In this document: piece by piece, positions 1 to 64,000 of the stretch
Position numbering within the stretch: position 1 is the stretch's first letter
Layout of the letters: every line of letters begins with the position of its first letter
The notes under the pieces: model-generated
What the model saw: only the letters and a program-made list of their open reading frames with translations
Databases searched by the model: none
Told to the model about the DNA's origin: nothing
Program-made: the position numbers and the translations under genes
Source: Bacteroidales bacterium
GTDB taxonomy: Bacteria > Bacteroidota > Bacteroidia > Bacteroidales > Bacteroidaceae
Direction: 5' to 3'
DNA length: 64,000 nt
Assembly: GCA_015060835.1 (NCBI GenBank)
Contig: SUXT01000001.1
Coordinates: 5,277-69,276 of the forward strand

Positions 1-557
1 GTGTACGTAAATCAATCAGCAGTTTTCTAGAAAACCACCTTTATCTGAAAGTAAATCAAGAAAAGAGCGCGGTTTCCTACGTCCAAGGCATAAAATACCT
101 TGGCTATTCTTTCCGTGTATCCAAAGGTAAATGCTCTCTGACTATTCACCGCAAATCCAAGACAAAGTTGAAATCAAAACTAAAAGAACTGACTAAACGC
201 AGTAATGGATGGGGCTATGAGAAGAGAAAGCAGAAACTACAGGAATATATGCGAGGATGGGTAGGTTACTTTTACTTGGCTGAGATGAAACGGTTGTGCA
301 TAGAAACAGACGAATGGTTACGTCGCAGAATCCGCATGTGTATATGGAAGTCATGGAAGAAAATCAAGACAAAGGTCTCCAACCTCGTTAAATGTGGCAT
401 AGAGAAGTATCAAGCCTACCAATGGGGTAACACTCGCAAAGGCTATTGGCGGATAGCTGATAGTGCTATATTAAAGCGGGCAATCCCTAATACATCGCTA
501 AAGGTGGCAGGCTATCCTTGCTTGACGGATTTGTACCGCGAATGGAATCTAAAATAG
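1..557 (+). CDS. Group II intron reverse transcriptase/maturase, C-terminal part (partial, 5' end outside window)
   Basis: Frame 3 is open from nt 3. My translation gives ...SSFLENHLYLKVNQEKSAVSYVQGIKYLGYSF..., and it continues into the listed ORF 168-557 (YMRGWVGYF, RRRIRMCIWKSWKK). This is the typical RT thumb/maturase (X) domain pattern. The TTG at 168 is only the first start-like codon in a longer open frame. Confidence 0.85.
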   Translation, partial: VRKSISSFLENHLYLKVNQEKSAVSYVQGIKYLGYSFRVSKGKCSLTIHRKSKTKLKSKLKELTKRSNGWGYEKRKQKLQEYMRGWVGYFYLAEMKRLCIETDEWLRRRIRMCIWKSWKKIKTKVSNLVKCGIEKYQAYQWGNTRKGYWRIADSAILKRAIPNTSLKVAGYPCLTDLYREWNLK

Positions 558-650
558 GAACCGCCGTATGCCGAACGGCACGTACGGTGGTGTGAGAGGT
601 CGGAAAACGAAAGTAGGAAGAAAACTGCTTCGTTTTCCTCCTACTCGATT
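558..650 (+). ncRNA. Group II intron ribozyme domains V and VI (predicted)
   Basis: At 563-590, ccgtatgcc-gaac-ggcacgtacgg resembles the conserved domain V helix. At 613-644, gtaggaagaaaac...gttttcctcctac forms an imperfect helix consistent with domain VI carrying a bulged branch-point A. Confidence 0.6.
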
Positions 651-1054
651 CATAAATTCTAAAAAAACTACTGACGGTTTTGAACGTAGCAACAATGCGT
701 GTACCGACGAGTGCAAACGTTAGTATTTTAGTGCAGATCTCTAAGTTCTATAGTTCACTAAATTCTCTAAAATCCTTGCTTAACTAAAAAACTTTGTTTA
801 ATTTTGCGTAGTAGATGGCTTGCTCTCGGCAGACATATTTATTAGTGAAAGTGTTTCGCTAATCCTTAACAATTAAATTTGGCGATTTTAGACGAAAGGA
901 TAACGGATGCTTACATCACTGGTATTGGTATGTTTCGTCGGCACGTTCTGTGCCTACTCCACATACTGTACGGATGAGTAGTATTGTTTTTTTCGTCGAG
1001 GCCACGCCAAATGCCCATTGTTAGATAAACGAACATCTCACACTTTCTTTTTAT

Positions 1055-1468
1055 ATGAACCCGTTGTGGGATGTGCAGTGGATATTTGTAAATTATATTA
1101 CTATGGGATTATTTGACATTTTCAAAACAAAGAAAAAAGTATCTGGGTTATCATCTTATAGGTATCGTGGTAGATGGTATGGATTGATGCTATGCCTTGG
1201 AGAGGAAACTGGACGAGATATGAAAGACAAACTTAAAGACAAAGGCTCAGAATTACTTACTATGTTGGAACTTAGCAATGAGTTCCCGAAAGACTTTGAG
1301 TATGTTAATCAGCTCCTTGATTTAGAAAAGCGATATGAATCTAATGACAAATACTATTCAGAAGATGAGCGCCAAAAAGAGTATATGCTTGGCGCTATCG
1401 AAGCTAAGAAAGTTTATCTTAACGGTAAAAAATGGGAATTACTTTTAGTGGATAAGGATATTGACTAA
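1055..1468 (+). CDS. Hypothetical protein (the true start may be the internal MGLFDIF...)
   Basis: ORF of 137 aa in an AT-rich accessory stretch. I recognise no motif. Confidence 0.35.
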   Translation: MNPLWDVQWIFVNYITMGLFDIFKTKKKVSGLSSYRYRGRWYGLMLCLGEETGRDMKDKLKDKGSELLTMLELSNEFPKDFEYVNQLLDLEKRYESNDKYYSEDERQKEYMLGAIEAKKVYLNGKKWELLLVDKDID

Positions 1469-1590
1469 TTGCATATTTGTATGAGATGGACTCACCGCTA
1501 TGCCATTTCACTGAATTACCGTCAACGTATGTACGGGTCTGGGCATCACTTTCATCATCAGCTACGGTAGCGTAGAGCACCTCGGGGAGG

Positions 1591-1673
1591 TCACTTGTCC
1601 ATCCGCATTTGCAATGCGGATGTGTTGAGCGTAAGCATTTACAATGCGATTACATATATCAATCCGATTGAAC
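1591..1673. repeat. Direct repeat copy 1 (about 83 bp) containing two small hairpins
   Basis: tcacttgtccatccgcatttgcaatgcggatgtgttgagcgtaagcatttacaatgcgattacatatatcaatccgattgaacc. It is near-identical to 1781-1866. It contains the hairpin catccgcat/atgcggatg. Confidence 0.8.
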
Positions 1674-1780
1674 CGGCCAATATAGGTGAATACACGTTCT
1701 ACGACACAGAATTCTCATGTTTCTGCGTTTAATCTATTATTATTGTCGGAGAGTAGGAATCTACTTCCCGTTGTAAATCA

Positions 1781-1866
1781 TCACCCTTGTCCATCCGCAT
1801 TTGCAATGCGGATGTATTAAGTGTAAGCATTTACAATGCGATTACATATACCAATCCTATTGAACC
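1781..1866. repeat. Direct repeat copy 2 (about 85 bp)
   Basis: tcacccttgtccatccgcatttgcaatgcggatgtattaagtgtaagcatttacaatgcgattacatataccaatcctattgaacc. It differs from copy 1 by a few substitutions and one indel. Confidence 0.8.
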
Positions 1867-1939
1867 TGTATAAGCGAAAACCGAGCTACATTAGCACCAT
1901 TCTGAAGGCAGTTTCAGCCCCAAGGGGTTGTTAAAGACA

Positions 1940-1970
1940 GAGGCTGCGCCAAACAAATGGCACAGCCTCC
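1940..1970 (-). terminator. Possible terminator hairpin downstream of panB
   Basis: gaggctgcgcc-aaacaaat-ggcacagcctc, an imperfect 11-bp stem about 95 nt past the panB stop. Confidence 0.3.
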
Positions 1971-2065
1971 GCTGAATTATTAACTGCATCCGACACCATC
2001 CATTCAGCATCGGAGCAAAAAAGAATCTTCTACCCTATTGGTTATATTATAAATCCCTATAAAGC

Positions 2066-2887
2066 CTAATACTGCTCCTTCTCGTTGGGGAAATCGCGGC
2101 TCTTCACATCGCTTACATAACTGCCCACTGCGTCACAGATAACATCATTCAAGTTAGCATATCTGCGCAGGAAGCGAGGACTGAATCCACCCGACATACC
2201 CAACATATCGGTACAGACGAGCACCTGACCGTCGACATCGGCACCGGCACCTATACCTATGATAGGAATACTCACACTCTCGGCAACCTTTTTCGCCAAC
2301 GAAGCGGGAATATTTTCAAGTACAATGGCAAAGCAACCAGCCTCCTCAAGAAGTTTAGCATCCTTGAAAAGTTTGTCGGCCTCCTCCTCATCGCGTGCAC
2401 GAACAGTGTAAGTACCGAACTTGTTTATACTCTGAGGCATCAAGCCCAAATGTCCCATGATGGGGATACCCGCATCAAGAATCTTGCGCACAGAAGGAAG
2501 AATCTCCTCGCCGCCCTCCATCTTCAGAGCATCGGCATGGCTCTCCTTCATAATGCGGATAGCATTCTTCACAGCCTCATCAGCATTTACCTGATACGTA
2601 CCGAAGGGCATATCCACCACAACAATGGCACGCTTTACAGCCCTCACTACAGACTTTGCATGATAAATCATCTGGTCGAGAGTAATAGGCAATGTAGTAA
2701 TATTACCCGCCATCACATTCGAAGCGGAATCGCCAACAAGAATAGCATCCACACCGGCAGCATCCACAATGGAAGCCATAGTATAGTCATATGCAGTGAG
2801 CATGGCAATCTTATCACCTTTAGCCTTCATTTCGATAAGGCGATGCGTAGTAACCTTGCGAGGGTCATCGACAATATATTTAGACAT
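2066..2887 (-). CDS. panB: 3-methyl-2-oxobutanoate hydroxymethyltransferase
   Basis: 273 aa. [23 protein letters not shown] and GHLGLMPQS are typical PanB motifs over the full length. Confidence 0.9.
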
Positions 2888-2993
2888 TTTTCTTTTTATT
2901 TAATAAAACATAAACACGTCGCAGATTATTCAAACGACGGCACCACAAAGTTAAAAACAATATTCTAATCCCCGAAACAATACGGCAAAAAGA

Positions 2994-3632
2994 TTACTTG
3001 TTACCCTCGGTATACTCATCATCACCATTAAGCACCGGCAGACAAATATTATATTTCACAGCCAAAGTACGCACGATGAATATAAACACACTGCAAGTAA
3101 TCTGCGAGACGATAGTCTCGGCACCCAACCTGTCGCACAGGCAATAGACCAAAGCGCCAATCACACAAGCCATCGCATAAATCTCCTTTCGGAAGAATAG
3201 TGGCTCCTCATTGATAAAAATATCGCGCATCACACCACCGGCCGAACCCGTCAGCGTAGCCATCACAACAGCCACCCAAATAGGATAATCAAGCGCAAGT
3301 GTCTTCTCGACACCCACAACAACAAAGAGCGCAAGACCAATGGTATCGAACACAAAGAAAGTATTGTTCAATCTGATCAAATATTTTCCAAAGAGAATAA
3401 CCCAAAACAGAGCAAATGCCGAACAGAGCAGATACATGGAATTTGTCATCCAGAAGGGGGTAACGTTCAACAAAATATCTCTGATGGTACCACCACCGAT
3501 AGCAGTAACCAGACCAACGACATAAGCGCCGAACCAGTCGAAGCGCTTGGCCGAAGCCAATCTTATACCACTTATAGCAAAGGCAAATGTACCCGCAATC
3601 TCCATTAAATCGACAAACGACGGTAAATTCAT
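2994..3632 (-). CDS. Trimeric intracellular cation channel family / UPF0126 (YadS-like) membrane protein
   Basis: 212 aa, polytopic. It carries a duplicated GGGTIRDILL / GGVMRDIF glycine-rich motif. Confidence 0.75.
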   Translation of the reverse strand: MNLPSFVDLMEIAGTFAFAISGIRLASAKRFDWFGAYVVGLVTAIGGGTIRDILLNVTPFWMTNSMYLLCSAFALFWVILFGKYLIRLNNTFFVFDTIGLALFVVVGVEKTLALDYPIWVAVVMATLTGSAGGVMRDIFINEEPLFFRKEIYAMACVIGALVYCLCDRLGAETIVSQITCSVFIFIVRTLAVKYNICLPVLNGDDEYTEGNK

Positions 3633-3729
3633 TTCAAAACATTTCTAAAAATCCGGTGCAAATTTACACGAAAATAAATTCAAAACATCTATATTTGTAA
3701 AATACTTCTAAAATAAAACAACATACACC

Positions 3730-4086
3730 ATGAAAAAGACACTCCTATTATTCCTCACTCTATTGTTTACTCTCAGTTTCACCTCGTGCAACCCAACCAA
3801 AAGCTCACTGAACGAGATGAGCAAAATCTGCGAGAAGATAGAAAACAACTTCGACAAATACACCGAAAAAGAGATAAAGGAACTCACAGCCCGCTTCTCG
3901 GAATTGGAAAAGAAACTCGAAGCAGGCGAACTGAGCGAAAATGAGAAAAAAGAACTCGCCAAGCTCAAAGGCCGCTACTACGGCTCATTTACCAAAGGCG
4001 CAATAAAAGCCACCAAAAAAGAGATAAAGAAAATAACCGACAACATCGAAAGCACAGTAGAAGGCTTCATCGAAGGCATAAAATAA
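3730..4086 (+). CDS. Small lipoprotein, lysine/glutamate-rich, function unknown
   Basis: Signal peptide with a lipobox-like LSFTSC. The remainder is a helical, charged sequence. Confidence 0.7.
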   Translation: MKKTLLLFLTLLFTLSFTSCNPTKSSLNEMSKICEKIENNFDKYTEKEIKELTARFSELEKKLEAGELSENEKKELAKLKGRYYGSFTKGAIKATKKEIKKITDNIESTVEGFIEGIK

Positions 4087-4100
4087 CAACCCAAATAGAA

Positions 4101-4146
4101 ATATCAGAGACTGTTCAGCCATCAAAAAATGAACAGTCTCTGATAT
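4101..4146 (+). terminator. Strong hairpin between the lipoprotein gene and the ARH-phosphatase gene
   Basis: atatcagagactgttca ... tgaacagtctctgatat, a perfect 17-bp stem. It lies 15 nt after the stop at 4086 and 14 nt before the ATG at 4160. Confidence 0.6.
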
Positions 4147-4159
4147 TATAACACCACAA

Positions 4160-5431
4160 ATGATACTAAGCATCATAGCAAGCGACATTATAGCAGCCCA
4201 CCTCACAAGCCGCGCCGAAAAAGCCGGTATCCCTTTACAGCAAATACTCACCGGAGCACACCCCACAGGCAACACAGTACAGACACTTGCTGTCGCCGAA
4301 TGGCTCATCGAAGACAGCGAACACACCGCCGACATACTCATCGCATATCTGCGCAAATGGGCACACAAATACCACGATGCAGGATACACCCGACCATTCG
4401 AAGAGTGGCTCGGCAACACAAACCATGCAACCATAGACACCCCCGATAACACCCCGGCCCTCCGCATCGCCCCCATAGCACTATATGCGCACAACCTTGA
4501 CGAAGCACTGCACCTCGCCAAAATATCCGCAGAAGCAACACACAGCCACCCCGACAGCATAAAAAGCGCACAAGCAACAGCGGCAGCCATCCATTTGGCC
4601 CACAAAGGCGCAAGCAAACAAGAAATAAAAACATACCTCGAACATACATTCGGCTACAACCTGAGCACAGCGGCGGAAACATCCGACACAACAGTCGAAG
4701 CCATCAGGATATACCTCGACAGCAACAGCCTCGAAGAGACCATCCGGCGCGCAGCAGCCACTGGTAACCCCACCATAACAACAATATCTGCCACCCTTGC
4801 ATCAGCCACCTGCGGTGACGGGTACACCCTCAACGAAGAGAGACGGAGAGCCTGTCTATCCATCCTGCCAAGCAGAATGATAAACTACATATACACATTC
4901 AATCACCTGCTCGCCCACCCCACCATCGACACCCCCATACGCAACTCATACAAGGTCGACGACAGAATCTACGCAGGAGAATACCCCGCAACAGCCAATG
5001 AAAAACTGGGACGCCGAGACATCGACCGCTTCATCCGCTTCGGCATAACCCACTTCATAGACCTCACCGAAAGCGGCGAGCTGCTCCCCTACACACAATG
5101 GCTACACAAAGAGCAGACCCACATACGCTTCGCCATAAAAGACTGCGGTGTCCCCACCACAGACAAAACAGCCCAACTGATAAAAACAATAACAACCATA
5201 CTCAAAGAGAAAGAAAACAGAATATACATACACTGCCGCGGAGGTATCGGACGCACAGGCACCATAGCAGCCTGCTACTACGCAACATTCCTCAAAGAAT
5301 ATCATCCCGTAATCGACCTCCTCACACGACAATACTCCCACTGCCCGAAATCAGCATACAGGAGCAGCCCCGAAACACTTGAGCAAAAACGCTTCATAAT
5401 GCAATACATCGACTACATCAGCAAGCAATAA
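4160..5431 (+). CDS. Fusion protein: degenerate ADP-ribosylglycohydrolase-like N-domain plus Cys-based (dual-specificity/PTP-type) phosphatase C-domain
   Basis: The N-half has ARH-like spacing (MILSIIASDIIAA..., TGNTVQTLAVAEWL, ATGNPTITTISATLASA). The C-half has the CX5R P-loop HCRGGIGRTG preceded by FIDLTE and KDCGVP. Confidence 0.7.
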   Translation: MILSIIASDIIAAHLTSRAEKAGIPLQQILTGAHPTGNTVQTLAVAEWLIEDSEHTADILIAYLRKWAHKYHDAGYTRPFEEWLGNTNHATIDTPDNTPALRIAPIALYAHNLDEALHLAKISAEATHSHPDSIKSAQATAAAIHLAHKGASKQEIKTYLEHTFGYNLSTAAETSDTTVEAIRIYLDSNSLEETIRRAAATGNPTITTISATLASATCGDGYTLNEERRRACLSILPSRMINYIYTFNHLLAHPTIDTPIRNSYKVDDRIYAGEYPATANEKLGRRDIDRFIRFGITHFIDLTESGELLPYTQWLHKEQTHIRFAIKDCGVPTTDKTAQLIKTITTILKEKENRIYIHCRGGIGRTGTIAACYYATFLKEYHPVIDLLTRQYSHCPKSAYRSSPETLEQKRFIMQYIDYISKQ

Positions 5432-5459
5432 AAAGACCTCAACCATACAGAGCGAAGTT

Positions 5460-5503
5460 GACAAAGCCCCCGACAGTTATTTCTAACTCTCGGGGGCTTT
5501 GTC
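5460..5503 (+). terminator. Intrinsic-terminator-like hairpin after the ARH-phosphatase gene
   Basis: gacaaagcccccga ... tcgggggctttgtc, a perfect 14-bp GC-rich stem followed by atattt. Confidence 0.65.
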
Positions 5504-5616
5504 ATATTTAGCATTCTATACAGCTATATTATTAGTGGCAGTTGTCTCACCAAGAAAATCCTGTTCTTACCCCCACAAAGAATATTACTAATTTATAGAA
5601 CCTCCATTACGAACAT

Positions 5617-6819
5617 ATGGCAAAGATTAAGGTAAAATTCCGCACTTCGACAAAAGAAAGGCATGAAGGAACAATCTACTATCAAATAATTCACAATCGT
5701 GCAACACGTCAAATAAAAACAGATTACAGGCTACTCGCACGCGAATGGAACGAACATGAGAGCACAGTAATCATTACAGGCGGCGACAGGTATCGGCACA
5801 TTCAATCCATCAAAGAACATATAGACGAAGAGATTGGGCAACTGCAATCTGTGATAAAACATTTTGAAGAAAAAGAATCAAAATACACAGCAGACGAAAT
5901 AGTCTCCGCCTTTCATAAATATAACGACGGACAATCACTGTTCAAATTTATGCAGGAGATAATCGACCGACTGCAACAAATGGGCAAACAACGTACATGT
6001 GAAACATATCGCACTACCCTACGGAGTTTTATGCAATTCAGGAACAACAAGGACATTCAATTGAATAACATAAATTCGGATATAATACAAAAGTATGAAT
6101 CATATTTACAGCTAAAAGGGCTCAGCAAGAACAGCACATCATTTTACATGCGCATCCTTAGAGCTGTATATAACCGCGCTGTCGAAAATGAATTGACCAT
6201 CAACCGCACCCCTTTCAAACACGTATATACAGGAATTGACAAAACCATAAAGCGTGCAATACCCTTGAAATCGGTCAAGCAAATAAAAGAACTAAACCTC
6301 TCACAACAACCGGCATTGGAGTTTGCACGCGACATATTCCTGTTTTGTTTCTACACACGTGGAATGTCATTCATCGACATAGCATATTTGAGGAAGAAAG
6401 ACCTCACGAACGGTACACTCTCTTACCGCAGACGCAAGACCGGACAACAGTTGCTTATACGATGGGAAAATTGCATGCAGGAGATTGTAGAGAAATACAA
6501 CAATTCCCAATCACAATACATGCTACCGATAATAAAATCCATAAACAAGGACGAACGCATGCAATACAAGAATGCAATATGCCTCATCAACCGGAAATTG
6601 AAGATAATCGGCAAAATGGTAAACCTTCAACTTCCACTGACAATGTACACTGCAAGACACTCTTGGGCTAACGCAGCAAAAAGCAAAAACATTCCTATAT
6701 CGGTAATCAGCGAGGCTATGGGACACGACTCTGAATCGACCACGCAAATTTACCTCTCTTCACTCGATACATCTATTGTGGACAGAGCAAACAATATCAT
6801 TATAAGGGAAGTGTTATAA
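5617..6819 (+). CDS. Tyrosine-type site-specific recombinase/integrase (Bacteroidota family with an N-terminal Arm-type DNA-binding domain)
   Basis: 400 aa. The N-terminus MAKIKVKFRTS...GTIYYQIIHNR is typical of this family. The C-terminal catalytic region has ARHSWANAA, MGHDSESTTQIYL (HxxR ... H ... Y). Confidence 0.9.
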   Translation: MAKIKVKFRTSTKERHEGTIYYQIIHNRATRQIKTDYRLLAREWNEHESTVIITGGDRYRHIQSIKEHIDEEIGQLQSVIKHFEEKESKYTADEIVSAFHKYNDGQSLFKFMQEIIDRLQQMGKQRTCETYRTTLRSFMQFRNNKDIQLNNINSDIIQKYESYLQLKGLSKNSTSFYMRILRAVYNRAVENELTINRTPFKHVYTGIDKTIKRAIPLKSVKQIKELNLSQQPALEFARDIFLFCFYTRGMSFIDIAYLRKKDLTNGTLSYRRRKTGQQLLIRWENCMQEIVEKYNNSQSQYMLPIIKSINKDERMQYKNAICLINRKLKIIGKMVNLQLPLTMYTARHSWANAAKSKNIPISVISEAMGHDSESTTQIYLSSLDTSIVDRANNIIIREVL

Positions 6820-6904
6820 ATAACGTGAAAGGAGGGAAATATTTATAGCAAGCAATTGAAGTACCCGAAAGGGGAAGAAGTTCGAATGAATAGACAAACA
6901 AAGA

Positions 6905-6953
6905 GAACTCCTCCGTCTTCAACTGCTTACGCAATTGAATCCACCTTCACTTC
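6905..6953. repeat. Partial third copy of the recombinase-adjacent repeat core
   Basis: gaactcctccgtcttcaa...ttgaatccacct is repeated at 7024-7072 in the same orientation. The 18-nt core gaactcctccgtcttcaa is also present inverted at 7296-7313. Confidence 0.7.
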
Positions 6954-6982
6954 AAAAGGATGGGTTAACAGCAAACAGAGTA

Positions 6983-7050
6983 ATATTTATTGTTGTCCGG
7001 TAAATTTTATTCTGCTTATGTTTTGAACTCCTCCGTCTTCAAAAACATAG
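6983..7050. repeat. Left arm of a long inverted repeat (about 65 bp)
   Basis: gtccggtaaattttattctgcttatgttttgaactcctccgtcttcaaaaaca matches the reverse complement of 7291-7346 with 1 mismatch and 1 indel. Weaker similarity extends about 14 bp further out. Confidence 0.85.
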
Positions 7051-7181
7051 TTTTTGAATCCACCTCCTCTTCAAGAGGAGGAATGTAAATTCTTGAAAAC
7101 TACTAATGTATGACATTCTCCCTCTTGAAGAGGGACATTGCGTAATAAGCAATGTTTGCGACGACGAAAGCTTTAGCTTTC

Positions 7182-7246
7182 CAAAACTATAGCAAGCGAG
7201 TGAATGGAAGTTTACTTACATTTACAACGAGCGCAGCATAGTTTCG
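7182..7246 (+). repeat. Copy of the roughly 85-bp palindromic intergenic repeat family (divergent copy)
   Basis: caaaactatagcaagcgagtgaatggaagtttacttacatttacaacgagcgcagcatagtttcg aligns by eye with the units at 35443-35677, 51023-51095 and (reverse orientation) 12293-12439. Confidence 0.55.
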
Positions 7247-7290
7247 ATATTATCAAAGGAGTGCCGAGCTTGCGAGGTCATTCAAAAACT

Positions 7291-7360
7291 TGTTTTTGAA
7301 GACGGAGGAGTTCAAAACATAAGCGGAATAAAAATTTACCGGACACTAATAAATTTCATT
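7291..7360. repeat. Right arm of the long inverted repeat
   Basis: tgtttttgaagacggaggagttcaaaacataagcggaataaaaatttaccggac is the reverse complement of the left arm. Its outer end overlaps the stop codon of ORF 7346-7702. Confidence 0.85.
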
Positions 7361-7702
7361 GATGATTTGCAGTGCAGTTTCTGGTGCACTTTGTAGTGCA
7401 CTTTCGAGTCCACTTTCGAGTCCACTTTGCAGTCCGGTTTTGAGTACACCCCGTTTTGAAGCTTTTAATGAACCATCTTTATGAGCAATGTCTGCTATAA
7501 TATTACCAGCAGCTTCATGGCATGGAATGGTTATTCTAAAGAAGGTACGTTCATCATCGGTAACTTCATCCAAGTGTAAAACATACGACACCGGATTCTC
7601 TATGCTGAATATATTCTTGAGATAACGGATATAGACCTTCATCCATTGATAAAGTTTACCTTCACACTGAAGCTTTATCATCTGCTCATGCGTTCCTGCC
7701 AA
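7346..7702 (-). pseudogene. Probable C-terminal remnant of an ATP-binding/putative transcriptional regulator (AlbA_2/HATPase_c_4-like) gene
   Basis: 118 aa only. TFFRITIP and a short-repeat tail GLQSGLESGLESALQS followed by a short helix resemble the C-terminal end of much larger Bacteroidales proteins. No N-terminal domains are present. This is a tentative call. Confidence 0.35.
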
Positions 7703-7787
7703 GATGATGCTATAGCCTTAGTGTGTACGTTGTTTAGAGTTCTTAGTACCTAAAAAATCAACCTATTTCCCGGAAAATACTCCTCCC

Positions 7788-8291
7788 TTAGTACATCTCA
7801 ATATACTCATAACTATTCCCGACCTCCTGAAGATAGCGTGCAAACTCCTCTTTCGAGATAACCACTGTCGCATGGTTGTCGTTGGGGTGGAAGCTGAGCG
7901 ATTCATACTTTGTCAGGTTGCTGTCGAGGAAGAGATGCACATGATTCTCCGCATCGTTTATAAGTCCGAAGGGTGATACCGAGCCGGGGCTTATTCCTAA
8001 ATATTTCTCCATGCGTGCGGGCGATGCGAATGTCAGTTTGCCTTGATGCAGGCGCTGTTCAAGGTCGTGTATGTCAAGGTCCTGCTCGCAATCGAGAACT
8101 ACAAGATAGTGGCGATTGCCTTTGTGGTTTCTGAAAAACAAGTTCTTGCAGTGTTTCGAACCATCGTCGCGCCAATGTTGTTTGGCTATTGCTATCGTGG
8201 GGGCTTCGGGATGCTCGTAATAATCATATTTGTACCCCTTGTCATTGAGGTAGTCGAGTACCTTATCTATACGTTCTTTGTTCATGGTCAT
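7788..8291 (-). CDS. YbaK/ProX-type aminoacyl-tRNA deacylase (prolyl-tRNA editing domain protein)
   Basis: 167 aa. HCKNLFFRNHKG, GSVSPFGL and FHPNDN are typical YbaK/EbsC-family motifs. Confidence 0.8.
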   Translation of the reverse strand: MTMNKERIDKVLDYLNDKGYKYDYYEHPEAPTIAIAKQHWRDDGSKHCKNLFFRNHKGNRHYLVVLDCEQDLDIHDLEQRLHQGKLTFASPARMEKYLGISPGSVSPFGLINDAENHVHLFLDSNLTKYESLSFHPNDNHATVVISKEEFARYLQEVGNSYEYIEMY

Positions 8292-9331
8292 AGTTCCTTA
8301 ATGTCGTTGCATAGTTGGTCTACCGCTTCGCTGCGTGTCGCCCAGCTTGTGCAGAAGCGCACAATGTCGCGTGTGTCGTCGTATCTTCCCCATACTTCGA
8401 AAATGTACTTTTCGGCAAGTCTGCTCTGCTGCTCTTTGGTGAGTGCGGGGAACTGCATGTTTGTGAGTGAGTCGTTCCACATGGGAATGCCCTTCTGCTC
8501 GAAGGCGCGGCGTATGCGCAGCGCTTCGCGGTTGGCATGGCGTGCAAGTTCGAAGTAGAGACAGTCGTTGCCGCCACGGAGCAGTTCGGCAAACTGTATT
8601 CCGAGCAGTCTGCCTTTTGCCAACATTCCTCCATGCTGTTTTATCGCATATCTGAAACTGCGTTTCAATTCCTTGTCCGAAAAGACCACTGCTTCGCCGA
8701 AGAGTGCACCTATTTTGGTGCCGCCTATGTAAAATACATCGCACAGGCGTGCAAGGTCGGCGAGTGTGAGGTCGCATCCTTCCGATTGCAGACCGTATCC
8801 CAGACGGGCGCCATCGACAAACAGGTAGAGCAAGTTTGCGCGGCAATATTCCGATATTTCTGTCAGTTCGGCAAGCGTGTATGTGAGTCCGTTCTCTGCC
8901 GGGCAGGAGAGATAGACCATTCCGGGCTGTATGGTGTGTTCGTGTACGGGGTCGTTCCAATGGTTTTCGTTGCACTCCTTTATCTGCTCAAGTGTCAGAC
9001 GACCGTCGGGCGATGGCAGTGCTATTATCTTGTGTCCTGTGGCTTCGGGGGCTCCGGTCTCGTGTACGTTTATGTGTCCGCTGTCTGCCGAGATTACTCC
9101 CTGATAGCTGCGCAGCAGGGCATCAATAACTGTTACATTGGTCTGTGTGCCGCCTACGAGAAATTCCACTCCGAGGGTGTCGTCGTTGCACTGTTGGCGT
9201 ATGATGTTGCGTGCCTCTTCGCAGTATTTGTCCTCGCCGTATCCGGGTGTCTGGTCGTAGTTGGTGCGGGTGAGGGCTTCGAGTATCGAGGGGTGTGCGC
9301 CTTCGATGTAGTCGCTGTTGAATAGTATCAT
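8288..9331 (-). CDS. ltaE: Low-specificity threonine aldolase / beta-eliminating lyase family (PLP-dependent)
   Basis: I trimmed the listed ORF 8288-9562 to the ATG at 9331 (MILFNSDYIEGAHPSILEAL...). GGTQTN and the YIGGTKIGALFGEA lysine motif are present. The upstream 77 codons overlap aroE and look non-coding. Confidence 0.8.
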   Translation of the reverse strand: MILFNSDYIEGAHPSILEALTRTNYDQTPGYGEDKYCEEARNIIRQQCNDDTLGVEFLVGGTQTNVTVIDALLRSYQGVISADSGHINVHETGAPEATGHKIIALPSPDGRLTLEQIKECNENHWNDPVHEHTIQPGMVYLSCPAENGLTYTLAELTEISEYCRANLLYLFVDGARLGYGLQSEGCDLTLADLARLCDVFYIGGTKIGALFGEAVVFSDKELKRSFRYAIKQHGGMLAKGRLLGIQFAELLRGGNDCLYFELARHANREALRIRRAFEQKGIPMWNDSLTNMQFPALTKEQQSRLAEKYIFEVWGRYDDTRDIVRFCTSWATRSEAVDQLCNDIKEL

Positions 9332-9434
9332 CTTTTTCGGTTTAATTTCCAAATAATGTTTATTACCAGCACAACCAATGCTATCACCAACAATTCGGTG
9401 AAGCTTATGGGCAATGGGATTATGATGAATGCTG

Positions 9435-10187
9435 TCATTGTGCGTTCCAGATTTCCCACGATGCGAGTGCCTGCAGATACCACATTTCGTATCCGCTCTT
9501 TGTGCGTGAACCTCTTTGACGCCCCTTCTGTAGAAAGAGGGTGTTTTCGGGGTTGTAGACAATGTCGTAGAGTATGTGCCTATCGGTGAGTGCGTCGTAT
9601 GGTATGTCTGGGCATTGGTCCACTCCGTGTCCTACCATGCCCAGCGGGGTGCAGTTTACAATCACTGTGTGGGCGGACACTGTTTCGGGTGTAAGGTCGC
9701 TGTATGCGATGGCTGTTTCGCCTGCCTTGCGCGATACTGACTGTACTTCCAGTCCTAACTGTCTGAGTGCGTAGATGATGGCTTTTGATGCTCCGCCGGT
9801 GCCGAGCACAAGTGCCTTCTTGTCGTCGGCGGTGAGCATGGGGGCAATGGAGCGCGAAAATCCTATCACATCGCTGTTGTATCCGTACAGGCGGGGCGTG
9901 CCGTTGTCATCGTGCTTCACCTTGACTACGTTGACGGCGTCAATCTCCTTTGCTTCGTCGCTGATTCCTGCAAGAAACTGCTTTATCTGCAATTTGTAAG
10001 GGATTGTTACGTTGAAACCCGATAGGGTGGGGTGCTTCTCCAATATTTGCGGAAGCTCCTCGATGCTTTGTAGTTCGAAGGGCAGATATTCGGCATCTAT
10101 TCCTTCGTCGGCGAACTTTTTGTTGAAGAATGCCGGTGATGCCGATTGGCCGAGAGGATTGCCTATTATTCCGTATATCTTTTTCAT
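9435..10187 (-). CDS. aroE: Shikimate 5-dehydrogenase
   Basis: 250 aa. GIIGNPLGQSASPAFFN, NVTIPYK and LVLGTGGASKAI are present. Confidence 0.9.
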   Translation of the reverse strand: MKKIYGIIGNPLGQSASPAFFNKKFADEGIDAEYLPFELQSIEELPQILEKHPTLSGFNVTIPYKLQIKQFLAGISDEAKEIDAVNVVKVKHDDNGTPRLYGYNSDVIGFSRSIAPMLTADDKKALVLGTGGASKAIIYALRQLGLEVQSVSRKAGETAIAYSDLTPETVSAHTVIVNCTPLGMVGHGVDQCPDIPYDALTDRHILYDIVYNPENTLFLQKGRQRGSRTKSGYEMWYLQALASWEIWNAQ

Positions 10188-10262
10188 TTATGTGAATTTA
10201 CAGAAGAGGGGAGCGGGGCGTATGCCTGCTCCCCATCTTGGTGTATGGACTGTTGTGTATGA

Positions 10263-11207
10263 TTAGCAGCCGAGATAATCCTTGATGTTGGCTTTGATGC
10301 GCTCGTCGATGTGTTCTGTGTCGCTCTTTACGAAGGGCTTGCCTACGATGTGCTCATAGAGCTCGATGTAGCGTTCCGATACGCTGTTTACATATTCGTC
10401 GCTCATTTCGGGTACCTGCTGTCCCTCTTGTCCCATAAAGCCGTTCTCTATGAGCCACTGGCGTACAAACTCCTTTGAGAGCTGTTTCTGAGGCTCGCCT
10501 TTCTCGAATTTCTCCTGATAGCCATCGGCGTAGAAGTAGCGCGATGAGTCGGGAGTGTGTATCTCGTCGATGAGGTATATCTTGCCGTCGCGTTTGCCGA
10601 ATTCGTATTTTGTGTCTACAAGAATAAGGCCCTTCTCTGCTGCCATCTGGCTGCCGCGCTCGAAGAGGGCGTAGGTGTATTTCTCCAACTGCTCATAATC
10701 CTCAGCGCTTACGATACCTTGTGCAATAATCTCTTCTTTCGAGATATTTTCGTCGTGTCCTTCATCGGCCTTTGTGGTGGGGGTGATGATGGGGGTGGGG
10801 AATTTCTCGTTCTCACGCATGCCTTCGGGGAGGGTTACGCCGCAGATTGAACGGCAACCGTTCTTATACTCGCGCCATGCACTGCCGGTGAGGTAGCCGC
10901 GGATGATCATCTCCACGCGGAAACCTTCGCACTTGAGTCCTACTGTTACCATAGGGTCGGGAGTAGCGAGTTTCCAGTTGGGCACGATGTCAGCGGTCGC
11001 ATCGAGGAATGTAGATGCTATCTGGTTGAGCACCTGTCCTTTGAAGGGGATGCCTTTAGGCAATATAACATCGAATGCCGAAATTCTGTCGGTTGCTACC
11101 ATTACCAAAAGGTCGTCGCCGATGTTGTATACATCGCGTACTTTACCGTGGTAGAGACTCTTCTGTTTCTTGAAGTGGAAATCTGTGGTTGTTAATGCTT
11201 TTGCCAT
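10263..11207 (-). CDS. purC: Phosphoribosylaminoimidazole-succinocarboxamide synthase (SAICAR synthetase)
   Basis: 314 aa. [19 protein letters not shown] and LVDTKYEFG are present. Confidence 0.9.
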
Positions 11208-11212
11208 GATAT

Positions 11213-12196
11213 TTATTCTTTAATGTTATCTTCTTTTTCTTTATCTTTTTTGTTCTTTTCTTCTTTTTCGTAGCTTTCGTATGCTTCTACTATGCGTGTT
11301 ACAAGCTTGTGGCGCACAATATCCTTCTTGCCGAGCGTAACGAAGCCTATTCCCTTTACACCTTTGAGTATGTTGAGTGCCTGTGTCAGTCCAGAGCCTT
11401 TCTTGTCGGGGAGGTCTATCTGTGTGAGGTCGCCTGTAATCACCATCTTTGTGTTGTTGCCCATGCGTGTGAGGAACATCTTTATCTGCTGCGGAGTGGT
11501 GTTCTGTGCCTCATCGAGTATCACAATGGCGTCGTTCAGCGTGCGTCCGCGCATGAATGCCAACGGGGCTATCTGTATGATGTTCATGTCCATGAACTCT
11601 TTCAGTTTTGCGTTGGGTATCATGTCCTCAAGGGCATCGTATAGGGGTTGCAGATAGGGGTCTATCTTGTCGCGCATGTCTCCGGGGAGGAATCCGAGCT
11701 TTTCACCGGCCTCCACTGCGGGACGGCTCAGGATTATCTTGCGCACCTCCTTATTCTTCAGCGCCTTCACAGCGAGGGCTATGGCGGTGTAGGTCTTTCC
11801 CGTACCGGCAGGGCCTACAGCGAATATCATGTCGTTTTTGCCGAACTCCTCCACAATCTTGCACTGATTCTCGCTGCGCGGGTATATGGGCTTGCCGTTT
11901 ACGTTGTAGACAATGACATTGCTGTCGTTGCCCTTGTCGCTCTTCTTGCCGTTGACGGCATCTATTATAGCCTCTTCGTCTATGCTGTTGTATCGTGTGC
12001 AGTGTGCTATCAGTCTCTCGACAACCTGACGGAAGCGTTCAAGTTCCTCTTCGTCGCCAATGACCTTTATCACATTGTCGCGTGCCACGATGCGCAGTTT
12101 GGGATATAGTTTCTTGAGCATCGTCAGGTGCACATTGTTCGCGCCGTAGAAGCTTACAGGGTCTATACCTTCGAGTATTATATGCTGTTCTATCAT
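11213..12196 (-). CDS. phoH: PhoH-like ATPase
   Basis: Walker [17 protein letters not shown] and [11 protein letters not shown] are present. The start is placed at the internal ATG at 12196 ([10 protein letters not shown]). The listed ORF extends to 12310, so the start is uncertain. Confidence 0.85.
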
Positions 12197-12292
12197 TCTA
12201 TCCTTTTGCGGGTATTCTTTGTTTACACTGCGAAGATACGCATTTTCATCTATAAATTTATCTATTTGCGGTTTTTCTTTTGTAATAAAAGT

Positions 12293-12439
12293 GTACGCTG
12301 TAAAAAACATTGAAGTAACTTCATGTTTTTAGCTCGTTTGTGTGTATCTTTGCAGTAAACAGCGAAGATACGCTACGCTCACTGAAAAAAAACATTGAAG
12401 CAAATTCATGTTTATATTGTTCGTTTGTGTGTATCTTAG
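12293..12439 (-). repeat. Two tandem units (period about 87 bp) of the palindromic intergenic repeat family, reverse orientation
   Basis: The reverse complement reads gcaaagatacacacaaacgagctaaaaacatgaagttacttcaatgttttttacagcg and gctaagatacacacaaacgaacaatataaacatgaatttgcttcaatgttttttttcagtgagcgtagcgtatcttcg. These are near-matches to 35441-35516. Confidence 0.7.
12345..12352 (+). promoter_or_regulatory. Bacteroides-type -7 box (TAnnTTTG) upstream of rpe
   Basis: tatctttg lies 120 nt upstream of the rpe ATG and is embedded in the repeat unit. Confidence 0.35.
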
Positions 12440-12471
12440 CTTTTTCGGAAGTGATTAAAATTTATTTATAT

Positions 12472-13122
12472 ATGAGCATTATAGTATCGCCGTCGTTGTT
12501 GTCGGCAAATTTTGCGAATCTGCAATCGGATCTTGATATGATTAACCGCAGTGAGGCCGAGTGGTTGCATATTGATATTATGGATGGTGTGTTTGTACCC
12601 AACATCTCTTTCGGTCCTCCTGTGTTGCAGTATGTGGCCGAGGGTTGCACAAAGGCACTCGATGTCCATCTGATGGTAGTCAACCCTATGAACTATCTTG
12701 ATGCGGTGAAGGCTCTCGGTGCAAAGGTTATGAACATCCATTATGAGGCATGCACACACCTTCACAGGGCAATTACACAGATAAAGGAGGCAGGAATGAT
12801 GGCCGGTGTTACACTAAATCCCTCAACCCCGGTGATGATGCTTAAGGATATTATAGCCGACCTCGACCTTGTGCTTTTGATGAGTGTAAATCCTGGCTTC
12901 GGTGGACAGAAGTTCATTCCTCATACAGTGGAAAAGGTCAAGGAGTTGCGCGAACTTATTGCAGCGACCGGTTCAAAGGCGCTCATTGAGGTCGACGGCG
13001 GCGTTAACGAGCAGACGGGCCGAGTGCTTGCCGAAGCAGGAGCTGATGTGCTTGTTGCCGGAAACGCGGTCTTCAAGGCCGAGAATCCCGAGGCGGTAAT
13101 CACAGCTTTGCGTTCATTGTAG
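12472..13122 (+). CDS. rpe: Ribulose-phosphate 3-epimerase
   Basis: Start trimmed to the ATG at 12472 (MSIIVSPSLLSANFANL...). HIDIMDGVFVPNISFG, DVHLMV and VNPGFGGQKF are present. Confidence 0.9.
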   Translation: MSIIVSPSLLSANFANLQSDLDMINRSEAEWLHIDIMDGVFVPNISFGPPVLQYVAEGCTKALDVHLMVVNPMNYLDAVKALGAKVMNIHYEACTHLHRAITQIKEAGMMAGVTLNPSTPVMMLKDIIADLDLVLLMSVNPGFGGQKFIPHTVEKVKELRELIAATGSKALIEVDGGVNEQTGRVLAEAGADVLVAGNAVFKAENPEAVITALRSL

Positions 13123-13128
13123 CAGACT

Positions 13129-15237
13129 GTGAGGGGCGCAGACTTTTTGGGAAACAATCCTTTACTGAGGCTTGCAATACCTATGATTGCCGGTATTGCA
13201 GTGGCTCATACGTGCGATGCAGAGCTCTCCTTGTGGGCTCTGCTTCTTCTTTTTTCGCTGCTTGTCTGCGTGGCGGCTCTCTTTTTCGAGCGTATGGCCC
13301 TGCTCTTCGGCGGGGCTGCGATGGTGGCAATGTTTGCAGTCGGTGCAGTAGTGCAGCGTGTCGATGACAAGACAATGGCGCTGCAATGGGAGGAAACTAA
13401 GGGTGAATACTCTGCTGTTTTTCTCGAAACTCCGCACATGGGCGACCGGACCACAAAGGCGCTTGTGCATCTGCGGCGCGAGGATTGCGATTCCCTGAAT
13501 GGACGGCGCGAGGGCGCAGCGTATATCTATTTTGCCAATTGTGTGGATGCCGAAAACCTGAGCATCGGCGGGCGGGTGCGTTTCGCGGCTAAGGTACACA
13601 ACCCTAAGAATGCGGGCAATCCGGCCGAATTTGATTATAAGCATTTCCTTTATGTCAAGGGTGTTACGGCTATACTCTATCTGCCTGTAGGTGCATGGGA
13701 AATGGACGGTGCTGAGGAACTATCGTTGCGTATGCGTGCGCTTGCTTTTAGGGAACGGATTTTGGAACTCTACGGCCGTACGGGCTTCGACAGTGATGCA
13801 AAGGCAGTGCTGTCGGCGTTGACAGTGGGAGAGAAGAGTGAACTTACACGCGAAATTAAAGATACTTTCTCCTCTGTGGGCGCGAGCCACATTCTGGCAT
13901 TGTCGGGATTGCATCTTGGCATTTTCTATCTGATATTCTCTTTCCTATTACCTGCATGGCGCACCCACAGAGGCTACACACTTCTGCGCGAAGTTCTCAT
14001 TGTGGGTGCATTGTGGCTGTTTGCCTTTGTCGCAGGCCTTTCCCCTTCGATTGTGAGGGCGGCAATACTTTTTACGCTCTTTTCAGTGGCGCGATGCGCA
14101 AGGCGCGACAACTCTTCGGTCAATGCCCTTGCTTTTGCTGCGATAGCGATGTTGCTTTTTTCGCCCCGCTCGCTTTTCGATGTAAGTTTCCAATTGTCCT
14201 TCTCGGCGGTGTTTGCCATACTGATGTTTTTCCCATATATCCGTAGGATGCTTGTTGCCGATTCTTATGGCAAGTGCTACCGCTATATTGCCGACACGGT
14301 TTCTCTATCCGTTGCGGCTCAGATAGGTACATTGCCTGTAATATGGTACAGTTTTGGCACCTTCCCTACCTATTTTATCCTTACCAATTTGGTGGTTGTC
14401 CCGCTTGCCTTTGTGATAATGTCGCTGTCGGTGGCATTGTGGCTCTCCTCACCTGTCTCTGCTCTATGCGCTGCTGTAGCGTGGATGCTCGGCAAGACAG
14501 TGGATATGCTCAACGGGTGGGTCGGTCTTGTAGAATCATTGCCTGCGGCATCAGTCGAACTGCCTTATATTGATGCCTGTTCGGCGTGGGCGCTTGCGGT
14601 TTTGATTGTGTTTCTCGCCATTTACGCAGTGCGCAAGAGGGTAGTGTTCCTTCTCGCCGCACTGATGTTGGCTGTTGCCGTTGTTGCATGGGGATGGTAT
14701 CTCCGTAGCGATGAGCCCGGTGGTTCGATTATGTTTTTCAATAGCAGTAAATTCCCAGCTCTTCTGATGACAGCTTCGCGCGACAACTCATATATGCTCT
14801 CAACCGAGAATGAAAGTGAGGTTGAAAAGGAGTATATCGTCGACCCTTATCTGCGCCGCGAGTCGATGGAGACACCACTGTGGGTGAACAGCGATTATTC
14901 CGATGCCAATATCAGTTATGTCGAGGGCGTGGCTGATTTTTGCGGCCGTCGTATAATACTTCTTTCCGGCAAAAGTTGGATGGATAGAAAACAAGATTGT
15001 CCGGTGGATATTCTCTTTCTCTGCAAAGGCTTCAAGGGCAGTATGGAAAGTCTGCTCGTCATGCATCCTGCAAAATATGTCGTTATGGATGCCGGTCTTC
15101 ATTTTATGACGCGCCGCAGAGTGGAAAGGGAGTGTGCAGCACTTGGTATTGTGTGCATTGATGTTTCTGAAACGGGTGCGGTGGCATTTGATTGCAGGGC
15201 CGACTCTTTCTCTCCTATGTTTATGTCGGGTAAATGA
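13129..15237 (+). CDS. comEC: ComEC/Rec2 family DNA internalisation-related competence protein
   Basis: 702 aa, polytopic. SHILALSGLHLG and SFQLSFSAV are typical of the competence domain. It has a GTG start, and an alternative ATG lies 54 nt downstream. Confidence 0.8.
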   Translation: MRGADFLGNNPLLRLAIPMIAGIAVAHTCDAELSLWALLLLFSLLVCVAALFFERMALLFGGAAMVAMFAVGAVVQRVDDKTMALQWEETKGEYSAVFLETPHMGDRTTKALVHLRREDCDSLNGRREGAAYIYFANCVDAENLSIGGRVRFAAKVHNPKNAGNPAEFDYKHFLYVKGVTAILYLPVGAWEMDGAEELSLRMRALAFRERILELYGRTGFDSDAKAVLSALTVGEKSELTREIKDTFSSVGASHILALSGLHLGIFYLIFSFLLPAWRTHRGYTLLREVLIVGALWLFAFVAGLSPSIVRAAILFTLFSVARCARRDNSSVNALAFAAIAMLLFSPRSLFDVSFQLSFSAVFAILMFFPYIRRMLVADSYGKCYRYIADTVSLSVAAQIGTLPVIWYSFGTFPTYFILTNLVVVPLAFVIMSLSVALWLSSPVSALCAAVAWMLGKTVDMLNGWVGLVESLPAASVELPYIDACSAWALAVLIVFLAIYAVRKRVVFLLAALMLAVAVVAWGWYLRSDEPGGSIMFFNSSKFPALLMTASRDNSYMLSTENESEVEKEYIVDPYLRRESMETPLWVNSDYSDANISYVEGVADFCGRRIILLSGKSWMDRKQDCPVDILFLCKGFKGSMESLLVMHPAKYVVMDAGLHFMTRRRVERECAALGIVCIDVSETGAVAFDCRADSFSPMFMSGK

Positions 15238-15825
15238 TTACTCCACAATGCTGTAAAGCACACCTGTGAAAAGTCCGCTTATTACCAGAATAAGTATAGG
15301 ACTCACCTTGCGCCTTACTGCCACAAATGCAGCAATGGTTATAAGTACGCTCACCCAGAATCGCAGAGGAGTGCCGCCGGGTGTACCGTAGTTCTCTCGT
15401 GTCATCAACAGCAGCGCGGCAGATGCTATAAGTCCCACTACCGTTGGGCGCAATACACTGAAAATGGCATTAACCATAGGCCCTTTGCTGTATTTCAACA
15501 GATAGCGGCTGATGATAGTCATCAGTATAAGCGATGGAAGCATCAGTCCCAATGAGGTTATAAGCGAGCCTATAATGGCAATCAGTTGCGAGCCTGTGGC
15601 GTGATTCATTATCGAGTATCCGACGTACGTAGCCATGTTGATGCTTATGGGGCCGGGGGTCATTTGGCTGATGGCCACAATATCCGTAAATTCGGCCATA
15701 GAAAGCCATGCGTTACTTGTAACAATTTCGCCCTGCATCACAGAGAGTATGCCGTATCCGCCGCCGAAACTGAACATTCCTATCTTGAAGAATGTGAGGA
15801 ATAGTTTAAGTAGTAGAATCATCAT
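15238..15825 (-). CDS. chrA: Chromate transporter family protein (half-size ChrA)
   Basis: 195 aa. FGGGYGILSVMQ and MTPGP are present. Confidence 0.8.
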   Translation of the reverse strand: MMILLLKLFLTFFKIGMFSFGGGYGILSVMQGEIVTSNAWLSMAEFTDIVAISQMTPGPISINMATYVGYSIMNHATGSQLIAIIGSLITSLGLMLPSLILMTIISRYLLKYSKGPMVNAIFSVLRPTVVGLIASAALLLMTRENYGTPGGTPLRFWVSVLITIAAFVAVRRKVSPILILVISGLFTGVLYSIVE

Positions 15826-16361
15826 TTTGCCGTAAATTTACCGTACAGGAATCCTGCAATGAGTGCAGCAGGGATAATATAAATAGGTGATACTCCGAGT
15901 GCCACAATAAGCAGTGCCGCCACAATGGGAATCCACACGGTGGTGTATGTTATCTTTGCAGTCTTTGCAACAGAGAATACCGGTGCCGCCACAAGTGCAA
16001 CCACTGCCGGGCGTATGCCGCGGAATACATATTCGACTATATGGTTTTCGCGGAACGTGCGGAAGAATATTGCGATGAGCAATATGCACACAACCGATGG
16101 CAGTGCGCTGCCCAGCGATGCGAAGATAGCCCCTTTAAGTCCTCTCAGTTTGTAGCCTATGAATATAGCAATGTTTACGGCGAATACTCCGGGAGCCGAT
16201 TGTGCAAGTGCCAAGAGGTCGAGAAATTCCTCTTTCTCGACCCATTTGTTGCGTTCCACCACGTAATGCTCTATCAAGGGAATCATTGCGTATCCCCCTC
16301 CGATGGTGAATAGTCCTATCTTTGAAAATGTTGCCGTCAGTTCAGGCAATGATGCGTTCAT
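15822..16361 (-). CDS. chrA: Chromate transporter family protein (half-size ChrA, partner of 15238-15825)
   Basis: IGGGYAMIPLIE and SAPGVFAVN are present. It overlaps the downstream partner by 4 nt. The start is placed at the ATG at 16361; the ORF is open to 16409. Confidence 0.8.
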   Translation of the reverse strand: MNASLPELTATFSKIGLFTIGGGYAMIPLIEHYVVERNKWVEKEEFLDLLALAQSAPGVFAVNIAIFIGYKLRGLKGAIFASLGSALPSVVCILLIAIFFRTFRENHIVEYVFRGIRPAVVALVAAPVFSVAKTAKITYTTVWIPIVAALLIVALGVSPIYIIPAALIAGFLYGKFTAK

Positions 16362-16413
16362 AGTGTAGTTTTGTGCGGTTGTGTTTCTTGTGCAGGGTGG
16401 TTGCTCCATGCAA

Positions 16414-17133
16414 TTATTTCAACTCAAAGCGGGCATTCACCGTTACAGTGTATTCCGTCTCGGCAATGGAGAGGCGTGGTGCTTCGTAGCTGCCTGCCAC
16501 AGCGTCAGCCTCTTCGGCAATCATAGCCTTGTTCATTCTGAGGTTGCGTGCAGGTGAGGTTGAATTCATGCCCCATGTGTTGATGTAGATTGCTTTACCG
16601 GCCTCCTGCCCTATAGCGGTTGCAAGCATGATTGCCTTCTGTTTGGCATTTTTTACAGCCTCCACTCCAAGTTCGGCTTCAAGTTCCTTTGTCTTGGAGT
16701 ATTTTGTTTCGCTGAGTACGATGTTCGAAATCTCTTTCTCTTCAAGACCGGAAATAATACTCTGCATCATTTCAACACTGTTCAGCTTAAGCAGATACTG
16801 TGCAGTGGTGAGAGTCTTTATCTTTGACGAAAAATTTTTCAGTTTCACAGCGCTGCCCATCGAGAGTACAGTGAGTTGTTCGTCGATGTTCACCTTGTTC
16901 TTCTTCAGAATGTCGACCATCGTCTGCTGCATCTGCTGAAGAGTTTTCTTTCCTTTGTAGTCGCTCTCCTTTATGGTTATCGTCAAATAAATTTCATCGG
17001 GCGTTACTTTGCGCTGTGCCGATGCAGTTATTTCTATATAAGGTACTTGTGGCAGATTATTCTGCGCCGCGACAGAGAGTGTCGATGTTAAAAGCAGCAT
17101 TACGGCTGCACATTTTAAAATAAATCCTTTCAT
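16414..17133 (-). CDS. SIMPL (DUF541) domain periplasmic protein
   Basis: Signal peptide MKGFILKCAAVMLLL...AAQ. ITASAQRKVTPDEIYLTITIKE and the C-terminal YTVTVNARFEL pattern are typical of SIMPL proteins. Confidence 0.65.
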   Translation of the reverse strand: MKGFILKCAAVMLLLTSTLSVAAQNNLPQVPYIEITASAQRKVTPDEIYLTITIKESDYKGKKTLQQMQQTMVDILKKNKVNIDEQLTVLSMGSAVKLKNFSSKIKTLTTAQYLLKLNSVEMMQSIISGLEEKEISNIVLSETKYSKTKELEAELGVEAVKNAKQKAIMLATAIGQEAGKAIYINTWGMNSTSPARNLRMNKAMIAEEADAVAGSYEAPRLSIAETEYTVTVNARFELK

Positions 17134-17162
17134 GGTTATCGTTTTTTTGTAACTGTTGCTCT

Positions 17163-17774
17163 TCAGCACAGTAGTTTCTTAAGAATAAGTTTGTCTGTCT
17201 CTACAACATCGCTTATTTCAATATGTTCAAATGCTTCGTCACTCAGCAGACGCGAAGTTGAATTCTGCTGTGTGAGATTCCATGTAAGCAGTATGGGTTT
17301 GGTCTTTATTGCTTTCAATTTACGTATGAGCATTTCGTGGTCAGCGTCCCCGGTAATAAGCACAACGTAATCAAATTCGCGGTAAAGGGCAATCTCGTAT
17401 GCTTCGAGGGCGAACCACACATCAACGCCTTTTTCTATTACTGTAGTTTTTCCATCCTTCTCTATTTCGCGCAGATGTTTGTAGTGGAAAACTACATCAT
17501 TCTCAATAAGGCTGTCCTCGAATCTTCTTTCGCTGTAGAGAAGATTCTTCTTCTGTGCATCGTGTGCCCTATAGCGTCCGCGGTAGAAGTGGCTTTCGGT
17601 TATCAGGCAGTTCTTTTCCTTGTCTTGCTCAAGTTGTGCCACTTTCTCCTTTATGAATGAGAATAGTGCTGCTACGTTGATTCTGCTTTGCAGTGTATCT
17701 TCGAGGGCTTGGTTCACCTTGGCATAATAGCCACCATCGATAAACAGGCCGATAGAGATTATGTCGTTATTCAT
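17163..17774 (-). CDS. NYN/LabA-like (DUF88) domain protein
   Basis: 203 aa. GLFIDGGY, KGVDVWFALEA and VVLITGDADH match the NYN acidic-residue pattern. Confidence 0.65.
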   Translation of the reverse strand: MNNDIISIGLFIDGGYYAKVNQALEDTLQSRINVAALFSFIKEKVAQLEQDKEKNCLITESHFYRGRYRAHDAQKKNLLYSERRFEDSLIENDVVFHYKHLREIEKDGKTTVIEKGVDVWFALEAYEIALYREFDYVVLITGDADHEMLIRKLKAIKTKPILLTWNLTQQNSTSRLLSDEAFEHIEISDVVETDKLILKKLLC

Positions 17775-17816
17775 GATAGAATAATGTTATGTATAAGTTA
17801 CTTGAAATATTGTTTC

Positions 17817-19865
17817 TTATTTCCGCCTTACCGGGAATTCTGTTATTCTCAGTGTTGTGCAACCGTAGGGTATCAATGTTATTTCTTCCTCTTCGCCCAA
17901 TTCCCCTCCTGTTACCATTTGGGTGTTGTAGTTAATCTCTCCGGCGGAATTGCGCGACATCTTCCAGTCATCAAGTTTTATACCCTTGCATTTTATAAGA
18001 ATCGGTGCATTGTCGAGTGACCATGGAGAGTCGCTTATCTCCCTTTTCTCCACAATGAATACATCCTTTATGTTCTCTTTTCTTATATCGTTGCTCTTTA
18101 GGGCATAGTTCCATGCATCGGGAGATGTAACTTCGTAGTAATACTCTCCCCACTTCTTTTTCTCTTCACCTTCGCAACGATGCTTGCTCCAGTTCTCTTC
18201 CATGCGCAGTGCATATACCAACGGACCGCGTTCAACCACCGCTGCATTGTCGTACCATCGTGTTACGTTTACTTCGGCATTCATTTCCAATGTAATTTTG
18301 TCGCCGTCTTTCCATTCGCGCACTATACATATTGTGCCTTTGCGCTTTTCTGGAGCTTCGCACTTTACGCCGTTGATGGTCAGACTGTATCCTCTGCTCC
18401 ATTCGGGTATGCGCAGCTCAAGCGGGAAGGTGGCTGTGCGATGTTTACGTTTGGGGAGGGATATGTCGAAGCGTATATTCTCTTCGAATGGGTAACCGGT
18501 ACTCTCTTCTATCATTATTTCTGCTCCGGAGTCGAGTGTGGTCTTCACTTTTGATGGTGCATAAATCATTGCTGCCAATCCTCCTTCGGGGCTTTTGTAC
18601 CATAGATTTTGGGTGAATTTTGGCCATGCCTGATGCAGGTTGCAGGTGCAGCATGGATACCCCGTAAGAATGCCGAAGAGTATGTCGGTATCTTCGTGAG
18701 GAGTGGAAAAACTGCGTCTCTTGCGTGTTACTTCCACCTGGTTTATTTGCTGGTAGTATTGTCTTGCATCACCCGAATCTGTTATCTGTGTAGGCAGGGC
18801 ATTGTATGTTATTCGCTCCAGAAGGTCGGCAAATCTGATATCGCCTGTTATACGGTACATCTCTTCCAGAGAGTACATCATTTCGGTTGCAGTGCACAAT
18901 TCCGAACCTCGTGTGGGGTCACCGAAATGTAACAGTTCGTCGCCCGCCCACAGACCGGTAGGGTAGCCGATGGTGTGGCGCATGCGTCGAAGTGCTTCAA
19001 TCGGTGCTTCAAGATGCCTTTTGTCCTTTGATTGCTGGTAATATACTACAGGCTCTTTGAACCCTTGCCCCAAATTTACGCAATGCAGACTGTTCTGGCG
19101 GTATAGGTGGTTGTCGGTGGTGAAGCGGGCTGTCCAGTCGGCAGACTGCTTGTGTATAAGTTCGCCGAGTTTTAGAAGTTCCTTGTTGCCTGTGATGTTG
19201 TATAACCAGTGTACCATTAGCAAGTTGTCGCCTCCGCGCTCTGTAGCCCAAAAGGTCCAGTGCCCCAATGGGGTCTTTTCGAGTTGCTTACTCTGATATT
19301 CGAAATAGCGCTCCATGAATTTTATGACCCGCTTGTCGCCGGTTGCCATATAATGCTGTTGCAATATTTTAAGTGCCACCATCCGAGGCCACCAGTCGGC
19401 AGAATTGTTGCGTTGCATCCCGTCGAGGTAAGGGCGGTCGGTGTCGGGGCCGAAATAGCCGTTCTCCTTCTGGCTTGCAAGTATGGATTCCACCCATTTA
19501 TTGCATTTCGCTTTCAGTGGCTTGTCATTCATTATATAGGCCATGGGCAGTGCACCGTCTATCCAATATGGGCCTCTTTCCCACGCATCACCTTCGCCAC
19601 CGAGCCATGCATTGTTGTCGCCAACAACCATTTCGTATGTCTTGTCAAGGTTGCCTGTCATGCCGTCAAGCATTGTCTGCATCTGTGCTTTCAACCATCC
19701 GCAAGGTTCTATTTCGCCAAGGGGAAGTTGGGCGTATGGTGCTTCTGTCAAGGGTGCCCTATTGAATATGGGCTTTACCTCTTCATTCTCTCTTGCAAAT
19801 GATGCAGTAAGCAGGCAGGTGAATGCCAAAATCGAAATATATATGCGCATTCTCATTATAGTCAA
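17817..19865 (-). CDS. Glycoside hydrolase family 127-like (DUF1680, beta-L-arabinofuranosidase-type), secreted
   Basis: 682 aa with a signal peptide. SELCTATE and GYPCCTCN match the Glu/Cys zinc site and Cys-nucleophile arrangement known for GH127. Confidence 0.7.
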   Translation of the reverse strand: MTIMRMRIYISILAFTCLLTASFARENEEVKPIFNRAPLTEAPYAQLPLGEIEPCGWLKAQMQTMLDGMTGNLDKTYEMVVGDNNAWLGGEGDAWERGPYWIDGALPMAYIMNDKPLKAKCNKWVESILASQKENGYFGPDTDRPYLDGMQRNNSADWWPRMVALKILQQHYMATGDKRVIKFMERYFEYQSKQLEKTPLGHWTFWATERGGDNLLMVHWLYNITGNKELLKLGELIHKQSADWTARFTTDNHLYRQNSLHCVNLGQGFKEPVVYYQQSKDKRHLEAPIEALRRMRHTIGYPTGLWAGDELLHFGDPTRGSELCTATEMMYSLEEMYRITGDIRFADLLERITYNALPTQITDSGDARQYYQQINQVEVTRKRRSFSTPHEDTDILFGILTGYPCCTCNLHQAWPKFTQNLWYKSPEGGLAAMIYAPSKVKTTLDSGAEIMIEESTGYPFEENIRFDISLPKRKHRTATFPLELRIPEWSRGYSLTINGVKCEAPEKRKGTICIVREWKDGDKITLEMNAEVNVTRWYDNAAVVERGPLVYALRMEENWSKHRCEGEEKKKWGEYYYEVTSPDAWNYALKSNDIRKENIKDVFIVEKREISDSPWSLDNAPILIKCKGIKLDDWKMSRNSAGEINYNTQMVTGGELGEEEEITLIPYGCTTLRITEFPVRRK

Positions 19866-19898
19866 TGTTTTATTCGGCCTGAGCAGTAGCCTCCATAG

Positions 19899-21065
19899 CT
19901 AATTTATGGAATCTCCCTTGAATGTTTCTACAATTCTTCTGCATCCCTGTCCATCGCCATAGGGATTGACTGCTTTGCTCATTGTGTCGTAGTAGTTGCT
20001 GTCATCGAGCAGGCGCGATACCTCTTCCATAATCTTGTCGTAATTTGTGCCGACGAGTTTTACTGTACCAGCTTCGAGGGCTTCGGGACGTTCTGTGGTG
20101 TCGCGCATCACAAGTACGGGCTTGCCGAGTCCGGGTGCCTCCTCCTGTATACCGCCGCTGTCGGTGAGTACGATGGTCGATTTTTCCATCAGGTAGACAA
20201 ATGACAGATATTCAAGCGGTTCAATGAAGAACATATTGCCAAGATTACTTAAATCTTCGCCGAATACCTCGTGTATGGGCTTGCGTACATTGGGGTTGAG
20301 GTGCATGGGGTAGACAAAGTCGACATCGGGGTACTTTTGTGTAAGGTCCTTGATGGCTGTGCACATGTTTATGAATCCGTCGCCGAAATTCTCGCGTCTG
20401 TGTCCGGTTATGAGTACAAGCCTCTTGTCGCCTGAGAGACGGTCGGGGTCGTATCCCGCAGATTGCAATATTTTTTTAAGCTCTTCGCTAAGGCTCTTGT
20501 CCTCCTTAATCTTGTCGACTACCCAATAGAGGGCATCCACTACAGTGTTTCCTGTTACTGTGATGCTTCTTTCGTCGACAGCCTCGCGCAGGAGATTGGC
20601 TTTGCTCAGTTGTGTGGGTGCAAAGTTATAGGTTGCTATACGGCCGGTTATCTGGCGGTTAATCTCTTCGGGCCACGGGCTGTATATATTGTGTGTTCGC
20701 AGACCTGCCTCTACGTGACCGACGGGTATCTGGCGGTAGAAGGCGGCGAGGGCTGCAGCTGTGCTGGTAGTGGTGTCTCCATGAACCAATACCACATCGG
20801 GTGTTGCTTTTTGCAGTACTTCGCGCATGCCTAACAGCACTCGTGATGTAATGTCGTATAAATCCTGGCCTTGTTTCATAATGTCAAGGTCGTAGTCGGG
20901 GGTTATTTCGAAGAGGTTGAGTACTTGGTCGAGCATCTGTCGATGTTGCCCTGTAACGCATACGATGGTTACGAATTTGTCGGGATGCTTTTGGAACTCT
21001 TTTACCAGCGGTGCCATTTTTATGGCTTCGGGACGGGTTCCGAACACAAGCATTATTTTTTTCAT
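19899..21065 (-). CDS. wecB: UDP-N-acetylglucosamine 2-epimerase (non-hydrolysing)
   Basis: Start trimmed to the ATG at 21065 (MKKIMLVFGTRPEAIKMAPL). HVEAGLRT, DSGGIQEEAP and TERPE are present. Confidence 0.9.
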   Translation of the reverse strand: MKKIMLVFGTRPEAIKMAPLVKEFQKHPDKFVTIVCVTGQHRQMLDQVLNLFEITPDYDLDIMKQGQDLYDITSRVLLGMREVLQKATPDVVLVHGDTTTSTAAALAAFYRQIPVGHVEAGLRTHNIYSPWPEEINRQITGRIATYNFAPTQLSKANLLREAVDERSITVTGNTVVDALYWVVDKIKEDKSLSEELKKILQSAGYDPDRLSGDKRLVLITGHRRENFGDGFINMCTAIKDLTQKYPDVDFVYPMHLNPNVRKPIHEVFGEDLSNLGNMFFIEPLEYLSFVYLMEKSTIVLTDSGGIQEEAPGLGKPVLVMRDTTERPEALEAGTVKLVGTNYDKIMEEVSRLLDDSNYYDTMSKAVNPYGDGQGCRRIVETFKGDSIN

Positions 21066-21177
21066 GATGTCTATTCGTGTTTGTTTTTCAGTTTTTTCAG
21101 AAGCAGTATGGTGTTGTAGCATAATTGTACTCCTTGGTCAGGAGGAACTGATTTTCTCTTTTTGCCGGTTCCGGCCT

Positions 21178-22416
21178 CTAATCTCTTTTAAATATGTCGC
21201 GGGTATATACACGTTCCTTTACATCGTCAAGGGATGCGTCATAACGGTTGGCAATGATGGCTTGCGAAATTCTTTTGAATTCTTCAAGGTTGTTGACAAC
21301 CTTACTGCCGAAGAATGTGGAACCATCGGGAAGTGTGGGCTCGTATATGATTACTTCTGCTCCTTTGGCTTTTATGCGCTTCATAACTCCTTGTATTGAG
21401 GATTGACGGAAGTTGTCGGAGTTTGTCTTCATCGTCAAGCGGTACACGCCTATTATGCAGTGCTTCTCTTTGGATGCTTCGTAGTCGCCACGGTTGTAGT
21501 AGTCGTAGTAGCCGGCCATGTTGAGTACTCTGTCGGCTATGAAGTCCTTTCGTGTGCGGTTGCTCTCTACAATGGCACTCATCATGTTCTGCGGCACATC
21601 CTGGTAGTTGGCAAGCAATTGCTTGGTGTCTTTGGGCAGGCAGTAGCCGCCGTAGCCGAACGAAGGGTTGTTGTAGTGTCCGCCTATACGTGGATCCAAT
21701 CCTACACCTTCGATGATGCTGCGTGTGTCGAGTCCTTTTATTTCGGCATACGTGTCGAGTTCGTTGAAGAAACTTACTCTGAGTGCCAAATAGGTGTTTG
21801 CGAACAATTTGACAGCTTCAGCCTCGGTAAGCCCCATATACAATATCTCAGTATCCTTTTTCTCTGCTCCCTGTTGTAGCAGCGCTGCGAATGTGTGGGC
21901 GGCCTTGTCAAGACGTTCGTCGCCTTCGGGACGACCTACAATAATGCGGCTTGGGTAGAGGTTGTCGTACAATGCTTTGCTCTCACGCAGGAATTCGGGT
22001 GAGAATAGTATATTGTCGCTGCCGACTTTTGCACGTACATGTTCTGTGTATCCGACGGGGATTGTACTTTTTATCACCATTATAGCGTCGGGATTGTACT
22101 TCATTACTGACTCTATTACATTCTCTACTGCGGATGTGTCGAAAAAGTTCTTGATGCTGTCGTAATTTGTAGGGGCTGCTATCACTACGAAGTCTGCATC
22201 CTTGTATGCGCTTTCAGCATCAAGTGTGGCAGTAAGATTGAGTTCTTTTTCGGCAAAGAATTTTTCGATATATTCATCTTGGATGGGTGAGATGCGTTTG
22301 TTAATCATCTCAACTTTTTCGGGGACAATGTCTACGGCTACCACTTGGTTGTGTTGTGCCAATAGTGTTGCCATGCTTAGTCCGACGTATCCTGTACCTG
22401 CTACTGCTATCTTCAT
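21178..22416 (-). CDS. ugd: UDP-glucose 6-dehydrogenase family
   Basis: 412 aa. [24 protein letters not shown] and the full-length pattern are present. Confidence 0.85.
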
Positions 22417-22496
22417 GATGTTCCTGTTTTTGTTCTTTTGTTTTGCCGAAGTATATTATGCCCTTTTAACTTGCGGGGTGCTTTTACGGCTTACTG

Positions 22497-22504
22497 CAAA
22501 GGTA
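22497..22504 (-). promoter_or_regulatory. Bacteroides-type -7 box upstream of ugd
   Basis: The plus strand reads caaaggta, which is TAccTTTG on the minus strand. It lies about 80 nt upstream of the ugd ATG. Confidence 0.35.
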
Positions 22505-22549
22505 GTTGTTCTTTGTCTAAATGGCAACTAATGTATGCTTTTTTTTGGT

Positions 22550-22600
22550 ATACATGCAAAGAGGCAACCTGTAATTTGCAGGTTGCCTCTTTGCATGTAT
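22550..22600 (-). terminator. Perfect 22-bp stem hairpin between wecC and ugd
   Basis: atacatgcaaagaggcaacctg-taatttg-caggttgcctctttgcatgtat lies 18 nt downstream of the wecC stop. Confidence 0.65.
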
Positions 22601-22617
22601 GTCTGTTTGTTTGCTTG

Positions 22618-23823
22618 TTATTTCTTGTATATGCCGCAGAAGTCCAATATTATTTTGCTGTCATCGTATGGCAGTGTCTTGAACTGGTCGTGTGCTGTGA
22701 GCATAACTATAATGTCTGCTTTGCTGTATGCCTCTTTGTAGTCAGTGAGCTTGAATACGCTGTGAGTTTCGATGTTGGGCTCTACCACAAGGATGTTATT
22801 GTTGTTGCATCCCTGCATCACCTTCATTACTATCTGTTTTGAGGGCGATTCGCGCAGGTCGTCAATGTTGGGCTTGAAAGCCAATCCCATCATAGCTACG
22901 TTGGGCTTGCGTCCGTTCTTGAGCTCGAACTGCAACATCTCATTTCTTACCTTTTCGGCGCACCATTGCGATTTGTAATTGTTAACTTCGCGTGCAAGTG
23001 CAATAGTCTTTGCCTCTTCGGGGTATTCCGCTGTTATGAAATAGGGGTCTACCGCTATGCAGTGTCCGCCTACTCCGCATCCTGGCTGTAGGATGTTTAC
23101 GCGGGGATGCTTGTTGGCGAGCTCAATCAGTTCCCATACGTTGATGCCGGCCTTGTCGCAGATGAGCGACAACTCATTGGCGAATGCTATCTGTACGTCG
23201 CGTGAGGAGTTTTCGGTAAGTTTACACATCTCGGCAGTCTTGCTGTTTGTGCGGTGAAGTACTCCTTTTACGAATTGGCTGTAAAATTCCACAGCTTTTT
23301 GTGTCGATGCATCGTCAATTCCACCTATTACCCGGTCGTTGTTTACGAGTTCGAATATTACGTTTCCGGGCAGTACGCGCTCGGGGCAGTACGCTATGTA
23401 TATTTTGTCTCTGAGCTCGGGGCGCAAGGTGAAGATGAGTTCTTTCATCTTTTCTGTTGTGCCTACAGGGGATGTCGACTCAATTACATATAGGTCGCCC
23501 TCTTTCAGCAGAGGGAGTACTGTGCGTGTGGCAGCCTCGACGAATGAGATATCGGGCTTGTGGTCGCCTTTGAACGGGGTGGGTACCACCATGAAGTAGG
23601 CATCGCATATCTCCGGAGTGAGGGATGCTTTGAGTGAACCGTTGTTTACGACTTCCTGTAATAATTCTTCGAGTCCAGGTTCTATAATGTGGAGTTCACC
23701 CTTGTTTGTCATGTCAACAACTTTAGGGTTGACATCAACTCCTACTACTTCAATACCGTGTTTGGCTGCAATTATGGCTGTGGGTAAACCTATGTAACCC
23801 AAACCCATGAAACATGCTTTCAC
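22618..23823 (-). CDS. wecC: UDP-N-acetyl-D-mannosamine dehydrogenase family
   Basis: 401 aa. GLGYIGLPTA, PGCGVGGHCIAVDP and the full-length nucleotide-sugar dehydrogenase pattern are present. Confidence 0.85.
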   Translation of the reverse strand: MKACFMGLGYIGLPTAIIAAKHGIEVVGVDVNPKVVDMTNKGELHIIEPGLEELLQEVVNNGSLKASLTPEICDAYFMVVPTPFKGDHKPDISFVEAATRTVLPLLKEGDLYVIESTSPVGTTEKMKELIFTLRPELRDKIYIAYCPERVLPGNVIFELVNNDRVIGGIDDASTQKAVEFYSQFVKGVLHRTNSKTAEMCKLTENSSRDVQIAFANELSLICDKAGINVWELIELANKHPRVNILQPGCGVGGHCIAVDPYFITAEYPEEAKTIALAREVNNYKSQWCAEKVRNEMLQFELKNGRKPNVAMMGLAFKPNIDDLRESPSKQIVMKVMQGCNNNNILVVEPNIETHSVFKLTDYKEAYSKADIIVMLTAHDQFKTLPYDDSKIILDFCGIYKK

Positions 23824-24112
23824 TTAATATGCTATTAATATTATTACTGTTACTACTCACAAAAAACCGTCGCAATGTAACTTGCGCGGCTGAATGTCAA
23901 AAGACTATATTGTACGGTGCGCTTCAATTCTCGAAAAGTATCGACAATTTATTGTGTGGCACCGCATGGCGTGTCTTTCAAAGGATAAATTTTCGCAAAG
24001 ATAGTAAGTTTGCTGCAAATTTCATAACTTTATTTATGATTTTAGTATTATCATCTTCAAATCATCTTATTTGTGGATTTTATTGTCTGTTGCTGTTTTC
24101 AAAGATTATTAC

Positions 24113-24120
24113 TATTTTTG
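24113..24120 (+). promoter_or_regulatory. Bacteroides-type -7 box upstream of the first LTD-CotH gene
   Basis: tatttttg (TAnnTTTG) lies 46 nt upstream of the ATG at 24166. Confidence 0.4.
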
Positions 24121-24165
24121 TGAAGTTATAGCAATTGGATAGCCCTTTGCTGAAATTTGTAAGCC

Positions 24166-27087
24166 ATGCACCGCTGTATCAGTATTGTATTTGCTTTTGT
24201 CGCAATATCGCTTTGCTTTCCCTCGTTTGCGGGAGAGAGAGGAGTTGTTGTCAATGAAATAATGCCTGCAAATGTCTCTTTTCTATTCGATTACTCATAC
24301 AACTATGGTGCATGGGTGGAGCTATATAATGCTTCTGACGAAAAAATCGACCTTGCAGGCTACAGCCTTACGGATGATGCTGATAAGGAACGCAAATTTG
24401 TAATACCCTCTTCTGTAGGTGTGATAGAACCACGTTCTTTCAAAATTATATTTTTCGACAATAATGACCTTGACAGTCGTCAAGCAGATTTCAAACTCGA
24501 CTGCGACGGTGCCGTTCTCTATCTTTTTTCACCGGAGGGAAGGCTTCTCAGCAGTGTGGAGTATGGCTACTCTTATCCAAACCTCTCTTACGCCCGTAAA
24601 AATGACGGTGTAGGTTCATGGGCAACCTGCATCACTCCCACACCCGGTCGCAGCAATGATGGCTCGGCATTTTCGGTGGAGCGCCTTGCGGCACCCGAAG
24701 CGAGTGTCGCCGCAGGAGTCTACAAACGTGGCTTTGTGCTCAAACTGACAGCTCCTGCGGGTGTTACGGTAAGATACACAACCGATGGTAGCGAACCGTG
24801 CGAAAACAGCAAAATATGGAGCGGATACATGGGCGTAAGTTCTACAACCATACTTCGGGCACGGTCATACAAAAAGGGTTGCATCCCATCAGAGATATTT
24901 ACTGCTACATATATTATAGAAAAGGAACGGGAATTTGACTTGCCGGTAATCTCCATCGTCACCGACCCCGATAACTTCTTCAACGATACGATAGGTATCT
25001 ATTGTACCGGTACTAATGGCAAGCCCGGCAACAGTGTCAGCTACCCTGCAAATTGGAATATGGATTGGAAGCGTCCTGTGAATGTGGAAATCTTCAATGG
25101 CAAGTACGATGACTATTTCTCGCAGCAGTGCGAGGCTTCCATCGGTGGTGGCTGGTCGCGTGCCTATGCGATGAAGTCTATCGAGCTTAATGCCGAAAAG
25201 AAATATGAGGGCATGAACTTCTTTGCGACTCGCTTCTTCCTTCAGAAACCTTACTACCGTTTCAAGAGCATCAATCTTCGCAACAGCGGTAACGATTTCC
25301 ACGATACTATGTTCTCCGACGCAATGCAACAGAGTTTCTACGCAGGAGTGGTGGATGTCGACTATCAGGCCTACCAACCTGCCGTTCACTTTATCAATGG
25401 TGAATATTACGGCATAATAAACATACGCGAACGGTCGAACCAGCATTATGTCAACAGTAATTGGGGGTACGACAAAGAGAGTATCGACCTTATTGAACAG
25501 CACGACCGCGTGGCGTTTAATGGAGATATGTTTGCACTCAACCGACTGCTCGCTCTTGTCGGTGGACTCTCAGTCAACCCTACGGCATACGAAAAAGTAT
25601 TGCCTTATATTGACATTGATGAGTATATAAACTATATTGTAATAGAGAGTTTTTCGGCAAATACCGACTGGATGGGCAATAATGTCAAATTTTATCGCAG
25701 TCGCGACAATGGACGTTTCCGTTGGATACTTTTCGATACGGATTTTGGCTTCAAAGAGGTCGACCGGAATATGTTTACAACCTATCTTAATGATAAATAT
25801 GCATACACAGGAGAGATATTCAATGGACTATCACATTGTAAGCAGTTCCGTCAGAAATTCATGGATCATGCTCTTGCAATCATAGGCGGCGCCATGCGCT
25901 ACGAAAGGACTTCTGTTATAATAGATAGTATAAAGTCGTTGATAAGTAACGAAATATCCTATCATGGCAAGCGCTGGAGCAAAAATTACAATCTTGAAGA
26001 AAAGGCAGCAGGCTTCAAAAATTTTGCAAAAAACAGGGTCGCAAAATATGTAAAGCACATGGGAGACTATTTCTCTATGGGCACCCCTTTGAAGGTTAAG
26101 ATAGTTCCTGAAGTAAAGAGTGCTCTTTTCCTTAACGGCGTGCAGGTGCCCACAGGACTTTTCGATGGCTATCTTTATGCCCGAAGCAAGTATAACGTCT
26201 CGGTTGAAGTGCCCGTGGGCTACAAACTTAAGCATTGGGATATTATCATAAATAATGAAAAAACCGCATCTGCAGGTAAAGAATACAAACAGGCCCGCAA
26301 GCCTGACATCTATTCAACTGTCTATGAATTCCTGCCTATCAGCGGCGAATATACACTCATCCCTCGCTTCGAAAAACTTGACACGTTGCACGGATACCTT
26401 CCGCCCGCAGTGCGCATCAATGAGCTTGGAGCCAATAAAGAACTTGTCTATAACGACCGCTTCGAAAAGAGCGATTGGGTGGAGTTGTATAATGTTACCG
26501 ACACTGTCTTTGACATTGCCGGGCTGTATATAAGCAACAGCGAGGATAACCTGCGTCTCTACCGCATTCCCGCAGACCGATCCGATGCAACAAGGATAGC
26601 TCCTTACGGTCATGTAGTCCTGTGGGCTGATGAGGAATCAGGTAACAGCGATATCCACCTTCCATTCAAACTGCCATCGAAAGGCGGCAGCATCATCCTT
26701 AGTGCATACGCCGAGGATGACAGCACTCTTCTTTGGCGCGACGAAATAGTCTACACCTCACACTGCGACGACCGCACATTCGGCCGCTTCCCCGATGGAG
26801 GTAATAAACTCTATGAACTTTACCGTCCTACTCCCGGAAGCACCAATCTCGGAAACAGCAACAACCTCTACGTGGCGCTCGACACTGTAACCGGCTATCA
26901 TATAAAGGATGCAATAACCTCAGTCCCCAATGTGGTTGAGGATGCAGAAATCCTCTCGGTAGAATATTACTCCTCAAACGGAACATTGGTCGGAGACTCG
27001 TACGACGAACTTCCTACCGGTGTATATATATGTAGAACCCGCTACTCCAACGGCAAGACAATAACCTGTAAACAATACAAAAAATAG
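24166..27087 (+). CDS. Secreted multidomain protein: lamin-tail domain (LTD) - CHB_HEX_C-like - CotH kinase-like - second LTD - C-terminal beta domain
   Basis: 973 aa with a signal peptide. LTD pattern VVNEIMPANV...GAWVELYNASDEKIDLAGYSLTDD occurs, and again as VRINELGAN...WVELYNVTD. VRYTTDGSEP is present. The central block SIELNAEKKYEG...LRNSGNDF...HFINGEYYGIINIRERSNQ is consistent with the CotH family. Confidence 0.7.
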   Translation: MHRCISIVFAFVAISLCFPSFAGERGVVVNEIMPANVSFLFDYSYNYGAWVELYNASDEKIDLAGYSLTDDADKERKFVIPSSVGVIEPRSFKIIFFDNNDLDSRQADFKLDCDGAVLYLFSPEGRLLSSVEYGYSYPNLSYARKNDGVGSWATCITPTPGRSNDGSAFSVERLAAPEASVAAGVYKRGFVLKLTAPAGVTVRYTTDGSEPCENSKIWSGYMGVSSTTILRARSYKKGCIPSEIFTATYIIEKEREFDLPVISIVTDPDNFFNDTIGIYCTGTNGKPGNSVSYPANWNMDWKRPVNVEIFNGKYDDYFSQQCEASIGGGWSRAYAMKSIELNAEKKYEGMNFFATRFFLQKPYYRFKSINLRNSGNDFHDTMFSDAMQQSFYAGVVDVDYQAYQPAVHFINGEYYGIINIRERSNQHYVNSNWGYDKESIDLIEQHDRVAFNGDMFALNRLLALVGGLSVNPTAYEKVLPYIDIDEYINYIVIESFSANTDWMGNNVKFYRSRDNGRFRWILFDTDFGFKEVDRNMFTTYLNDKYAYTGEIFNGLSHCKQFRQKFMDHALAIIGGAMRYERTSVIIDSIKSLISNEISYHGKRWSKNYNLEEKAAGFKNFAKNRVAKYVKHMGDYFSMGTPLKVKIVPEVKSALFLNGVQVPTGLFDGYLYARSKYNVSVEVPVGYKLKHWDIIINNEKTASAGKEYKQARKPDIYSTVYEFLPISGEYTLIPRFEKLDTLHGYLPPAVRINELGANKELVYNDRFEKSDWVELYNVTDTVFDIAGLYISNSEDNLRLYRIPADRSDATRIAPYGHVVLWADEESGNSDIHLPFKLPSKGGSIILSAYAEDDSTLLWRDEIVYTSHCDDRTFGRFPDGGNKLYELYRPTPGSTNLGNSNNLYVALDTVTGYHIKDAITSVPNVVEDAEILSVEYYSSNGTLVGDSYDELPTGVYICRTRYSNGKTITCKQYKK

Positions 27088-27091
27088 ATCT

Positions 27092-29995
27092 ATGAAAACA
27101 TCTCTCCGTATATACATATTAAGTCTGATGCTTGCGCTGGCGCTCCCCGGCAGTGCCCGTCTGCACAACATAGTGATAAACGAACTGATGGCGGCGAACG
27201 TCTCATATATGCTCGACGATACATATAATTACGGCGGCTGGGTGGAACTCTACAACAACAGCCCCAAGGCAATAAACCTTGCAGGCTACAGCCTGAGCGA
27301 CGATGCCTCCCTCCCGCGTAAATATATTCTGCCTGCAAATTCAGGAACGCTCCAACCAAATGCATATAAAATAATATTCTTCGACAACAACGAACTCAAT
27401 GCTTCGCACGTGAACTTCAAACTGGACTGCGACGGCGCCACCCTCTACCTCTACGATGAAAAGGGCGTGTCGGTCGACCATGTTGAATACTCCTATGCCT
27501 TCCCCGAAGTATCATACGCCCGCAAGGGCGATGCCTTTGAAGAGTGGGGTACTTGCATCACTCCCACGCCCGGAACCACAAACGATAGCAGCGAATTTTC
27601 GGTCAAACGCGCCGGCAAACCTCGCGTAAACACCCCCGCCGGATTATATGTCGACAACATAATGGTGGAACTGACCTCCGATGGCGGCACAATAAAATAT
27701 ACCACCGACGGCAGCATACCAGATAATCGCAGTGCAGTGTGGAGTGGCAGAATGTACATAGGCGAAACAACCGTCCTCCGTGCGCGCACCTTCAAGAAAG
27801 GTTGCATCCCCTCAGAAATCTTTACCGCCACATATATAATAGACAAGAATCGCGAAATAACACTCCCTGTAATATCAATCACGACCAACCCCGAAAATCT
27901 CTGGAGTGATTCGATAGGTATATACTGTGTAGGTACAAACGGTACAACCGGTAACGGTGTCTCCTATCCTGCAAACTGGAACTGCGACTGGCGTCGCCCC
28001 GCGAACATAGAAATAATCAACAACCCCCGCGATGGCTACATTTCGCAGCAGTGCGACATTGCCATCGGTGGCGGATATTCGCGTGCCTATCCCGAAAAAT
28101 CCATAGAGCTGAATGCCGAAAAGAAGTACGAAGGGCGCAACTCCTTCGATGTCCGCCTCTTTGCCCAAAAGCCTTACTACCGCTTCAAGAGTCTCAATCT
28201 GCGCAACAGCGGTAACGACTTCTACTCCTCCATGTGTCGCGATGCCTTCCAGCAGAGCATATATGCAGGCACAGTAGATATTGACTATCAGGCCTATCAG
28301 CCGGCAATACATTTCATCAATGGTGAATATTACGGCATAATAAACATACGCGAACGTTCCAACCAGCATCATGTCTACAGCAACTGGGGGTACGAAAAAG
28401 AGGAAATAGACCTTGTGCACAACAGTGCATCCGGGGGCGTTGCTCTCGGCGACAAAGTAGCCCTGAACAGACTGCTTGAACTGATAGATGCGGGAGTAAC
28501 CGACCACTCTTACAAAGAGATATGCACTCTCCTCGATGTCGACGAATATATAAACTACATTGTGGCGCAGAGCTTTTCGGGTAACAGCGATTGGATGAGC
28601 AACAATGTGAAGTTCTATCGCAAACGCGACGGTGGCGGCTACCGTTGGGTGCTCTTCGACCTCGACCATGGATTTTCAAACCTGAGTTATAATCAGTTTA
28701 CAGCCACCGACCGTTCAGGACTTTCGAATGTTAGCGTGCCTACCGGCCGCATCTATCAGGGGCTTATAAAATATGCTCCCTTCCGCGAAAAATTCCTTGC
28801 CCATGCAACGGCTGTTATCGGCGGAACAATGCGCGAGGAACGGGTGCAGGCCATTATGGACAATATAAGCGCGCAGATTACCGATGAAACCCCCTACCAT
28901 ACAAAACGTTGGGGAACAGGGTACGACCTTGCATGGCAATGCAGGCAGTATGTAAATTTTGCAAAGGAGCGCAAGGAGATATATGTGAAGCAGTTGGCAG
29001 AATCCTTCTCATTGGGCGACCCTTCCAGGATTGTTATAGCGCCCGGCATAAAGACCGCAATTTACATTGATGGGGTAGAGGTGCCCACCGGGGTATTCGA
29101 TGGCTATGTGAACAAAGGTAAAAAATACCGTCTTTCGGTGGATGTCCCCTACGGTTACAAGTTCAGCAAATGGGTGGTTGCGGCCGGGATAAAGCCTGAT
29201 GAGCAGAAAGAGTATGGTCCGAATTATACGGATACGATACTTGATTTTACTGCGGTTACAGACGCATACACAATCACCCCCCGTTTTGTGCGTATAGATA
29301 CGCTCTATGGCCATCTTGTCCCCGCCGTACGCATAAACGAGCTTGGCGCCAATAAGGAACTTGTGCGCAATGATTACTTCGAAAAAAGCGACTGGATAGA
29401 ACTTTATAATAGGACAGATTCCGTTATAAATATAGCAGGAATGTATATCAGCAACAGCGAGGAGAATCCCAAACTCCACCGTTTCCCCGACACCTATCCG
29501 GGAATGACGCGCATCGCCCCACACAGCAACATTATACTGTGGGCCGATGAGGAACCGTCGCGCCGCGAACTCCATCTGCCATTCAAACTGCCCTCATCGG
29601 GCGGGCACATTATTCTCAGCGCGTATGCCGATGACGACCGCACACTGTTGTGGCGCGACGAACTTGTTTACACCTCTCATCCCGACGACCGCACATTCGG
29701 GCGTTACCCCGACGGCGGTGAGCGGCTTTACATTATGCATCGTCCCACCCCCGGAAGCACCAATCTCTACAGCAGTTACAATAAATTTGTTGTCAGCGAC
29801 ACGGTTACAGGCTACCAACTGGACGATGTTACCTCTATTGCTTCAGTAGAAGAAGACGCTGCGGTTATTTCAGAAAAATATTACAATCTTAAAGGCAACG
29901 AAGTCTCCTACGACGAACTTCCCTGCGGAGTCTATATTCGCCGTACACTCTATGAGGATGGCAGGGTGGTATCCGGTAAATTTATAAAGAAATAG
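27092..29995 (+). CDS. Paralogue of 24166-27087 (LTD - CotH-like - LTD secreted protein)
   Basis: 967 aa with the same architecture. There are long identical peptide runs with the upstream paralogue (CIPSEIFTATYII, YQAYQPA.HFINGEYYGIINIRERSNQH, PAVRINELGANKELV). Confidence 0.7.
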   Translation: MKTSLRIYILSLMLALALPGSARLHNIVINELMAANVSYMLDDTYNYGGWVELYNNSPKAINLAGYSLSDDASLPRKYILPANSGTLQPNAYKIIFFDNNELNASHVNFKLDCDGATLYLYDEKGVSVDHVEYSYAFPEVSYARKGDAFEEWGTCITPTPGTTNDSSEFSVKRAGKPRVNTPAGLYVDNIMVELTSDGGTIKYTTDGSIPDNRSAVWSGRMYIGETTVLRARTFKKGCIPSEIFTATYIIDKNREITLPVISITTNPENLWSDSIGIYCVGTNGTTGNGVSYPANWNCDWRRPANIEIINNPRDGYISQQCDIAIGGGYSRAYPEKSIELNAEKKYEGRNSFDVRLFAQKPYYRFKSLNLRNSGNDFYSSMCRDAFQQSIYAGTVDIDYQAYQPAIHFINGEYYGIINIRERSNQHHVYSNWGYEKEEIDLVHNSASGGVALGDKVALNRLLELIDAGVTDHSYKEICTLLDVDEYINYIVAQSFSGNSDWMSNNVKFYRKRDGGGYRWVLFDLDHGFSNLSYNQFTATDRSGLSNVSVPTGRIYQGLIKYAPFREKFLAHATAVIGGTMREERVQAIMDNISAQITDETPYHTKRWGTGYDLAWQCRQYVNFAKERKEIYVKQLAESFSLGDPSRIVIAPGIKTAIYIDGVEVPTGVFDGYVNKGKKYRLSVDVPYGYKFSKWVVAAGIKPDEQKEYGPNYTDTILDFTAVTDAYTITPRFVRIDTLYGHLVPAVRINELGANKELVRNDYFEKSDWIELYNRTDSVINIAGMYISNSEENPKLHRFPDTYPGMTRIAPHSNIILWADEEPSRRELHLPFKLPSSGGHIILSAYADDDRTLLWRDELVYTSHPDDRTFGRYPDGGERLYIMHRPTPGSTNLYSSYNKFVVSDTVTGYQLDDVTSIASVEEDAAVISEKYYNLKGNEVSYDELPCGVYIRRTLYEDGRVVSGKFIKK

Positions 29996-30013
29996 TCCCG
30001 AGTGATATTATTA

Positions 30014-30047
30014 AGATGGTCGCGCTTTTTGATAAGCGCGACCGTCT
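30014..30047. terminator. Bidirectional terminator-like hairpin between convergent genes
   Basis: agatggtcgcgctt-tttgat-aagcgcgaccgtct, a 14-bp stem with one mismatch, lies between the CotH paralogue (+) and the DedA gene (-). Confidence 0.6.
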
Positions 30048-30070
30048 CTTCTTATATATAAGATGTGTAA

Positions 30071-30712
30071 TTACTTTCCTTTCTTTGCTCCCTTATACAC
30101 CAGATAGATTACAATGAACAATCCGAGAGCAATGAAAATGTAACCAAGTTCGTGGCTGTACTCTGTAACCTTTTCGAGCAACTGCTCTTTGGTCTCGATT
30201 CCGGGTACGGAAGAGAGGTACCATCCGATAGCCGCAAGTATGCTGTTCCAGATGCCCGCACCAAGAGTGGTGTAGAGCAGGAATGTGCCGAGCTTCATGC
30301 GTGCAAGGCCGGCGGGGATTGAAATAAGCTGGCGCACTGCAGGGATAAGGCGACCGATGAAGGTAGACAATGCTCCGCGCTTTTCGAAATACTCCTCTGC
30401 CTGCTGCACTTTGGCCTCATCTATCAGACACATGTGTCCTATGCGGCTGTTGGCGAATTTATAAATGATGGGGCGACCGAGCCACTTTGCAAGAAAGTAG
30501 TTGATAAGTGCTCCGAGGTCGGCGCCGAGGGTTGCGAACAATGCAACCATGAATACATTCATTTCGCCCGATACGGCCGACAGGTATGCGGCAGGAGGTA
30601 CTACAACCTCGGAGGGGAAGGGGATGAATGAACTCTCTATTGTCATCAACAGAGTGATTGTCCAATAGTTCAAGTGGTCGAGACACCACTGGATAAATGC
30701 TACTGATTCCAT
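30071..30712 (-). CDS. DedA family (VTT domain) membrane protein
   Basis: 213 aa. ESSFIPFPSEVVVPPAAY and the polytopic profile are present. Confidence 0.85.
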   Translation of the reverse strand: MESVAFIQWCLDHLNYWTITLLMTIESSFIPFPSEVVVPPAAYLSAVSGEMNVFMVALFATLGADLGALINYFLAKWLGRPIIYKFANSRIGHMCLIDEAKVQQAEEYFEKRGALSTFIGRLIPAVRQLISIPAGLARMKLGTFLLYTTLGAGIWNSILAAIGWYLSSVPGIETKEQLLEKVTEYSHELGYIFIALGLFIVIYLVYKGAKKGK

Positions 30713-30736
30713 AAAGTTATTTTGTTGTTTTTCGTG

Positions 30737-33517
30737 TTATTTGCAGTGTCCGCAAGTGCAGCCCGATGGGTGCTTGCCCTCATCTCCGAAAAGATTCAGA
30801 CGATTCTTGCGTGCCTCATCAAGAGGCTTCAGATTATCTTCACTCTTTTGAGATGCCTCACCACGCAGTCTCTCCTGCTCCTCGCGCAACGAGGATACAA
30901 ATGCTGCGCGGCGCTCTCCACCTGCCATAAGTTCGGCAGCAACAAGCACATTCTGCGAAACATCCTTCACGTGTATCACCGGAGCACTGTATTCGGGTGC
31001 AATCTTCAGTGCAGTGTGCAGGGCGCTTGTGGTAGCGCCGGCAATCATCACAGGGATTTCGCAACCTTTTGATTGCAACTCCTTCACCACTGTAATCATC
31101 TCCTCAAGCGAGGGAGTGATAAGTCCGCTGAGTGCAATAATGTCAGCCTTCTCCTCTATGGCACGCGATACAATCTGCTCGGATGGAACCATCACACCCA
31201 AGTCGATTATGTCGTAACCGTTGCATCCCATGACCACAGCTGCAATATTCTTTCCGATGTCGTGGACATCGCCTTTAACTGTGGCAATAAGAATTTTACC
31301 TGCCGATGCCGAGGAACCGCTCCTCTGTTGCTCGATGAGAGGTTGCAGTATGGCAACAGCCTGCTTCATGGTGCGTGCGGTCTTTACCACCTGCGGCAGG
31401 AACAGTTTTCCCTCGCCGAACAGTTCGCCTACGTATCCCATTCCGTCCATCAGCGGACCGCCTATCACATTTACGGCAGTCTTGTACTTTTCTACCGCCT
31501 CGGCAATGTCCTCTTCAAGATGTTCGCCTATGCCTTTGAGCAGAGCGGTTTTCAGGCGCTCTTCCACGCCGGTGTTGCGCCATGCTTCGTCAGTCTGCTG
31601 TGCAACGCCGGTGCTCTTCTCCTTCAGCGTCGATGCAATTTCAATAAGACGCTCGGTCGCGTCGGTTGTGCGATTGAGAATGACATCCTCCATCACAGTG
31701 CGTATCTCTTCGGGGATGTCCTCATACTGCACACTTGTCTGCGGATTGACGATGCCCATGTCCATGCCTGCGGCTATCGCATGATAGAGGAATACCGCGT
31801 GCAGGGCTTCGCGTACATAGTTGTTGCCGCGGAACGAGAATGATAAATTACTCACTCCGCCGCTGATGTGCGTGCCTGGAAGATTTTTGCTTATCCATTC
31901 GCAGGCGCGGATAAAATCAATTCCGTATGCAGCGTGCTCCTCAATGCCTGTTGCCACAGCGAGTATGTTGGGATCGAAGATAATTTCGTTAGCCTCATAG
32001 CCCGCCTTTTCTGTGAGCAGTCTGTATGCTCTTTCGCATACTTCTATTTTTCTGTCGTATGTGGTAGCCTGTCCCTCCTCGTCGAATGCCATCACCACTA
32101 CAGCCGCTCCGAGCCTTTTGGCCTCTTTAGCGCGTGCGAGGAAAATCTCCTCACCCTCTTTCAGTGAGATTGAGTTCACGATGGCTCTTCCCTGAAGGCA
32201 TTTCAGTCCGGCGCGTATCACATCCCAATCCGAGGAGTCGACCATGATGGGTATGCGGGCAATCTCCGGTTCGCTGCCGAGCAGATTAAGGAAATTTATC
32301 ATCTCCTCCCTTGTTGCCAGCAGTCCGTCGTCCATATTTATGTCAAGCACCTGCGCTCCGTCCTCCACCTGCTTGCGGGCGATGCTGAGTGCTTCGTCGT
32401 ATTTTTTTTCGTTGATGAGACGCAGGAATTTGCGCGAGCCTGCTACGTTGCATCTCTCTCCTATGTTCATGAAGTTCATTCCTCGGTTCACTACAAGGCG
32501 TTCCAGTCCCGACAACCACAGGTCTGCGGGTGCGGGTGCCGGCTTGTGGGGCTTCTTGCCCTCTACAATGGCAGGGTATTGTGCTATGTACTCGTCAGTT
32601 GTACCGCAACAGCCGCCTATTATGTTCACAAGGCCTTCGTCTATGTACTCCTTTATCTGTTCTGCCATCTGCAGAGGAGTCTGGTCGTATCCTCCGAGAG
32701 CATTGGGAAGTCCGGCGTTGGGGTAAGCGCTTATGTAGCAGGGGGCAATCTCTGCAAGGCGCTTGATGTAGGGCTTCATTTGCGATGCACCGAATGAGCA
32801 GTTCAATCCTACGGAGAGTATGTTGCCGCGAACAAGCGAGGCTGTGAATGCCTCCACCGTCTGTCCCGACAGTGTGCGTCCGGCGGCGTCTGCTATGGTC
32901 AGCGAGAGCATTATGGGTACATTCTTGCCCAATTGCTGCATCGCCTCTTCAGCAGCATATATTGCAGCCTTTGCGTTCAACGTGTCGAAGATGGTCTCTA
33001 TGAGCAGTGCGTCTACACCCTCTTCGATGAGTACTCTTATCTGTTCGAGGTAAGCATCGGCAAGTTCGTCGAATGTGATGTTGCGACAAGCAGGATTCTC
33101 CACATCCGGGCTTATGGAGCAGGCGCGGCTTGTGGGGCCTATAGAGCCTACAACGTAGCGTGGCTTTTCAGGGGTAGAGTATTTGTCGGCAACGGCGCGT
33201 GCTATACGCACAGCCTCCCTATTCATCTCTTCGCACAGATGTTCGGTCTTGTAGTCGGCCTGTGATATTCTGTTCGAACTGAATGTATTTGTCTCTATTA
33301 TGTCGGCTCCTGCGATAAGATATTTTTCGTGCAGTGCCGATATTATCTGTGGTTGTGTAAGCACCAGAAGGTCATTGTTGCCTTTCAGCTGTACGGGGTG
33401 CGAAGCGAAACGGTCGCAGCGGAAGTCCTCTTCCTGCAACCGGTATTTTTGAATCATTGTACCCATTGCTCCGTCGAGTATGAGTATCTTCTCTTTCAGA
33501 ATATCTTCTAATTTCAT
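30737..33517 (-). CDS. metH: Cobalamin-dependent methionine synthase (Hcy-, folate- and B12-binding modules; no C-terminal AdoMet reactivation module)
   Basis: 926 aa. The N-terminal ILDGAMGTMIQ, GGCCGTT and the B12 motif GDVHDIGKNI are present. The protein ends about 300 aa short of E. coli-type MetH. Confidence 0.9.
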   Translation of the reverse strand: MKLEDILKEKILILDGAMGTMIQKYRLQEEDFRCDRFASHPVQLKGNNDLLVLTQPQIISALHEKYLIAGADIIETNTFSSNRISQADYKTEHLCEEMNREAVRIARAVADKYSTPEKPRYVVGSIGPTSRACSISPDVENPACRNITFDELADAYLEQIRVLIEEGVDALLIETIFDTLNAKAAIYAAEEAMQQLGKNVPIMLSLTIADAAGRTLSGQTVEAFTASLVRGNILSVGLNCSFGASQMKPYIKRLAEIAPCYISAYPNAGLPNALGGYDQTPLQMAEQIKEYIDEGLVNIIGGCCGTTDEYIAQYPAIVEGKKPHKPAPAPADLWLSGLERLVVNRGMNFMNIGERCNVAGSRKFLRLINEKKYDEALSIARKQVEDGAQVLDINMDDGLLATREEMINFLNLLGSEPEIARIPIMVDSSDWDVIRAGLKCLQGRAIVNSISLKEGEEIFLARAKEAKRLGAAVVVMAFDEEGQATTYDRKIEVCERAYRLLTEKAGYEANEIIFDPNILAVATGIEEHAAYGIDFIRACEWISKNLPGTHISGGVSNLSFSFRGNNYVREALHAVFLYHAIAAGMDMGIVNPQTSVQYEDIPEEIRTVMEDVILNRTTDATERLIEIASTLKEKSTGVAQQTDEAWRNTGVEERLKTALLKGIGEHLEEDIAEAVEKYKTAVNVIGGPLMDGMGYVGELFGEGKLFLPQVVKTARTMKQAVAILQPLIEQQRSGSSASAGKILIATVKGDVHDIGKNIAAVVMGCNGYDIIDLGVMVPSEQIVSRAIEEKADIIALSGLITPSLEEMITVVKELQSKGCEIPVMIAGATTSALHTALKIAPEYSAPVIHVKDVSQNVLVAAELMAGGERRAAFVSSLREEQERLRGEASQKSEDNLKPLDEARKNRLNLFGDEGKHPSGCTCGHCK

Positions 33518-33544
33518 CTTTCTTTGTAGGTGATGAGATGTTGG

Positions 33545-34006
33545 CTAATAGTGTCTCTTTATTCTGTCCATTTCACGTTTGTCGTCGCGCTCTTTGATGC
33601 TCTCGCGCTTGTCATATTCGTGTTTACCGCGTGCGAGTGCAATCACGAGTTTGGCAAGACCTCTCTCGTTTATGAAGAGTCGGGTGGGGACTATTGTGAA
33701 TCCGGGGTTCTTTACGGCTTGTTGCAGTTTCCTTAGCTCCTTGCGCTCAAGCAACAGCTTTCTGTCGCGTCGGGCGGTGTGGTTGTTGTACGAACCGTAG
33801 AAATACTCGGCTACATACATATTCTTCACCCAAAGCTCGGTGCCGGTGAATATGCAGTATGTGTCGACAAGGCTGGCCTTGCCGAGTCTGATGGATTTTA
33901 TTTCGGTGCCGGTGAGGACTATTCCCGCAGTGTATGTGTCGGTTATTACGTAGTCGAACGTGGCACGCTTGTTCTTTATGTTGATGTTGTTTTTTCTCTT
34001 GTCCAT
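33545..34006 (-). CDS. smpB: SsrA-binding protein
   Basis: 153 aa. [14 protein letters not shown] and RKLLL are present. Confidence 0.9.
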
Positions 34007-34043
34007 CTTTTATGGCGGTGTTGTTTGTTGTGATACGAGAAGT

Positions 34044-34619
34044 TTAACTGAGCGTAAGTGTGAGGTAGTTTAGAATGCGGCTTGTTGCCACCGGCAACGC
34101 TATCAGTATTATGGTTACTGTTACAGCGTATGCGAACAGTTGCTCTTTTTCTATTCCCCATATTGCTACAGCACCGTCCTGTACAAATTTCAGCGTATAG
34201 AATTGCGCAATCAATGCCGGCAGACGGAATATGGGGAAGAGTCCGACGCAGATCTCCAATGCAAGTATAACAGTCATCGAGTAGCCTGTGAATATGGCGG
34301 CAGCCTCTTTGTCGACATTCTCATTTATCTGTCTCTCTGTGAGGAACTTTATTGCAACTGTAGCAAAGTAGTAGGCCGCCAGCAACGAAAATGAGTACAT
34401 CGCGGCATCGATAAGTGAATCGTAAATGGTGGCGAAGCTTATGCCGCCTCTTATCAGTCGGCCAAGCACGACAGCCGTGCCGCAGAGCATTGTCATCGGG
34501 TAAAGGAATTCCGACAACATACCTCCTAAGGTGGCATTATGCTTGATGCTGTTCCACCCCTCTGCGGGATGCAACAGCATCTGTATAGTAGTTTCGTATG
34601 CTCTCTTGCAGTGGTTCAT
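34044..34619 (-). CDS. Yip1-domain-like membrane protein
   Basis: 191 aa with about five TM segments. The family call is tentative. Confidence 0.5.
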   Translation of the reverse strand: MNHCKRAYETTIQMLLHPAEGWNSIKHNATLGGMLSEFLYPMTMLCGTAVVLGRLIRGGISFATIYDSLIDAAMYSFSLLAAYYFATVAIKFLTERQINENVDKEAAAIFTGYSMTVILALEICVGLFPIFRLPALIAQFYTLKFVQDGAVAIWGIEKEQLFAYAVTVTIILIALPVATSRILNYLTLTLS

Positions 34620-34640
34620 CCGAACTTCTTCTTCCTCTTC

Positions 34641-35372
34641 TTAGAATGTACGCTTGTACTTTCCTCCGCTTATACTTGCCTTCTTTATTGTGCTTCCTGT
34701 GTTGTTGAAGAACTCGACCTGGGTTGTTATTTTTGTATATACAGAATCCAATTTTCCCAGTCGTGCCGCATCATCTTCGGAGAGCATCGATGCCACCGAC
34801 TTTATGTCGAATGTGAGCAACTGCTTTACAGGCTCGTCGCCGGCAGGTATCTGCGAATAGAGATTGAAGCAGATAGTGTCGCCCGACATTCCTGCAGGTG
34901 TCATCTTGAAGTTACCGAAACTGCCGTTGCTGTAGTATCCCACATAGATATTCTGGAAACCTTTCCACATCCAATGTGAACCATATAAAGGCATAGGGCC
35001 TACACCGGCAATGGCCGACGAGAATGCCTCCTTGTCGACATCTGCATCCGCAAAGAGTGCGTAAACGGGAATCTTCTCCTCTACTGACTTTATGAACCAT
35101 CTGGCTCCTATTGCACCGATTGTGTTGTCAATGTCATATCCCAATGTGATAATGGCTCTGTCGCCATCCTTTAGTCCGAAACTTGCAACCTCATCCTTCT
35201 TTACGGTGTAGAATGTGTCGGAATTTTCGGGGCGCAGGAAGTTTCTGTCAACAGTAAAAATTCCTTGAGTGTATCCCTTTGATGTTGAATGTGCTTTATC
35301 GCACGAGGTTACGAACGTTGTTGCGAGTATTGCCAATAGGCATGATGCAAGTATAACAAAATTCTTTTTCAT
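34641..35372 (-). CDS. Lipoprotein, possibly NigD-like
   Basis: Start trimmed to the ATG at 35372 (MKKNFVILASCLLAILATTFVTSCDK, lipobox). The family assignment is tentative. Confidence 0.6.
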   Translation of the reverse strand: MKKNFVILASCLLAILATTFVTSCDKAHSTSKGYTQGIFTVDRNFLRPENSDTFYTVKKDEVASFGLKDGDRAIITLGYDIDNTIGAIGARWFIKSVEEKIPVYALFADADVDKEAFSSAIAGVGPMPLYGSHWMWKGFQNIYVGYYSNGSFGNFKMTPAGMSGDTICFNLYSQIPAGDEPVKQLLTFDIKSVASMLSEDDAARLGKLDSVYTKITTQVEFFNNTGSTIKKASISGGKYKRTF

Positions 35373-35442
35373 TGTTAAATGTAGTTTGTTGGTTAAATAT
35401 TCAGTTAGAGACCATCGGTCTCTTCTTTTGATAAAGTAACTG

Positions 35443-35450
35443 CAAAGATA
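35443..35450 (-). promoter_or_regulatory. Bacteroides-type -7 box upstream of the lipoprotein gene
   Basis: The plus strand reads caaagata, which is TAtcTTTG on the minus strand. It lies 71 nt upstream of the ATG at 35372 and forms the first bases of the repeat array. Confidence 0.4.
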
Positions 35451-35677
35451 CAAACAAAAGAGCAAGAAACATGAAGTTTACTTCAATGTTTTTTACAGCG
35501 AGTGCAGTATATCTTCGTCAGGTTGACAAAGATAGTGAAAGGCGAGCGAAGAAAAAACAAGCTCGCTTGATTTTTTTTATTCCGAGCCGCATCCTATCTT
35601 CGTAAAATTGACAAAGATAGCAACAAACAAGCAAAAGTTCGTCAAGTGAGTGAATAAAAGTTGCTTTTATTTTTTTA
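35443..35677 (+). repeat. Tandem array of three roughly 85-bp palindromic repeat units at the left edge of the AT-rich island
   Basis: Units start with caaagata at 35443, 35527 and 35612. Each holds a central hairpin followed by a T-run (aacatgaagtttacttcaatgtttttt; gcgagcgaagaaaaaacaagctcgcttgatttttttt; ataaaagttgcttttattttttt). Units 1-2 end with tatcttcg. Confidence 0.75.
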
Positions 35678-35874
35678 ACGGATGCAAAAGGAATTAGGTA
35701 AAGTCAAAATATGAATAGTTTAGATCTTTTGCACTTCAGCCTCTATCGTTCCTTTGAAAAAAACTGACGTTCTCGAATAATCAATGAATTAGAAAATTGT
35801 TTTTATAGCAGACAGATTGTTTGGACTTTTATGTTTTTTTATTGAAAAATAACTTGTATTTGAAAATAAAAAAT

Positions 35875-35882
35875 TATATTTG
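35875..35882 (+). promoter_or_regulatory. Bacteroides-type -7 box upstream of the island operon
   Basis: tatatttg (TAnnTTTG) lies 39 nt upstream of the ATG at 35921. Confidence 0.45.
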
Positions 35883-35920
35883 CATCCTGCTTGGTGTAAA
35901 AAATAAATCAGATATATATT

Positions 35921-38900
35921 ATGAAAATAAAAGGATGTTTTCCATTATTTAAGTCAAACATTATTGCGCGTATTCAAATATATGTGCTAATGATTTTTCT
36001 ATTCATTCCCAGCGCGGGCTTTTGTGTTGAAGATTATTATGATAGACACATAATAATAGCAGTTGACCAGAAAGCTATTCGTGACTATGGTGATTACTCA
36101 AAAGCTAGGGATTCGCTATTCGCTGCGATAAAAAGTTTTCTAAGGAATGATGGCAAAATATCAGGCATGAATAAAACCATGTCATATATTTCTCCGGGAG
36201 TATATTTTGACAAAGAAACAGATAAAGTTTCTTTGTTTGCATTTGGAATTCCTGGTACAGATCAATATTCATATGATGATAGTCCATACGCGCGACTTAA
36301 AAGAAGTTTGCGTTATGATTATTCTTTCAATAAAATATCAGACTCCTTAATAAAAAGTAGAGCTGTGTATACTAAGAGCGGTGATCTTGAAAAATTTTTG
36401 AATAGTTTAAAACTTGTTTTTTATAATGATGAAATCCATAAACAAAAAAAACAGTATGGAAATTGTATTCTGAGTTTATCGCATTATGTAGATCCGTTGA
36501 TTATAAATCATATAGATGCTTCTGTAAAAGCGCGCGAATACTATCTTTTTATTGTTACTGATTATACATCTGGTGGTGGAGCTAACGATACAGGAGATAT
36601 CCGTAGAATGGAAGAACTGCTTGGTATGAAAAAACCAAATAGTAAAAGAAACCTATCCGATTTTAATACTAATGTAAATAATTTAATTTCAAAATATAGT
36701 CGTACAGAGATACTTAAAATACTGCCGTCAGGTTTCGGAGAAAGAGACCAGGTTGATCAGATTCAAGATTTTCCTATTATTAAAGGTAAGAAATTGTTGC
36801 TTGCCGGCAGCGAATGTTCCACATTATTTGTTGCTTCTGATATTAGATTGAAGCAATTGGAACTTGATGAGCCTTTTTATAATCTTCAGCCATCAAAGAT
36901 AACATTTGCGCATAGTGGAGATATTGTTCTCGAAAAAATAATGTTCACTATAAAGGATAAAAAAGGGAAAGTGCTTTTGAATGAAATCTTTGATGATTCC
37001 GAACAGCTCAAAGCAATGTATAATAAGACTGATAAAGGATATGAAATACCTGCTGTAAATGAATTAAATATAAGTAATTTAGCTGTTGGAGATTCTCTCT
37101 TTTTTGATTATGTGTTTTACACTAAATCAAGTAATGAAAATGGAGCGAATACAGTGCTTCCATATGTGTTTGTGGCAAATAAAGAATATTTAGTAACTGA
37201 TGATGTTTTTGTTCCCCGACCGCAAATGTCTAATTCGGATTTAGCGATGATATTTTTATCTATTTTGATTATCTTGTCAGTGGGTACAATACTATTGTAT
37301 TGGCTTTATAAAAAACGTGGACAGAACAGAGTCGTGAATCTTGATTTTAAAATCTGGCCTATAACTAACGAACGTTTCATGGAAGTTAAGAATAAACAGG
37401 TTTTAAAGTACGACTGTTGGTATTGGGATGGTCAAAGAAGAGACCATAATATTCGTGTAACAGGAAATTTAAATATTGAGGAAAAATCTTGGGCTAAAAA
37501 ATTCAAGTATATTGTAGAATTTTGGATTGAGGATATAGATGCGAATGCCGATTTTTCATTCCGTCCCAGTCTTCAAAAAAGAGAAGCAAATGGAAATGTA
37601 CGTGATTCCCGTCAATGGTACCCGGTACAGGAAGATTCTGACGGAACCGGTAATTTCAGTTGTGATGCGAATGTGTTTATAAGTGATGGCGAGAAACCTT
37701 CTCTTACAAAAGTACCTAATTTTAGTTTCGATAATATTTTGGAATTGAAGGTGAAGGTTAGAGTGAAAATGGTTGACAATGACGGCAAATTCATTAAATT
37801 TGTGAAAATTTCAAACAGTGACACAGATTGCATTGAAAAAGTTTATTCATTCATTGTTAAGCCGAAACTTGAAAATAGCAATGTTTGGATGGCATTTGAC
37901 CCGGGAACAACAGGATCATGTGCTGCATTCGGTGTATCAGCTCTTCCCACCGATTCAGATGATATTTTCTTGGCAATAAATAGGCATGAAAGTGAATCTG
38001 GTGATATCATCAATGATCCCTTGTTCCCCTCAAGGATAAGGATAAACAACAAATCCAAGCGTCTTTTTGCCAATACTCCCGCTCCTGCTGAACAGCTTAT
38101 CGAGGGAGAGGATTTTGATTTTGGAAATAAGGCCGAGATTTTTTGGAAAGCAAAGTCGAGCAACTGTTTCCAATCCATTAAAAAACTATTGGGTTATACA
38201 AACCTTCAAAAAATAGTAGATTCTCAAGGTCGTATTTCGGAAATTTCAGGACAAGATTTGGCGCATTTGTTGGTGAAAGGTTTGTATAAACACACTAAAG
38301 AATATATCGAATCAAATGCAAATAACTTCCAGAATATTTCTTCAATGTTTATGAAGAATGGTTCTTTCCATCCGCAACGTGCTATTGTAGCTGTGCCTAA
38401 CAATTATACACTTGTGAAAATACAAGAAATGGTTGATAGTGTCAAGAGAATTGGCGCATTCAATGAAGTGCACTACATTTATGAGTCAGAGTCCGTAATG
38501 ATGACTTATATAAGGAGCAATTGGAAACTTTTATTTGAACAAAGAGATGAACAGCAAGAGAAAGTCTATATAGTCTTTGATATGGGTGGTGCAACAATAA
38601 ATGCCACTGCTTTCAAATTGAATGTTTATCCTGATATTGTCAGAGGCAAGGCTAATGATATCAGCAGTATTGATGTAGAGACAATATCAAAAATTGGTTA
38701 CGGTGTCGGAGGTGATGATATTGACTACGCAATCATACAATTGATCTACGGAATTCCAACAATAAAAGCCCTTATTGCTGATGTAGAGAAGCATCAACGT
38801 GAACATAAAACAGCGCTTATAGAGTTGGCCCGCAAGATAAAACTGAGTTGGATAAGTTCTTATAATGGCAGTAGAAAGGCCGGTGGCATAACAAATAATA

Positions 38901-39859
38901 TTCATGACTTTTGGACAGAATTAGGTAATACATTTAAATACTCGTTTAAATTAAGTATTCCAATGTATACCGAAGAGGATGCTGCTTACTTAAATAAAGA
39001 AAGTGAAAAACATACTTTAATGAAGAAGTATGTACTTGATTCCGTAAAAAATGCTGTAATGAACTTATTGTCCACAATAGAGAATAAGTCAGATATTGTA
39101 TTGATAATGAGTGGTCGCAGTGTGTTGTATCCCGGTATAAACGGAGCTGTTGATGCAGCGTTGACATCTGCAGGCTGTGAAAAGATTGATAAGTGGAAAG
39201 GGTACTGTGATAAAAATGGAGTATTCGATTCGGAAAAGGTAAAATCTGCTGTAGCTATAGGAGCATGTTGGTATGCAATGTATAGCGACAGAATAAATAT
39301 GATTAACAATATAGTAACCACATCTTTTGGCTATATTGATTATGTTGAAGGTGAACAGAAATTTATTCCAATCGTGGAACGAAATAGCAGATATGACGCT
39401 AATGGCGAGTGTTCTGGCTTTGTTCAAACCATGGGTAGTACTCTTAGAACAGTGCGACTTGTTCAAATGCTAGGAATGAATTACGATGAAATATATTCTA
39501 CTCCCATCAAACACATGATGAATGTGCTTGATGAAGTACTTCCTCAACAGATTAACACATATGTCAACAAAGTAGAGATAACTGTTGATAATAAAAACAA
39601 CTTCTCATACACGATTTATGACGGTGTCAATGAAATAACAAAAATGAATAATCCTCATTCGCGTCTTGGCGACAACGATGTTAAGACTGAGATTGTAGAT
39701 GAAAACAGTTCAGCCTATGTTTATGCAACGCTTAACGAAAATGACTTGAATGTAAATAAGAATCAAGAGACTACATCGTCCGATGTCGAAACAACTCATG
39801 CAAATGAAGGTGCAACTAAAACAATAATACTTGAGAAAAATACAACAAAACGGTTCTAA
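35921..39859 (+). CDS. Giant bitopic membrane protein: exported N-terminal region (vWA-like fold without MIDAS?) - TM - cytoplasmic beta-rich region - Hsp70/actin-fold ATPase domain
   Basis: 1312 aa. N-terminal hydrophobic segment IQIYVLMIFLFIPSAGF. Internal TM LAMIFLSILIILSVGTILLYWLY followed by KKRGQNR. Hsp70 NBD motifs appear in order: MAFDPGTTGSCAAFG, AIVAVPNNYT..EMVDSVKRIGA, VYIVFDMGGATINATAF, GVGGDDIDYA, IVLIMSGRSVLYPG, AVAIGACWYA. Confidence 0.8.
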   Translation: MKIKGCFPLFKSNIIARIQIYVLMIFLFIPSAGFCVEDYYDRHIIIAVDQKAIRDYGDYSKARDSLFAAIKSFLRNDGKISGMNKTMSYISPGVYFDKETDKVSLFAFGIPGTDQYSYDDSPYARLKRSLRYDYSFNKISDSLIKSRAVYTKSGDLEKFLNSLKLVFYNDEIHKQKKQYGNCILSLSHYVDPLIINHIDASVKAREYYLFIVTDYTSGGGANDTGDIRRMEELLGMKKPNSKRNLSDFNTNVNNLISKYSRTEILKILPSGFGERDQVDQIQDFPIIKGKKLLLAGSECSTLFVASDIRLKQLELDEPFYNLQPSKITFAHSGDIVLEKIMFTIKDKKGKVLLNEIFDDSEQLKAMYNKTDKGYEIPAVNELNISNLAVGDSLFFDYVFYTKSSNENGANTVLPYVFVANKEYLVTDDVFVPRPQMSNSDLAMIFLSILIILSVGTILLYWLYKKRGQNRVVNLDFKIWPITNERFMEVKNKQVLKYDCWYWDGQRRDHNIRVTGNLNIEEKSWAKKFKYIVEFWIEDIDANADFSFRPSLQKREANGNVRDSRQWYPVQEDSDGTGNFSCDANVFISDGEKPSLTKVPNFSFDNILELKVKVRVKMVDNDGKFIKFVKISNSDTDCIEKVYSFIVKPKLENSNVWMAFDPGTTGSCAAFGVSALPTDSDDIFLAINRHESESGDIINDPLFPSRIRINNKSKRLFANTPAPAEQLIEGEDFDFGNKAEIFWKAKSSNCFQSIKKLLGYTNLQKIVDSQGRISEISGQDLAHLLVKGLYKHTKEYIESNANNFQNISSMFMKNGSFHPQRAIVAVPNNYTLVKIQEMVDSVKRIGAFNEVHYIYESESVMMTYIRSNWKLLFEQRDEQQEKVYIVFDMGGATINATAFKLNVYPDIVRGKANDISSIDVETISKIGYGVGGDDIDYAIIQLIYGIPTIKALIADVEKHQREHKTALIELARKIKLSWISSYNGSRKAGGITNNIHDFWTELGNTFKYSFKLSIPMYTEEDAAYLNKESEKHTLMKKYVLDSVKNAVMNLLSTIENKSDIVLIMSGRSVLYPGINGAVDAALTSAGCEKIDKWKGYCDKNGVFDSEKVKSAVAIGACWYAMYSDRINMINNIVTTSFGYIDYVEGEQKFIPIVERNSRYDANGECSGFVQTMGSTLRTVRLVQMLGMNYDEIYSTPIKHMMNVLDEVLPQQINTYVNKVEITVDNKNNFSYTIYDGVNEITKMNNPHSRLGDNDVKTEIVDENSSAYVYATLNENDLNVNKNQETTSSDVETTHANEGATKTIILEKNTTKRF

Positions 39860-39880
39860 ATTTATAAATTGAAGATTATT

Positions 39881-41968
39881 ATGAAAAGAGCAACTTTATA
39901 CTTTATTCTTATTATCTGTACCACATTTTGTTTTATATGTACAGCAAATGGTCGAAATGAGAATATTGAATTCAACCAAGAAGGTTGTAAATTAGAAAAT
40001 AATGGTGTACAATATTTTAAAATTAATGAAAATAGAGTCGTTTTTACCGGTGACGCTCTATATTTGAATGCTACAAAGAATGATAATATAACAATTAATA
40101 CGAATGATCCTAAAATAAAACCCATTCTTTCAGGCAATAAATATTATCGTGAGATAAATACAAATAATAAATTTGATATAGTAGTACTAAAAAAATACAA
40201 CAAACTAACTATTTACAACAAGAAGAAGAATAATAACGATACTATAAACTTAATTACTTTTGAAGCTTATGACGACACTTTACATCTAAAAGAAATAATT
40301 GAAACAGCGCAAATAAAATCTGACTTTCGTAAAGGTGGCTCTAAATCAAGAAGAGGTGCCGGCGACGATACAACTGATCAAAATGATACAATAATTCATC
40401 AGAATGATACAATAACTTTGGATTTATCATTAGGTAATCAATATTGGTCATTCGATGGAAGACTTATGTTGGGAACCGATACTATTGAAAATATTGTATT
40501 GAATAAAGATAAAAAAGATAATAAGATCAAGTTGCCGTTGAACACTTCTTTGCGTGACTCTCAAGAACTTTTCATCACAGGAAAACTTAAATATGGGGAA
40601 TTTGAACTTGATGCGAAGATTTTTAGTAAGAGATTGAGCGTCAAAGAGCCAATTGCCCTCTCTTTTTGGGGTAAAGCAAAAGAATGGTTCGTAGCTAAGC
40701 CTCTTTGGGTTGTAATTTTGTTAGGTGTCGCTGCGTTATTGTTGTTGGCCTTAATTGTATTCATAATCATTCTTGCTACAAAAAAATGCAGAAAGAAAGA
40801 GAATAATGATGACGGCAATTCGGATAATGGTAATAAAGGAACATCAAAAGATAATGGTAATAAAGGAACATCAAAGGATAATGGTAAAGCTCCTTTAAAT
40901 AAGGGAAAAAATAACGTTTCACCAAAACAGGAATCAGGAAAAGAAAAAAATGAAGCACCCACTTCCAATGAAGACGTTAAGTCTCCTCAGATAGCCGACA
41001 AGCTAAATGGAATAAGTGATAAACTTGTAGAAATAGAAAAGAAACTCAAAGAATCTACAAAATTCAACGATATTGAGAAAAGACTCAATGATATTGAGAC
41101 AAAGCTCAAAGACGACAGTAAATTCAAAAATATAGAAACAAGAATCAAGAGTATAGATGAAAAATTAGATGCGCCTAAAAAACTAAAAGAAACAGAAGCT
41201 GCTTTAGAAAAAACCAAAAAAGATTTGGAGAGTTCTAATAAAAAGAATACGGAACTTAGTTCAGATTTGTCAGTAGCTAAAGAAAACATTAGAACATTAG
41301 AAAAGGCTCAGGAGGTGTTTTCGTCCAGAATAACATATGTGCCTTTTGCTGAAGAGTATTGCAAGAAAATACAAAAACTGATTAGTGTTGCCGATCAAAT
41401 ATCTAAAGAGGCGAATGCATTGTATAGCTCTTCATCAATAGATGATCCTTGGCACATAATGAAGGCTATAACCAAATATAGTGTGGCTATATGTGGTATT
41501 GACATAGAGCAATTCTACACCGAAGTTAGAATGATAGGTAGCGGGCAGGTTGTTCTAAACGGTACGATGTTGTGCCAATATAATAAAGGAACCGATGAGA
41601 ATGAACTTAAAAATTCGACTAAGAACTATTTTTTCAGCACCTACCTAAGCCGATATATAGATGCTTTGGTCGTTTTCAATGAAACACTTATCGGTATGGA
41701 TAGATTGGTAAACGGTATTTCAAAAAGCGATGTTGCAAAATTCGTGCAATTCCGAGATAGAATTAACGAAATATTGTCCTCTATAGAAATAACTGTCAAT
41801 TCAGTGAAGTTGTTCGAGCCGGTAGGCCAAAAATTATATTTGCAGGCCGAATCAGGTTCTTATGGCAACTTTGAATCAGGTACAATCGTAGAAGTAGAGA
41901 ATTGTGTTGTATACCTGACAGGGTCTACAGCTCCATCTACCAAAATTAGAGTAAAAGTTCAAGAATGA
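39881..41968 (+). CDS. Bitopic membrane protein: exported N-domain - TM - low-complexity linker - coiled coil with tandem repeats - C-terminal globular domain
   Basis: The ATG at 39881 (MKRATLYFILIICTTFCFICTANG) is preferred over the TTG at 39869. TM LWVVILLGVAALLLLALIVFIIILAT followed by KKCRKKE. NGNKGTSKD occurs twice. It has repeated KFNDIEKRLNDIETKLKD-type heptad units. Confidence 0.75.
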   Translation: MKRATLYFILIICTTFCFICTANGRNENIEFNQEGCKLENNGVQYFKINENRVVFTGDALYLNATKNDNITINTNDPKIKPILSGNKYYREINTNNKFDIVVLKKYNKLTIYNKKKNNNDTINLITFEAYDDTLHLKEIIETAQIKSDFRKGGSKSRRGAGDDTTDQNDTIIHQNDTITLDLSLGNQYWSFDGRLMLGTDTIENIVLNKDKKDNKIKLPLNTSLRDSQELFITGKLKYGEFELDAKIFSKRLSVKEPIALSFWGKAKEWFVAKPLWVVILLGVAALLLLALIVFIIILATKKCRKKENNDDGNSDNGNKGTSKDNGNKGTSKDNGKAPLNKGKNNVSPKQESGKEKNEAPTSNEDVKSPQIADKLNGISDKLVEIEKKLKESTKFNDIEKRLNDIETKLKDDSKFKNIETRIKSIDEKLDAPKKLKETEAALEKTKKDLESSNKKNTELSSDLSVAKENIRTLEKAQEVFSSRITYVPFAEEYCKKIQKLISVADQISKEANALYSSSSIDDPWHIMKAITKYSVAICGIDIEQFYTEVRMIGSGQVVLNGTMLCQYNKGTDENELKNSTKNYFFSTYLSRYIDALVVFNETLIGMDRLVNGISKSDVAKFVQFRDRINEILSSIEITVNSVKLFEPVGQKLYLQAESGSYGNFESGTIVEVENCVVYLTGSTAPSTKIRVKVQE
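40823..40888 (+). repeat. 27-bp tandem repeat, 2.4 copies, in frame
   Basis: gataatggtaataaaggaacatcaaaa / gataatggtaataaaggaacatcaaag / gataatggtaaa. Confidence 0.85.
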
Positions 41969-41990
41969 TAAAACTATAAATATAACTATT

Positions 41991-43346
41991 ATGAGTATTA
42001 AAAAATTAATATTGATTTCAATCGGTGTTGTAATTTTAGCAAGTGTGGTAATTAGTATTATTACTCCTGAACCAAAATACAGCAACAACTTTAAGGCATC
42101 TTATCCCGAAGTGTTAAAGTTACAGACTTCAAACATTCCCGGAGCAGAGACTTCTGATGTGCCCCAAGTAGACGTTATTGTTGATTTCTCGGGAAGCATG
42201 AGGGGATTTATCGATTACAGTGGAGTGAACAATGGCGCTGTAGACAATAGTAATTTTATAAGTACCGTTTCGGACTTTCTTACAGAATACGAATCCAATT
42301 TTAAAGCCAAGAGTATAGTTTACTGTGGCACTAAGAAGTACGGAAAGGACGAATTCAGAGAGGGAATGCGCAACAAAGGGATTTTTCATGGCGGAACTAC
42401 TGAACTTGACAAACTTATAGAAAAAACGGTTTCGATGGCAAGTGACACTTCTGTCAGTGTGTTATTGTCAGATATGGTACTCTCTTATGGCCCTAACGTA
42501 ATTAGAACTTCAAAGAATCCCAGGTACAATAAAGATGCTCTTGATGGCCTCTCATCTGCAGTTAAAAGTTGTATTACAAAAGCAAAGGATAAGGGGCTCG
42601 ACATAATGTTAGTGCAGTATTTGTGCGATTTCAGTGGACAATACTATTACAATTATTTGGAGAACCTTCCCAATAACCGAAGCGACTACAATGGTGCTTT
42701 AATGAAAAACAGACCATACTATTTTATGCTAATCGGTAAAAAGAGGCACCTTGTAAATTTGTACGATAAGTGTGTGAAGAAAGCCGAGTATGTATACACT
42801 TCATTTGATGTAGCAGAAAATCCCAATGACAAAAAAGCGTTTTCTATAGCTGAAAAGAAAAACAAAAACGGCGTGAATTATTGGGAGCAAGGAACTGAAG
42901 AAACAGAATCTCCCGGAACATTCGTAACGAAACTTGATTTGGAGGGCGAGAAGAATGCTTTTGCAGTAAGATATGATAATTTTATCCTGCCTACATTTAT
43001 AAATGGTTGTGATATTGTGGTAAATACAGACTTTGGTCATATAGAAGATATGGTCTATGATGCAAATTCAAAGACTTTAACATATACCTACTGTTTACCT
43101 AATTTTGAAAAACTTAAAAATGCAGACAATATTGCATCTATTGATGTCATGTATAATAGTTCTGCAAATAAGTGTGATGCAATATCTCTTGACGACGATG
43201 TAAACATGGAACTTGCTAAACTGGAGGGAAAAACATGGTCGGTCAGCGCAGTGGTAAGCGCTATCGATGGAGCTTATTATGGCAAGAGAGGACGCGAGGC
43301 TTGTATAACAGTATCAAGAACAAAATTAATATTCAAGAAAATCTAA
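41991..43346 (+). CDS. N-terminally membrane-anchored von Willebrand factor A (vWA) domain protein with an intact MIDAS motif
   Basis: 451 aa. TM LILISIGVVILASVVISIITP. VDVIVDFSGSM is a DxSxS MIDAS motif, and VSVLLSDM is the later strand typical of vWA. The C-terminal roughly 200 aa is unassigned. Confidence 0.7.
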   Translation: MSIKKLILISIGVVILASVVISIITPEPKYSNNFKASYPEVLKLQTSNIPGAETSDVPQVDVIVDFSGSMRGFIDYSGVNNGAVDNSNFISTVSDFLTEYESNFKAKSIVYCGTKKYGKDEFREGMRNKGIFHGGTTELDKLIEKTVSMASDTSVSVLLSDMVLSYGPNVIRTSKNPRYNKDALDGLSSAVKSCITKAKDKGLDIMLVQYLCDFSGQYYYNYLENLPNNRSDYNGALMKNRPYYFMLIGKKRHLVNLYDKCVKKAEYVYTSFDVAENPNDKKAFSIAEKKNKNGVNYWEQGTEETESPGTFVTKLDLEGEKNAFAVRYDNFILPTFINGCDIVVNTDFGHIEDMVYDANSKTLTYTYCLPNFEKLKNADNIASIDVMYNSSANKCDAISLDDDVNMELAKLEGKTWSVSAVVSAIDGAYYGKRGREACITVSRTKLIFKKI

Positions 43347-43362
43347 AAAATATTTTTATATT

Positions 43363-43794
43363 ATGGAAACAATAAGACGATTTGCAGAATTTTTCTATGG
43401 GTTTTGTGTAGACATGAAACTTAAGTTATTTACACCTGCTCCTCAAGGTGATGATGGTTTAGCATGGTTGTTGATATTTTTACTTGGCTCCTCGGCGCTA
43501 TTTGCTGCAATTTATTATTTTGGGGTAGAAAGAGATGCAAGAAACGCAACACCTAAAAATTATTTGTCATTATATATCGCAGGTTATTTGACATTGGTCG
43601 CTGTTAATTTTGTGGGGCTTGCTTCGATAGCCAAGGATGGCGAACTCCCTTTAGTGGATATATTTTATGTATCATTGATTGATATCATTTATTATTCCAT
43701 TTTGTTTGAAATCCACTCATTATGGATGAAGGGATTATCAAAGAATTCCAAGTGTATAGATATTATATCAATATTGTTTAACAAGAATATATAA
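43363..43794 (+). CDS. Small polytopic membrane protein
   Basis: 143 aa with three to four hydrophobic segments. It is tightly packed in the operon, with 16-nt and 4-nt gaps. Confidence 0.65.
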   Translation: METIRRFAEFFYGFCVDMKLKLFTPAPQGDDGLAWLLIFLLGSSALFAAIYYFGVERDARNATPKNYLSLYIAGYLTLVAVNFVGLASIAKDGELPLVDIFYVSLIDIIYYSILFEIHSLWMKGLSKNSKCIDIISILFNKNI

Positions 43795-43798
43795 TCTG

Positions 43799-45388
43799 AT
43801 GAATATGATGAATAATTTATATGTATTTGCAATAGGTGGTAGTGGAGAGCGCGTAGTTAAATCTTTGGTTATGATGCTCACTACCGGAATGAAAATAGGA
43901 GCACAACGTATAAAACCGGTGTTTATTGACAACGATGTTGATTCTAAGGCGTTTAAAACATGTTGCGAACTTATAACGTATTATAATGCTACACCACAGT
44001 CGGATCACAAGATGGGTGCCAATACATTGTACCTTCAGGAGGACCAGGATTCTGCAACTTGGGGCAGTTTTTTCCATGTTCCAATAGACAAGCCTATTGT
44101 GCTCAATAAGGCAGGGGAGGCTATTGGCAATCTTCGAAATGTTATAGGGTATACCAGAGGAGAAACAGCTGCTCATAAATCAATTGAAGAGGAAATGAAT
44201 CTACTTTTCACTGATGACGATTTGAATATGCCGTTGAGTGTCGGTTTTGTTGGTAATCCCAATATAGGAAGTATAGTCTTGAATTCTCTTTCGTTGGATG
44301 GTGATGGTAGTACAGATTTTGGAAAAATTTTGGCTAATATCTCGGCTAATGATGGAGCTATAGTTATAGGTTCTCTTTTTGGTGGCACAGGAGCTGCCGG
44401 GCTTCCGTTGGTAATAAATAAATTAAAATCGTTGCCTCCGGCTAAAAAACCTATATTGGGTGGCATTGCTGTATTACCTTATTTTAATACAGATCAGCAA
44501 GGCGATAAGCATCCCGATCTTGATACAAAAAAATGGGATGTAAAATCCGGTTCCTTTGTCGCAAAAACTCGTGCCGCCTTGATGTACTATGATGATTATA
44601 TGAAGTATGATTATGACTGTTTATATTATGTCGGCAATAGTCAGGAACTGGATACATTCCATCATTGTGTCGGTGGTGAAAAACAGGATAATCCTTACCA
44701 TATCGTAGAAATGATGTCTGCACTCTCTGTTATTGATTTTTCTATGGCTACACATTTGGATAAAATAGAATATAAGTCTCCTATCTGGGGATTTACAGAC
44801 CAAAATAATTCGAATGTTTCAGGAATCTATAATTCTGATTTGGCAAAGTCTTTAGTTAAATTCAGAATGTTGAAAGAGATGTTCTATTCGTCGGGTGAGT
44901 CATTTTTGAAGTGGGCGATAGATATAAGGAAAGATTACTGTGATAGAACTGGGTTCAATGAGCCTTTCCGACTTTCGGTTTGCGGACAAAGCAGTGCAAA
45001 TTCACAAGCGTGGGGAATTGCCAATTTGTTTAGAGAATTTGATAAGTGGATGAGTGAACTCTCTTCTGATAGAGTAAGCAGACCATTTTTGCTTTTCAAT
45101 AGTTCGGCACAAAATGTAAACGGCGATAACATTACTAAAGAATTCTATTCTGAGCGTAAAGAGGACGAGGTAAATTTTGGTATTGCAAAATCTGAATTAA
45201 AAGGTTTTTTCAAGAAAACTCTTGCTGCTGTAAAAGCTGATATCGCAAATGAAATGCAGAATGCCTATAATCAACTTTACCCAGGAGGAATAAAACAAGC
45301 AGATACTGCGAAAACATTGTCTATTTTGTTGAAAATAATATCAAAGGCATTGGATAATGTGTTGGAAAAGAATTGTATAGAATTATAA
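43799..45388 (+). CDS. Divergent FtsZ/tubulin-superfamily GTPase-like protein
   Basis: 529 aa. LYVFAIGGSGERVVKSLVMM compares with FtsZ IGVGGGG.NAV. AIVIGSLFGGTGAAGLPLVINKL compares with the FtsZ/tubulin signature GGGTG(T/S)G. ILGGIAVLPYF compares with FtsZ VGVVTKPF. The three motifs occur in the correct order and spacing. Confidence 0.7.
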   Translation: MNMMNNLYVFAIGGSGERVVKSLVMMLTTGMKIGAQRIKPVFIDNDVDSKAFKTCCELITYYNATPQSDHKMGANTLYLQEDQDSATWGSFFHVPIDKPIVLNKAGEAIGNLRNVIGYTRGETAAHKSIEEEMNLLFTDDDLNMPLSVGFVGNPNIGSIVLNSLSLDGDGSTDFGKILANISANDGAIVIGSLFGGTGAAGLPLVINKLKSLPPAKKPILGGIAVLPYFNTDQQGDKHPDLDTKKWDVKSGSFVAKTRAALMYYDDYMKYDYDCLYYVGNSQELDTFHHCVGGEKQDNPYHIVEMMSALSVIDFSMATHLDKIEYKSPIWGFTDQNNSNVSGIYNSDLAKSLVKFRMLKEMFYSSGESFLKWAIDIRKDYCDRTGFNEPFRLSVCGQSSANSQAWGIANLFREFDKWMSELSSDRVSRPFLLFNSSAQNVNGDNITKEFYSERKEDEVNFGIAKSELKGFFKKTLAAVKADIANEMQNAYNQLYPGGIKQADTAKTLSILLKIISKALDNVLEKNCIEL

Positions 45389-45404
45389 AATTGGTTAGAC
45401 CATT

Positions 45405-48400
45405 ATGAATAAATTTGAATTTGGAATGAAAGCCGTACAACAAGATGGTTTAAACGGCGATTTTAAAATATACGATAGCAATTTGGGTGGCAATTATAAC
45501 CCCTATAATTCAACCTATTTCGATAGAGAGGAAAACAGAGTAGTTTGTCCAGATAATGGAAGGATAACATCTATACCTTCACCTTATGCTCGTATGCATA
45601 TAACAGACCTTGCATTTAGGGAAGCAAACAGTGGTAGTGCAAATGGTGAGCCGCCCATAGCTCTGTCTCTTGATTATAATATAGCATTGTCCCATTGTCT
45701 GGATATTTTCGAGATGTTGTTTTATTCAGATGCAGAAGACTTGGAAGAAAAGGGTGTTTCGGTAGAAAAGATAGATCTTGTAAGAACCAATACTACAAAT
45801 GTAGAGGAAAAGGCATTATTGAATGCTAACCCTAAACTTAAAGCGTATATTTCAACGTTGGATTTATATCGCGATGAATATGTGAGCGTTTTGGATCACA
45901 TCAGAAATGACAAACATGTAAATCAATATTTGTTTGATTTTAATTCGTTGTATCTGTTTAAATATAAAGGAAAGGTTTTTGCGTCAACATCGCCGCTTAC
46001 CGGATTCTTTGCTACAGCCAATTGTAACATAGGGGATCTGGTGATTAACGGTAACAATATTCTTAGCTCAAATCCTAATCATATAAGAGAAATTGGACAG
46101 CGCACATCAGAATTCCGTGAATTCATGTACTCTTTGTTGTTTCATACAGGTTTGTGTCATATATTTAAGAATTTGTTTATATATGTAAAGAATAGCTTGG
46201 ACGCAAATCAAATAGCAACCATAGACCAGAACCCGTTCCAAAATCAAAGGCAATACCTTAAGTTTAACATTGGCGGGCAACATTTGCTTCAAGTTAAAGA
46301 TAATCTGTATATCAGACCGGGCGGAATAGATTGTTCATATTTGAAATATTATCTTTATCTTGCCCCTCCTGTTGATTTTGCAATAACGGAACAGGATTAT
46401 GCTACAAAATTAAATGAACGCCAATTTAACGGTCAGTTGGTTTCGTGGTATGGTGTAAATGATATTTTGTCAGATGCGCTATTTGTTTTGACGTATGATA
46501 TAAATGACAATTATGTATCGGTGCCATACGTAGATATAAATAAAGATTGTAAGGCATACAAACGTTGTCTTTTACCAATAAAACGAGGAGCTCTTGACTT
46601 CTTTACAGTAGACGAGTTGTGTAACGGTTTGAGAATAGAGAAAAGGGATCATAGTAAATATGTAGCAACCCTTAAAATAACTTTGTTGAATGGTGGAACT
46701 ATAACATTGCGTCGTGAGTACACAGCCGGTGATGCTTGCTATCCTAATGGCAAGGTATTCCAAGGTGATGATATGAAGCCTTTTGCATTCGGTATTTATC
46801 CGTTTGTGAAGTCTACTCAATTTGCCAATATGTACAAAGTGTTATTCTATAATCATTTTGATAAATATTCACTTAAATTTTATAAAAAGGATGCAAATGG
46901 TATAAATCCATTGCTTGAAACAGAAACGAAAGTAAATAAGACTAATAACATCCATAACCAAGAATTTGGTGTCAATTGCGAGTATCACGACATCAATATA
47001 CAAACGAATATCCTTGAGTTTGCCGAAATTGAAGTTTCAGGATTAACATCGCTTATTATTCCCAATCTGCGCATGGTCGGGGAAGCCAATGATGGCGCAA
47101 GTATTGCAGTTGATCATAATACAGAAGTTACTGTGGCTATAGACTTGGGTACATCCAATACTTACGTTGCATATAGTCGCAGGCCTTTCGGTGGCGGTAC
47201 CATAGCTGAAAAAGATATTATTCCCATTTCGACGCATCATAGCGGTAATGTCGAATGGAATGAACTTACATTCATGAATAAAAAGTGTGAACAAGCAGAT
47301 TTGGCAACAGCACCGGAAAAGAATAGGGAAGATTTGTATTTGCGGGTAAGTGATTTCGATAATAAGCCCGTAGATACATGGCTATCTTCTCAGTTGAACG
47401 AATTTATTCCTTCACGCATTGATCCAAACGGTGATAATTATAGTTTCCCAATTCCGACTGTTATAAATTTCTTGCGCAGGAATTGTGGTCGCCCTCAATT
47501 CGATCCTAATGCCCAAGAATCTCCGTTGATAGATTTTGCTATACCTTTTGCATATTATGAGAGAGGTATAAGAACCGGAGGAAGTGGTGCGAATGTATAT
47601 GATTTGATAAGCAATGGAAGCGACTTTAAATGGTATGAAAAGCGCAATAATAAGGGTACTCTCGTTAAAAATGAAGTATTCGAGGCGGCTTTCAAGGCTT
47701 TCTTGTCTGAATTGATGTTCATCGTCCGTTGTCACTTGATTTGCAGTGGGCATGATTTGACGCTATGCAAAATAATCTGGTCGTATCCGTTATCATTCTC
47801 GAGTTCATTGCGTGATGAATACGATAGAGCGTGGAAAGAGGCATACAAAAAATATATTAACCCAACAGTCGCCAATAATATTGATGATTATGTTAAGTAT
47901 ACAAATGAATCCCGTTCTCCTATCTATGCGTGTATAAATAATCCGGGAGCTATAAACCATTTGACAGTTTTGTTGGATATTGGTGGTGGCTCAACCGATG
48001 TAATAGGATACAAAAATAATAATGTCCAATTCGTTACTTCATTCGGTTTTGCCGGCAACGCCTTGTATTTGGCATCAGGTATGAATACAGTCTCAGAAGG
48101 AGATCAAATGGACGGTACATTACTAAAGAGGTTTGTTATAAAACAGAGAATTTTCAGTGGTATAGGTTCCAACCCCAATTCTGCCGAAATGGAGGAGAAA
48201 AAAATCAGTACTTCTGATTCTATATGCACTCTTATGAATTATGGTTTCGCTAAGGCAGAATATGATTTTGTGAAGATTTTTCAAAATGATTCAGCGCAAT
48301 TTATGTTGCAACTGCATAATGCAGCCATAATATATCATGTGGCTCAGTTGTGCAAAATTTATTCTCCTGATGAACTTCCTGATACAATATATCTGACCGG

Positions 48401-48938
48401 TAATGGCTCTAAACAATTTGAACTTAATATAGCCAAGGATTCTATGATAAGAAACATCTTCGCTGCTGTTTATGAAGATAGAACAATAAATGAAATTGAC
48501 AAAATAAATATATGCAGCAATCCTAAACCTAAGGCAGCAACTGTAAATGGTGCATTGTTGGGCTTGAGTCAAGGTACATTGGCTACAAACAGGGAGTCTG
48601 CTACTAATAGAGTGGTAATGCTTGGTGATTGCGCCCACTCTTATAGAGTTGACCCGATTGTTGATTATGCCGTTGTTGATAATAAAGACGGTTACAAGGA
48701 AGCTGTTAAGGAAAATGTCAATAAGTTCTTTGAATACTTCTATGATAAGGTATATACAACAGCAAGTCCTGTAAGAACTATAGAACATGTGAAGGAGGCT
48801 ATTGACTATGTATCTGGCGATCCGAAATTGAATCTACCTGATAATGGTATTATTTCAGATTCGTTCTTCTTCCAATACATAGCTTTGGTTATGCAGAAAT
48901 TGTCAATGGACTTGGTTAAAGCAGGTTATGCCAAGTAA
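45405..48938 (+). CDS. Large soluble protein: unassigned roughly 560-aa N-region plus C-terminal Hsp70/actin-fold ATPase domain
   Basis: 1177 aa. VTVAIDLGTSNTYVAY (phosphate-1), IIWSYPLSF, LTVLLDIGGGSTDVIGY (phosphate-2), TIYLTGNGSKQF and ATVNGALLG (adenosine region) are present. I saw no TM segment. Confidence 0.75.
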   Translation: MNKFEFGMKAVQQDGLNGDFKIYDSNLGGNYNPYNSTYFDREENRVVCPDNGRITSIPSPYARMHITDLAFREANSGSANGEPPIALSLDYNIALSHCLDIFEMLFYSDAEDLEEKGVSVEKIDLVRTNTTNVEEKALLNANPKLKAYISTLDLYRDEYVSVLDHIRNDKHVNQYLFDFNSLYLFKYKGKVFASTSPLTGFFATANCNIGDLVINGNNILSSNPNHIREIGQRTSEFREFMYSLLFHTGLCHIFKNLFIYVKNSLDANQIATIDQNPFQNQRQYLKFNIGGQHLLQVKDNLYIRPGGIDCSYLKYYLYLAPPVDFAITEQDYATKLNERQFNGQLVSWYGVNDILSDALFVLTYDINDNYVSVPYVDINKDCKAYKRCLLPIKRGALDFFTVDELCNGLRIEKRDHSKYVATLKITLLNGGTITLRREYTAGDACYPNGKVFQGDDMKPFAFGIYPFVKSTQFANMYKVLFYNHFDKYSLKFYKKDANGINPLLETETKVNKTNNIHNQEFGVNCEYHDINIQTNILEFAEIEVSGLTSLIIPNLRMVGEANDGASIAVDHNTEVTVAIDLGTSNTYVAYSRRPFGGGTIAEKDIIPISTHHSGNVEWNELTFMNKKCEQADLATAPEKNREDLYLRVSDFDNKPVDTWLSSQLNEFIPSRIDPNGDNYSFPIPTVINFLRRNCGRPQFDPNAQESPLIDFAIPFAYYERGIRTGGSGANVYDLISNGSDFKWYEKRNNKGTLVKNEVFEAAFKAFLSELMFIVRCHLICSGHDLTLCKIIWSYPLSFSSSLRDEYDRAWKEAYKKYINPTVANNIDDYVKYTNESRSPIYACINNPGAINHLTVLLDIGGGSTDVIGYKNNNVQFVTSFGFAGNALYLASGMNTVSEGDQMDGTLLKRFVIKQRIFSGIGSNPNSAEMEEKKISTSDSICTLMNYGFAKAEYDFVKIFQNDSAQFMLQLHNAAIIYHVAQLCKIYSPDELPDTIYLTGNGSKQFELNIAKDSMIRNIFAAVYEDRTINEIDKINICSNPKPKAATVNGALLGLSQGTLATNRESATNRVVMLGDCAHSYRVDPIVDYAVVDNKDGYKEAVKENVNKFFEYFYDKVYTTASPVRTIEHVKEAIDYVSGDPKLNLPDNGIISDSFFFQYIALVMQKLSMDLVKAGYAK

Positions 48939-48946
48939 TAATATAT

Positions 48947-48988
48947 ATATCAGACTTTGATACTGTGAATGGTATCAAAGTCTGATAT
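48947..48988 (+). terminator. Perfect 17-bp stem hairpin inside the island gene array (terminator, attenuator or processing site)
   Basis: atatcagactttgatac-tgtgaatg-gtatcaaagtctgatat lies 9 nt after the stop at 48938 and 14 nt before the ATG at 49002. No clear T-run follows. Confidence 0.5.
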
Positions 48989-49001
48989 GAAATAACAAAT
49001 T

Positions 49002-49628
49002 ATGGGAATGTTTATTAATGAGAATGAAACTGCAGAAAAGCAATTTAGAGATATTGATAAAACTCTGAATGGCTTGTTTGATAGAATTGATTCGGTTGAG
49101 GAGAAACTTGAAACTTTAAAGCTTGTGTTGGGCAAACTGTCTGACAGTTTGCAAGAGATGTCGTTATCTATAAAAACGGCATTAAATCAAGCGTGTGATG
49201 TAAATGAGAGTATAGAGACATCATGCACAATTCCTGCTTCTGAAGAAAAAGAGCCAATACACGAATGTGCCCCTGAAGAGAAAGTCGGTGCAGACGTAAA
49301 AGTCGAAAGTGAGTTTGAAATACGCTTTTTGGGTGCACCTTCGGGTAGTGGTTTTGAAGTGATGAACGAAAGAACCGAAAAAAGTATTTCTACCTTATAT
49401 ATACTTGAAATTGACAGAGCCAATAAGATAGCATATTTCTATCCTAATAAAGAAAATATTGCCAAACTTGTATATGATAAGCCGCATAATCTTGAACCCG
49501 TATGCGACATTGAAGGGGTGGTTGATTCTTTGTGTGACTTGTATATAAGTAAAGATGATTATGGTGTTTTGCATCTTGAAGCTCCGGATTATTGGAAAGT
49601 TCAAAAAAAATGTCTTATTAAATGTTAG
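49002..49628 (+). CDS. Hypothetical protein, N-terminal coiled coil
   Basis: 208 aa. It has a heptad-like N-terminus (LFDRIDSVEEKLETLKLVLGKL), an acidic linker and a small C-terminal domain. Confidence 0.6.
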   Translation: MGMFINENETAEKQFRDIDKTLNGLFDRIDSVEEKLETLKLVLGKLSDSLQEMSLSIKTALNQACDVNESIETSCTIPASEEKEPIHECAPEEKVGADVKVESEFEIRFLGAPSGSGFEVMNERTEKSISTLYILEIDRANKIAYFYPNKENIAKLVYDKPHNLEPVCDIEGVVDSLCDLYISKDDYGVLHLEAPDYWKVQKKCLIKC

Positions 49629-49632
49629 TTGA

Positions 49633-50712
49633 ATGAAGAAAATATTAATTTACATTTGTGTTCTTATTTTGGTGGTAGTTATGATCTGGCCGGAGCAGAA
49701 TCTGAAAATAGCTTCTGTAGTGGATGGTAATACCGTAGAATTGAATAATGGAACAACTGTGCATCTTATAGGTGTTAATAGTACTAACGAAGGTAAAATC
49801 GAACTGGAGGGATTGATGGGAAAAAGTTTGTTGTTGGTTCCCGATAAAACTGCATTCTTTAATCCCGATCTTATTGACAAAACCTCTACGGTATATGCTT
49901 ACGCTGTTGTTGAAGATGACAATGTGTGCATAAACGCATCGTTACTCAAAAATCGCTATTCTAATCTCGAAGAGAACTCATATTTGAATGATAGTCTGAA
50001 TTCATTCAGAAAATATGCCGAGTCAGGGCGAAGAGCTTTGACACCTGAGCCTACCCCAACTCCTAAACCAGTCATAGATTATCAGGAGGAGGAGATATAT
50101 CTCGATCCGTATATACCATCTTCTGAACGCAAGCATAGTGCATGGTATAATGATGGAAGTATGAATTTGGAGATGCTTGAGGAGGCTTGTGACTTTAATT
50201 TGCCATATACAAAAAAATTTGCAAATGAACTTGCTGCACGTTCACCTGGTAGCTTCAATCCAGGACAGATATGTGAAATTTTTGCATATTGCTATAAGAA
50301 ATGGAGTTATGTCAACGATCCCGCAGATGTTGAATATGTCGCTCGTGCATCAGAAACAATTCATGGTTCATTAATTGGTGATTGCGACGATTACGCAGTT
50401 TTGATGGCGTCATGTATACTTGCAGTTGGAGGTCGCGCTTGTATAAACACTGGTTATAATTCCAGTGGTGGACATGCTTTTACCGAGGTTGATATATCCA
50501 ATTTTGATGAAAATGAAGTCTATAGTGTTATATGTAAATATTTCCCTGAGTATAATATACAAAATCTGAATTACAGAATAGACGGACAACACAAGTGGTT
50601 GAATCTGGATTGGCAAACTCAATATCCCGGAGGTAAATATTATGATTGTTCTTATAAGTGGGACAGTTATCCTTATGAAAAAGGCAAGTGGGTTTGGAAA
50701 AAATTGAGATAA
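49633..50712 (+). CDS. Membrane-anchored/exported protein: SNase-like OB-fold (catalytic residues apparently not conserved) plus transglutaminase-like cysteine protease domain
   Basis: 359 aa. N-terminal hydrophobic segment ILIYICVLILVVVMIW. VVDGNTVELNNGTTVHLIGVNS resembles the thermonuclease DGDT...RL.GIDAPE strand pattern without the Arg/Asp/Glu. GDCDDYAVLMASCILAVGGRA ... GGHAFTEVD fits the transglutaminase-core Cys/His arrangement. Confidence 0.6.
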   Translation: MKKILIYICVLILVVVMIWPEQNLKIASVVDGNTVELNNGTTVHLIGVNSTNEGKIELEGLMGKSLLLVPDKTAFFNPDLIDKTSTVYAYAVVEDDNVCINASLLKNRYSNLEENSYLNDSLNSFRKYAESGRRALTPEPTPTPKPVIDYQEEEIYLDPYIPSSERKHSAWYNDGSMNLEMLEEACDFNLPYTKKFANELAARSPGSFNPGQICEIFAYCYKKWSYVNDPADVEYVARASETIHGSLIGDCDDYAVLMASCILAVGGRACINTGYNSSGGHAFTEVDISNFDENEVYSVICKYFPEYNIQNLNYRIDGQHKWLNLDWQTQYPGGKYYDCSYKWDSYPYEKGKWVWKKLR

Positions 50713-50794
50713 TAAGAAACTGTTTGAATTTTCTTGAAAGAAAACTATATTTGCGATGTTCATTTCGGCTTATTTAACGGAGTTTTTCTCCTTC

Positions 50795-50834
50795 AAACCT
50801 CAGCCATACAAGTTTGCTTGTATGGCTGAGGTTT
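50795..50834 (+). terminator. Terminator-like hairpin closing the island operon
   Basis: aaacctcagccatacaag-tttg-cttgtatggctgaggttt, a perfect stem of about 18 bp, lies 83 nt after the stop at 50712. Confidence 0.65.
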
Positions 50835-51022
50835 GGCGTCGATTGAGTCTATTTAATGTCATTAAAGTTGCTTTTACTCGTTTTGCAATTTGTGAAAAAG
50901 TTCACATTGCGCTCGCTTAATCACAGCTTTTGGCATCTTTTCTTTCTTATTTTTTGGAAATAGCCCGCTATTCCCTGCAAAATGTGAAAGAAAATCTACT
51001 CAAAATAGCTCTCAAATAATTC

Positions 51023-51095
51023 CGAAAGATAGTGCAAGCCGAGAGAAGAATATCAAGTTTACTTGAATATTATTCCGAGGCGCAGCCTATCTTAT
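51023..51095 (+). repeat. Copy of the palindromic intergenic repeat family
   Basis: cgaaagatagtgcaagccgagagaagaatatcaagtttacttgaatattattccgaggcgcagcctatcttatg aligns with unit 2 of the array at 35527-35602. Confidence 0.7.
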
Positions 51096-51228
51096 GAAAA
51101 TAAAATTCAAACAGCTTCTTATAATCAAGGATGACACGTAATAAGAAATGTTAAAATCATTATTGCGGGGTTACTAATTTTACAAATCATACATAAATAC
51201 ATAAATTGTTAAACCAAATTAATGTACT

Positions 51229-52266
51229 ATGAATTTTATGAGAAAAATTGTTTCGTTTGGATTACTTGTCGTATCTGCAATGTTTTTTATGGCAGCTGTC
51301 CCGTTTTCTAAATGCGGAGTAAAAAAGAATTATGCAAAGATAGAACGTTTGACAAATAATGACTCTGTATATTTTGTTCCCCATGAAATAAAGAAGACAG
51401 ATGTTGTCGATTTATTAAAAAGAGAGACATTATATAATATAACAGAAACATTTGCCCCCTTGCATTATGCAGATGCAGTATTTTTGGATTCCGTAGTATT
51501 GAGTACATTGGCATCCAAACCATTGGAATGTACAAAAACATGGAGATATAAGACTATAGATGCTTTGTATTACTCTCCGGATGTGTATGTAGAAGGATTT
51601 GTTAAAACAAGTAAGGGGTTGAGTCCTCGTTATTGCTTGTATATAGATACTAAATCGAGAAAAGCACACATTACTTTGCTTAAAAATGACAAAGTTTATA
51701 CATCTGATGTATATTCGCAACAGGATTCTGTAAATATTGATGCGGTAATAGAAATTTTTAAAAACTATTCAATAAAGAGTGATATGAAGGAAACAAAACA
51801 AGAAGATGTTCTTTTCCCGCCATCTCCCGACAAAAATAGTTCCACATATTTAAAAGATAAAACTTCGGAGTATATATTTAATGCTATTAAGAATTGGGAA
51901 TTATCAAGCGTGATGTTGATTGATCCTATGGGTAACAAGGGAAAACTGATGCATGGTTTTACTATATTTGAATCATGCGACCGTATTTCTACTGAAAATT
52001 CAAAGAGAATAAAGGATATTCTTGTGGCTTCATCGAGTTATAAACAAAGTGATGTCGTTAAAAATTCAACATTCTTACCCGATTATGCGTGTCGTTTTTC
52101 CAAGGATGGTGAATATGTAGATGTTCTTGTTGCTTTATATTGTGATGATATTAAAATATATCATAAGGATAAAGAGTACACATTGGATATATCTCCCTCA
52201 CATAAAGCGTTTGCGAACTATATCCAAACGATATTCCCTAATGATAAATACATAAAAAAATATTGA
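51229..52266 (+). CDS. Exported hypothetical protein
   Basis: 345 aa. N-terminal hydrophobic segment IVSFGLLVVSAMFFMAAV. I recognise no motif. Confidence 0.6.
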   Translation: MNFMRKIVSFGLLVVSAMFFMAAVPFSKCGVKKNYAKIERLTNNDSVYFVPHEIKKTDVVDLLKRETLYNITETFAPLHYADAVFLDSVVLSTLASKPLECTKTWRYKTIDALYYSPDVYVEGFVKTSKGLSPRYCLYIDTKSRKAHITLLKNDKVYTSDVYSQQDSVNIDAVIEIFKNYSIKSDMKETKQEDVLFPPSPDKNSSTYLKDKTSEYIFNAIKNWELSSVMLIDPMGNKGKLMHGFTIFESCDRISTENSKRIKDILVASSSYKQSDVVKNSTFLPDYACRFSKDGEYVDVLVALYCDDIKIYHKDKEYTLDISPSHKAFANYIQTIFPNDKYIKKY

Positions 52267-52268
52267 TT

Positions 52269-53033
52269 ATGTTGCGAAAATACATTGTTTTGGCCTTATT
52301 GGTGTTTAGTATACCATCGTGTTATTCTCAAAAGCTTCATGCGTTGTTCTATGTAAACGAACAGGAACAGGGTCGTGAGGTGGATAGAAGAGCCGATATG
52401 AAGAATATGTACAATTTTTGGGGTGATGTTGCCAATAATATTGGTTACAAATATTCTCCTGTCAAGTGTACGCCGAATACATTTACAGCAAGTAATATAA
52501 ATTCGAAGATTAACGGATTGAATGTAGAACGGAATGACATTGTTGTATTTTATTATAGTGGGCACGGGTATAACGATGAGTCGGATATTTGGCCGACTTT
52601 GAATCTGTTGGACAAAAATTATAGGCAAATTGACATAATGAAGAAACTGAAAAATGTCTCTCGTAATGCTAAGTTGGTATTGTGTATTGCTGATTGCTGC
52701 AACAAGCAGTTGACATCTGCTTATGATTTTACAGCGTCGTATGATGCTATGGATGATAATGATAATGCTCTGAAAAATCTCTTTACAGGTTTTAAAGGGA
52801 AAAAATCGATAATGATGTCTGCCAGCAAGCAAGGACAATATTCCTGGAGTCATTTGCAGTATGGGGCTTACTATGGAAATTGTTTTAGGCAAGTTCTTTC
52901 CCGCTTGTCTACAACACATCCAACTTGGGATGTAGTGCTCAATGATATATCAAAATTGACATTAAAATATACGGAAGGTAGACAAAAGCCTCAGTTTAAT
53001 ATTACTCAATCTGGAGACCCTTTTGAAGATTAA
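52269..53033 (+). CDS. Caspase-like (peptidase C14 fold) lipoprotein
   Basis: The ATG at 52269 is preferred over the TTG at 52263. Lipobox FSIPSC. His-Cys dyad context VVFYYSGHGY and LVLCIADCCN. Confidence 0.7.
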   Translation: MLRKYIVLALLVFSIPSCYSQKLHALFYVNEQEQGREVDRRADMKNMYNFWGDVANNIGYKYSPVKCTPNTFTASNINSKINGLNVERNDIVVFYYSGHGYNDESDIWPTLNLLDKNYRQIDIMKKLKNVSRNAKLVLCIADCCNKQLTSAYDFTASYDAMDDNDNALKNLFTGFKGKKSIMMSASKQGQYSWSHLQYGAYYGNCFRQVLSRLSTTHPTWDVVLNDISKLTLKYTEGRQKPQFNITQSGDPFED

Positions 53034-53036
53034 TAT

Positions 53037-54929
53037 ATGATTGTGATTAAGATGGACCGTATAAAATATAATCTAATTCTTTGTTTGTTTTTGTGTGTAG
53101 CATTCTGTAGTGGTGTTTACGCTCAAAGCAAAACATTGCACTTTATTTATTTTGCAGATACAAACGATTCTGAAGTCGGAAAAAGCTCGGAAGAGGCAAA
53201 TAGGTATTTTATAAATAATTTTATACCTATGGTTAAACAGAATACAACTTTGAACGTGAAAACATATTGTTTCTATGGGCAGGATTTCCAAAAGAATAAA
53301 CTGAATAGTGTTATTAATGATTTGCAAACAAACAGCAATGATGCTATATTCTTTTATTATACAGGTCATGGATTTAATCAGGACAGTAATGACTTTCCCA
53401 CGTTGACGTTAGGTTTGCGAGGAGATGCTTTATCTTCGAGAACAAAACCCTTGTTGGATATTTATAATACGTTAAGAGGCAAACCGCATCGCTTGTTAAT
53501 GGTAATAGCAGAAGCTTGTAATGCGGTATATGGAAGTAGATCAAATGCAGGAAACTACACTGGAAGTTATGATGCTTTTGAGGGCGATAATACAAAATTA
53601 CAAACTTTATTTGCGGAATCAAGCGGCGATTATTTGATGTCAAGTAGCAAAAAGGGGCAAAGATCATTCTGTCCGACCGGCGGATTGGGATATTTTACAA
53701 GAGGATTCAAGGATGCATTAGATGAAAGAACAAGTAGCTTTTCTGTGTCCTCATTTTTAAATAAAATAGCCATTAATACAACAAAATATGCTGGCGATTA
53801 CGCTGCGGAAGAACAGCATCCTCAATGGTTGTCAGGAGTGTATTCTGATGGTAAGTCTAAAAAACCAAGTTTGACTCCTTCGGGAAGCACAAAAAAGGCA
53901 TCCGGTGAATTTGATGATGTCAATATCGAAACATCGGGCGAGAATCTTGTTGTTAAGGTTACTTTTTCCATAAGTAATATGAAAGACAAGGATGGAAGAG
54001 TAGTGTGCTATTTTTATGATGCTGATGGCAATGAATTGAAAGATTTGAACTCTTTATATACAACTACTGATGGTTATGTCTCTGTCGGTAAAGATATAAA
54101 ACCTAGTTATGAGAATTCTACTTATACCGATTTGGAGGTTACTATTCCAAAATCAGAACTGCATCAGAGTGGCGTAAATGCAAGAATTTTGAAAGTACAA
54201 GTTCTTGTGTGGGATAAATCCAAATCGGAATCAACTGAGTTGTTTAGAAGTGGGTATGAGTCTTTTAGTTTTATTCCAAGTGAATCATATTTGAAAATAG
54301 ATGGTACAACGTCTGATAAAACTGTGCAATTTGGAGAAAACGGCGGAGAGGAGACCTTTGATGTAAATACCAGCGCTGATTCATTTGAAACTTGGGGTGT
54401 GCCTTCATGGTGTAAAATATCAAAAAAGACATCAACTTCGTTTACATTGGTTTGCGAATCGAATCCTAACTCAGATGATAGGTCGGATTATATGAAAGTT
54501 AAAGCTGCGGGAAAAGAAATCAGAATTGACATTTCACAGGATGCAAACAGTGGCCCCTCTGCCGAAATTGAAAACATTTGGGTTGACCATAATCAAATGA
54601 ATGGTTGGTATAAAGGAATGTGTATCCATGTAAAGTTTTCAATAAATGGAATGAAAGGTAGGCGTTGTAATGTTATTGCTGCATTTTATTACGGTGATAA
54701 TTCTACTCCTTTGAGAAATCAATATGGTGGTAATCTTACATACAATGCTTATGGAAATGTAAACCATGATCCTGGGCGTTACGATGATTTTACTTTATTC
54801 GTGCCGTATTCAGGCTTGTATTTAGTAGGTTCCGGAATGGCTAATTTTTCTTTTGACATAATAATCAATGACGATAGCGGAAATAAATTGGCAAGACATA
54901 ATAATATACAATTTACATACTGTCAGTAA
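53037..54929 (+). CDS. Exported caspase-like domain protein with C-terminal beta-sandwich and BACON-like domains
   Basis: 630 aa with a signal peptide. IFFYYTGHGF and LLMVIAEACNA form the His/Cys dyad. A later segment GGEETFDVNTSADSFETWGVPSWCKISKKTSTSFTLVCESNPNSDDRSDYMKVKAAGKEIRIDISQ resembles BACON. Confidence 0.7.
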   Translation: MIVIKMDRIKYNLILCLFLCVAFCSGVYAQSKTLHFIYFADTNDSEVGKSSEEANRYFINNFIPMVKQNTTLNVKTYCFYGQDFQKNKLNSVINDLQTNSNDAIFFYYTGHGFNQDSNDFPTLTLGLRGDALSSRTKPLLDIYNTLRGKPHRLLMVIAEACNAVYGSRSNAGNYTGSYDAFEGDNTKLQTLFAESSGDYLMSSSKKGQRSFCPTGGLGYFTRGFKDALDERTSSFSVSSFLNKIAINTTKYAGDYAAEEQHPQWLSGVYSDGKSKKPSLTPSGSTKKASGEFDDVNIETSGENLVVKVTFSISNMKDKDGRVVCYFYDADGNELKDLNSLYTTTDGYVSVGKDIKPSYENSTYTDLEVTIPKSELHQSGVNARILKVQVLVWDKSKSESTELFRSGYESFSFIPSESYLKIDGTTSDKTVQFGENGGEETFDVNTSADSFETWGVPSWCKISKKTSTSFTLVCESNPNSDDRSDYMKVKAAGKEIRIDISQDANSGPSAEIENIWVDHNQMNGWYKGMCIHVKFSINGMKGRRCNVIAAFYYGDNSTPLRNQYGGNLTYNAYGNVNHDPGRYDDFTLFVPYSGLYLVGSGMANFSFDIIINDDSGNKLARHNNIQFTYCQ

Positions 54930-54975
54930 GGTGTTTTTGTAGTAGGATGTTCAATAAATAACAAGTAATAGGAAG

Positions 54976-55353
54976 ATGTTTTTTTGTTTTTTTAAAGGCT
55001 TTTATGCCATGATGTTTGCTTTGTTTGTAATATCATGTGGCAATGCTGTAGATTCGGCAAATGAGAAGTCGGCATCGAAAACAAATGCAAAGACAACAGA
55101 TGCTTCCCAAAGCATCATAGTGAACAATGCTTCAAGTGGAAATTTATCTACCCAGTCACTAAGTAATAGTGCGAGCGGTAATGCTTCTCGTCAGTTTGTC
55201 AAGACAAAAAACAGATGTAGCAAATGTTCTTGTTCGGGTTATTGGGGATACAAACACTTGAATGGTACATACGAGGGTAATTGTTCAAACACTGACAAGT
55301 ACGGACACAAATGCGGACATGGACCAGAAAAACATGGCTTGAAAAAATGGTAG
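54976..55353 (+). CDS. Small lipoprotein with a Cys/His-rich C-terminus
   Basis: 125 aa. Lipobox FVISCGNA. It has a Ser/Asn/Ala-rich linker and the C-terminal cluster CSKCSCSGYWGYKHLNGTYEGNCSNTDKYGHKCGHGPEKHG. Confidence 0.55.
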   Translation: MFFCFFKGFYAMMFALFVISCGNAVDSANEKSASKTNAKTTDASQSIIVNNASSGNLSTQSLSNSASGNASRQFVKTKNRCSKCSCSGYWGYKHLNGTYEGNCSNTDKYGHKCGHGPEKHGLKKW

Positions 55354-55380
55354 AATTATATTGAGACTTATAACTAAATA

Positions 55381-55413
55381 TTGTAAGGCATCCTGTTGTG
55401 GGATGCCTTACAA
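55381..55413 (+). terminator. Terminator-like hairpin at the right edge of the AT-rich island
   Basis: ttgtaaggcatcc-tgttgtg-ggatgccttacaa, a perfect 13-bp stem, lies 28 nt after the stop at 55353. Confidence 0.6.
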
Positions 55414-55616
55414 TATTTAGTGGAATTGCTTGCATATTTCCTATAACTTTACGACCTTTGTATGTATGTTGCATACAACCAAAAAATAATATGTTAACCG
55501 ATGTGCTTTAATTAAGTGTTTTTGCAACTTTTTGACATAAACCGTTGGCGGGTTAATTGTACCAACGGAATATGAACAGATTTTAAATTAAAGCAAACAC
55601 AAATAAACACGAAAAT

Positions 55617-55781
55617 ATGTTTACAATCAATCTTCTTATCAGCACAGCCGTACAGATTTTAATCGGTTGGATTTTAATAGACAAAGTACCTTCTTGGATA
55701 GGTCTCAGTGGTATAATTGCAACAATACTGAAAATTATAGGAGTACTGATAATCATCAGAGCGTTGCTCGCTTGGGTGTAG
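55617..55781 (+). CDS. Possible small hydrophobic protein (54 aa)
   Basis: My own translation is MFTINLLISTAVQILIGWILIDKVPSWIGLSGIIATILKIIGVLIIIRALLAWV, which gives two TM-like segments. It falls below the ORF-track length cutoff. Confidence 0.3.
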   Translation: MFTINLLISTAVQILIGWILIDKVPSWIGLSGIIATILKIIGVLIIIRALLAWV

Positions 55782-55825
55782 TCTCTTTACCCCTTCTGAA
55801 ATAAAACGTATTCTACAGTAACACT

Positions 55826-56269
55826 ATGTACAAAGACCTAAAATATCTTGTCGGAGGTTCGAGTGTCGCGATTTTGGCACTTCTTGCCGTAATGTTCTTC
55901 TCGCCTCTATCGTTGCAGTTTGCCGACGAAGGCGGCGCTAGGGGGGGAGTGCTCACTCTGGAAATTGACGAACTGATTGGTGCCGGCAGACAGGAACAGG
56001 CATTGCGCATGGTCGATTCGTTGATAGAGGCAAAGAGTAAAAATTTACCCTCACTTGCGTACTTCGACAGATATTTGTCTGAGGATGAACAATACGAAGT
56101 TACCAATGCCAGGGCAGACATATACGATTTGCAATGGAAACGCATACAGATTCTTGGACAGACCAATCAGACAGCAGAGTTGCGCAAGGCTCTTAAACGT
56201 TATGTCAATGTCATAGGGTATAACCGGGAAGCAGCAGAGACAATGCTCAAACATTTGAACAACAGGTAG
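55826..56269 (+). CDS. Hypothetical membrane-anchored protein
   Basis: 147 aa. It has one N-terminal TM (VGGSSVAILALLAVMFF) and a helical remainder. It stops 1 nt before the next gene's ATG. Confidence 0.55.
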   Translation: MYKDLKYLVGGSSVAILALLAVMFFSPLSLQFADEGGARGGVLTLEIDELIGAGRQEQALRMVDSLIEAKSKNLPSLAYFDRYLSEDEQYEVTNARADIYDLQWKRIQILGQTNQTAELRKALKRYVNVIGYNREAAETMLKHLNNR

Positions 56270-56270
56270 T

Positions 56271-57620
56271 ATGAAAGCAATAAAAATAGCTCTGCATTGG
56301 CAAATGTGCATCGCTCTTGTGCTTGGAGCCGTGTGTGGTTTTGCATTCTGCGACAGTGTTGGCGTATGGGGTAATTTTATTGATGGGGTAGGAGAAATAT
56401 TCCTGAGAGCCATAAATATGATAGTCATCCCATTGGTCTTCCTGTCGACAGTGTTAGGAATATCCACTGTAGCCGACACGAAATCAATGGGTAGGGTGGC
56501 TCTTAAAACATTTCTCTATTTTGCGGTTACGGCTATTATGGCTGCAATTGTCGGTGTATTGGTTACAAACTTGCTCCGTCCGGGGTATAACACGCATAAA
56601 GTCGATGTGTCGGCCGAAGAAACTTATGTCGATAGCGGCGCGGGAACAGTCAATCTTCTCTTGGCAGAAGATGTTGTGGTCGACGGCAATATTGTAGCTC
56701 CGCAAGGAACTGTAGTGAAGACGACTGTTGACAACGCTGCCGAACCGTCAACCCTCATGGATAGGATAGTCGACATTGTACCTGACAATATCTTCGAAGC
56801 ATTCAGCACCGGCAACATCCTGCCGATAATTTTTTTCTCGTTGCTGCTCGGATACTTTATCACCAAGATACACACAGATCGTCAAAAGACGATAAACAAC
56901 CTCTTCGAAGCATTGAACGATGTGATAATGTCCCTCACCAATTTTATCGTTCGGTTTGCGCCGGTCGGAATATTTGCAGTGGTGATGTTACTGGTTGGAA
57001 GGCAGGCCAGCGATGTGAGTGCTTTGAAAGAGTGTTTCAAGAGTTTTGCTTTCTTCGTCCTTGTTGTGTGGATTTCGCTCATAGTAATGGGCGGCATCCT
57101 GCTTCCGGTGATGGTAGGGATTATGGCAAAGGTTTCCCCGCTGAAGCATCTGAAGCAGATATATTCGGCATTGATGGTGGCATTTTCCACCAGTTCATCA
57201 TACAGCGCCCTGCCACTGATTATCACAGATGCGCGTGAGAAGATGGGTGTGTCGAACAATATAGCAAGTTTTACGGTACCCCTCGGCATTACATTCAACA
57301 AAATAGGTACCATCGTCTACGAGTGTGTGGCGGTCATTTTTGTGGCACAGGCTGTCGGCGTGGATCTGACTGCGGCGCAGCAGATGTCGCTCATCGGAGC
57401 ATCCATAGTGACGGTGCTGGGCGCACCGAGCGTTCCTATGGCCGGTGTAGTTGTGCTGACAATGCTTCTGACGGCAATGGATTTGCCCACCGATTACATA
57501 GGAATGTTTATGGTTGTCGACATCCTGTGCGATATGCCAAAGACATTGCTCAATGCATACAGCGTCAGCTGCAGCGCAATAATCGTTGCGCGAAGCGAAG
57601 GAGAAGTTCTTAAAATTTAA
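56271..57620 (+). CDS. Dicarboxylate/amino acid:cation symporter (DAACS/GltP family)
   Basis: 449 aa, polytopic. SSSYSALP, VPLGITFNKIGT and AIIVAR match conserved DAACS features. A roughly 60-aa insertion lies after the third TM segment. Confidence 0.8.
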   Translation: MKAIKIALHWQMCIALVLGAVCGFAFCDSVGVWGNFIDGVGEIFLRAINMIVIPLVFLSTVLGISTVADTKSMGRVALKTFLYFAVTAIMAAIVGVLVTNLLRPGYNTHKVDVSAEETYVDSGAGTVNLLLAEDVVVDGNIVAPQGTVVKTTVDNAAEPSTLMDRIVDIVPDNIFEAFSTGNILPIIFFSLLLGYFITKIHTDRQKTINNLFEALNDVIMSLTNFIVRFAPVGIFAVVMLLVGRQASDVSALKECFKSFAFFVLVVWISLIVMGGILLPVMVGIMAKVSPLKHLKQIYSALMVAFSTSSSYSALPLIITDAREKMGVSNNIASFTVPLGITFNKIGTIVYECVAVIFVAQAVGVDLTAAQQMSLIGASIVTVLGAPSVPMAGVVVLTMLLTAMDLPTDYIGMFMVVDILCDMPKTLLNAYSVSCSAIIVARSEGEVLKI

Positions 57621-57634
57621 AACATAATGAGAGT

Positions 57635-58513
57635 ATGAAAAACATATATACTATATTTCTGCTGTTGGCAATGGTTCTTGTGCCCGTATCGGTGTCAGCG
57701 CAAACAAAACGCGCTCTGGTAATAGGTCTGGGCCAATACGAAGACAAGGAGTGGAGCAAGATAAACGGCGACAAGGATGTTCCGATTGTCTGTGAATATC
57801 TCAAAAAAGCAAAATACAGCCAGATTGACACTCTTGTAAACAAGCAGGCTACAAAGGTCGGTATAACGTCGGCATTCCGTAAATTGGCAAGTGACTGTAA
57901 CCCCAACGATATAGTATACATCCACTTCTCCGGTCATGGCCAGCCAATGAAGGATATTAACAAAGACGAGAAGGATACGCTGGATGAATGTTGGGTGCCG
58001 TATGATGCCTATCTCAAACCCTGTGCGAAGGACAGAGGCGAAAAACACCTCGTCGATGACGAAGTGAACAGTCTGCTGAACAACATCCGCGATAGGATTG
58101 GCGATGGCGGCAAGATGCTGGTGGTGATAGATGCCTGCTTCAGTGGTACCGCCACACGAAGTCCGGAAGAGACGCTAAGAGGAGTAGGGTATATATTCGA
58201 AGCCGTGAAGTCATACCTCGAAGAACCGGCTGAGGAAAGTGCCGAGCCGGCAGCGGAAAACGAACGCTGGATTACACTGAGTGCATGTACGAGCAATCAG
58301 GTAAATGTCGAGATAAATGTCCCTAAAATAGGCAATGTGGGTAAGCTCACCTACGCCATCCACCAGAATTTGAAGAATGGCGACTTGGGTACCAACGAGA
58401 ACTTTTTTAAAAAGATACGCATATTCGTAAAAAAAAATACCAGCGGTCGTATGCAAAAACCTGAAATGACCGGCGAAACAACAAAGTACAACATAAATGA
58501 CATATTAAGATAA
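57635..58513 (+). CDS. Exported caspase family (peptidase C14) protein
   Basis: 292 aa. Signal peptide LLLAMVLVPVSVSAQ. ALVIGLGQY, VYIHFSGHGQ and MLVVIDACFSG form the His/Cys dyad. Confidence 0.8.
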   Translation: MKNIYTIFLLLAMVLVPVSVSAQTKRALVIGLGQYEDKEWSKINGDKDVPIVCEYLKKAKYSQIDTLVNKQATKVGITSAFRKLASDCNPNDIVYIHFSGHGQPMKDINKDEKDTLDECWVPYDAYLKPCAKDRGEKHLVDDEVNSLLNNIRDRIGDGGKMLVVIDACFSGTATRSPEETLRGVGYIFEAVKSYLEEPAEESAEPAAENERWITLSACTSNQVNVEINVPKIGNVGKLTYAIHQNLKNGDLGTNENFFKKIRIFVKKNTSGRMQKPEMTGETTKYNINDILR

Positions 58514-58514
58514 T

Positions 58515-59174
58515 ATGGCAATAATAAGATTAGAGACACAAGAATGCAAAGAGGCCCGGATGGTTGCCGGAATGTACAATGGCGACCGTCTGTTGCAATA
58601 CAAGTTGTATGAGTATTGCTACCGATATTATTATGAGAAATACCGCAGCATATTTTATGCCACCGAAGATGCTGTGGCAGATATTTTTCAGGACTCATTC
58701 ATACAGTTCTGGGAAAATATAGAATGTGGGAAAATCTATGTTGAAGACAATGTTGTCAAGGGAAAGGACGGAAAACCTCTATGCGGAAGCATCAGAACCT
58801 ATTTCATGGGAATAGCACGGTTGAAGTACTTGGAATGGGTAAGGGAACACCCATTCTCTGCCGACCCCGAAACAGAAATGGGCAAGAAAATCAAGAGCGA
58901 CGGCTTCGACGAGCAGGAGTATCTGGAGATGACATATGGTGATAGCGACAATATCAAACTGGAAATATTGGCACATGTAATCTCCCATATGCCAGCACGT
59001 TGCTATGAAATACTCACGAAATTCTACTATGAGGGCAAGGATCTTGATAAAATTCTGGAAGAAATTCCCTCTATAGAATCGAAAAATGCCCTGAAGACGA
59101 AGAAATACAAATGTATGGAGAATCTTCGCGAAGTGGCAAACGATACATACAACAGATACATTAAGGATATTTAA
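58515..59174 (+). CDS. Sigma-70 family (ECF-like) RNA polymerase sigma factor
   Basis: 219 aa. Region 2-like DIFQDSFIQFW and region 4-like ARCYEILTKFYYEGKDLDKI are present. It starts 1 nt after the caspase stop. Confidence 0.75.
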   Translation: MAIIRLETQECKEARMVAGMYNGDRLLQYKLYEYCYRYYYEKYRSIFYATEDAVADIFQDSFIQFWENIECGKIYVEDNVVKGKDGKPLCGSIRTYFMGIARLKYLEWVREHPFSADPETEMGKKIKSDGFDEQEYLEMTYGDSDNIKLEILAHVISHMPARCYEILTKFYYEGKDLDKILEEIPSIESKNALKTKKYKCMENLREVANDTYNRYIKDI

Positions 59175-59183
59175 GTTTGGGAT

Positions 59184-59711
59184 ATGAATAAAGATTTTCA
59201 GGATAGAATAGATGACTATATATTCGACAGGATGTCTGTCGAGGATAGGGACCGCTTTGAAGCAGAGGTCAATTCGGATGATGCAAAAAAGGAACAGCTT
59301 GAATTTACCCGTAATGTAAAGCGTGCCGTAACATCACGCGAGGAGAAGCTGGCAAGAATCCGGGAAATGAAACTGATGTACGACGAACGGCACATAGTAG
59401 CTGCCACAGGCACTGCCGACTCATCCCCTGCACCGGCTTATATGCCTGGCTCTCCCAAGAGAACGCTGAAACGTGTCTTGCTGTGGGCCTCAGGCATTGC
59501 CGCAATATTGGCAGTGGGACTCTTTACGGTGAATACATATTTTATGGACTCTTCATTCGATGAAGAAGGTATTCGCGGAATAGAGGATATCGAGATATTC
59601 GATCCCTCAGGCGATGTCCCCAACGGTACGGTTCCCGGTGATACAAATTCCGTTGATACCACTGTTATTGACAATGAAAAAAACAATGAGGGTATCAATG
59701 AAAATGAATAG
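59184..59711 (+). CDS. Anti-sigma-factor-like single-pass membrane protein
   Basis: 175 aa. The N-terminal DDYIFDRMSVEDRDRFEAEV pattern is common in Bacteroidota anti-sigma N-domains. TM VLLWASGIAAILAVGLFTV is followed by a short acidic exported tail. Confidence 0.55.
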   Translation: MNKDFQDRIDDYIFDRMSVEDRDRFEAEVNSDDAKKEQLEFTRNVKRAVTSREEKLARIREMKLMYDERHIVAATGTADSSPAPAYMPGSPKRTLKRVLLWASGIAAILAVGLFTVNTYFMDSSFDEEGIRGIEDIEIFDPSGDVPNGTVPGDTNSVDTTVIDNEKNNEGINENE

Positions 59712-62700
59712 ACTTGTATTATTACTGCTTGTCGGCATGTTGGCAATCCCCCGTTTGGCGGCCCAGACACTTACCGGGGATGAAGTATTTGCAATGTTGA
59801 AGCGCGCTTCGGCATTGAAGCAGGAAAAAAAATACTCCGAAGCAATCAAAGTGTATACAGATGCAAGCAAACATCTGAAGAATCACTCCGGCGAGCAGGA
59901 ACGTAAAGCATATGTCATGTGCCAAATATTGATATGTTCATGCTATTTCGACTTGGAACAATATAAAGAGGGCTATAGTTTGGCAAAAAGTATGCTTGCA
60001 GGCGACTTTGGCGATGATGAAAAAGAACTTATCCGTAGCCAGTATGTCCTTAATGGCTACGGATTGGCTTGTGAATTATTAAAAAATGCGGAAAATAATA
60101 GTTCGGATTGTGTGGCAGCGCGTGGATTATTCCTGGAAATATTGCCATATGCCAGTGAGCAGGTGAGGCAAAAAGTGTTGCCAAAAATACCGTATTTGTG
60201 GTATATGGAAGGAGCATTACATTTTATATCGGAAAAATACGATGATGCCCTAGTATGCTACGAGAATGCATTAAAAGAATATAAAGAACAAGGGCAAACC
60301 TCCAATGAAATATATGTTATCAAGCAAATAGCGTCTATATATTCACACATAGACCAAATCTCCAAATCCATAGAATACTACGAGCAGGCATTAGCTTTAA
60401 TCCAAACCATCCATGCCGACGACAAGCAAATGGAGGTGGCTGCGCAGTTGTATCGCTTGGCTGATAATGTCGGAAATATGGACAAAAAGTCCTATTATTC
60501 TCAAATGATGGACAAACTGTATGCGACAACAAAAAACATAGATGCTATCTTTGAATATTGCATCCACAAAGGCAAAGTGTCGCAAGAACAAAGACAGTAC
60601 CAAATTGCAGAGCTATGGTTCAAAAAAGCCGAGGGGGTAGCTCTAAGGCAAAGCGCTGATGGAAACAAAGGAAACCTTTATTTGGTTAACTACAACTTGG
60701 GTTTTCTGTATTACAATATGGAGCGTTACGATGAAGCAGACGACTATTTGTGCCGGTCGCTCGAAAATAATGAAATTAGTGTCGCAAACTACTTGACATA
60801 TATATTAAAAGCAGAAATATGTATTAAAAGAGGTGATACTGAGAGATGCTCTGAATATTTGGAGCAATTGAATTCGTTGTCGCTAAGCGAGCCACGAATG
60901 TTGAGTAAATTGTACGCGACCAGTGGCGATTATTATTATGCGACAAAAGATTATGCATCGGCTCTTGCCTACTATAAAAAAGCCGATGATATAATGGCAA
61001 CGAAGTATCCGGACTCTGATAGCGAAAGAACAGATCTATATTCAAATCTTGGCGGCACAGAGCATAAACTTGAAAATTACGAAAAATCGGAATTTTATTA
61101 CAATAAGTATGTCGAAGGCATTAAGGCTATATACGGAGAGGATAATCTGAATTATATAAGAGCCTGTATATATCTTGCAAACGCACAAGCCTTTGCCGGA
61201 CACATGAAGCAAGGCTGCGACAACTATACATCGGCTATAGCAAGGCTCAAGAAGGTTCTCAGACAGCGCCTTCCATATATGAATGCCGCAGAGCGCGAAG
61301 GTTTTTGGGAACCGCTCTCATCCCTGCATACAAATATGACACCCTTTGCGCTTAAAGCCGGGCTCTGCCAAACGGAATACACCCGCACCTGCTACGATGC
61401 TCTTCTGCTCTCCAAAGCATTCCTGTTGGATTCGGAACGCTCGGTTTACGAAATAGTCCAAAAAGAGGGCAACGAGGCCGACAAACAGACATATATGCAA
61501 ATCTCCATCATAAACAATAAAATAAAAGAGTGGGAGAATAACTATGCCCTGTATGCAGACAGCATCCTTGCAGCCACCAACAAGATGAACAGACTGGAGA
61601 AAAAGCTGATGGACAGATGCAAATCATTTGGCGATATAACAGCCTTCATGGATGTGGATTATGATGCTGTGAAAGCAAAACTTGGCAAGAATGAAACATT
61701 GCTTGATTTTACAGACTATTTCTCTAAAGAAAATGGCAGACGCTACGCAGTCTACATCGTAGACAAACAGCAGCAGTTTCCGTTGTTGAAATACGTTTTT
61801 GCCGAATCACAGATAGACTCTTTAGGCATAACTGATGCCCCTCATCTGTTTTATGATACAGAAGATTTTGCTTCAGAGGTAGTCAAATTGCTGTGGAATC
61901 CAATAAAGGAGCACATAGACGAGGGTTCCACCGTCTATTATGTGCCGTCGCAGTTGCTGTTCCGCGTCAGTCTTGAGTCCTTGCCGCTCGAAGATGGAAC
62001 ATTGCTTGGCGAGCATTACAATTTCGTGCGATTGTCTTCAGCCCGCGAACTTCTGAAAAAAAATAAGTCAGACAAATTGAAAAATAATGCATCGGCAGTT
62101 CTGTACGGAGGTCTGCAATACGACCTTGAACCATCGCAGATGGCCGAAAATTCCAAACTTTACGATGTGTCTGACCTGATGGCTGTGCGTGGCAATAGTG
62201 ATGCCGTCCGCGGTAATTCCGACTTTAAGGAACTTGCCGCCTCAGGCCCTGAAGTTGAGAAAGTAGCAGAGATACTCAAAGGCTCAAACTTCAAGGTTAC
62301 TCCATATATGGGAATGAACGGTACCGAAGAGTCATTCCTTAATATGCATGGAAAATCGCCGCGAATTCTGCATCTTGCGACACACGGGTTTTACTACACT
62401 CCCGAAGCAGCAGCAGATGTTGATTATCTGCGTGGATATAGTGATGCCATGTTGCTCTCCGGTATGATTATGTCGGGAGGAAATGCCGGTTGGAAAGGTA
62501 AAGAGCTGCCCGAAGGGGTGCTCGATGGTGTGCTTACCGCAAACAGTATATCACGTCTCGATTTGAGCAATACAGACTTGGTAGTCCTCTCGGCTTGCCA
62601 TTCAGGGCAGGGCAATGCAACACCCGAAGGTCTCTATGGTTTGCAACGTGCATTCAAGAAAGCGGGTGTAGGAACTATGATAATGGCTCTTTGGGAGGTA

Positions 62701-62856
62701 AACGATACAGTGGCCTCCGAATTTATGAAAATGTTCTATGAAAATCTTCAGAAGAACAAATGGGACAAACGCAAGGCATTCAATTTGACTAAGCTGCAAA
62801 TACGGACACTGTATCCCTCTCCCGACCAGTGGGCGGTATTTGTGATGTTGGATTAA
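59698..62856 (+). CDS. Exported TPR-repeat protein with a C-terminal CHAT (caspase-like) domain
   Basis: Start set at the ATG at 59698 (MKMNRLVLLLLVGMLAIPRLAAQ), overlapping the previous gene by 14 nt. There are multiple TPR-like helices (YSEAIKVY, YDDALVCYENALKEY, YASALAYYKKA). The CHAT dyad context is ILHLATHGFY and LVVLSACHSGQG. Confidence 0.8.
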   Translation: MKMNRLVLLLLVGMLAIPRLAAQTLTGDEVFAMLKRASALKQEKKYSEAIKVYTDASKHLKNHSGEQERKAYVMCQILICSCYFDLEQYKEGYSLAKSMLAGDFGDDEKELIRSQYVLNGYGLACELLKNAENNSSDCVAARGLFLEILPYASEQVRQKVLPKIPYLWYMEGALHFISEKYDDALVCYENALKEYKEQGQTSNEIYVIKQIASIYSHIDQISKSIEYYEQALALIQTIHADDKQMEVAAQLYRLADNVGNMDKKSYYSQMMDKLYATTKNIDAIFEYCIHKGKVSQEQRQYQIAELWFKKAEGVALRQSADGNKGNLYLVNYNLGFLYYNMERYDEADDYLCRSLENNEISVANYLTYILKAEICIKRGDTERCSEYLEQLNSLSLSEPRMLSKLYATSGDYYYATKDYASALAYYKKADDIMATKYPDSDSERTDLYSNLGGTEHKLENYEKSEFYYNKYVEGIKAIYGEDNLNYIRACIYLANAQAFAGHMKQGCDNYTSAIARLKKVLRQRLPYMNAAEREGFWEPLSSLHTNMTPFALKAGLCQTEYTRTCYDALLLSKAFLLDSERSVYEIVQKEGNEADKQTYMQISIINNKIKEWENNYALYADSILAATNKMNRLEKKLMDRCKSFGDITAFMDVDYDAVKAKLGKNETLLDFTDYFSKENGRRYAVYIVDKQQQFPLLKYVFAESQIDSLGITDAPHLFYDTEDFASEVVKLLWNPIKEHIDEGSTVYYVPSQLLFRVSLESLPLEDGTLLGEHYNFVRLSSARELLKKNKSDKLKNNASAVLYGGLQYDLEPSQMAENSKLYDVSDLMAVRGNSDAVRGNSDFKELAASGPEVEKVAEILKGSNFKVTPYMGMNGTEESFLNMHGKSPRILHLATHGFYYTPEAAADVDYLRGYSDAMLLSGMIMSGGNAGWKGKELPEGVLDGVLTANSISRLDLSNTDLVVLSACHSGQGNATPEGLYGLQRAFKKAGVGTMIMALWEVNDTVASEFMKMFYENLQKNKWDKRKAFNLTKLQIRTLYPSPDQWAVFVMLD

Positions 62857-62915
62857 AAAAAAGTTTCTTGATATAATGTGAGTTCGCGTTAATAAAGTTT
62901 GGGAATAAGAGCATA

Positions 62916-62962
62916 AAAGTAACCCATCGGCAAATAGAATGAATTTGCCGATGGGTTACTTT
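62916..62962 (+). terminator. Terminator-like hairpin after the CHAT gene
   Basis: aaagtaacccatcggcaaat-agaatga-atttgccgatgggttacttt, a perfect 20-bp stem followed by tatt. Confidence 0.65.
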
Positions 62963-62995
62963 TATTGCAATACCATCATTAATGTCAAAAAAGTT

Positions 62996-63880
62996 ATGAA
63001 AAACAATAATTATTCTAACGTTTGGGTGGTATTGCTACTTGCAGTTGTGATGGCATTCCCTTCGGGAGTGTGTGCCCGAGAATTTACAGTTGCTGAGTCT
63101 CAGACTGTGGAAACAGTGCCGGATTTTAAGTGGTATAGTAACTTATGGGGGCATTTGCAGTTTGCTGCCAATATGGGTATCAATATGTATGGCGATAATG
63201 TCATCAATTCTTGTATCAATCATTTGGGCCATGACGATGGTGCCTATTCGCAACTCGGAATGAAAGGTTCTTTCGAGGTGATGTATAACATCTATGAGCG
63301 CAAAAAAATGAATTTCTGCGCTGGAATTGGTTTTGCATTCTACTGTCAGAACTTCAAGAAAAATTATATATATTTTGTCGATGAAGGCTCCATCGCGACA
63401 TTTATGAACACAAACAACGCAGACATCATCGCAAATATGGACTCCAAACAACCGGCTGATTTTGATTATGATGATGCTGATTGGAACTCTTCATACTCAG
63501 TATTCTACGTAACATTCCCTGTAAGCGTTTCTTATAGTGCAGGCAAAATTGAATACAGTGCAACATTATTGCCTGCAGTCCGCCTCGGCAGAACATCGTT
63601 GCGCCGGAATATATCTGCTTGTCATGGAGTAGACGATGTGGAGAATATATTATACACAAATGCAGATAGACGTCTTGACGGGCATATCAATAGGTTTGCT
63701 TGTAATATCAGACTAAGTTGTATCTATTGCGGATTCGGTGGTTTTGTGGAATTTGGTACGGTCTCTATGACAAAAGGATTGAAGTACGACACATATTCTT
63801 TCTCTGTTGGCATGCAATTACGGATTGCAACGAAAAACTTTGGAAAGACGAATGAGCAAAATAACATTACTAACTATTAA
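62996..63880 (+). CDS. Putative outer-membrane beta-barrel protein
   Basis: Start trimmed to the ATG at 62996 (MKNNNYSNVWVVLLLAVVMAFPSGVCA). It has alternating-hydrophobic strands and an aromatic-rich pattern. The family is unknown. Confidence 0.5.
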   Translation: MKNNNYSNVWVVLLLAVVMAFPSGVCAREFTVAESQTVETVPDFKWYSNLWGHLQFAANMGINMYGDNVINSCINHLGHDDGAYSQLGMKGSFEVMYNIYERKKMNFCAGIGFAFYCQNFKKNYIYFVDEGSIATFMNTNNADIIANMDSKQPADFDYDDADWNSSYSVFYVTFPVSVSYSAGKIEYSATLLPAVRLGRTSLRRNISACHGVDDVENILYTNADRRLDGHINRFACNIRLSCIYCGFGGFVEFGTVSMTKGLKYDTYSFSVGMQLRIATKNFGKTNEQNNITNY

Positions 63881-63893
63881 ACAACATCTTTGT

Positions 63894-64000
63894 ATGATGA
63901 GAAATGGAGAAATCGTTAACAAGCTGGGGGCATTGGTGGCGGATATGAACTATATTGCAGCTATCGGCTGGTGGCACTTTGAGCATGATAACCATCGTAT
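63894..64000 (+). CDS. Start of an unidentified ORF running off the right edge
   Basis: My own translation is MMRNGEIVNKLGALVADMNYIAAIGWWHFEHDNHR..., which is too short to assign. Confidence 0.25.
   Translation, partial: MMRNGEIVNKLGALVADMNYIAAIGWWHFEHDNHR

Follow-up and report, generated by a model that had tools for sequence, protein, structure and literature searches.

Gene F raises the question of what a large soluble protein does when it joins an ATPase of the Hsp70/actin type to a long N-terminal region of no assigned family, and when its operon also encodes a tubulin-like GTPase and another Hsp70-type protein. The first-pass annotation had proposed that the two Hsp70-fold proteins form a heteromeric pair that an adjacent FtsZ-like protein could regulate. 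In the window, by which we mean the whole stretch of 64,000 nucleotides that was analysed, F lies in a cassette of eight genes (A to H) with intergenic gaps of 4-63 nt (Table 1). Our results point to E, the tubulin-like GTPase, as the likely partner of F.

Table 1. Gene F, its predicted parts and its neighbours in the window (positions in nucleotides; aa, residues of the encoded protein).
Feature	Position	Strand	Description	Basis
Gene A	35921..39859	+	1312 aa, bitopic membrane protein, accessory	TM helices 18-36, 441-459
Gene B	39869..41968	+	699 aa, bitopic membrane protein, accessory	TM helices 8-26, 283-301
Gene C	41991..43346	+	451 aa, one N-terminal TM helix and vWA-like domain	TM aa 6-24, conserved columns
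Gene D	43363..43794	+	143 aa, three TM helices, core component	hydropathy
Gene E	43799..45388	+	529 aa, divergent tubulin/FtsZ-like GTPase	T1-like and T4 motifs, homology to Tubulin_2-positive P0226
Gene F (target)	45405..48938	+	1177 aa, soluble	ORF with ATG start
F leader, aa 1-55	45405..45569	+	low conservation	pLDDT 56-66 in both models
F alpha/beta domain, aa 56-408	45570..46628	+	family-specific	pLDDT mostly >90
F all-beta region, aa 409-558	46629..47078	+		DSSP strands E409-E553
F ATPase domain, aa 572-1056	47118..48572	+	predicted actin-like (ASKHA)	Foldseek and motifs
F phosphate-1, aa 579-586	47139-47162	+	IDLGTSNT	
F connect-1	47904-47921	+	NESRSP, Glu is E835	
F phosphate-2, aa 857-866	47973-48002	+	LDIGGGSTDV	
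F adenosine motif, aa 997-1004	48393-48416	+	LTGNGSKQ	
F connect-2	48519-48554	+	NPKPKAATVNGA	
F C-terminal extension, aa 1057-1177	48573..48935	+	conserved, mostly helical	DSSP, conservation
Gene G	49002..49628	+	208 aa, soluble coiled-coil protein	conserved C-terminal ~100 aa
Gene H	49633..50712	+	359 aa, transglutaminase-like (papain-fold), N-terminally anchored or secreted	Pfam, motifs
Downstream block I-L	51229..55353	+	begins after 516-nt gap; I, 345 aa; J, caspase C14, lipoprotein-like; K, caspase C14 and BACON; L, 125 aa	signal or lipoprotein-type N-termini throughout

The ORF is real. In the AlphaFold2 model of full-length F (mean pLDDT 87.7, pTM 0.81) a new N-terminal domain leads into a beta-sandwich region, which is followed by an actin-fold ATPase, and the chain ends in a helical C-terminal extension. 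A Foldseek search of the F model against the PDB returned 259 matches at E<=1e-3, the best being MreB (E 4.8e-8; TM 0.5-0.56 on the target), followed by Arp2/3, actin, ParM and the nucleotide-binding domain (NBD) of DnaK; the E values of the MreB, actin, ParM and DnaK matches run from 5e-8 to 1e-6. Within the F family none of the five ASKHA motifs varies, and all of them, including the connect-1 Glu and connect-2 (PK..AT..GA), are kept in superfamily members at ~24% identity. Because D580, G582, T583, N585, D858, G860-G862, S863, D865 and G999-S1002 do not vary across an alignment of 49 sequences (36-63% identical to the window protein), the nucleotide motifs, three of which had been picked out at first reading, are not chance matches. 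The subdomains do carry big insertions, as that reading had noted: phosphate-1 and phosphate-2 are 278 residues apart, and 510-540 alignment columns of F are taken up in covering MreB chains of 320-335 residues. Pfam matches of F orthologues stayed below threshold (FtsA in 11/13, Ppx-GppA in 9/13, MreB in 3/13). As modelled, residues ~572-1056 are confirmed as an actin-like (ASKHA) ATPase with an intact predicted nucleotide site and large insertions. What did not stand in the original description is the name Hsp70, which is too specific: F as an Hsp70 is rejected by sequence and architecture, MreB, actin and ParM fit better, and no substrate-binding domain follows the ATPase. In the C-terminal extension, DSSP assigns helices at 1097-1116, 1126-1136 and 1154-1172 (pLDDT ~80-95), and a FF..Y..L.M motif close to the C-terminus is conserved in the 49-sequence alignment.

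The N-terminal ~560-570 residues are as unassignable as they had seemed. Residues 1-570 gave no significant match to Pfam, NCBIfam, PADLOC or PDB sequences, whether single sequences or profiles were used; a Pfam domain occurs in none of the 166 full-length F homologues, and F has no TM segment (the highest 19-residue Kyte-Doolittle mean is 1.45). In P0226, a fusion protein, a linker stands in place of the leader, and the alignment with the F profile begins at profile column 55. The alpha/beta domain starts with the signature SIPSPYARMH (aa 56-65, nt 45570-45599), which is kept across the superfamily and is followed by S-x-x-LD-x-x-E at aa 96-103; this domain had no fold match in the PDB or BFVD. 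The sole Foldseek matches of the N-terminal model were marginal ones to Ig-type domains (RAGE VC1, E 8.4e-4; viral Ig-like proteins). Size and secondary structure place them on aa 409-558, which are probably one or more Ig-like beta-sandwich domains. The N-terminus matched no known enzyme family and the C-terminus modelled as actin-like, so neither outcome that would have counted against the first reading was seen. A suggested relation to SrfB (PF07520), a large bacterial protein similar in size to F, received no support in the Pfam scans: F had no match at E<=0.1, and scans of 13 C-terminal orthologues (E<=1) and seven distant superfamily members (E<=0.01) were equally negative.

The stop codon of E lies 16 nt upstream of the F start, and a tubulin-like ORF of 479-546 aa stands directly upstream of F in every independent context sampled. 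The motifs AIGGSGER (T1-like) and GGTGAAG (T4) are invariant in E, Pfam Tubulin is matched below threshold by 12 of 13 E orthologues, and E matches CetZ at the T4 loop. The tubulin/FtsZ-like assignment made at first reading is upheld by these motifs and by P0226, residues 1-416 of which align with the E profile (hhalign E 1.3e-39) and residues 534-1610 with the F profile (E 5.5e-54); its N-terminus scores 28.2 bits with Pfam Tubulin_2, above the gathering threshold of 27. P0135 is another E-F fusion, and the tubulin-like::F architecture is found in 69 clusters (1490-1694 aa), down to 25% identity, at loci that keep upstream genes of C-like and D-like size. The FtsZ-like protein had been offered as a possible regulator; it is indeed adjacent, but we infer from the indirect evidence of synteny and fusions that it is more than that, a constant and sometimes covalently fused partner with which F would be in physical contact.

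C (TM-anchored, vWA-like), D (3-TM), E and F appear to form a conserved core, and C-like and D-like genes, by size and position, are present in all sampled loci. The MIDAS pattern of C is complete (D65-x-S67-x-S69, T137, D161) in invariant or near-invariant columns; its vWA-like domain, which is predicted to be extracytoplasmic, gave weak VWA_2 and ITIH1 MIDAS matches. In the product of gene A, aa ~37-440 form an extracytoplasmic domain and an Hsp70-type NBD lies on the cytoplasmic side; DnaK NBD aligned to the A profile with a probability of 94.4% (E 8.5e-8), and A matched HscA TIGR01991 at E 3.6e-4. Since A has no detectable relationship to F and is absent from the minimal systems L020, L022 and L023, the proposed pair of Hsp70-fold proteins is not the core of the system. 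Judged by these profiles, A is the operon's real Hsp70-type NBD, an accessory and not F's partner. B has a cytoplasmic low-complexity and coiled-coil region with weak coiled-coil-type matches and a conserved C-terminal domain, conservation among its orthologues being limited to the C-terminal ~250 aa. At the position of G, most loci have a gene of 186-226 aa after F. H (24.4 bits with Pfam Transglut_core, gathering threshold 23; motifs GDCDDYA and GGHAF) is kept after F in the window's clade and at L016, L017 and L021. There is no Walker A motif in A to H, no DnaJ or GrpE was found in the cassette with Pfam and NCBIfam, and the PADLOC defence models gave no match to its eight proteins.

The genes downstream of the cassette are variable. 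In the window they include two Peptidase_C14 domains (1.2e-11 and 1.5e-7) and a BACON domain (3.3e-6) by Pfam; elsewhere the same position holds PrsW, trypsin (at L020 and L026), CHAT, M54, Asp protease, serpin, SNase or FGE-sulfatase, and the periphery of L017 contains CHAT+TPR, C14, M54 and AAA_15/21. In P0203, an F-like protein with degenerate nucleotide motifs is fused to a CHAT peptidase. The window's caspase-like proteins, predicted to be exported lipoproteins and set off by the gap, may be unrelated neighbours.

A profile of the F N-terminal region only recovered 701 clusters (50% identity) at E<=1e-3, of which 503 remained at E<=1e-10; most are 1100-1250 aa long, so the superfamily is large and unannotated. 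Its distant full-length members include one from Prevotella sp. F0039 (hhalign E 4.4e-49), the Prevotella/Hoylesella clade comprises at least 785 clusters, and the family was not found in phage and viral-contig collections. In Prevotellaceae a minimal six-gene operon, C-D-E-F(-G-X), has conserved housekeeping neighbours (MatE, RmuC, LMWPc), is 60-65% identical between species and has no obvious effector; it therefore looks vertically inherited, and cellular rather than a mobile conflict system. With 11 loci in 185,579 species genomes, the window's clade is rare. The window's own copy lies in a low-GC island (GC 0.33-0.37, flanks 0.41-0.51), which we counted as support for horizontal acquisition of this copy. 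Gut and oral Bacteroidales appear to hold an undescribed membrane-associated machine with actin-like and tubulin-like components.

Beyond the fold, motif integrity, family size, synteny, fusions and topology established here, we infer that E and F touch, that they polymerise or switch, which way signals run and what biological role the system has. The reading that we prefer, with confidence a little better than even, is that F is the fixed partner of E in a membrane-associated two-NTPase core that controls exported peptidases. F would be a founding member of a superfamily of soluble proteins of ~1150-1250 aa that combine a SIPSP[YF]A-marked alpha/beta domain, an Ig-like region and an ASKHA ATPase. 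With E (Tubulin_2/FtsZl1-related) it would form the cytoplasmic two-NTPase module of the core, which the outward-facing, TM-anchored, MIDAS-bearing C and the small 3-TM D would complete. F, by binding and hydrolysing ATP, and E, by binding GTP, could drive assembly of an E-F heteromer or co-polymer, or a conformational switch, at the inner membrane, in formal analogy to FtsA tethering FtsZ, and C and D may couple this assembly to events on the membrane's outer face. Actin-type longitudinal contacts of F could, however, be obstructed by its ~570-aa N-terminal region and by the large insertion that separates phosphate-1 from phosphate-2. The window's clade would add the Hsp70-like A, the coiled-coil B and G and the transglutaminase-like H onto the core. 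Control of variable, mostly exported downstream peptidase modules, here the two caspase-like lipoproteins, is the most likely output, and it would imply an NTP-gated stress or conflict response. Against this reading count the empty PADLOC scan, the family's absence from phage and viral-contig collections, the vertically inherited look of the Prevotellaceae operon and the gap that sets off the caspase-like proteins.

A tentative alternative, which we rate clearly lower, is a housekeeping cytoskeletal or membrane-remodelling machine in which E makes GTP-dependent filaments, F is an FtsA-like actin-fold adaptor and C and D are anchors; it might serve outer membrane vesicle formation, cell shape or surface-structure assembly, and the peptidase genes would be incidental. 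This is consistent with the vertical inheritance of the minimal operon in Prevotella and Hoylesella, the zero PADLOC matches, MreB as the top fold match of F and the membrane remodelling proposed for FtsZl1-vWA operons (PMC2875224). It is harder to reconcile with the low-GC island and rare clade of the window copy, with the CHAT-fused, motif-degenerate F paralogue and with the differing peptidase, nuclease or inhibitor genes that recur immediately downstream outside Prevotellaceae. The hosts presumably keep canonical FtsZ, FtsA and MreB, which also counts against it.

It seems improbable that F is a non-polymerising Hsp70-style chaperone or unfoldase that uses ATP-driven lobe closure to remodel a client such as E or the tails that A and B have in the cytoplasm, its N-terminal domain and Ig-like region binding the client or an adaptor in place of the Hsp70 substrate-binding domain. 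In its favour, F matches the fold of DnaK NBD significantly (E ~1e-6), a true Hsp70-type NBD is already in the operon, and HSP70-family proteins accompany tubulins in DO-GTPase conflict systems (PMC7159879). However, Hsp70 ranks below MreB, actin and ParM as a fold match, none of 13 F orthologues has an HSP70 Pfam match even at E<=1, DnaK NBD aligns to the F profile only across the 19-residue phosphate-1 motif (probability 28%), and the cassette lacks a substrate-binding domain, DnaJ and GrpE. A metabolic ASKHA enzyme (a sugar/acid kinase or Ppx/GppA-type phosphatase) with a regulatory N-terminal extension and a coincidental tubulin-like neighbour is very unlikely, since the Ppx-GppA, Hydantoinase_A and EutA matches that favour it span just 30-100 residues around DIGGGSTD in phosphate-2, always below curated thresholds, the whole-domain fold matches are MreB, actin, ParM and Hsp70, no metabolic genes occur in the context, and the tubulin-like linkage is universal, fusions included.

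Among known systems, F shares with MreB, FtsA and ParM the two-lobed fold and the phosphate-1, connect-1, phosphate-2, adenosine and connect-2 motifs, and like FtsA it is encoded beside a tubulin-superfamily GTPase. It differs in being ~3.5 times larger, in an N-terminal region without known counterpart, in the 278-residue spacing and in the ~120-aa C-terminal extension, and its Pfam FtsA and MreB matches are sub-threshold. With the NBDs of Hsp70, DnaK and HscA it shares the ASKHA fold, with significant but lower-ranked Foldseek matches, whereas it lacks a PF00012 match, a substrate-binding domain, a lid and a J-protein or GrpE partner. In function, E-F may be most closely analogous to the FtsA-FtsZ pair of the divisome, in which an actin-fold ATPase likewise has a tubulin-fold GTPase as its genomic neighbour and works at the inner membrane. 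There is no orthology, however, E and F are extremely divergent with extra domains, and separate TM proteins would attach them to the membrane. FtsA and FtsZ are not known to be fused, unlike E and F, which are fused in one lineage.

The FtsZl1/Tubulin_2 (PF13809)-vWA operons of Makarova & Koonin 2010 (PMC2875224), which were proposed to act in membrane remodelling, likewise combine a divergent tubulin-like GTPase, a MIDAS-bearing vWA protein and lineage-specific TM proteins in a patchy distribution, and fused E homologues pass the PF13809 threshold. However, the description of those operons lists a P-loop GTPase, protein kinases and OmpA-family proteins, none of which is in the window's system, and FtsZl1 is described with a coiled coil and a helical C-terminal domain, neither of which is found here; as to an actin-fold partner, the paper's text makes no mention of HSP70, DnaK, FtsA or MreB. 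The DO-GTPase/GAP1-N2 conflict systems of Kaur, Burroughs, Iyer & Aravind 2020 (PMC7159879), with tubulin + vWA or HSP70 + GrpE themes, place the tubulin and HSP70 themes separately, in Firmicutes and Actinobacteria, whereas the actin-fold protein here is of a different family, the hosts are Bacteroidales, no DO-GTPase is present (A to H have no Walker A motif), and Pfam found no GAP1 or FNIII-repeat protein. Both have a constant NTPase core with tubulin-family, HSP70-family, vWA and TM components, and variable peptidase-type neighbours (caspase, trypsin, FGE-sulfatase-type domains). A constant core with variable peptidases fits the logic of the NTP-dependent conflict systems described there.

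The C-terminal half of F is predicted to be an actin-fold ATPase. The AlphaFold2 model of the full-length protein, based on a 49-sequence alignment, has a mean pLDDT of 87.7 and a pTM of 0.81, and it contains the two RNase-H-like lobes and the nucleotide cleft of the ASKHA fold. A Foldseek search of this model against the PDB gave 259 matches at E<=1e-3, of which MreB was the best (E 4.8e-8; TM ~0.5-0.56 on the target), with Arp2/3 and actin next and then ParM and the DnaK nucleotide-binding domain (NBD), in agreement with the actin-like fold proposed for this half in the first-pass annotation. The alignments extend over 510-540 columns for chains of ~320-335 residues and the phosphate-1 and phosphate-2 motifs are 278 residues apart, which argues that the fold contains large insertions. 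The open reading frame and the three nucleotide motifs (phosphate-1, phosphate-2 and adenosine) recognised in the first pass are present where it placed them, its failure to see a TM segment agrees with the hydropathy of F, which has no hydrophobic stretch of TM quality, and all the F motifs are invariant across the 49-sequence alignment, in which identities to the window protein are 36-63%. Since the five elements of the classical ASKHA scheme, reportedly laid out by Bork, Sander and Valencia in 1992, are all present together with the fold, residues ~572-1056 would constitute an actin-fold ATPase whose active site is apparently intact. The protein continues after connect-2 with a mostly helical extension of ~120 aa.

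Genes of the operon and its downstream block, with the segments and motifs of F (nucleotide positions refer to the window, aa positions to F)
Feature	Position	Length	Description
A		1312 aa	bitopic; Hsp70-type NBD in cytoplasmic part
B		699 aa	bitopic; cytoplasmic coiled coil
C		451 aa	one N-terminal TM helix; predicted outward-facing
D		143 aa	three TM helices
E	43799-45388	529 aa	tubulin-like
F	45405-48938 (+)	1177 aa	ATG start
F, N-terminal end	aa 1-55		low model confidence
F, first domain	aa ~56-408		alpha/beta domain
F, second segment	aa ~409-558		all-beta
F, phosphate-1	aa 579-586		IDLGTSNT
F, connect-1	aa 834-839		NESRSP; Glu is E835
F, phosphate-2	aa 857-866		LDIGGGSTDV
F, adenosine	aa 997-1004		LTGNGSKQ
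F, connect-2	aa 1039-1050		NPKPKAATVNGA
G		208 aa	soluble coiled-coil protein
H	49633-50712	359 aa	anchored or secreted, transglutaminase-like; Cys and His motifs GDCDDYA and GGHAF of catalytic type
Peptidase_C14 protein	52263-53033		signal/lipoprotein-type N-terminus
Peptidase_C14 + BACON protein	53037-54929		signal/lipoprotein-type N-terminus

Direct family assignment of F was attempted with single sequences and profiles against Pfam, NCBIfam, PADLOC and the PDB and produced sub-threshold ASKHA matches only. In Pfam, the window protein matched FtsA alone (E 0.005 over 32 residues); FtsA (PF14450) was found in 11 of the 13 orthologues with a best E of 3.7e-5 and MreB_Mbl in three of them with a best E of 0.0046, both under the gathering score. 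PDB sequence searches with F or the family profile gave weak exopolyphosphatase and MreB matches around phosphate-2, and the NCBIfam and PADLOC searches with F gave nothing meaningful. The relation to SrfB that had been suggested was checked, and the PF07520 profile was unmatched in every Pfam scan. F is a member of the ASKHA superfamily by fold and motifs, and by sequence definition it is outside Hsp70, MreB, FtsA, ParM and SrfB.

The observations of the first-pass annotation thus hold, and its interpretation does so in part: the actin-type fold is upheld and the Hsp70 family identity of F is not. PF00012 had no match in F or the 13 orthologues even at E<=1, no substrate-binding beta-domain or helical lid follows the ATPase, and the E. 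coli DnaK NBD aligned with the F profile over just 19 columns at the phosphate-1 motif (probability 28%, for a query sequence in which any errors in letters could only depress the score). Among the Hsp70 chains listed, those with substrate-binding residues (5obu, 7kru, 5tky) had target-normalised TM values of 0.30-0.38, and the NBD-only chains (6w6e_I, 3cqx_A) had values of 0.48-0.56. The Hsp70-like protein of the operon is A, for which the DnaK NBD matched the profile with a probability of 94.4% (E 8.5e-8, 217 columns). BLASTP and hhalign detected no relation of A to F or to the F N-terminal region, and a reading of the two as a duplicated Hsp70 pair that forms a heteromer was abandoned.

The N-terminal region of F stays, as first noted, without an assignment, no known enzyme being matched in the PDB, BFVD and Pfam searches. 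A separate AlphaFold2 model of residues 1-565 (pLDDT 89.8, pTM 0.85) retrieved by Foldseek only marginal, generic Ig-type matches (best E 8.4e-4 in the PDB and 6.6e-4 in BFVD, query TM 0.13), which by size and secondary structure would fit the beta-rich part. The alpha/beta part had no fold match in the PDB or BFVD, and no consistent match came from searching PDB sequences and Pfam with profiles of the whole region. In the PDB, then, the ~350-aa N-terminal domain of F has no fold relative that could be detected. The signature SIPSP[YF]A and an S..LD..E motif are kept, along with the five ASKHA motifs, in members of only ~24% identity.

An HMM made from the N-terminal region alone and scored against 1.84 billion representative proteins matched 701 clusters at E<=1e-3 and 503 at E<=1e-10, nearly all of them 1100-1250 aa in length, and this near-uniform length indicates that F belongs to a large superfamily of fixed architecture. 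Neither Pfam, NCBIfam nor the PDB contains a representative of this family, which comprises at least 700 clusters at 50% identity. A homologue search with F itself recovered 166 full-length relatives of 1160-1300 aa, none with a Pfam domain, the few named ones being from Bacteroidales. Only eleven loci turned up in 185,579 species-representative genomes, and apart from one on a 2.2-kb contig they were in Bacteroidales MAGs. That contig, assigned to an Erysipelothrix rhusiopathiae MAG, carries at 5-973 the C-terminal part of an F homologue at 33% identity and is most likely a mis-binned Bacteroidales contig.

The family is also present in cultured strains. In Prevotella sp. oral taxon 299 F0039, tblastn found a 1158-aa protein that hhalign aligned end to end with the family profile (E 4.4e-49). 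A search with this protein gave at least 785 clusters, and the best 120 of them, all labelled "hypothetical protein", share 60-65% identity between species of Prevotella and Hoylesella. Prevotella and Hoylesella are major human oral, gut and rumen taxa, in which the family is abundant and carried by cultured strains. The F gene of F0039 (12060-15536 in that locus) and that of Hoylesella oralis (9001-12471) are in a minimal operon of six genes encoding ~499-513, 147-148, 514-537, 1156-1158, 186-190 and 274-280 aa. The MatE/RmuC/LMWPc neighbourhood is shared by the two operons, with an ABC/MacB efflux cluster inserted in it in H. oralis, and its sharing by two Prevotellaceae genera indicates that the minimal operon was vertically inherited.

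The constant partner of F is the product of the gene directly upstream. In every independent context sampled (the twelve close-clade loci, the distant loci L016, L017, L018, L020 and L021, Prevotella F0039 and H. oralis), this position is occupied by a protein of 479-546 aa that is a homologue of the tubulin-like E or has weak Tubulin/Tubulin_2 matches. In E, a T1-like AIGGSGER and the tubulin signature GGTGAAG are invariant, and there is a match to the CetZ T4-loop; the window protein matches PF00091 at E 0.006, and PF13809 is found in only 3 of 13 orthologues (best 0.065). Natural fusions are the decisive finding. In P0226, a database protein of 1611 aa, aa 1-416 correspond to the E profile (E 1.3e-39) and aa 534-1610 to the full F profile (E 5.5e-54), and the protein exceeds the Pfam gathering score for Tubulin_2 (PF13809; 28.2 vs 27 bits); another, closer E::F fusion is P0135. 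A search with P0226 gave 69 fusion clusters of 1490-1694 aa down to 25% identity, several with PF13809 and one from a Paludibacteraceae MAG, and genes of C-like and D-like size are retained upstream of the fused genes. The fusion is a conserved, diversified architecture, and by Rosetta-stone logic it argues strongly, if indirectly, that E and F work together as a physical pair.

C, D, E and F are found in all sampled loci, the distant ones being judged by gene size and position, and L020 and the Prevotellaceae operons lack A, B and H, so C-D-E-F can be taken as the core and A as accessory. C is probably a vWA protein with an intact MIDAS, an assignment drawn from the motif, the profile matches being below significance: D65, S67, S69 and D161 of the DxSxS...T...D pattern are invariant and T137 nearly so, VWA_2 is sub-threshold in 3 of 11 orthologues, and there is an ITIH1 MIDAS match. 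No Walker A motif is present in A-H. B contains a perfect-register 27-nt tandem duplication (40823-40876) that encodes DNGNKGTSK twice in a low-complexity cytoplasmic linker, and its orthologues vary from ~565 to 984 aa with conservation only in the C-terminal ~250 aa. The N-terminal stretch of H, VVDGNTVELNNGTTVHLIGV, may resemble staphylococcal-nuclease/OB-type sequences; a standalone SNase-domain gene is located downstream of the fused E::F gene in another locus, L025.

F is gene 6 of the A-H operon, which occupies 35921-50712 on the + strand with intergenic gaps of 4-63 nt. The operon is within a low-GC island at ~35.5-56 kb (GC 0.33-0.37 vs 0.41-0.51 in the flanks) that is flanked at one end by MetH, SmpB and a Yip1-domain gene and at the other by a sodium:dicarboxylate symporter. 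No integration signature was seen, there being no tRNA/tmRNA in the window and no att-like flanking repeats. A phage origin of the F family was rejected on zero phage and zero viral-contig matches, and a plasmid origin was rejected likewise, the sole "plasmid" match being a 1.77-Mb secondary replicon of Prevotella sp. F0039. Upstream of A, the intergenic region of 455 nt contains an imperfect direct repeat of 41 nt, whose copies (35510-35550 and 35595-35635) lie 85 nt apart and share 76% identity. A TATATTTG element at 35869-35884, ~37 nt before the start codon of A, fits TAnnTTTG, the -7 promoter consensus of Bacteroidetes; the repeat and this element may together form the promoter and operator of the operon.

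After a gap of 516 nt the operon is followed by two caspase-family (C14) proteins with lipoprotein-type N-termini, and exported caspase-like proteins are unusual beside a cytoplasmic NTPase core. The last gene of the island, L (54976-55353), encodes 125 aa with a lipoprotein-like N-terminus, no Pfam match and a Cys/His/Gly-rich C-terminus, CSKCSCSGYWGYKH...CGHGPEKHG. In other loci the place of the caspase-family genes is taken by PrsW+BACON, CHAT+TPR, trypsin, M54, Asp protease, serpin, SNase, Endonuclease_NS, AAA_15/21 and FGE-sulfatase proteins. An F-like database protein, P0203 (1443 aa), has degenerate phosphate-1, phosphate-2 and adenosine motifs, lacks the connect-1 Glu and ends in a CHAT peptidase domain (E 7.2e-11). 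We read it as a probable pseudo-ATPase adaptor joined to an effector.

The two cytoskeletal engines that are universal are the actin-fold and the tubulin-fold NTPases, and FtsA-FtsZ, in which FtsA tethers FtsZ, is the bacterial textbook case of their direct cooperation. This is the nearest functional analogy to E-F, without orthology. The locus points to a second, independent pairing of this kind, strictly syntenic and fused in 69 protein clusters, which to judge by the genes around it would be part of a membrane-spanning complex that includes a vWA protein. At the inner membrane, E and F would join in a heteromer or co-assembly, its assembly or switching would be driven by nucleotide turnover, and D and C, here with A and B, would couple it to the extracytoplasmic side. 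It is possible, though less likely than not, that E-F is a hitherto unrecognised machine, an obligate heteromer of a tubulin-fold and an actin-fold protein and possibly a co-polymer, that is Bacteroidales-specific, genus-wide in Prevotella and mobile elsewhere, and that couples cytoplasmic GTP/ATP turnover to a vWA-MIDAS protein acting as sensor or effector at the outer face of the inner membrane. If this is true, bacteria would have in E-F a third kind of cytoskeletal pairing in addition to FtsZ-FtsA, which would serve envelope remodelling or would trigger, by its assembly, exported caspase-like and other peptidases.

As to its role, architecture and context lead us to favour an NTP-gated stress or conflict response that would control peptidase-type outputs, because the constant core with a variable periphery, the CHAT fusion and the island location mirror the systems of Kaur et al. 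2020 (PMC7159879). The main rival is a housekeeping role in membrane remodelling or the cytoskeleton, as proposed for FtsZl1-vWA operons (PMC2875224). The vertically inherited, effector-less operon of the Prevotellaceae gives this rival real weight, and PADLOC, which found no defence-system match among A-H, adds to it; the variable peptidase modules are on the side of the conflict response. A chaperone-type role for F, whose ATPase is followed by no substrate-binding domain, and that of a metabolic ASKHA enzyme, for which the exopolyphosphatase matches are weak, are both much less likely.

Literature searches turned up no description of the F family or of the E-F pairing, and the only related work they gave was comparative genomics on two sets of systems. 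Makarova and Koonin 2010 described the FtsZl1-vWA operons and proposed that they act in membrane remodelling; FtsZl1 has an N-terminal GTPase, a long coiled coil and a helical C-terminal domain, and its partners are often a P-loop GTPase, a kinase or OmpA (PMC2875224). The theme of a tubulin-like, a vWA and a TM protein is common to both systems, but these partners are absent here by the Walker A and Pfam searches of A-H, and E, at 529 aa, matched no Pfam coiled-coil family. A text search of that paper (PMC2875224) found no mention of an actin-fold partner for FtsZl1-vWA operons, and F would add to the operons noted in 2010 their missing constant partner. The DO-GTPase/GAP1 core consists of one or two DO-GTPases (TRAFAC P-loop) and a GAP1 protein (Kaur et al. 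2020, PMC7159879). The GAP1-N2 systems resemble ours in combining tubulin, HSP70-family and vWA components, and a constant core with effector modules that vary between close relatives is seen in both. However, the operon is not a DO-GTPase system, having no Walker A and no Pfam match to GTPase or GAP1 families in A-H, and the tubulin/HSP70 themes are in Firmicutes/Actinobacteria (PMC7159879) whereas the window system is in Bacteroidales. The F family and its domain appear to be new, and their pairing with E is strongly supported, widespread in host-associated bacteria and wholly unannotated. The set of NTPase cores that adjoin caspase-, CHAT- and trypsin-type modules is extended by this system.

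Follow-up and report, generated by a model that had tools for sequence, protein, structure and literature searches.

Genes and features of the locus

In a gut Bacteroidales genome, two exported caspase-like proteases adjoin an unusual sigma factor and a membrane anti-sigma candidate (Table 1). Positions refer to the window, i.e., the whole stretch of DNA that was analyzed (64,000 nucleotides).

Table 1. Position of the cassette genes and of the neighboring features in the 64-kb window.
Feature	Position	Strand	Evidence or remark
Weak candidate promoter copy, GGTTAC-N16-ACATAA (tentative)	51169..51196	+	33 nt before ATG 51229
Upstream cluster, four genes	51229..55353	+	Pfam C14; homologues beside sigma elsewhere
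Membrane protein (147 aa) and SDF-family symporter	55826..57620	+	5' of C14 gene
Exported metacaspase-type C14 protease, 292 aa	57635..58513	+	Pfam Peptidase_C14, E 2e-19
Divergent ECF-type sigma factor, 219 aa	58515..59174	+	TIGR02937, hhalign, AF2, Foldseek
Single-pass zinc-less anti-sigma candidate, 175 aa	59184..59711	+	Position, weak PF13490, topology
Exported TPR-CHAT protease	59704..62856 (or from 59698)	+	Pfam CHAT, E 3.9e-44, and TPR families
Intrinsic terminator hairpin, 15-bp arms	62921..62957	+	Read from sequence; ends sigma operon
Candidate promoter, GGTTAC-N16-TCATTA	62954..62981	+	15 nt upstream of ATG 62996
First cargo gene, exported 294-aa protein	62996..63880	+	Directly behind promoter motif
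YbjN-like cargo gene, 141 aa, start	63852..64000	+	Extends past window to contig C50 position 69553

Among solved structures, metacaspases were nearest to the C14 protease (Yca1 4f6o, E 5e-9), and both share the motif SGHG...D..DE.D..DE...P.D. The protein was also matched by PADLOC caspase (E 1e-16) and, weakly, by NCBIfam caspase_w_EACC1 (30 bits vs. a cut-off of 140). Its catalytic dyad, His101 and Cys168, was invariant in 57 of 57 homologues. Metacaspases cleave after Arg or Lys. The TPR-CHAT protease, which is the sole CHAT protein of the whole genome, comprises 1050 aa from ATG 59704 or 1052 aa from ATG 59698, with about 30 TPR-like helices followed by a CHAT domain containing His896 and Cys967, a dyad kept in 43–44 of 44 homologues. 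Its AF2 model (pLDDT 87, pTM 0.78) had as best Foldseek match in the PDB the Myxococcus protein DdvA (8rot_A, E 9e-12), followed by separase and Csx29 (8eey_B, TM 0.40/0.54). The catalytic motifs and signal peptides that the original prediction had ascribed to both proteases were found, namely FSGHG and DACFSG in C14 and ATHG and LSACHSGQG in the CHAT protein, each with a hydrophobic N-terminus ending in A-Q (VSA directly before QTKRALVIG, and LAA before QT, respectively). Export of both proteases was further borne out by signal peptides in nearly all homologues.

The 219-aa protein belongs to a divergent family, and its sigma-2 domain bears a beta-hairpin insertion of roughly 15–20 residues. 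It matched TIGR02937 (sigma70-ECF) with an E-value of 2.8e-8, which lies under the curated cut-off, whereas hhalign against nine canonical ECF sigma factors of the same genome gave 96% probability (E 4e-9) over an alignment spanning sigma-2 and sigma-4. Both domains were modeled by AF2 with pLDDT 85–93. The best 15 Foldseek matches in the PDB were all sigma factors (12 ECF, most in anti-sigma complexes), with weak E-values of 0.02–0.5, and the nearest folds were SigE-RseA and SigW-RsiW. The ECF-type identity proposed earlier thus agrees with the hhalign, AF2, and Foldseek results.

The 175-aa protein consists of an N-terminal three-helix domain (residues 1–75), a TM helix at about residues 99–117, and a disordered exported tail of 59 residues with 16 Asp/Glu and 2 Lys/Arg, within which Arg131-Gly132 is conserved. 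The single hydrophobic segment, LLWASGIAAILAVGLFTV, is preceded by KRTLKR; one TM segment and a short acidic tail had likewise been read at the outset. Of 16 family members, 13 weakly matched PF13490 (zf-HC2) at residues 3–27, with a best E-value of 1e-3. The zf-HC2-like N-terminal domain of the 175-aa protein contains no Cys or His. Of the 689 cluster representatives in the family, the top 150 all measure 85–367 aa. In 53 loci, the gene directly follows that of the sigma factor. A co-fold with the sigma factor, for which the two proteins were artificially fused by read-through with a linker of 4 residues and just 24 sequences were used, gave pLDDT 80–93 over residues 1–75. We infer that this protein is the anti-sigma factor of the adjoining sigma factor and binds it.

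Gene junctions and operon limits

All four predicted ORFs were found. A single nucleotide (1 nt) separates the C14 stop (TAA, 58511–58513) from the sigma ATG (58515), and 9 nt lie between the sigma stop (59172–59174) and the anti-sigma ATG (59184). The anti-sigma gene ends with TAG at 59709–59711; its overlap with the CHAT gene would be 14 nt, as first described, from ATG 59698, but 8 nt from ATG 59704, which is the likelier start because 8 nt is the most frequent layout among related loci (15/36). In 32 of 50 loci, C14 and sigma were spaced by -1 or +1 nt, and in 42 of 53 the sigma and anti-sigma genes lay 10–15 nt apart, which argues that the tight packing is not due to chance.

Upstream of the C14 gene, the 147-aa ORF (55826–56269) is separated by 1 nt from the symporter gene (56271–57620; Pfam SDF, E 1.6e-99), which ends 14 nt before the C14 gene. 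This pair is present in just four related loci (L006/7, L011, and L014), and sequence comparison marks it as a lineage-specific insertion ahead of the C14 gene. Both genes are probably co-transcribed with the C14 gene; the proposed four-gene unit therefore holds for its ORFs and junctions, but in this genome the unit probably contains six genes. A strong terminator hairpin is located 3' of the CHAT gene, and its 3' arm shares the first bases of the promoter motif that follows.

Conservation of the cassette

The order C14-sigma-anti-sigma-TPR-CHAT, on whose conservation in Bacteroidota the original prediction depended, was assessed in the 49 Bacteroidales species loci that have enough flanking sequence: it was exact in 35 and rearranged in two more, so that both proteases adjoin sigma and anti-sigma in 37/49. 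The cassette occurs in Prevotella, Segatella, Bacteroides, Phocaeicola, Paraprevotella, Muribaculaceae, Paludibacteraceae, and Alistipes. In eight of the 49 loci, sigma and anti-sigma lacked both proteases in their vicinity, and in four only C14 was close by; therefore, the coupling is not obligatory, or such loci are remnants. In Spirosomataceae and Flavobacterium, three of the components are found together without C14, namely the sigma factor, TPR-CHAT (Pfam CHAT, E 1e-53 to 1e-55), and a TM anti-sigma that has a TPR tail, which points to a link between CHAT and sigma/anti-sigma that is old and independent of the cargo.

Candidate promoter motif and cargo genes

A new bipartite motif, GGTTAC-N16-TCATAAA, was present at 79 sites in 1.31 Mb of related loci, compared with about 0.5 expected by our own estimate from base composition. 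Nearly all sites were on the sigma strand (77/79), and the spacer was 16 nt in 75. The whole genome (2.64 Mb) contained three consensus copies, all in the 2.4 kb that follow the CHAT gene; these precede the exported 294-aa and YbjN-like genes, the genes of a further sigma factor and its small partner, and the gene of a small Cys-rich protein that is exported, respectively. The site at 62954 was the sole pattern match within the window, and the consensus was absent from 14 distant Flavobacteriia and Cytophagia loci. Based on this co-occurrence, the motif is the presumed promoter of the cassette sigma factor, which appears to switch on neighboring genes through its own distinctive promoter. The motif therefore makes a candidate regulon and reporter promoters available. 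Its -35 element, GGTTAC, does not contain the AAC core that is common in the -35 element of ECF promoters.

The cargo behind the motif varies greatly among loci, whereas the proteases are constant. The 294-aa gene occupies the equivalent post-CHAT position in Alistipes (L006) and in L011, and its product had no Pfam, NCBIfam, or PADLOC match. The YbjN-like family was the most frequent first gene behind the motif (20/78 sites), and the 141-aa member matched Pfam YbjN weakly (E 0.007). The upstream cluster encodes four proteins: one of 345 aa that is exported, two with a C14 domain (a 256-aa caspase and a 630-aa C14-BACON protein; Pfam C14 E 1.2e-11 and 1.5e-7 in the cluster), and a lipoprotein of 125 aa, the Cys/His-rich C-terminus of which is of a family also seen in small exported proteins behind the motif. 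Homologues of the cluster adjoin the sigma gene in five loci (L053, L025, L033, L034, and L067), every C14 gene of the genome is located in this island, and the motif copy before the cluster scored 18.6 with the PWM, equal to the weakest training site. The cluster is possibly part of the cassette regulon.

Comparison with known systems

In classical anti-sigma RIP, RseA of E. coli is cleaved by DegS and then RseP, and RsiW of B. subtilis by PrsW and then RasP. The present cassette resembles this scheme in its single-pass anti-sigma, a presumed extracytoplasmic first cut, and an M50 site-2 protease that would follow. However, its candidate site-1 enzymes are caspase-fold cysteine proteases from the same operon, whereas classical site-1 enzymes are serine proteases or metalloproteases encoded elsewhere. 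The closest counterpart is DdvA, a Myxococcus anti-sigma with a fused periplasmic TPR-CHAT that has been proposed as the site-1 protease upstream of RseP (PMC11506125). Both systems combine an ECF-type sigma, a single-pass anti-sigma whose small helical domain at the N-terminus binds the sigma factor (in our cassette presumably), a TPR-CHAT module in the periplasm that retains its His/Cys dyad, an adjacent gene island controlled by the sigma factor (here judged from the co-occurring motif), and an available RseP-type protease. In contrast to DdvA, TPR-CHAT is here an exported protein in its own right, the gene of which comes next and overlaps that of the anti-sigma, and no anti-sigma among the top 150 representatives exceeds 367 aa; the CHCC zinc ligands are missing, a second exported protease of metacaspase type is present, and the cargo consists mostly of small exported and unknown proteins instead of CBASS or CRISPR. 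The lineage is Bacteroidota, whereas DdvA-like proteins were found by its authors only in Myxococcota and one Comamonas (PMC11506125).

In the type III-E craspase, Cas7-11-bound Csx29 (TPR-CHAT) cuts Csx30, which inhibits the ECF-like CASP-sigma (Science 2022, PMC10028731). There, too, a TPR-CHAT protease cuts a sigma inhibitor and nearby genes are turned on, a cleavage that is presumed in our cassette. However, craspase is cytoplasmic, CRISPR-associated, and switched on by RNA-guided Cas7-11, whereas here all components for sensing are exported, the inhibitor sits in the membrane, and the cassette has no Cas partner. A Haliangium type III-B/CBASS hybrid also encodes two caspase-fold proteases together: SAVED-CHAT turns on PCaspase, whose substrates include a putative sigma factor (bioRxiv 10.1101/2023.06.23.546230). 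That pathway operates in the cytoplasm, where cyclic oligoadenylate sets it off via the SAVED domain, while here the CHAT protein bears a TPR sensor, the two proteases reside in the periplasm, and a cascade between them would be hypothetical. EACC2-caspase conflict systems, predicted computationally to couple to an ECF sigma with transcriptional output, likewise have a caspase neighborhood with ECF sigma and a TPR protein, but are cytoplasmic and multidomain with a DUF1822 TPR protein (Kaur et al., eLife 2021, PMC8195603). The earlier statement that such a circuit had no experimental description does not hold in view of DdvS/DdvA, craspase, and SAVED-CHAT/PCaspase.

A candidate proteolytic switch

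The cassette appears to be a split, extracytoplasmic form of a switch known so far only from Myxococcus (DdvS/DdvA), and we consider it, with moderate confidence, to be the sensor and regulator head of an accessory gene island. The sigma factor would be kept at the inner membrane by the three-helix domain of the anti-sigma, the acidic tail of which would share the periplasm with TPR-CHAT and C14, all four proteins being made from one, probably constitutive, transcript. An envelope signal would activate one or both proteases, possibly in a cascade in which CHAT acts on the caspase or the caspase on CHAT. Cleavage of the tail by C14 and/or CHAT is plausible on indirect grounds: all parts would meet in the periplasm, the sensor module is constant against a varying cargo, DdvA is the best PDB match of the CHAT model, and the conserved Arg-Gly of the tail, with Arg131-Gly132 as a candidate site, fits the Arg/Lys specificity of metacaspases. 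The remainder would be removed by an RseP-type site-2 protease and cytoplasmic proteases, and the released sigma factor would guide RNA polymerase to GGTTAC-N16-TCATAAA promoters, in this genome within the island only. Replacement of both usual site-1 and site-2 proteases, as originally proposed, is not upheld: the genome encodes an RseP-type M50 protease, and in the DdvA model CHAT replaces site-1 only.

A clearly less probable reading is that the proteases are outputs, with sigma and anti-sigma under conventional control (DegS- or Prc-type site-1 cleavage, or ligand or partner binding). C14 and TPR-CHAT could then target small exported Cys-rich cargo (maturation) or envelope proteins (defence or suicide). 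Many cargo proteins are small and exported and could be pro-forms, the island contains two more exported C14 proteins without an obvious regulatory role, and some sigma/anti-sigma pairs have neither protease. In five loci the motif precedes the C14 gene itself; therefore, the protease is a regulon member there. PCaspase of type III-B also cuts many proteins (bioRxiv 10.1101/2023.06.23.546230). However, the proteases are co-transcribed with sigma and anti-sigma and mostly do not lie behind the motif, and the 8-nt anti-sigma/CHAT overlap in many loci suggests coupled, stoichiometric synthesis. Constancy of the proteases against varying cargo fits an input role, the link of CHAT to sigma/anti-sigma is kept in Flavobacteriia and Cytophagia among quite different neighbors, and the nearest structure, DdvA, is itself an anti-sigma bearing the same TPR-CHAT module.

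It is unlikely, though conceivable, that TPR-CHAT is mainly non-catalytic, its TPR superhelix binding the tail and shielding the anti-sigma from RseP. The trigger would then be signal-induced release or cleavage by C14 alone, and the CHAT dyad would serve autoprocessing or another role. TPR domains bind extended peptides, a disordered tail of 59 residues alone would be insufficient to block an RseP-type PDZ filter, and older relatives carry the TPR domain on the anti-sigma itself. Furthermore, DdvA without TPR-CHAT becomes an RseP substrate, and its dyad mutants still repress (PMC11506125). On the other hand, the near-complete invariance of the CHAT dyad argues for selection on catalysis.

A fortuitous or decaying adjacency, with the motif as a general Bacteroidales promoter or a repeat unrelated to sigma, is very improbable and already contradicted by the comparative data: one PWM match elsewhere in the genome (contig C35) belongs to a common housekeeping promoter of the TAnnTTTG type before argR, and GGTTACTTT is similar to part of the TAnnTTTG box, but the TCATAAA half is missing from that promoter, consensus copies are missing from the distant loci and confined to the cassette surroundings in the genome, the spacer is fixed and the strand bias strict, and gene order is kept across families with all genes intact and catalytic residues conserved.

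Organization and Conservation of the Cassette

The ORF list and the junction sequences bore out the original prediction of four co-directional genes, encoding a C14 protease, a sigma factor, an anti-sigma candidate, and a TPR-CHAT protein, with gaps of 1 nt between the C14 and sigma genes and 9 nt between the sigma and anti-sigma genes. The anti-sigma and CHAT genes did overlap, by 14 nt, as first described, when the ATG at 59698 is used, and by 8 nt with the ATG at 59704. The latter is the likelier start, because an 8-nt overlap was the commonest one (15 of 36 related loci) and the CHAT proteins of related loci start with MN(R/K). The transcription unit in the window is probably longer than four genes; the C14 gene is preceded by one gene for a membrane protein of 147 aa and one for an SDF symporter, and the gaps are 1 and 14 nt. 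The coordinates of all features are listed in the table.

Features of the cassette and its candidate regulon. Positions are those of the window unless marked C50 (the window's own contig; C50 69128 = window 63852), C112 (another contig of the same genome), or L (locus numbers).
Feature	Position	Length	Remarks
AT-rich operon	35921-50712		35% G+C; large proteins
Weaker motif copy	51169		ahead of upstream caspase cluster
Upstream caspase cluster	51229-55353		
Cys/His-rich family members	54976-55353; C50 70599-70823		also in L006, L008, L022, L033, L034, L051, L067
Terminator-like hairpin	55382-55412		closes operon ahead of the cassette unit
C14 protease	57635-58513	292 aa	Pfam Peptidase_C14, E 2e-19
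C14 residue 169	58140-58142		next to catalytic Cys168
C14 Arg182-Gly183	58178-58183		14 residues past catalytic Cys
Sigma factor	58515-59174	219 aa	no Pfam family
Anti-sigma candidate	59184-59711	175 aa	no Pfam family
TPR-CHAT	59698 or 59704 to 62856	1052 or 1050 aa	Pfam TPR repeats and CHAT, E 3.9e-44
15-bp hairpin and T-run	62921-62957		ends unit 3' of CHAT gene
Motif site 1	62954		ahead of exported 294-aa protein, then YbjN-like gene
YbjN-like gene	63852-64000 onward (C50 69128-69553)	about 130 aa	Pfam E 0.007 (weak)
Motif site 2	about 300 nt beyond window end		ahead of second divergent sigma and 77-aa partner
Second sigma and 77-aa partner	C50 69572-70434 (L103:1348-2210)	189 aa; 77 aa	about 300-1160 nt beyond window end
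Motif site 3	about 1.2 kb beyond window end		ahead of 74-aa exported Cys/His-rich protein
Distant sigma paralogue	C112 34781-35359 (L002/L101)		
Helicase/restriction-like protein	L044:11775-16787	1670 aa	
TIR-STALD protein and radical SAM enzyme	L008:1277-4018		

When one genome was scanned for each species, 80 loci were obtained and annotated with the proteins of the window. The sigma gene was present in 64 Bacteroidales loci, 49 of which had enough flanking sequence on both sides. The gene order, whose conservation elsewhere the original prediction had required, was exactly C14, sigma, anti-sigma, and CHAT in 35 of the 49; the others contained both proteases in a different order (2), C14 alone (4), or neither protease (8). 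This is a real, conserved regulatory cassette. In Muribaculaceae, the order was kept and the anti-sigma was divergent, with a TPR tail. In Spirosomataceae and Flavobacterium, a related sigma gene was located ahead of one for a TM anti-sigma that carries a TPR domain in the periplasm, and the adjoining TPR-CHAT gene (Pfam E 1e-53 to 1e-55) was on the opposite strand and encoded a C-terminal membrane anchor. The sigma loci of these two groups lacked C14, which indicates that the sigma/anti-sigma/TPR-CHAT trio is phylum-wide and predates the addition of C14.

The Sigma Factor and Its Candidate Anti-sigma Partner

The 219-aa protein is a divergent member of the ECF (group IV) sigma-70 family, with an insertion within sigma-2, between regions 2.2 and 2.3. 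It matched TIGR02937 (NCBIfam sigma70-ECF) with an E-value of 2.8e-8 and 33.6 bits, below the 42.9-bit cut-off, and no Pfam match exceeded the threshold. An hhalign comparison of a 16-homologue sigma profile with a profile of nine canonical ECFs from the same genome gave a probability of 96% (E 4e-9) over 151 columns spanning sigma-2 and sigma-4. As is typical of ECFs with a co-transcribed cognate anti-sigma, the sigma gene was followed, in most of 53 loci and at a distance of 3-15 nt, by a gene for a single-pass protein with an ASD-like N-terminus. The sigma assignment is sound. A sequence search of the PDB with the sigma profile returned no sigma match and one spurious S-layer match. The same genome also harbored a distant sigma paralogue (23% identity, E 1.5e-9; TIGR02937 48.6 bits), which was followed by a 245-aa membrane protein and had no linkage to caspase-fold genes.

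In the 175-aa protein, a conserved N-terminus (FQDRIDxYLL..M...E...F..E...D) is followed by a basic stretch and a single TM helix; the acidic tail is variable, with an Arg-Gly kept in most short-tailed family members. Thirteen of 16 family members weakly matched PF13490 (zf-HC2, the N-terminal helix of anti-sigma factors; best E 1e-3). The zinc ligands of the ZAS subclass (H-x3-C-x2-C) were absent, as residues 1-69 of the window protein contain neither Cys nor His; judged by its sequence, the protein would be a zinc-less ASD. No natural anti-sigma-CHAT fusion was found among the best 150 of 689 family representatives, all of which were 85-367 aa long.

The sigma gene and the next gene, which lie in the same frame (59184 - 58515 = 669) and are split by a TAA and three codons, were co-folded as one chain by reading the stop as glycine, purely as a folding device. 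The alignment comprised 24 natural in-frame read-through rows from the window and 23 related loci with the same layout; an unpaired alignment of separate sigma and anti-sigma homologues was dropped because MAFFT put the anti-sigma rows onto the sigma half. The AlphaFold2 model had a pTM of 0.63, with about 100 residues disordered. The pLDDT was 85-93 in sigma-2 and sigma-4 and below 50 in the TM helix and tail; residues 1-75 of the small protein formed three helices, with a pLDDT of 80-93. When the model was compared with the PDB using Foldseek, the best 15 matches were sigma factors throughout, 12 of them ECF; SigE-RseA, SigW-RsiW, AlgU-MucA, and BldN-RsbN ranked at the top, with probabilities of 0.85-1.0 and weak E-values. 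The 175-aa protein is likely an anti-sigma factor and a candidate binder of the sigma. A common reading frame of the two genes was seen in 26 of the 53 loci, mostly with one TAA and three or four codons as the separator. It may reflect shared ancestry only, and no sign of read-through was seen in the window and 25 related loci.

The Two Exported Proteases

In the C14 protein, His101, Cys168, and an acidic residue string C-terminal to SGHG that fits the metacaspase motif were invariant in 57 of 57 homologues, and the nearest solved relatives were Yca1, TbMCA2, and AtMC4. With its caspase fold, His/Cys dyad, and acidic motif, the protein belongs to the metacaspase/orthocaspase branch. Specificity for Arg or Lys is established for metacaspases; from family membership, the C14 protease would be expected to cleave after these residues, and the conserved Arg-Gly of the anti-sigma tail would fit this specificity. 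An Arg182-Gly183 in the C14 protein itself was also invariant in all 57 homologues; it could be an autoprocessing site resembling the Arg-Gly of the tail, or a structural feature. Residue 169 is Phe (DACFSG) in the window and in a close relative (L011) and His (DACHSG) in 55 of 57 homologues, with the catalytic Cys168 intact.

The CHAT protein carries His896 and Cys967, which were conserved among 44 homologues. Its AlphaFold2 model (pLDDT 87, pTM 0.78) consisted of a long TPR superhelix followed by a caspase-like domain, and its best PDB fold match was DdvA, the Myxococcus anti-sigma, as solved by cryo-EM (8rot_A, E 9e-12), followed by human separase and the craspase Csx29 (E about 1e-11). The protein is therefore placed in the separase/craspase/DdvA TPR-CHAT class (PF12770) by its CHAT domain, dyad, and preceding superhelix. 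A sequence search of the PDB returned TPR proteins only, and a fold search was needed to reach DdvA. In nearly all homologues of both proteases, the N-terminus is a signal peptide that ends in A-Q, as is usual for signal-peptidase I in Bacteroidota. The sole CHAT gene and all three C14 genes of the genome fall inside the island of the cassette. Among the four genes and ten proteins encoded behind motif copies, PADLOC matched its generic caspase model alone and identified no known defence system.

A Candidate Promoter Motif and Candidate Regulon

A motif was first spotted upstream of C14 genes as GGTTACTTT...TCATAA in several loci. In the form GGTTAC-N15-17-TCAT(A/T)A, 79 copies were counted in related loci totalling 1.31 Mb, compared with about 0.5 copies expected from base composition (a rough estimate). 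Of these, 77 were on the strand of the sigma gene, and 75 had a spacer of exactly 16 nt. The consensus extends to GGTTAC TTt ... TCATAAA c A G nn AAA. The sites were intergenic, 14-181 nt ahead of an ATG, and in five loci a copy preceded the first gene of the operon, the position for autoregulation. In the window, neither the 147-aa ORF nor the C14 gene has an autoregulatory motif ahead of it, and no consensus-type motif was found in 14 loci of Flavobacteriia and Cytophagia. From this co-occurrence, GGTTAC-N16-TCATAAA is a candidate promoter of the sigma factor.

The genome of the window (2.64 Mb) contained only three consensus copies, all on the window's own contig. Homologues of the upstream caspase cluster, which follows a weaker copy, adjoin the sigma gene in other loci. 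A PWM match on another contig (C35) was the TAnnTTTG housekeeping promoter of argR and not a regulon member. Across 78 sites, the first gene behind the motif encoded a YbjN-like protein (20), a small exported CSCSG...C..CGH..H protein (8), a second sigma (6), or the C14 protease itself (5); the remaining 39 were singletons and pairs, including CxxCxGxG-repeat proteins, PP2C, ADP-ribosylglycohydrolase, VWA, and AAA proteins. For an ECF switch that controls an island, one would expect just such a combination of a constant sensor module and variable cargo placed behind a dedicated promoter. Both the motif and the candidate regulon are new here.

The second sigma showed a weak Sigma70_r4_2 match (E 5.5e-4), and the pair formed with its 77-aa partner was also located behind the motif in five other loci, which suggests a two-tier sigma cascade. 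The module C.C.GCSCSG(F/Y)...C..CGH....H ends a family of small exported proteins or lipoproteins; small exported relatives carry DnaJ-like CxxCxGxG repeats, and many are directly behind the motif. The YbjN-like cargo is cytoplasmic and resembles T3SS chaperones.

Comparison with Known Systems and Proposed Mechanism

The closest studied system is the sigma/anti-sigma pair DdvS/DdvA of Myxococcus, the parts of which are encoded in the window as separate proteins. DdvA crosses the membrane once, and the periplasmic portion of this anti-sigma is a TPR-CHAT whose dyad is intact; without this domain, DdvA becomes an RseP substrate, and its authors proposed site-1 cleavage of the linker in trans by a CHAT that the signal has activated (PMC11506125). 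DdvA-like proteins were found by them only in Myxococcota and one Comamonas (PMC11506125). Whereas DdvA unites a cytoplasmic zinc-binding ASD, a TM helix, and TPR-CHAT in one polypeptide, the anti-sigma and the TPR-CHAT were encoded by separate genes in every locus here; in the window, they are a minimal short-tailed anti-sigma and an exported TPR-CHAT from the overlapping next gene, joined by an additional exported metacaspase-type protease. The cassette does not belong to the DdvA family, since its parts are unfused, the zinc site is absent, and the best 150 anti-sigma relatives are all short; by analogy, it most likely works like DdvA. Type III-E craspase is associated with Cas7-11 and Csx30/Csx31, and no cas genes were found in the cassette or its conserved neighbours. 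Unlike Csx29, the CHAT protein of the window is not cytoplasmic, given its signal peptide; being exported and without a Cas partner, the cassette is not a craspase.

The original prediction that no such circuit had been described is outdated, given DdvS/DdvA, the cleavage of the sigma inhibitor Csx30 by the TPR-CHAT protein Csx29 (PMC10028731), and the two-protease cascade in which SAVED-CHAT activates PCaspase (bioRxiv 10.1101/2023.06.23.546230). The literature search returned nothing on the split Bacteroidota form, its motif, or its regulon, and no link between orthocaspase and anti-sigma or metacaspase and ECF in Bacteroidota beyond the papers cited.

We somewhat favor a mechanism in which an envelope signal would cause one or both proteases to cut the anti-sigma tail, RseP (a homologue is encoded in the genome) and cytoplasmic proteases would complete the removal of the anti-sigma, and the released sigma would drive the motif-bearing promoters; the central proteolytic step is inferred. 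SAVED-CHAT and PCaspase are a precedent for a cascade of two proteases, and Csx29 with Csx30 for a TPR-CHAT protein that cuts a sigma inhibitor. The 12 of 49 loci without one or both proteases are evidence against obligate coupling. In the main alternative, which we regard as rather doubtful, the proteases would be effectors or cargo-processing enzymes. That the CHAT protein chiefly forms a bulky shield on the anti-sigma tail, a variant reading, appears improbable. Tail cleavage could also be part of a larger scheme, which we consider unlikely as a whole: TPR-CHAT and the metacaspase would form a periplasmic caspase cascade that senses envelope danger (e.g., phage entry, neighbour attack, or a host factor) and, through anti-sigma destruction, launches a two-tier cascade from the first sigma to the second island sigma and on to rapidly diversifying small exported Cys-rich proteins and further caspases. 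If true, the scheme would parallel, in bacteria and outside the cytoplasm, innate immune signalling triggered by proteases.

Among anti-sigmas with a periplasmic TPR-CHAT, DdvA alone has been studied, with neither its signal nor its proposed self-cleavage proven, and it was considered a protein of Myxococcota only; the cassette brings its logic to abundant gut and rumen Bacteroidales. Because the parts are on separate genes, the question of a caspase-fold site-1 protease becomes directly testable; mutants and purified preparations can be made individually of the protease, tail, and sigma. The motif supplies reporters and a predicted regulon, and several cultured strains have the cassette: Bacteroides nordii JCM 12987, Hallella faecis CLA-AA-H145, Segatella sinensis CLA-AA-H174, Prevotella sp. 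P2-180, and Leyella stercorea An906. The exported proteins placed under a single dedicated sigma vary and for the most part lack annotation; they are candidate agents of defence, antagonism, or envelope remodelling in the gut microbiota.

Distribution and Genomic Neighbourhood

Within the window's own family, 29 of the 401 species sampled, from 12 of 35 genera, contained the sigma. It occurred in 2 of 401 genomes in an order-wide sample, which was spread evenly across families, so that the family-level sample is more informative. The closest relative of the window's sigma belongs to another genus. The cassette is an accessory, horizontally moving island; plasmid and phage collections contained no sigma homologue. 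Defence-type neighbours in individual loci (a helicase/restriction-like protein in one, a TIR-STALD protein and a radical SAM enzyme in another) hint at defence islands, and none is a conserved partner.

The G+C content was 43% in the cassette, 46% in the genome, and 35% in the AT-rich upstream operons, which are compositionally foreign. In the long operon of large proteins among these, Pfam was nearly silent apart from one transglutaminase-like domain. In an Alistipes locus (L006), a Tubulin_2 gene and a trypsin-like gene were located directly 5' of the cassette.
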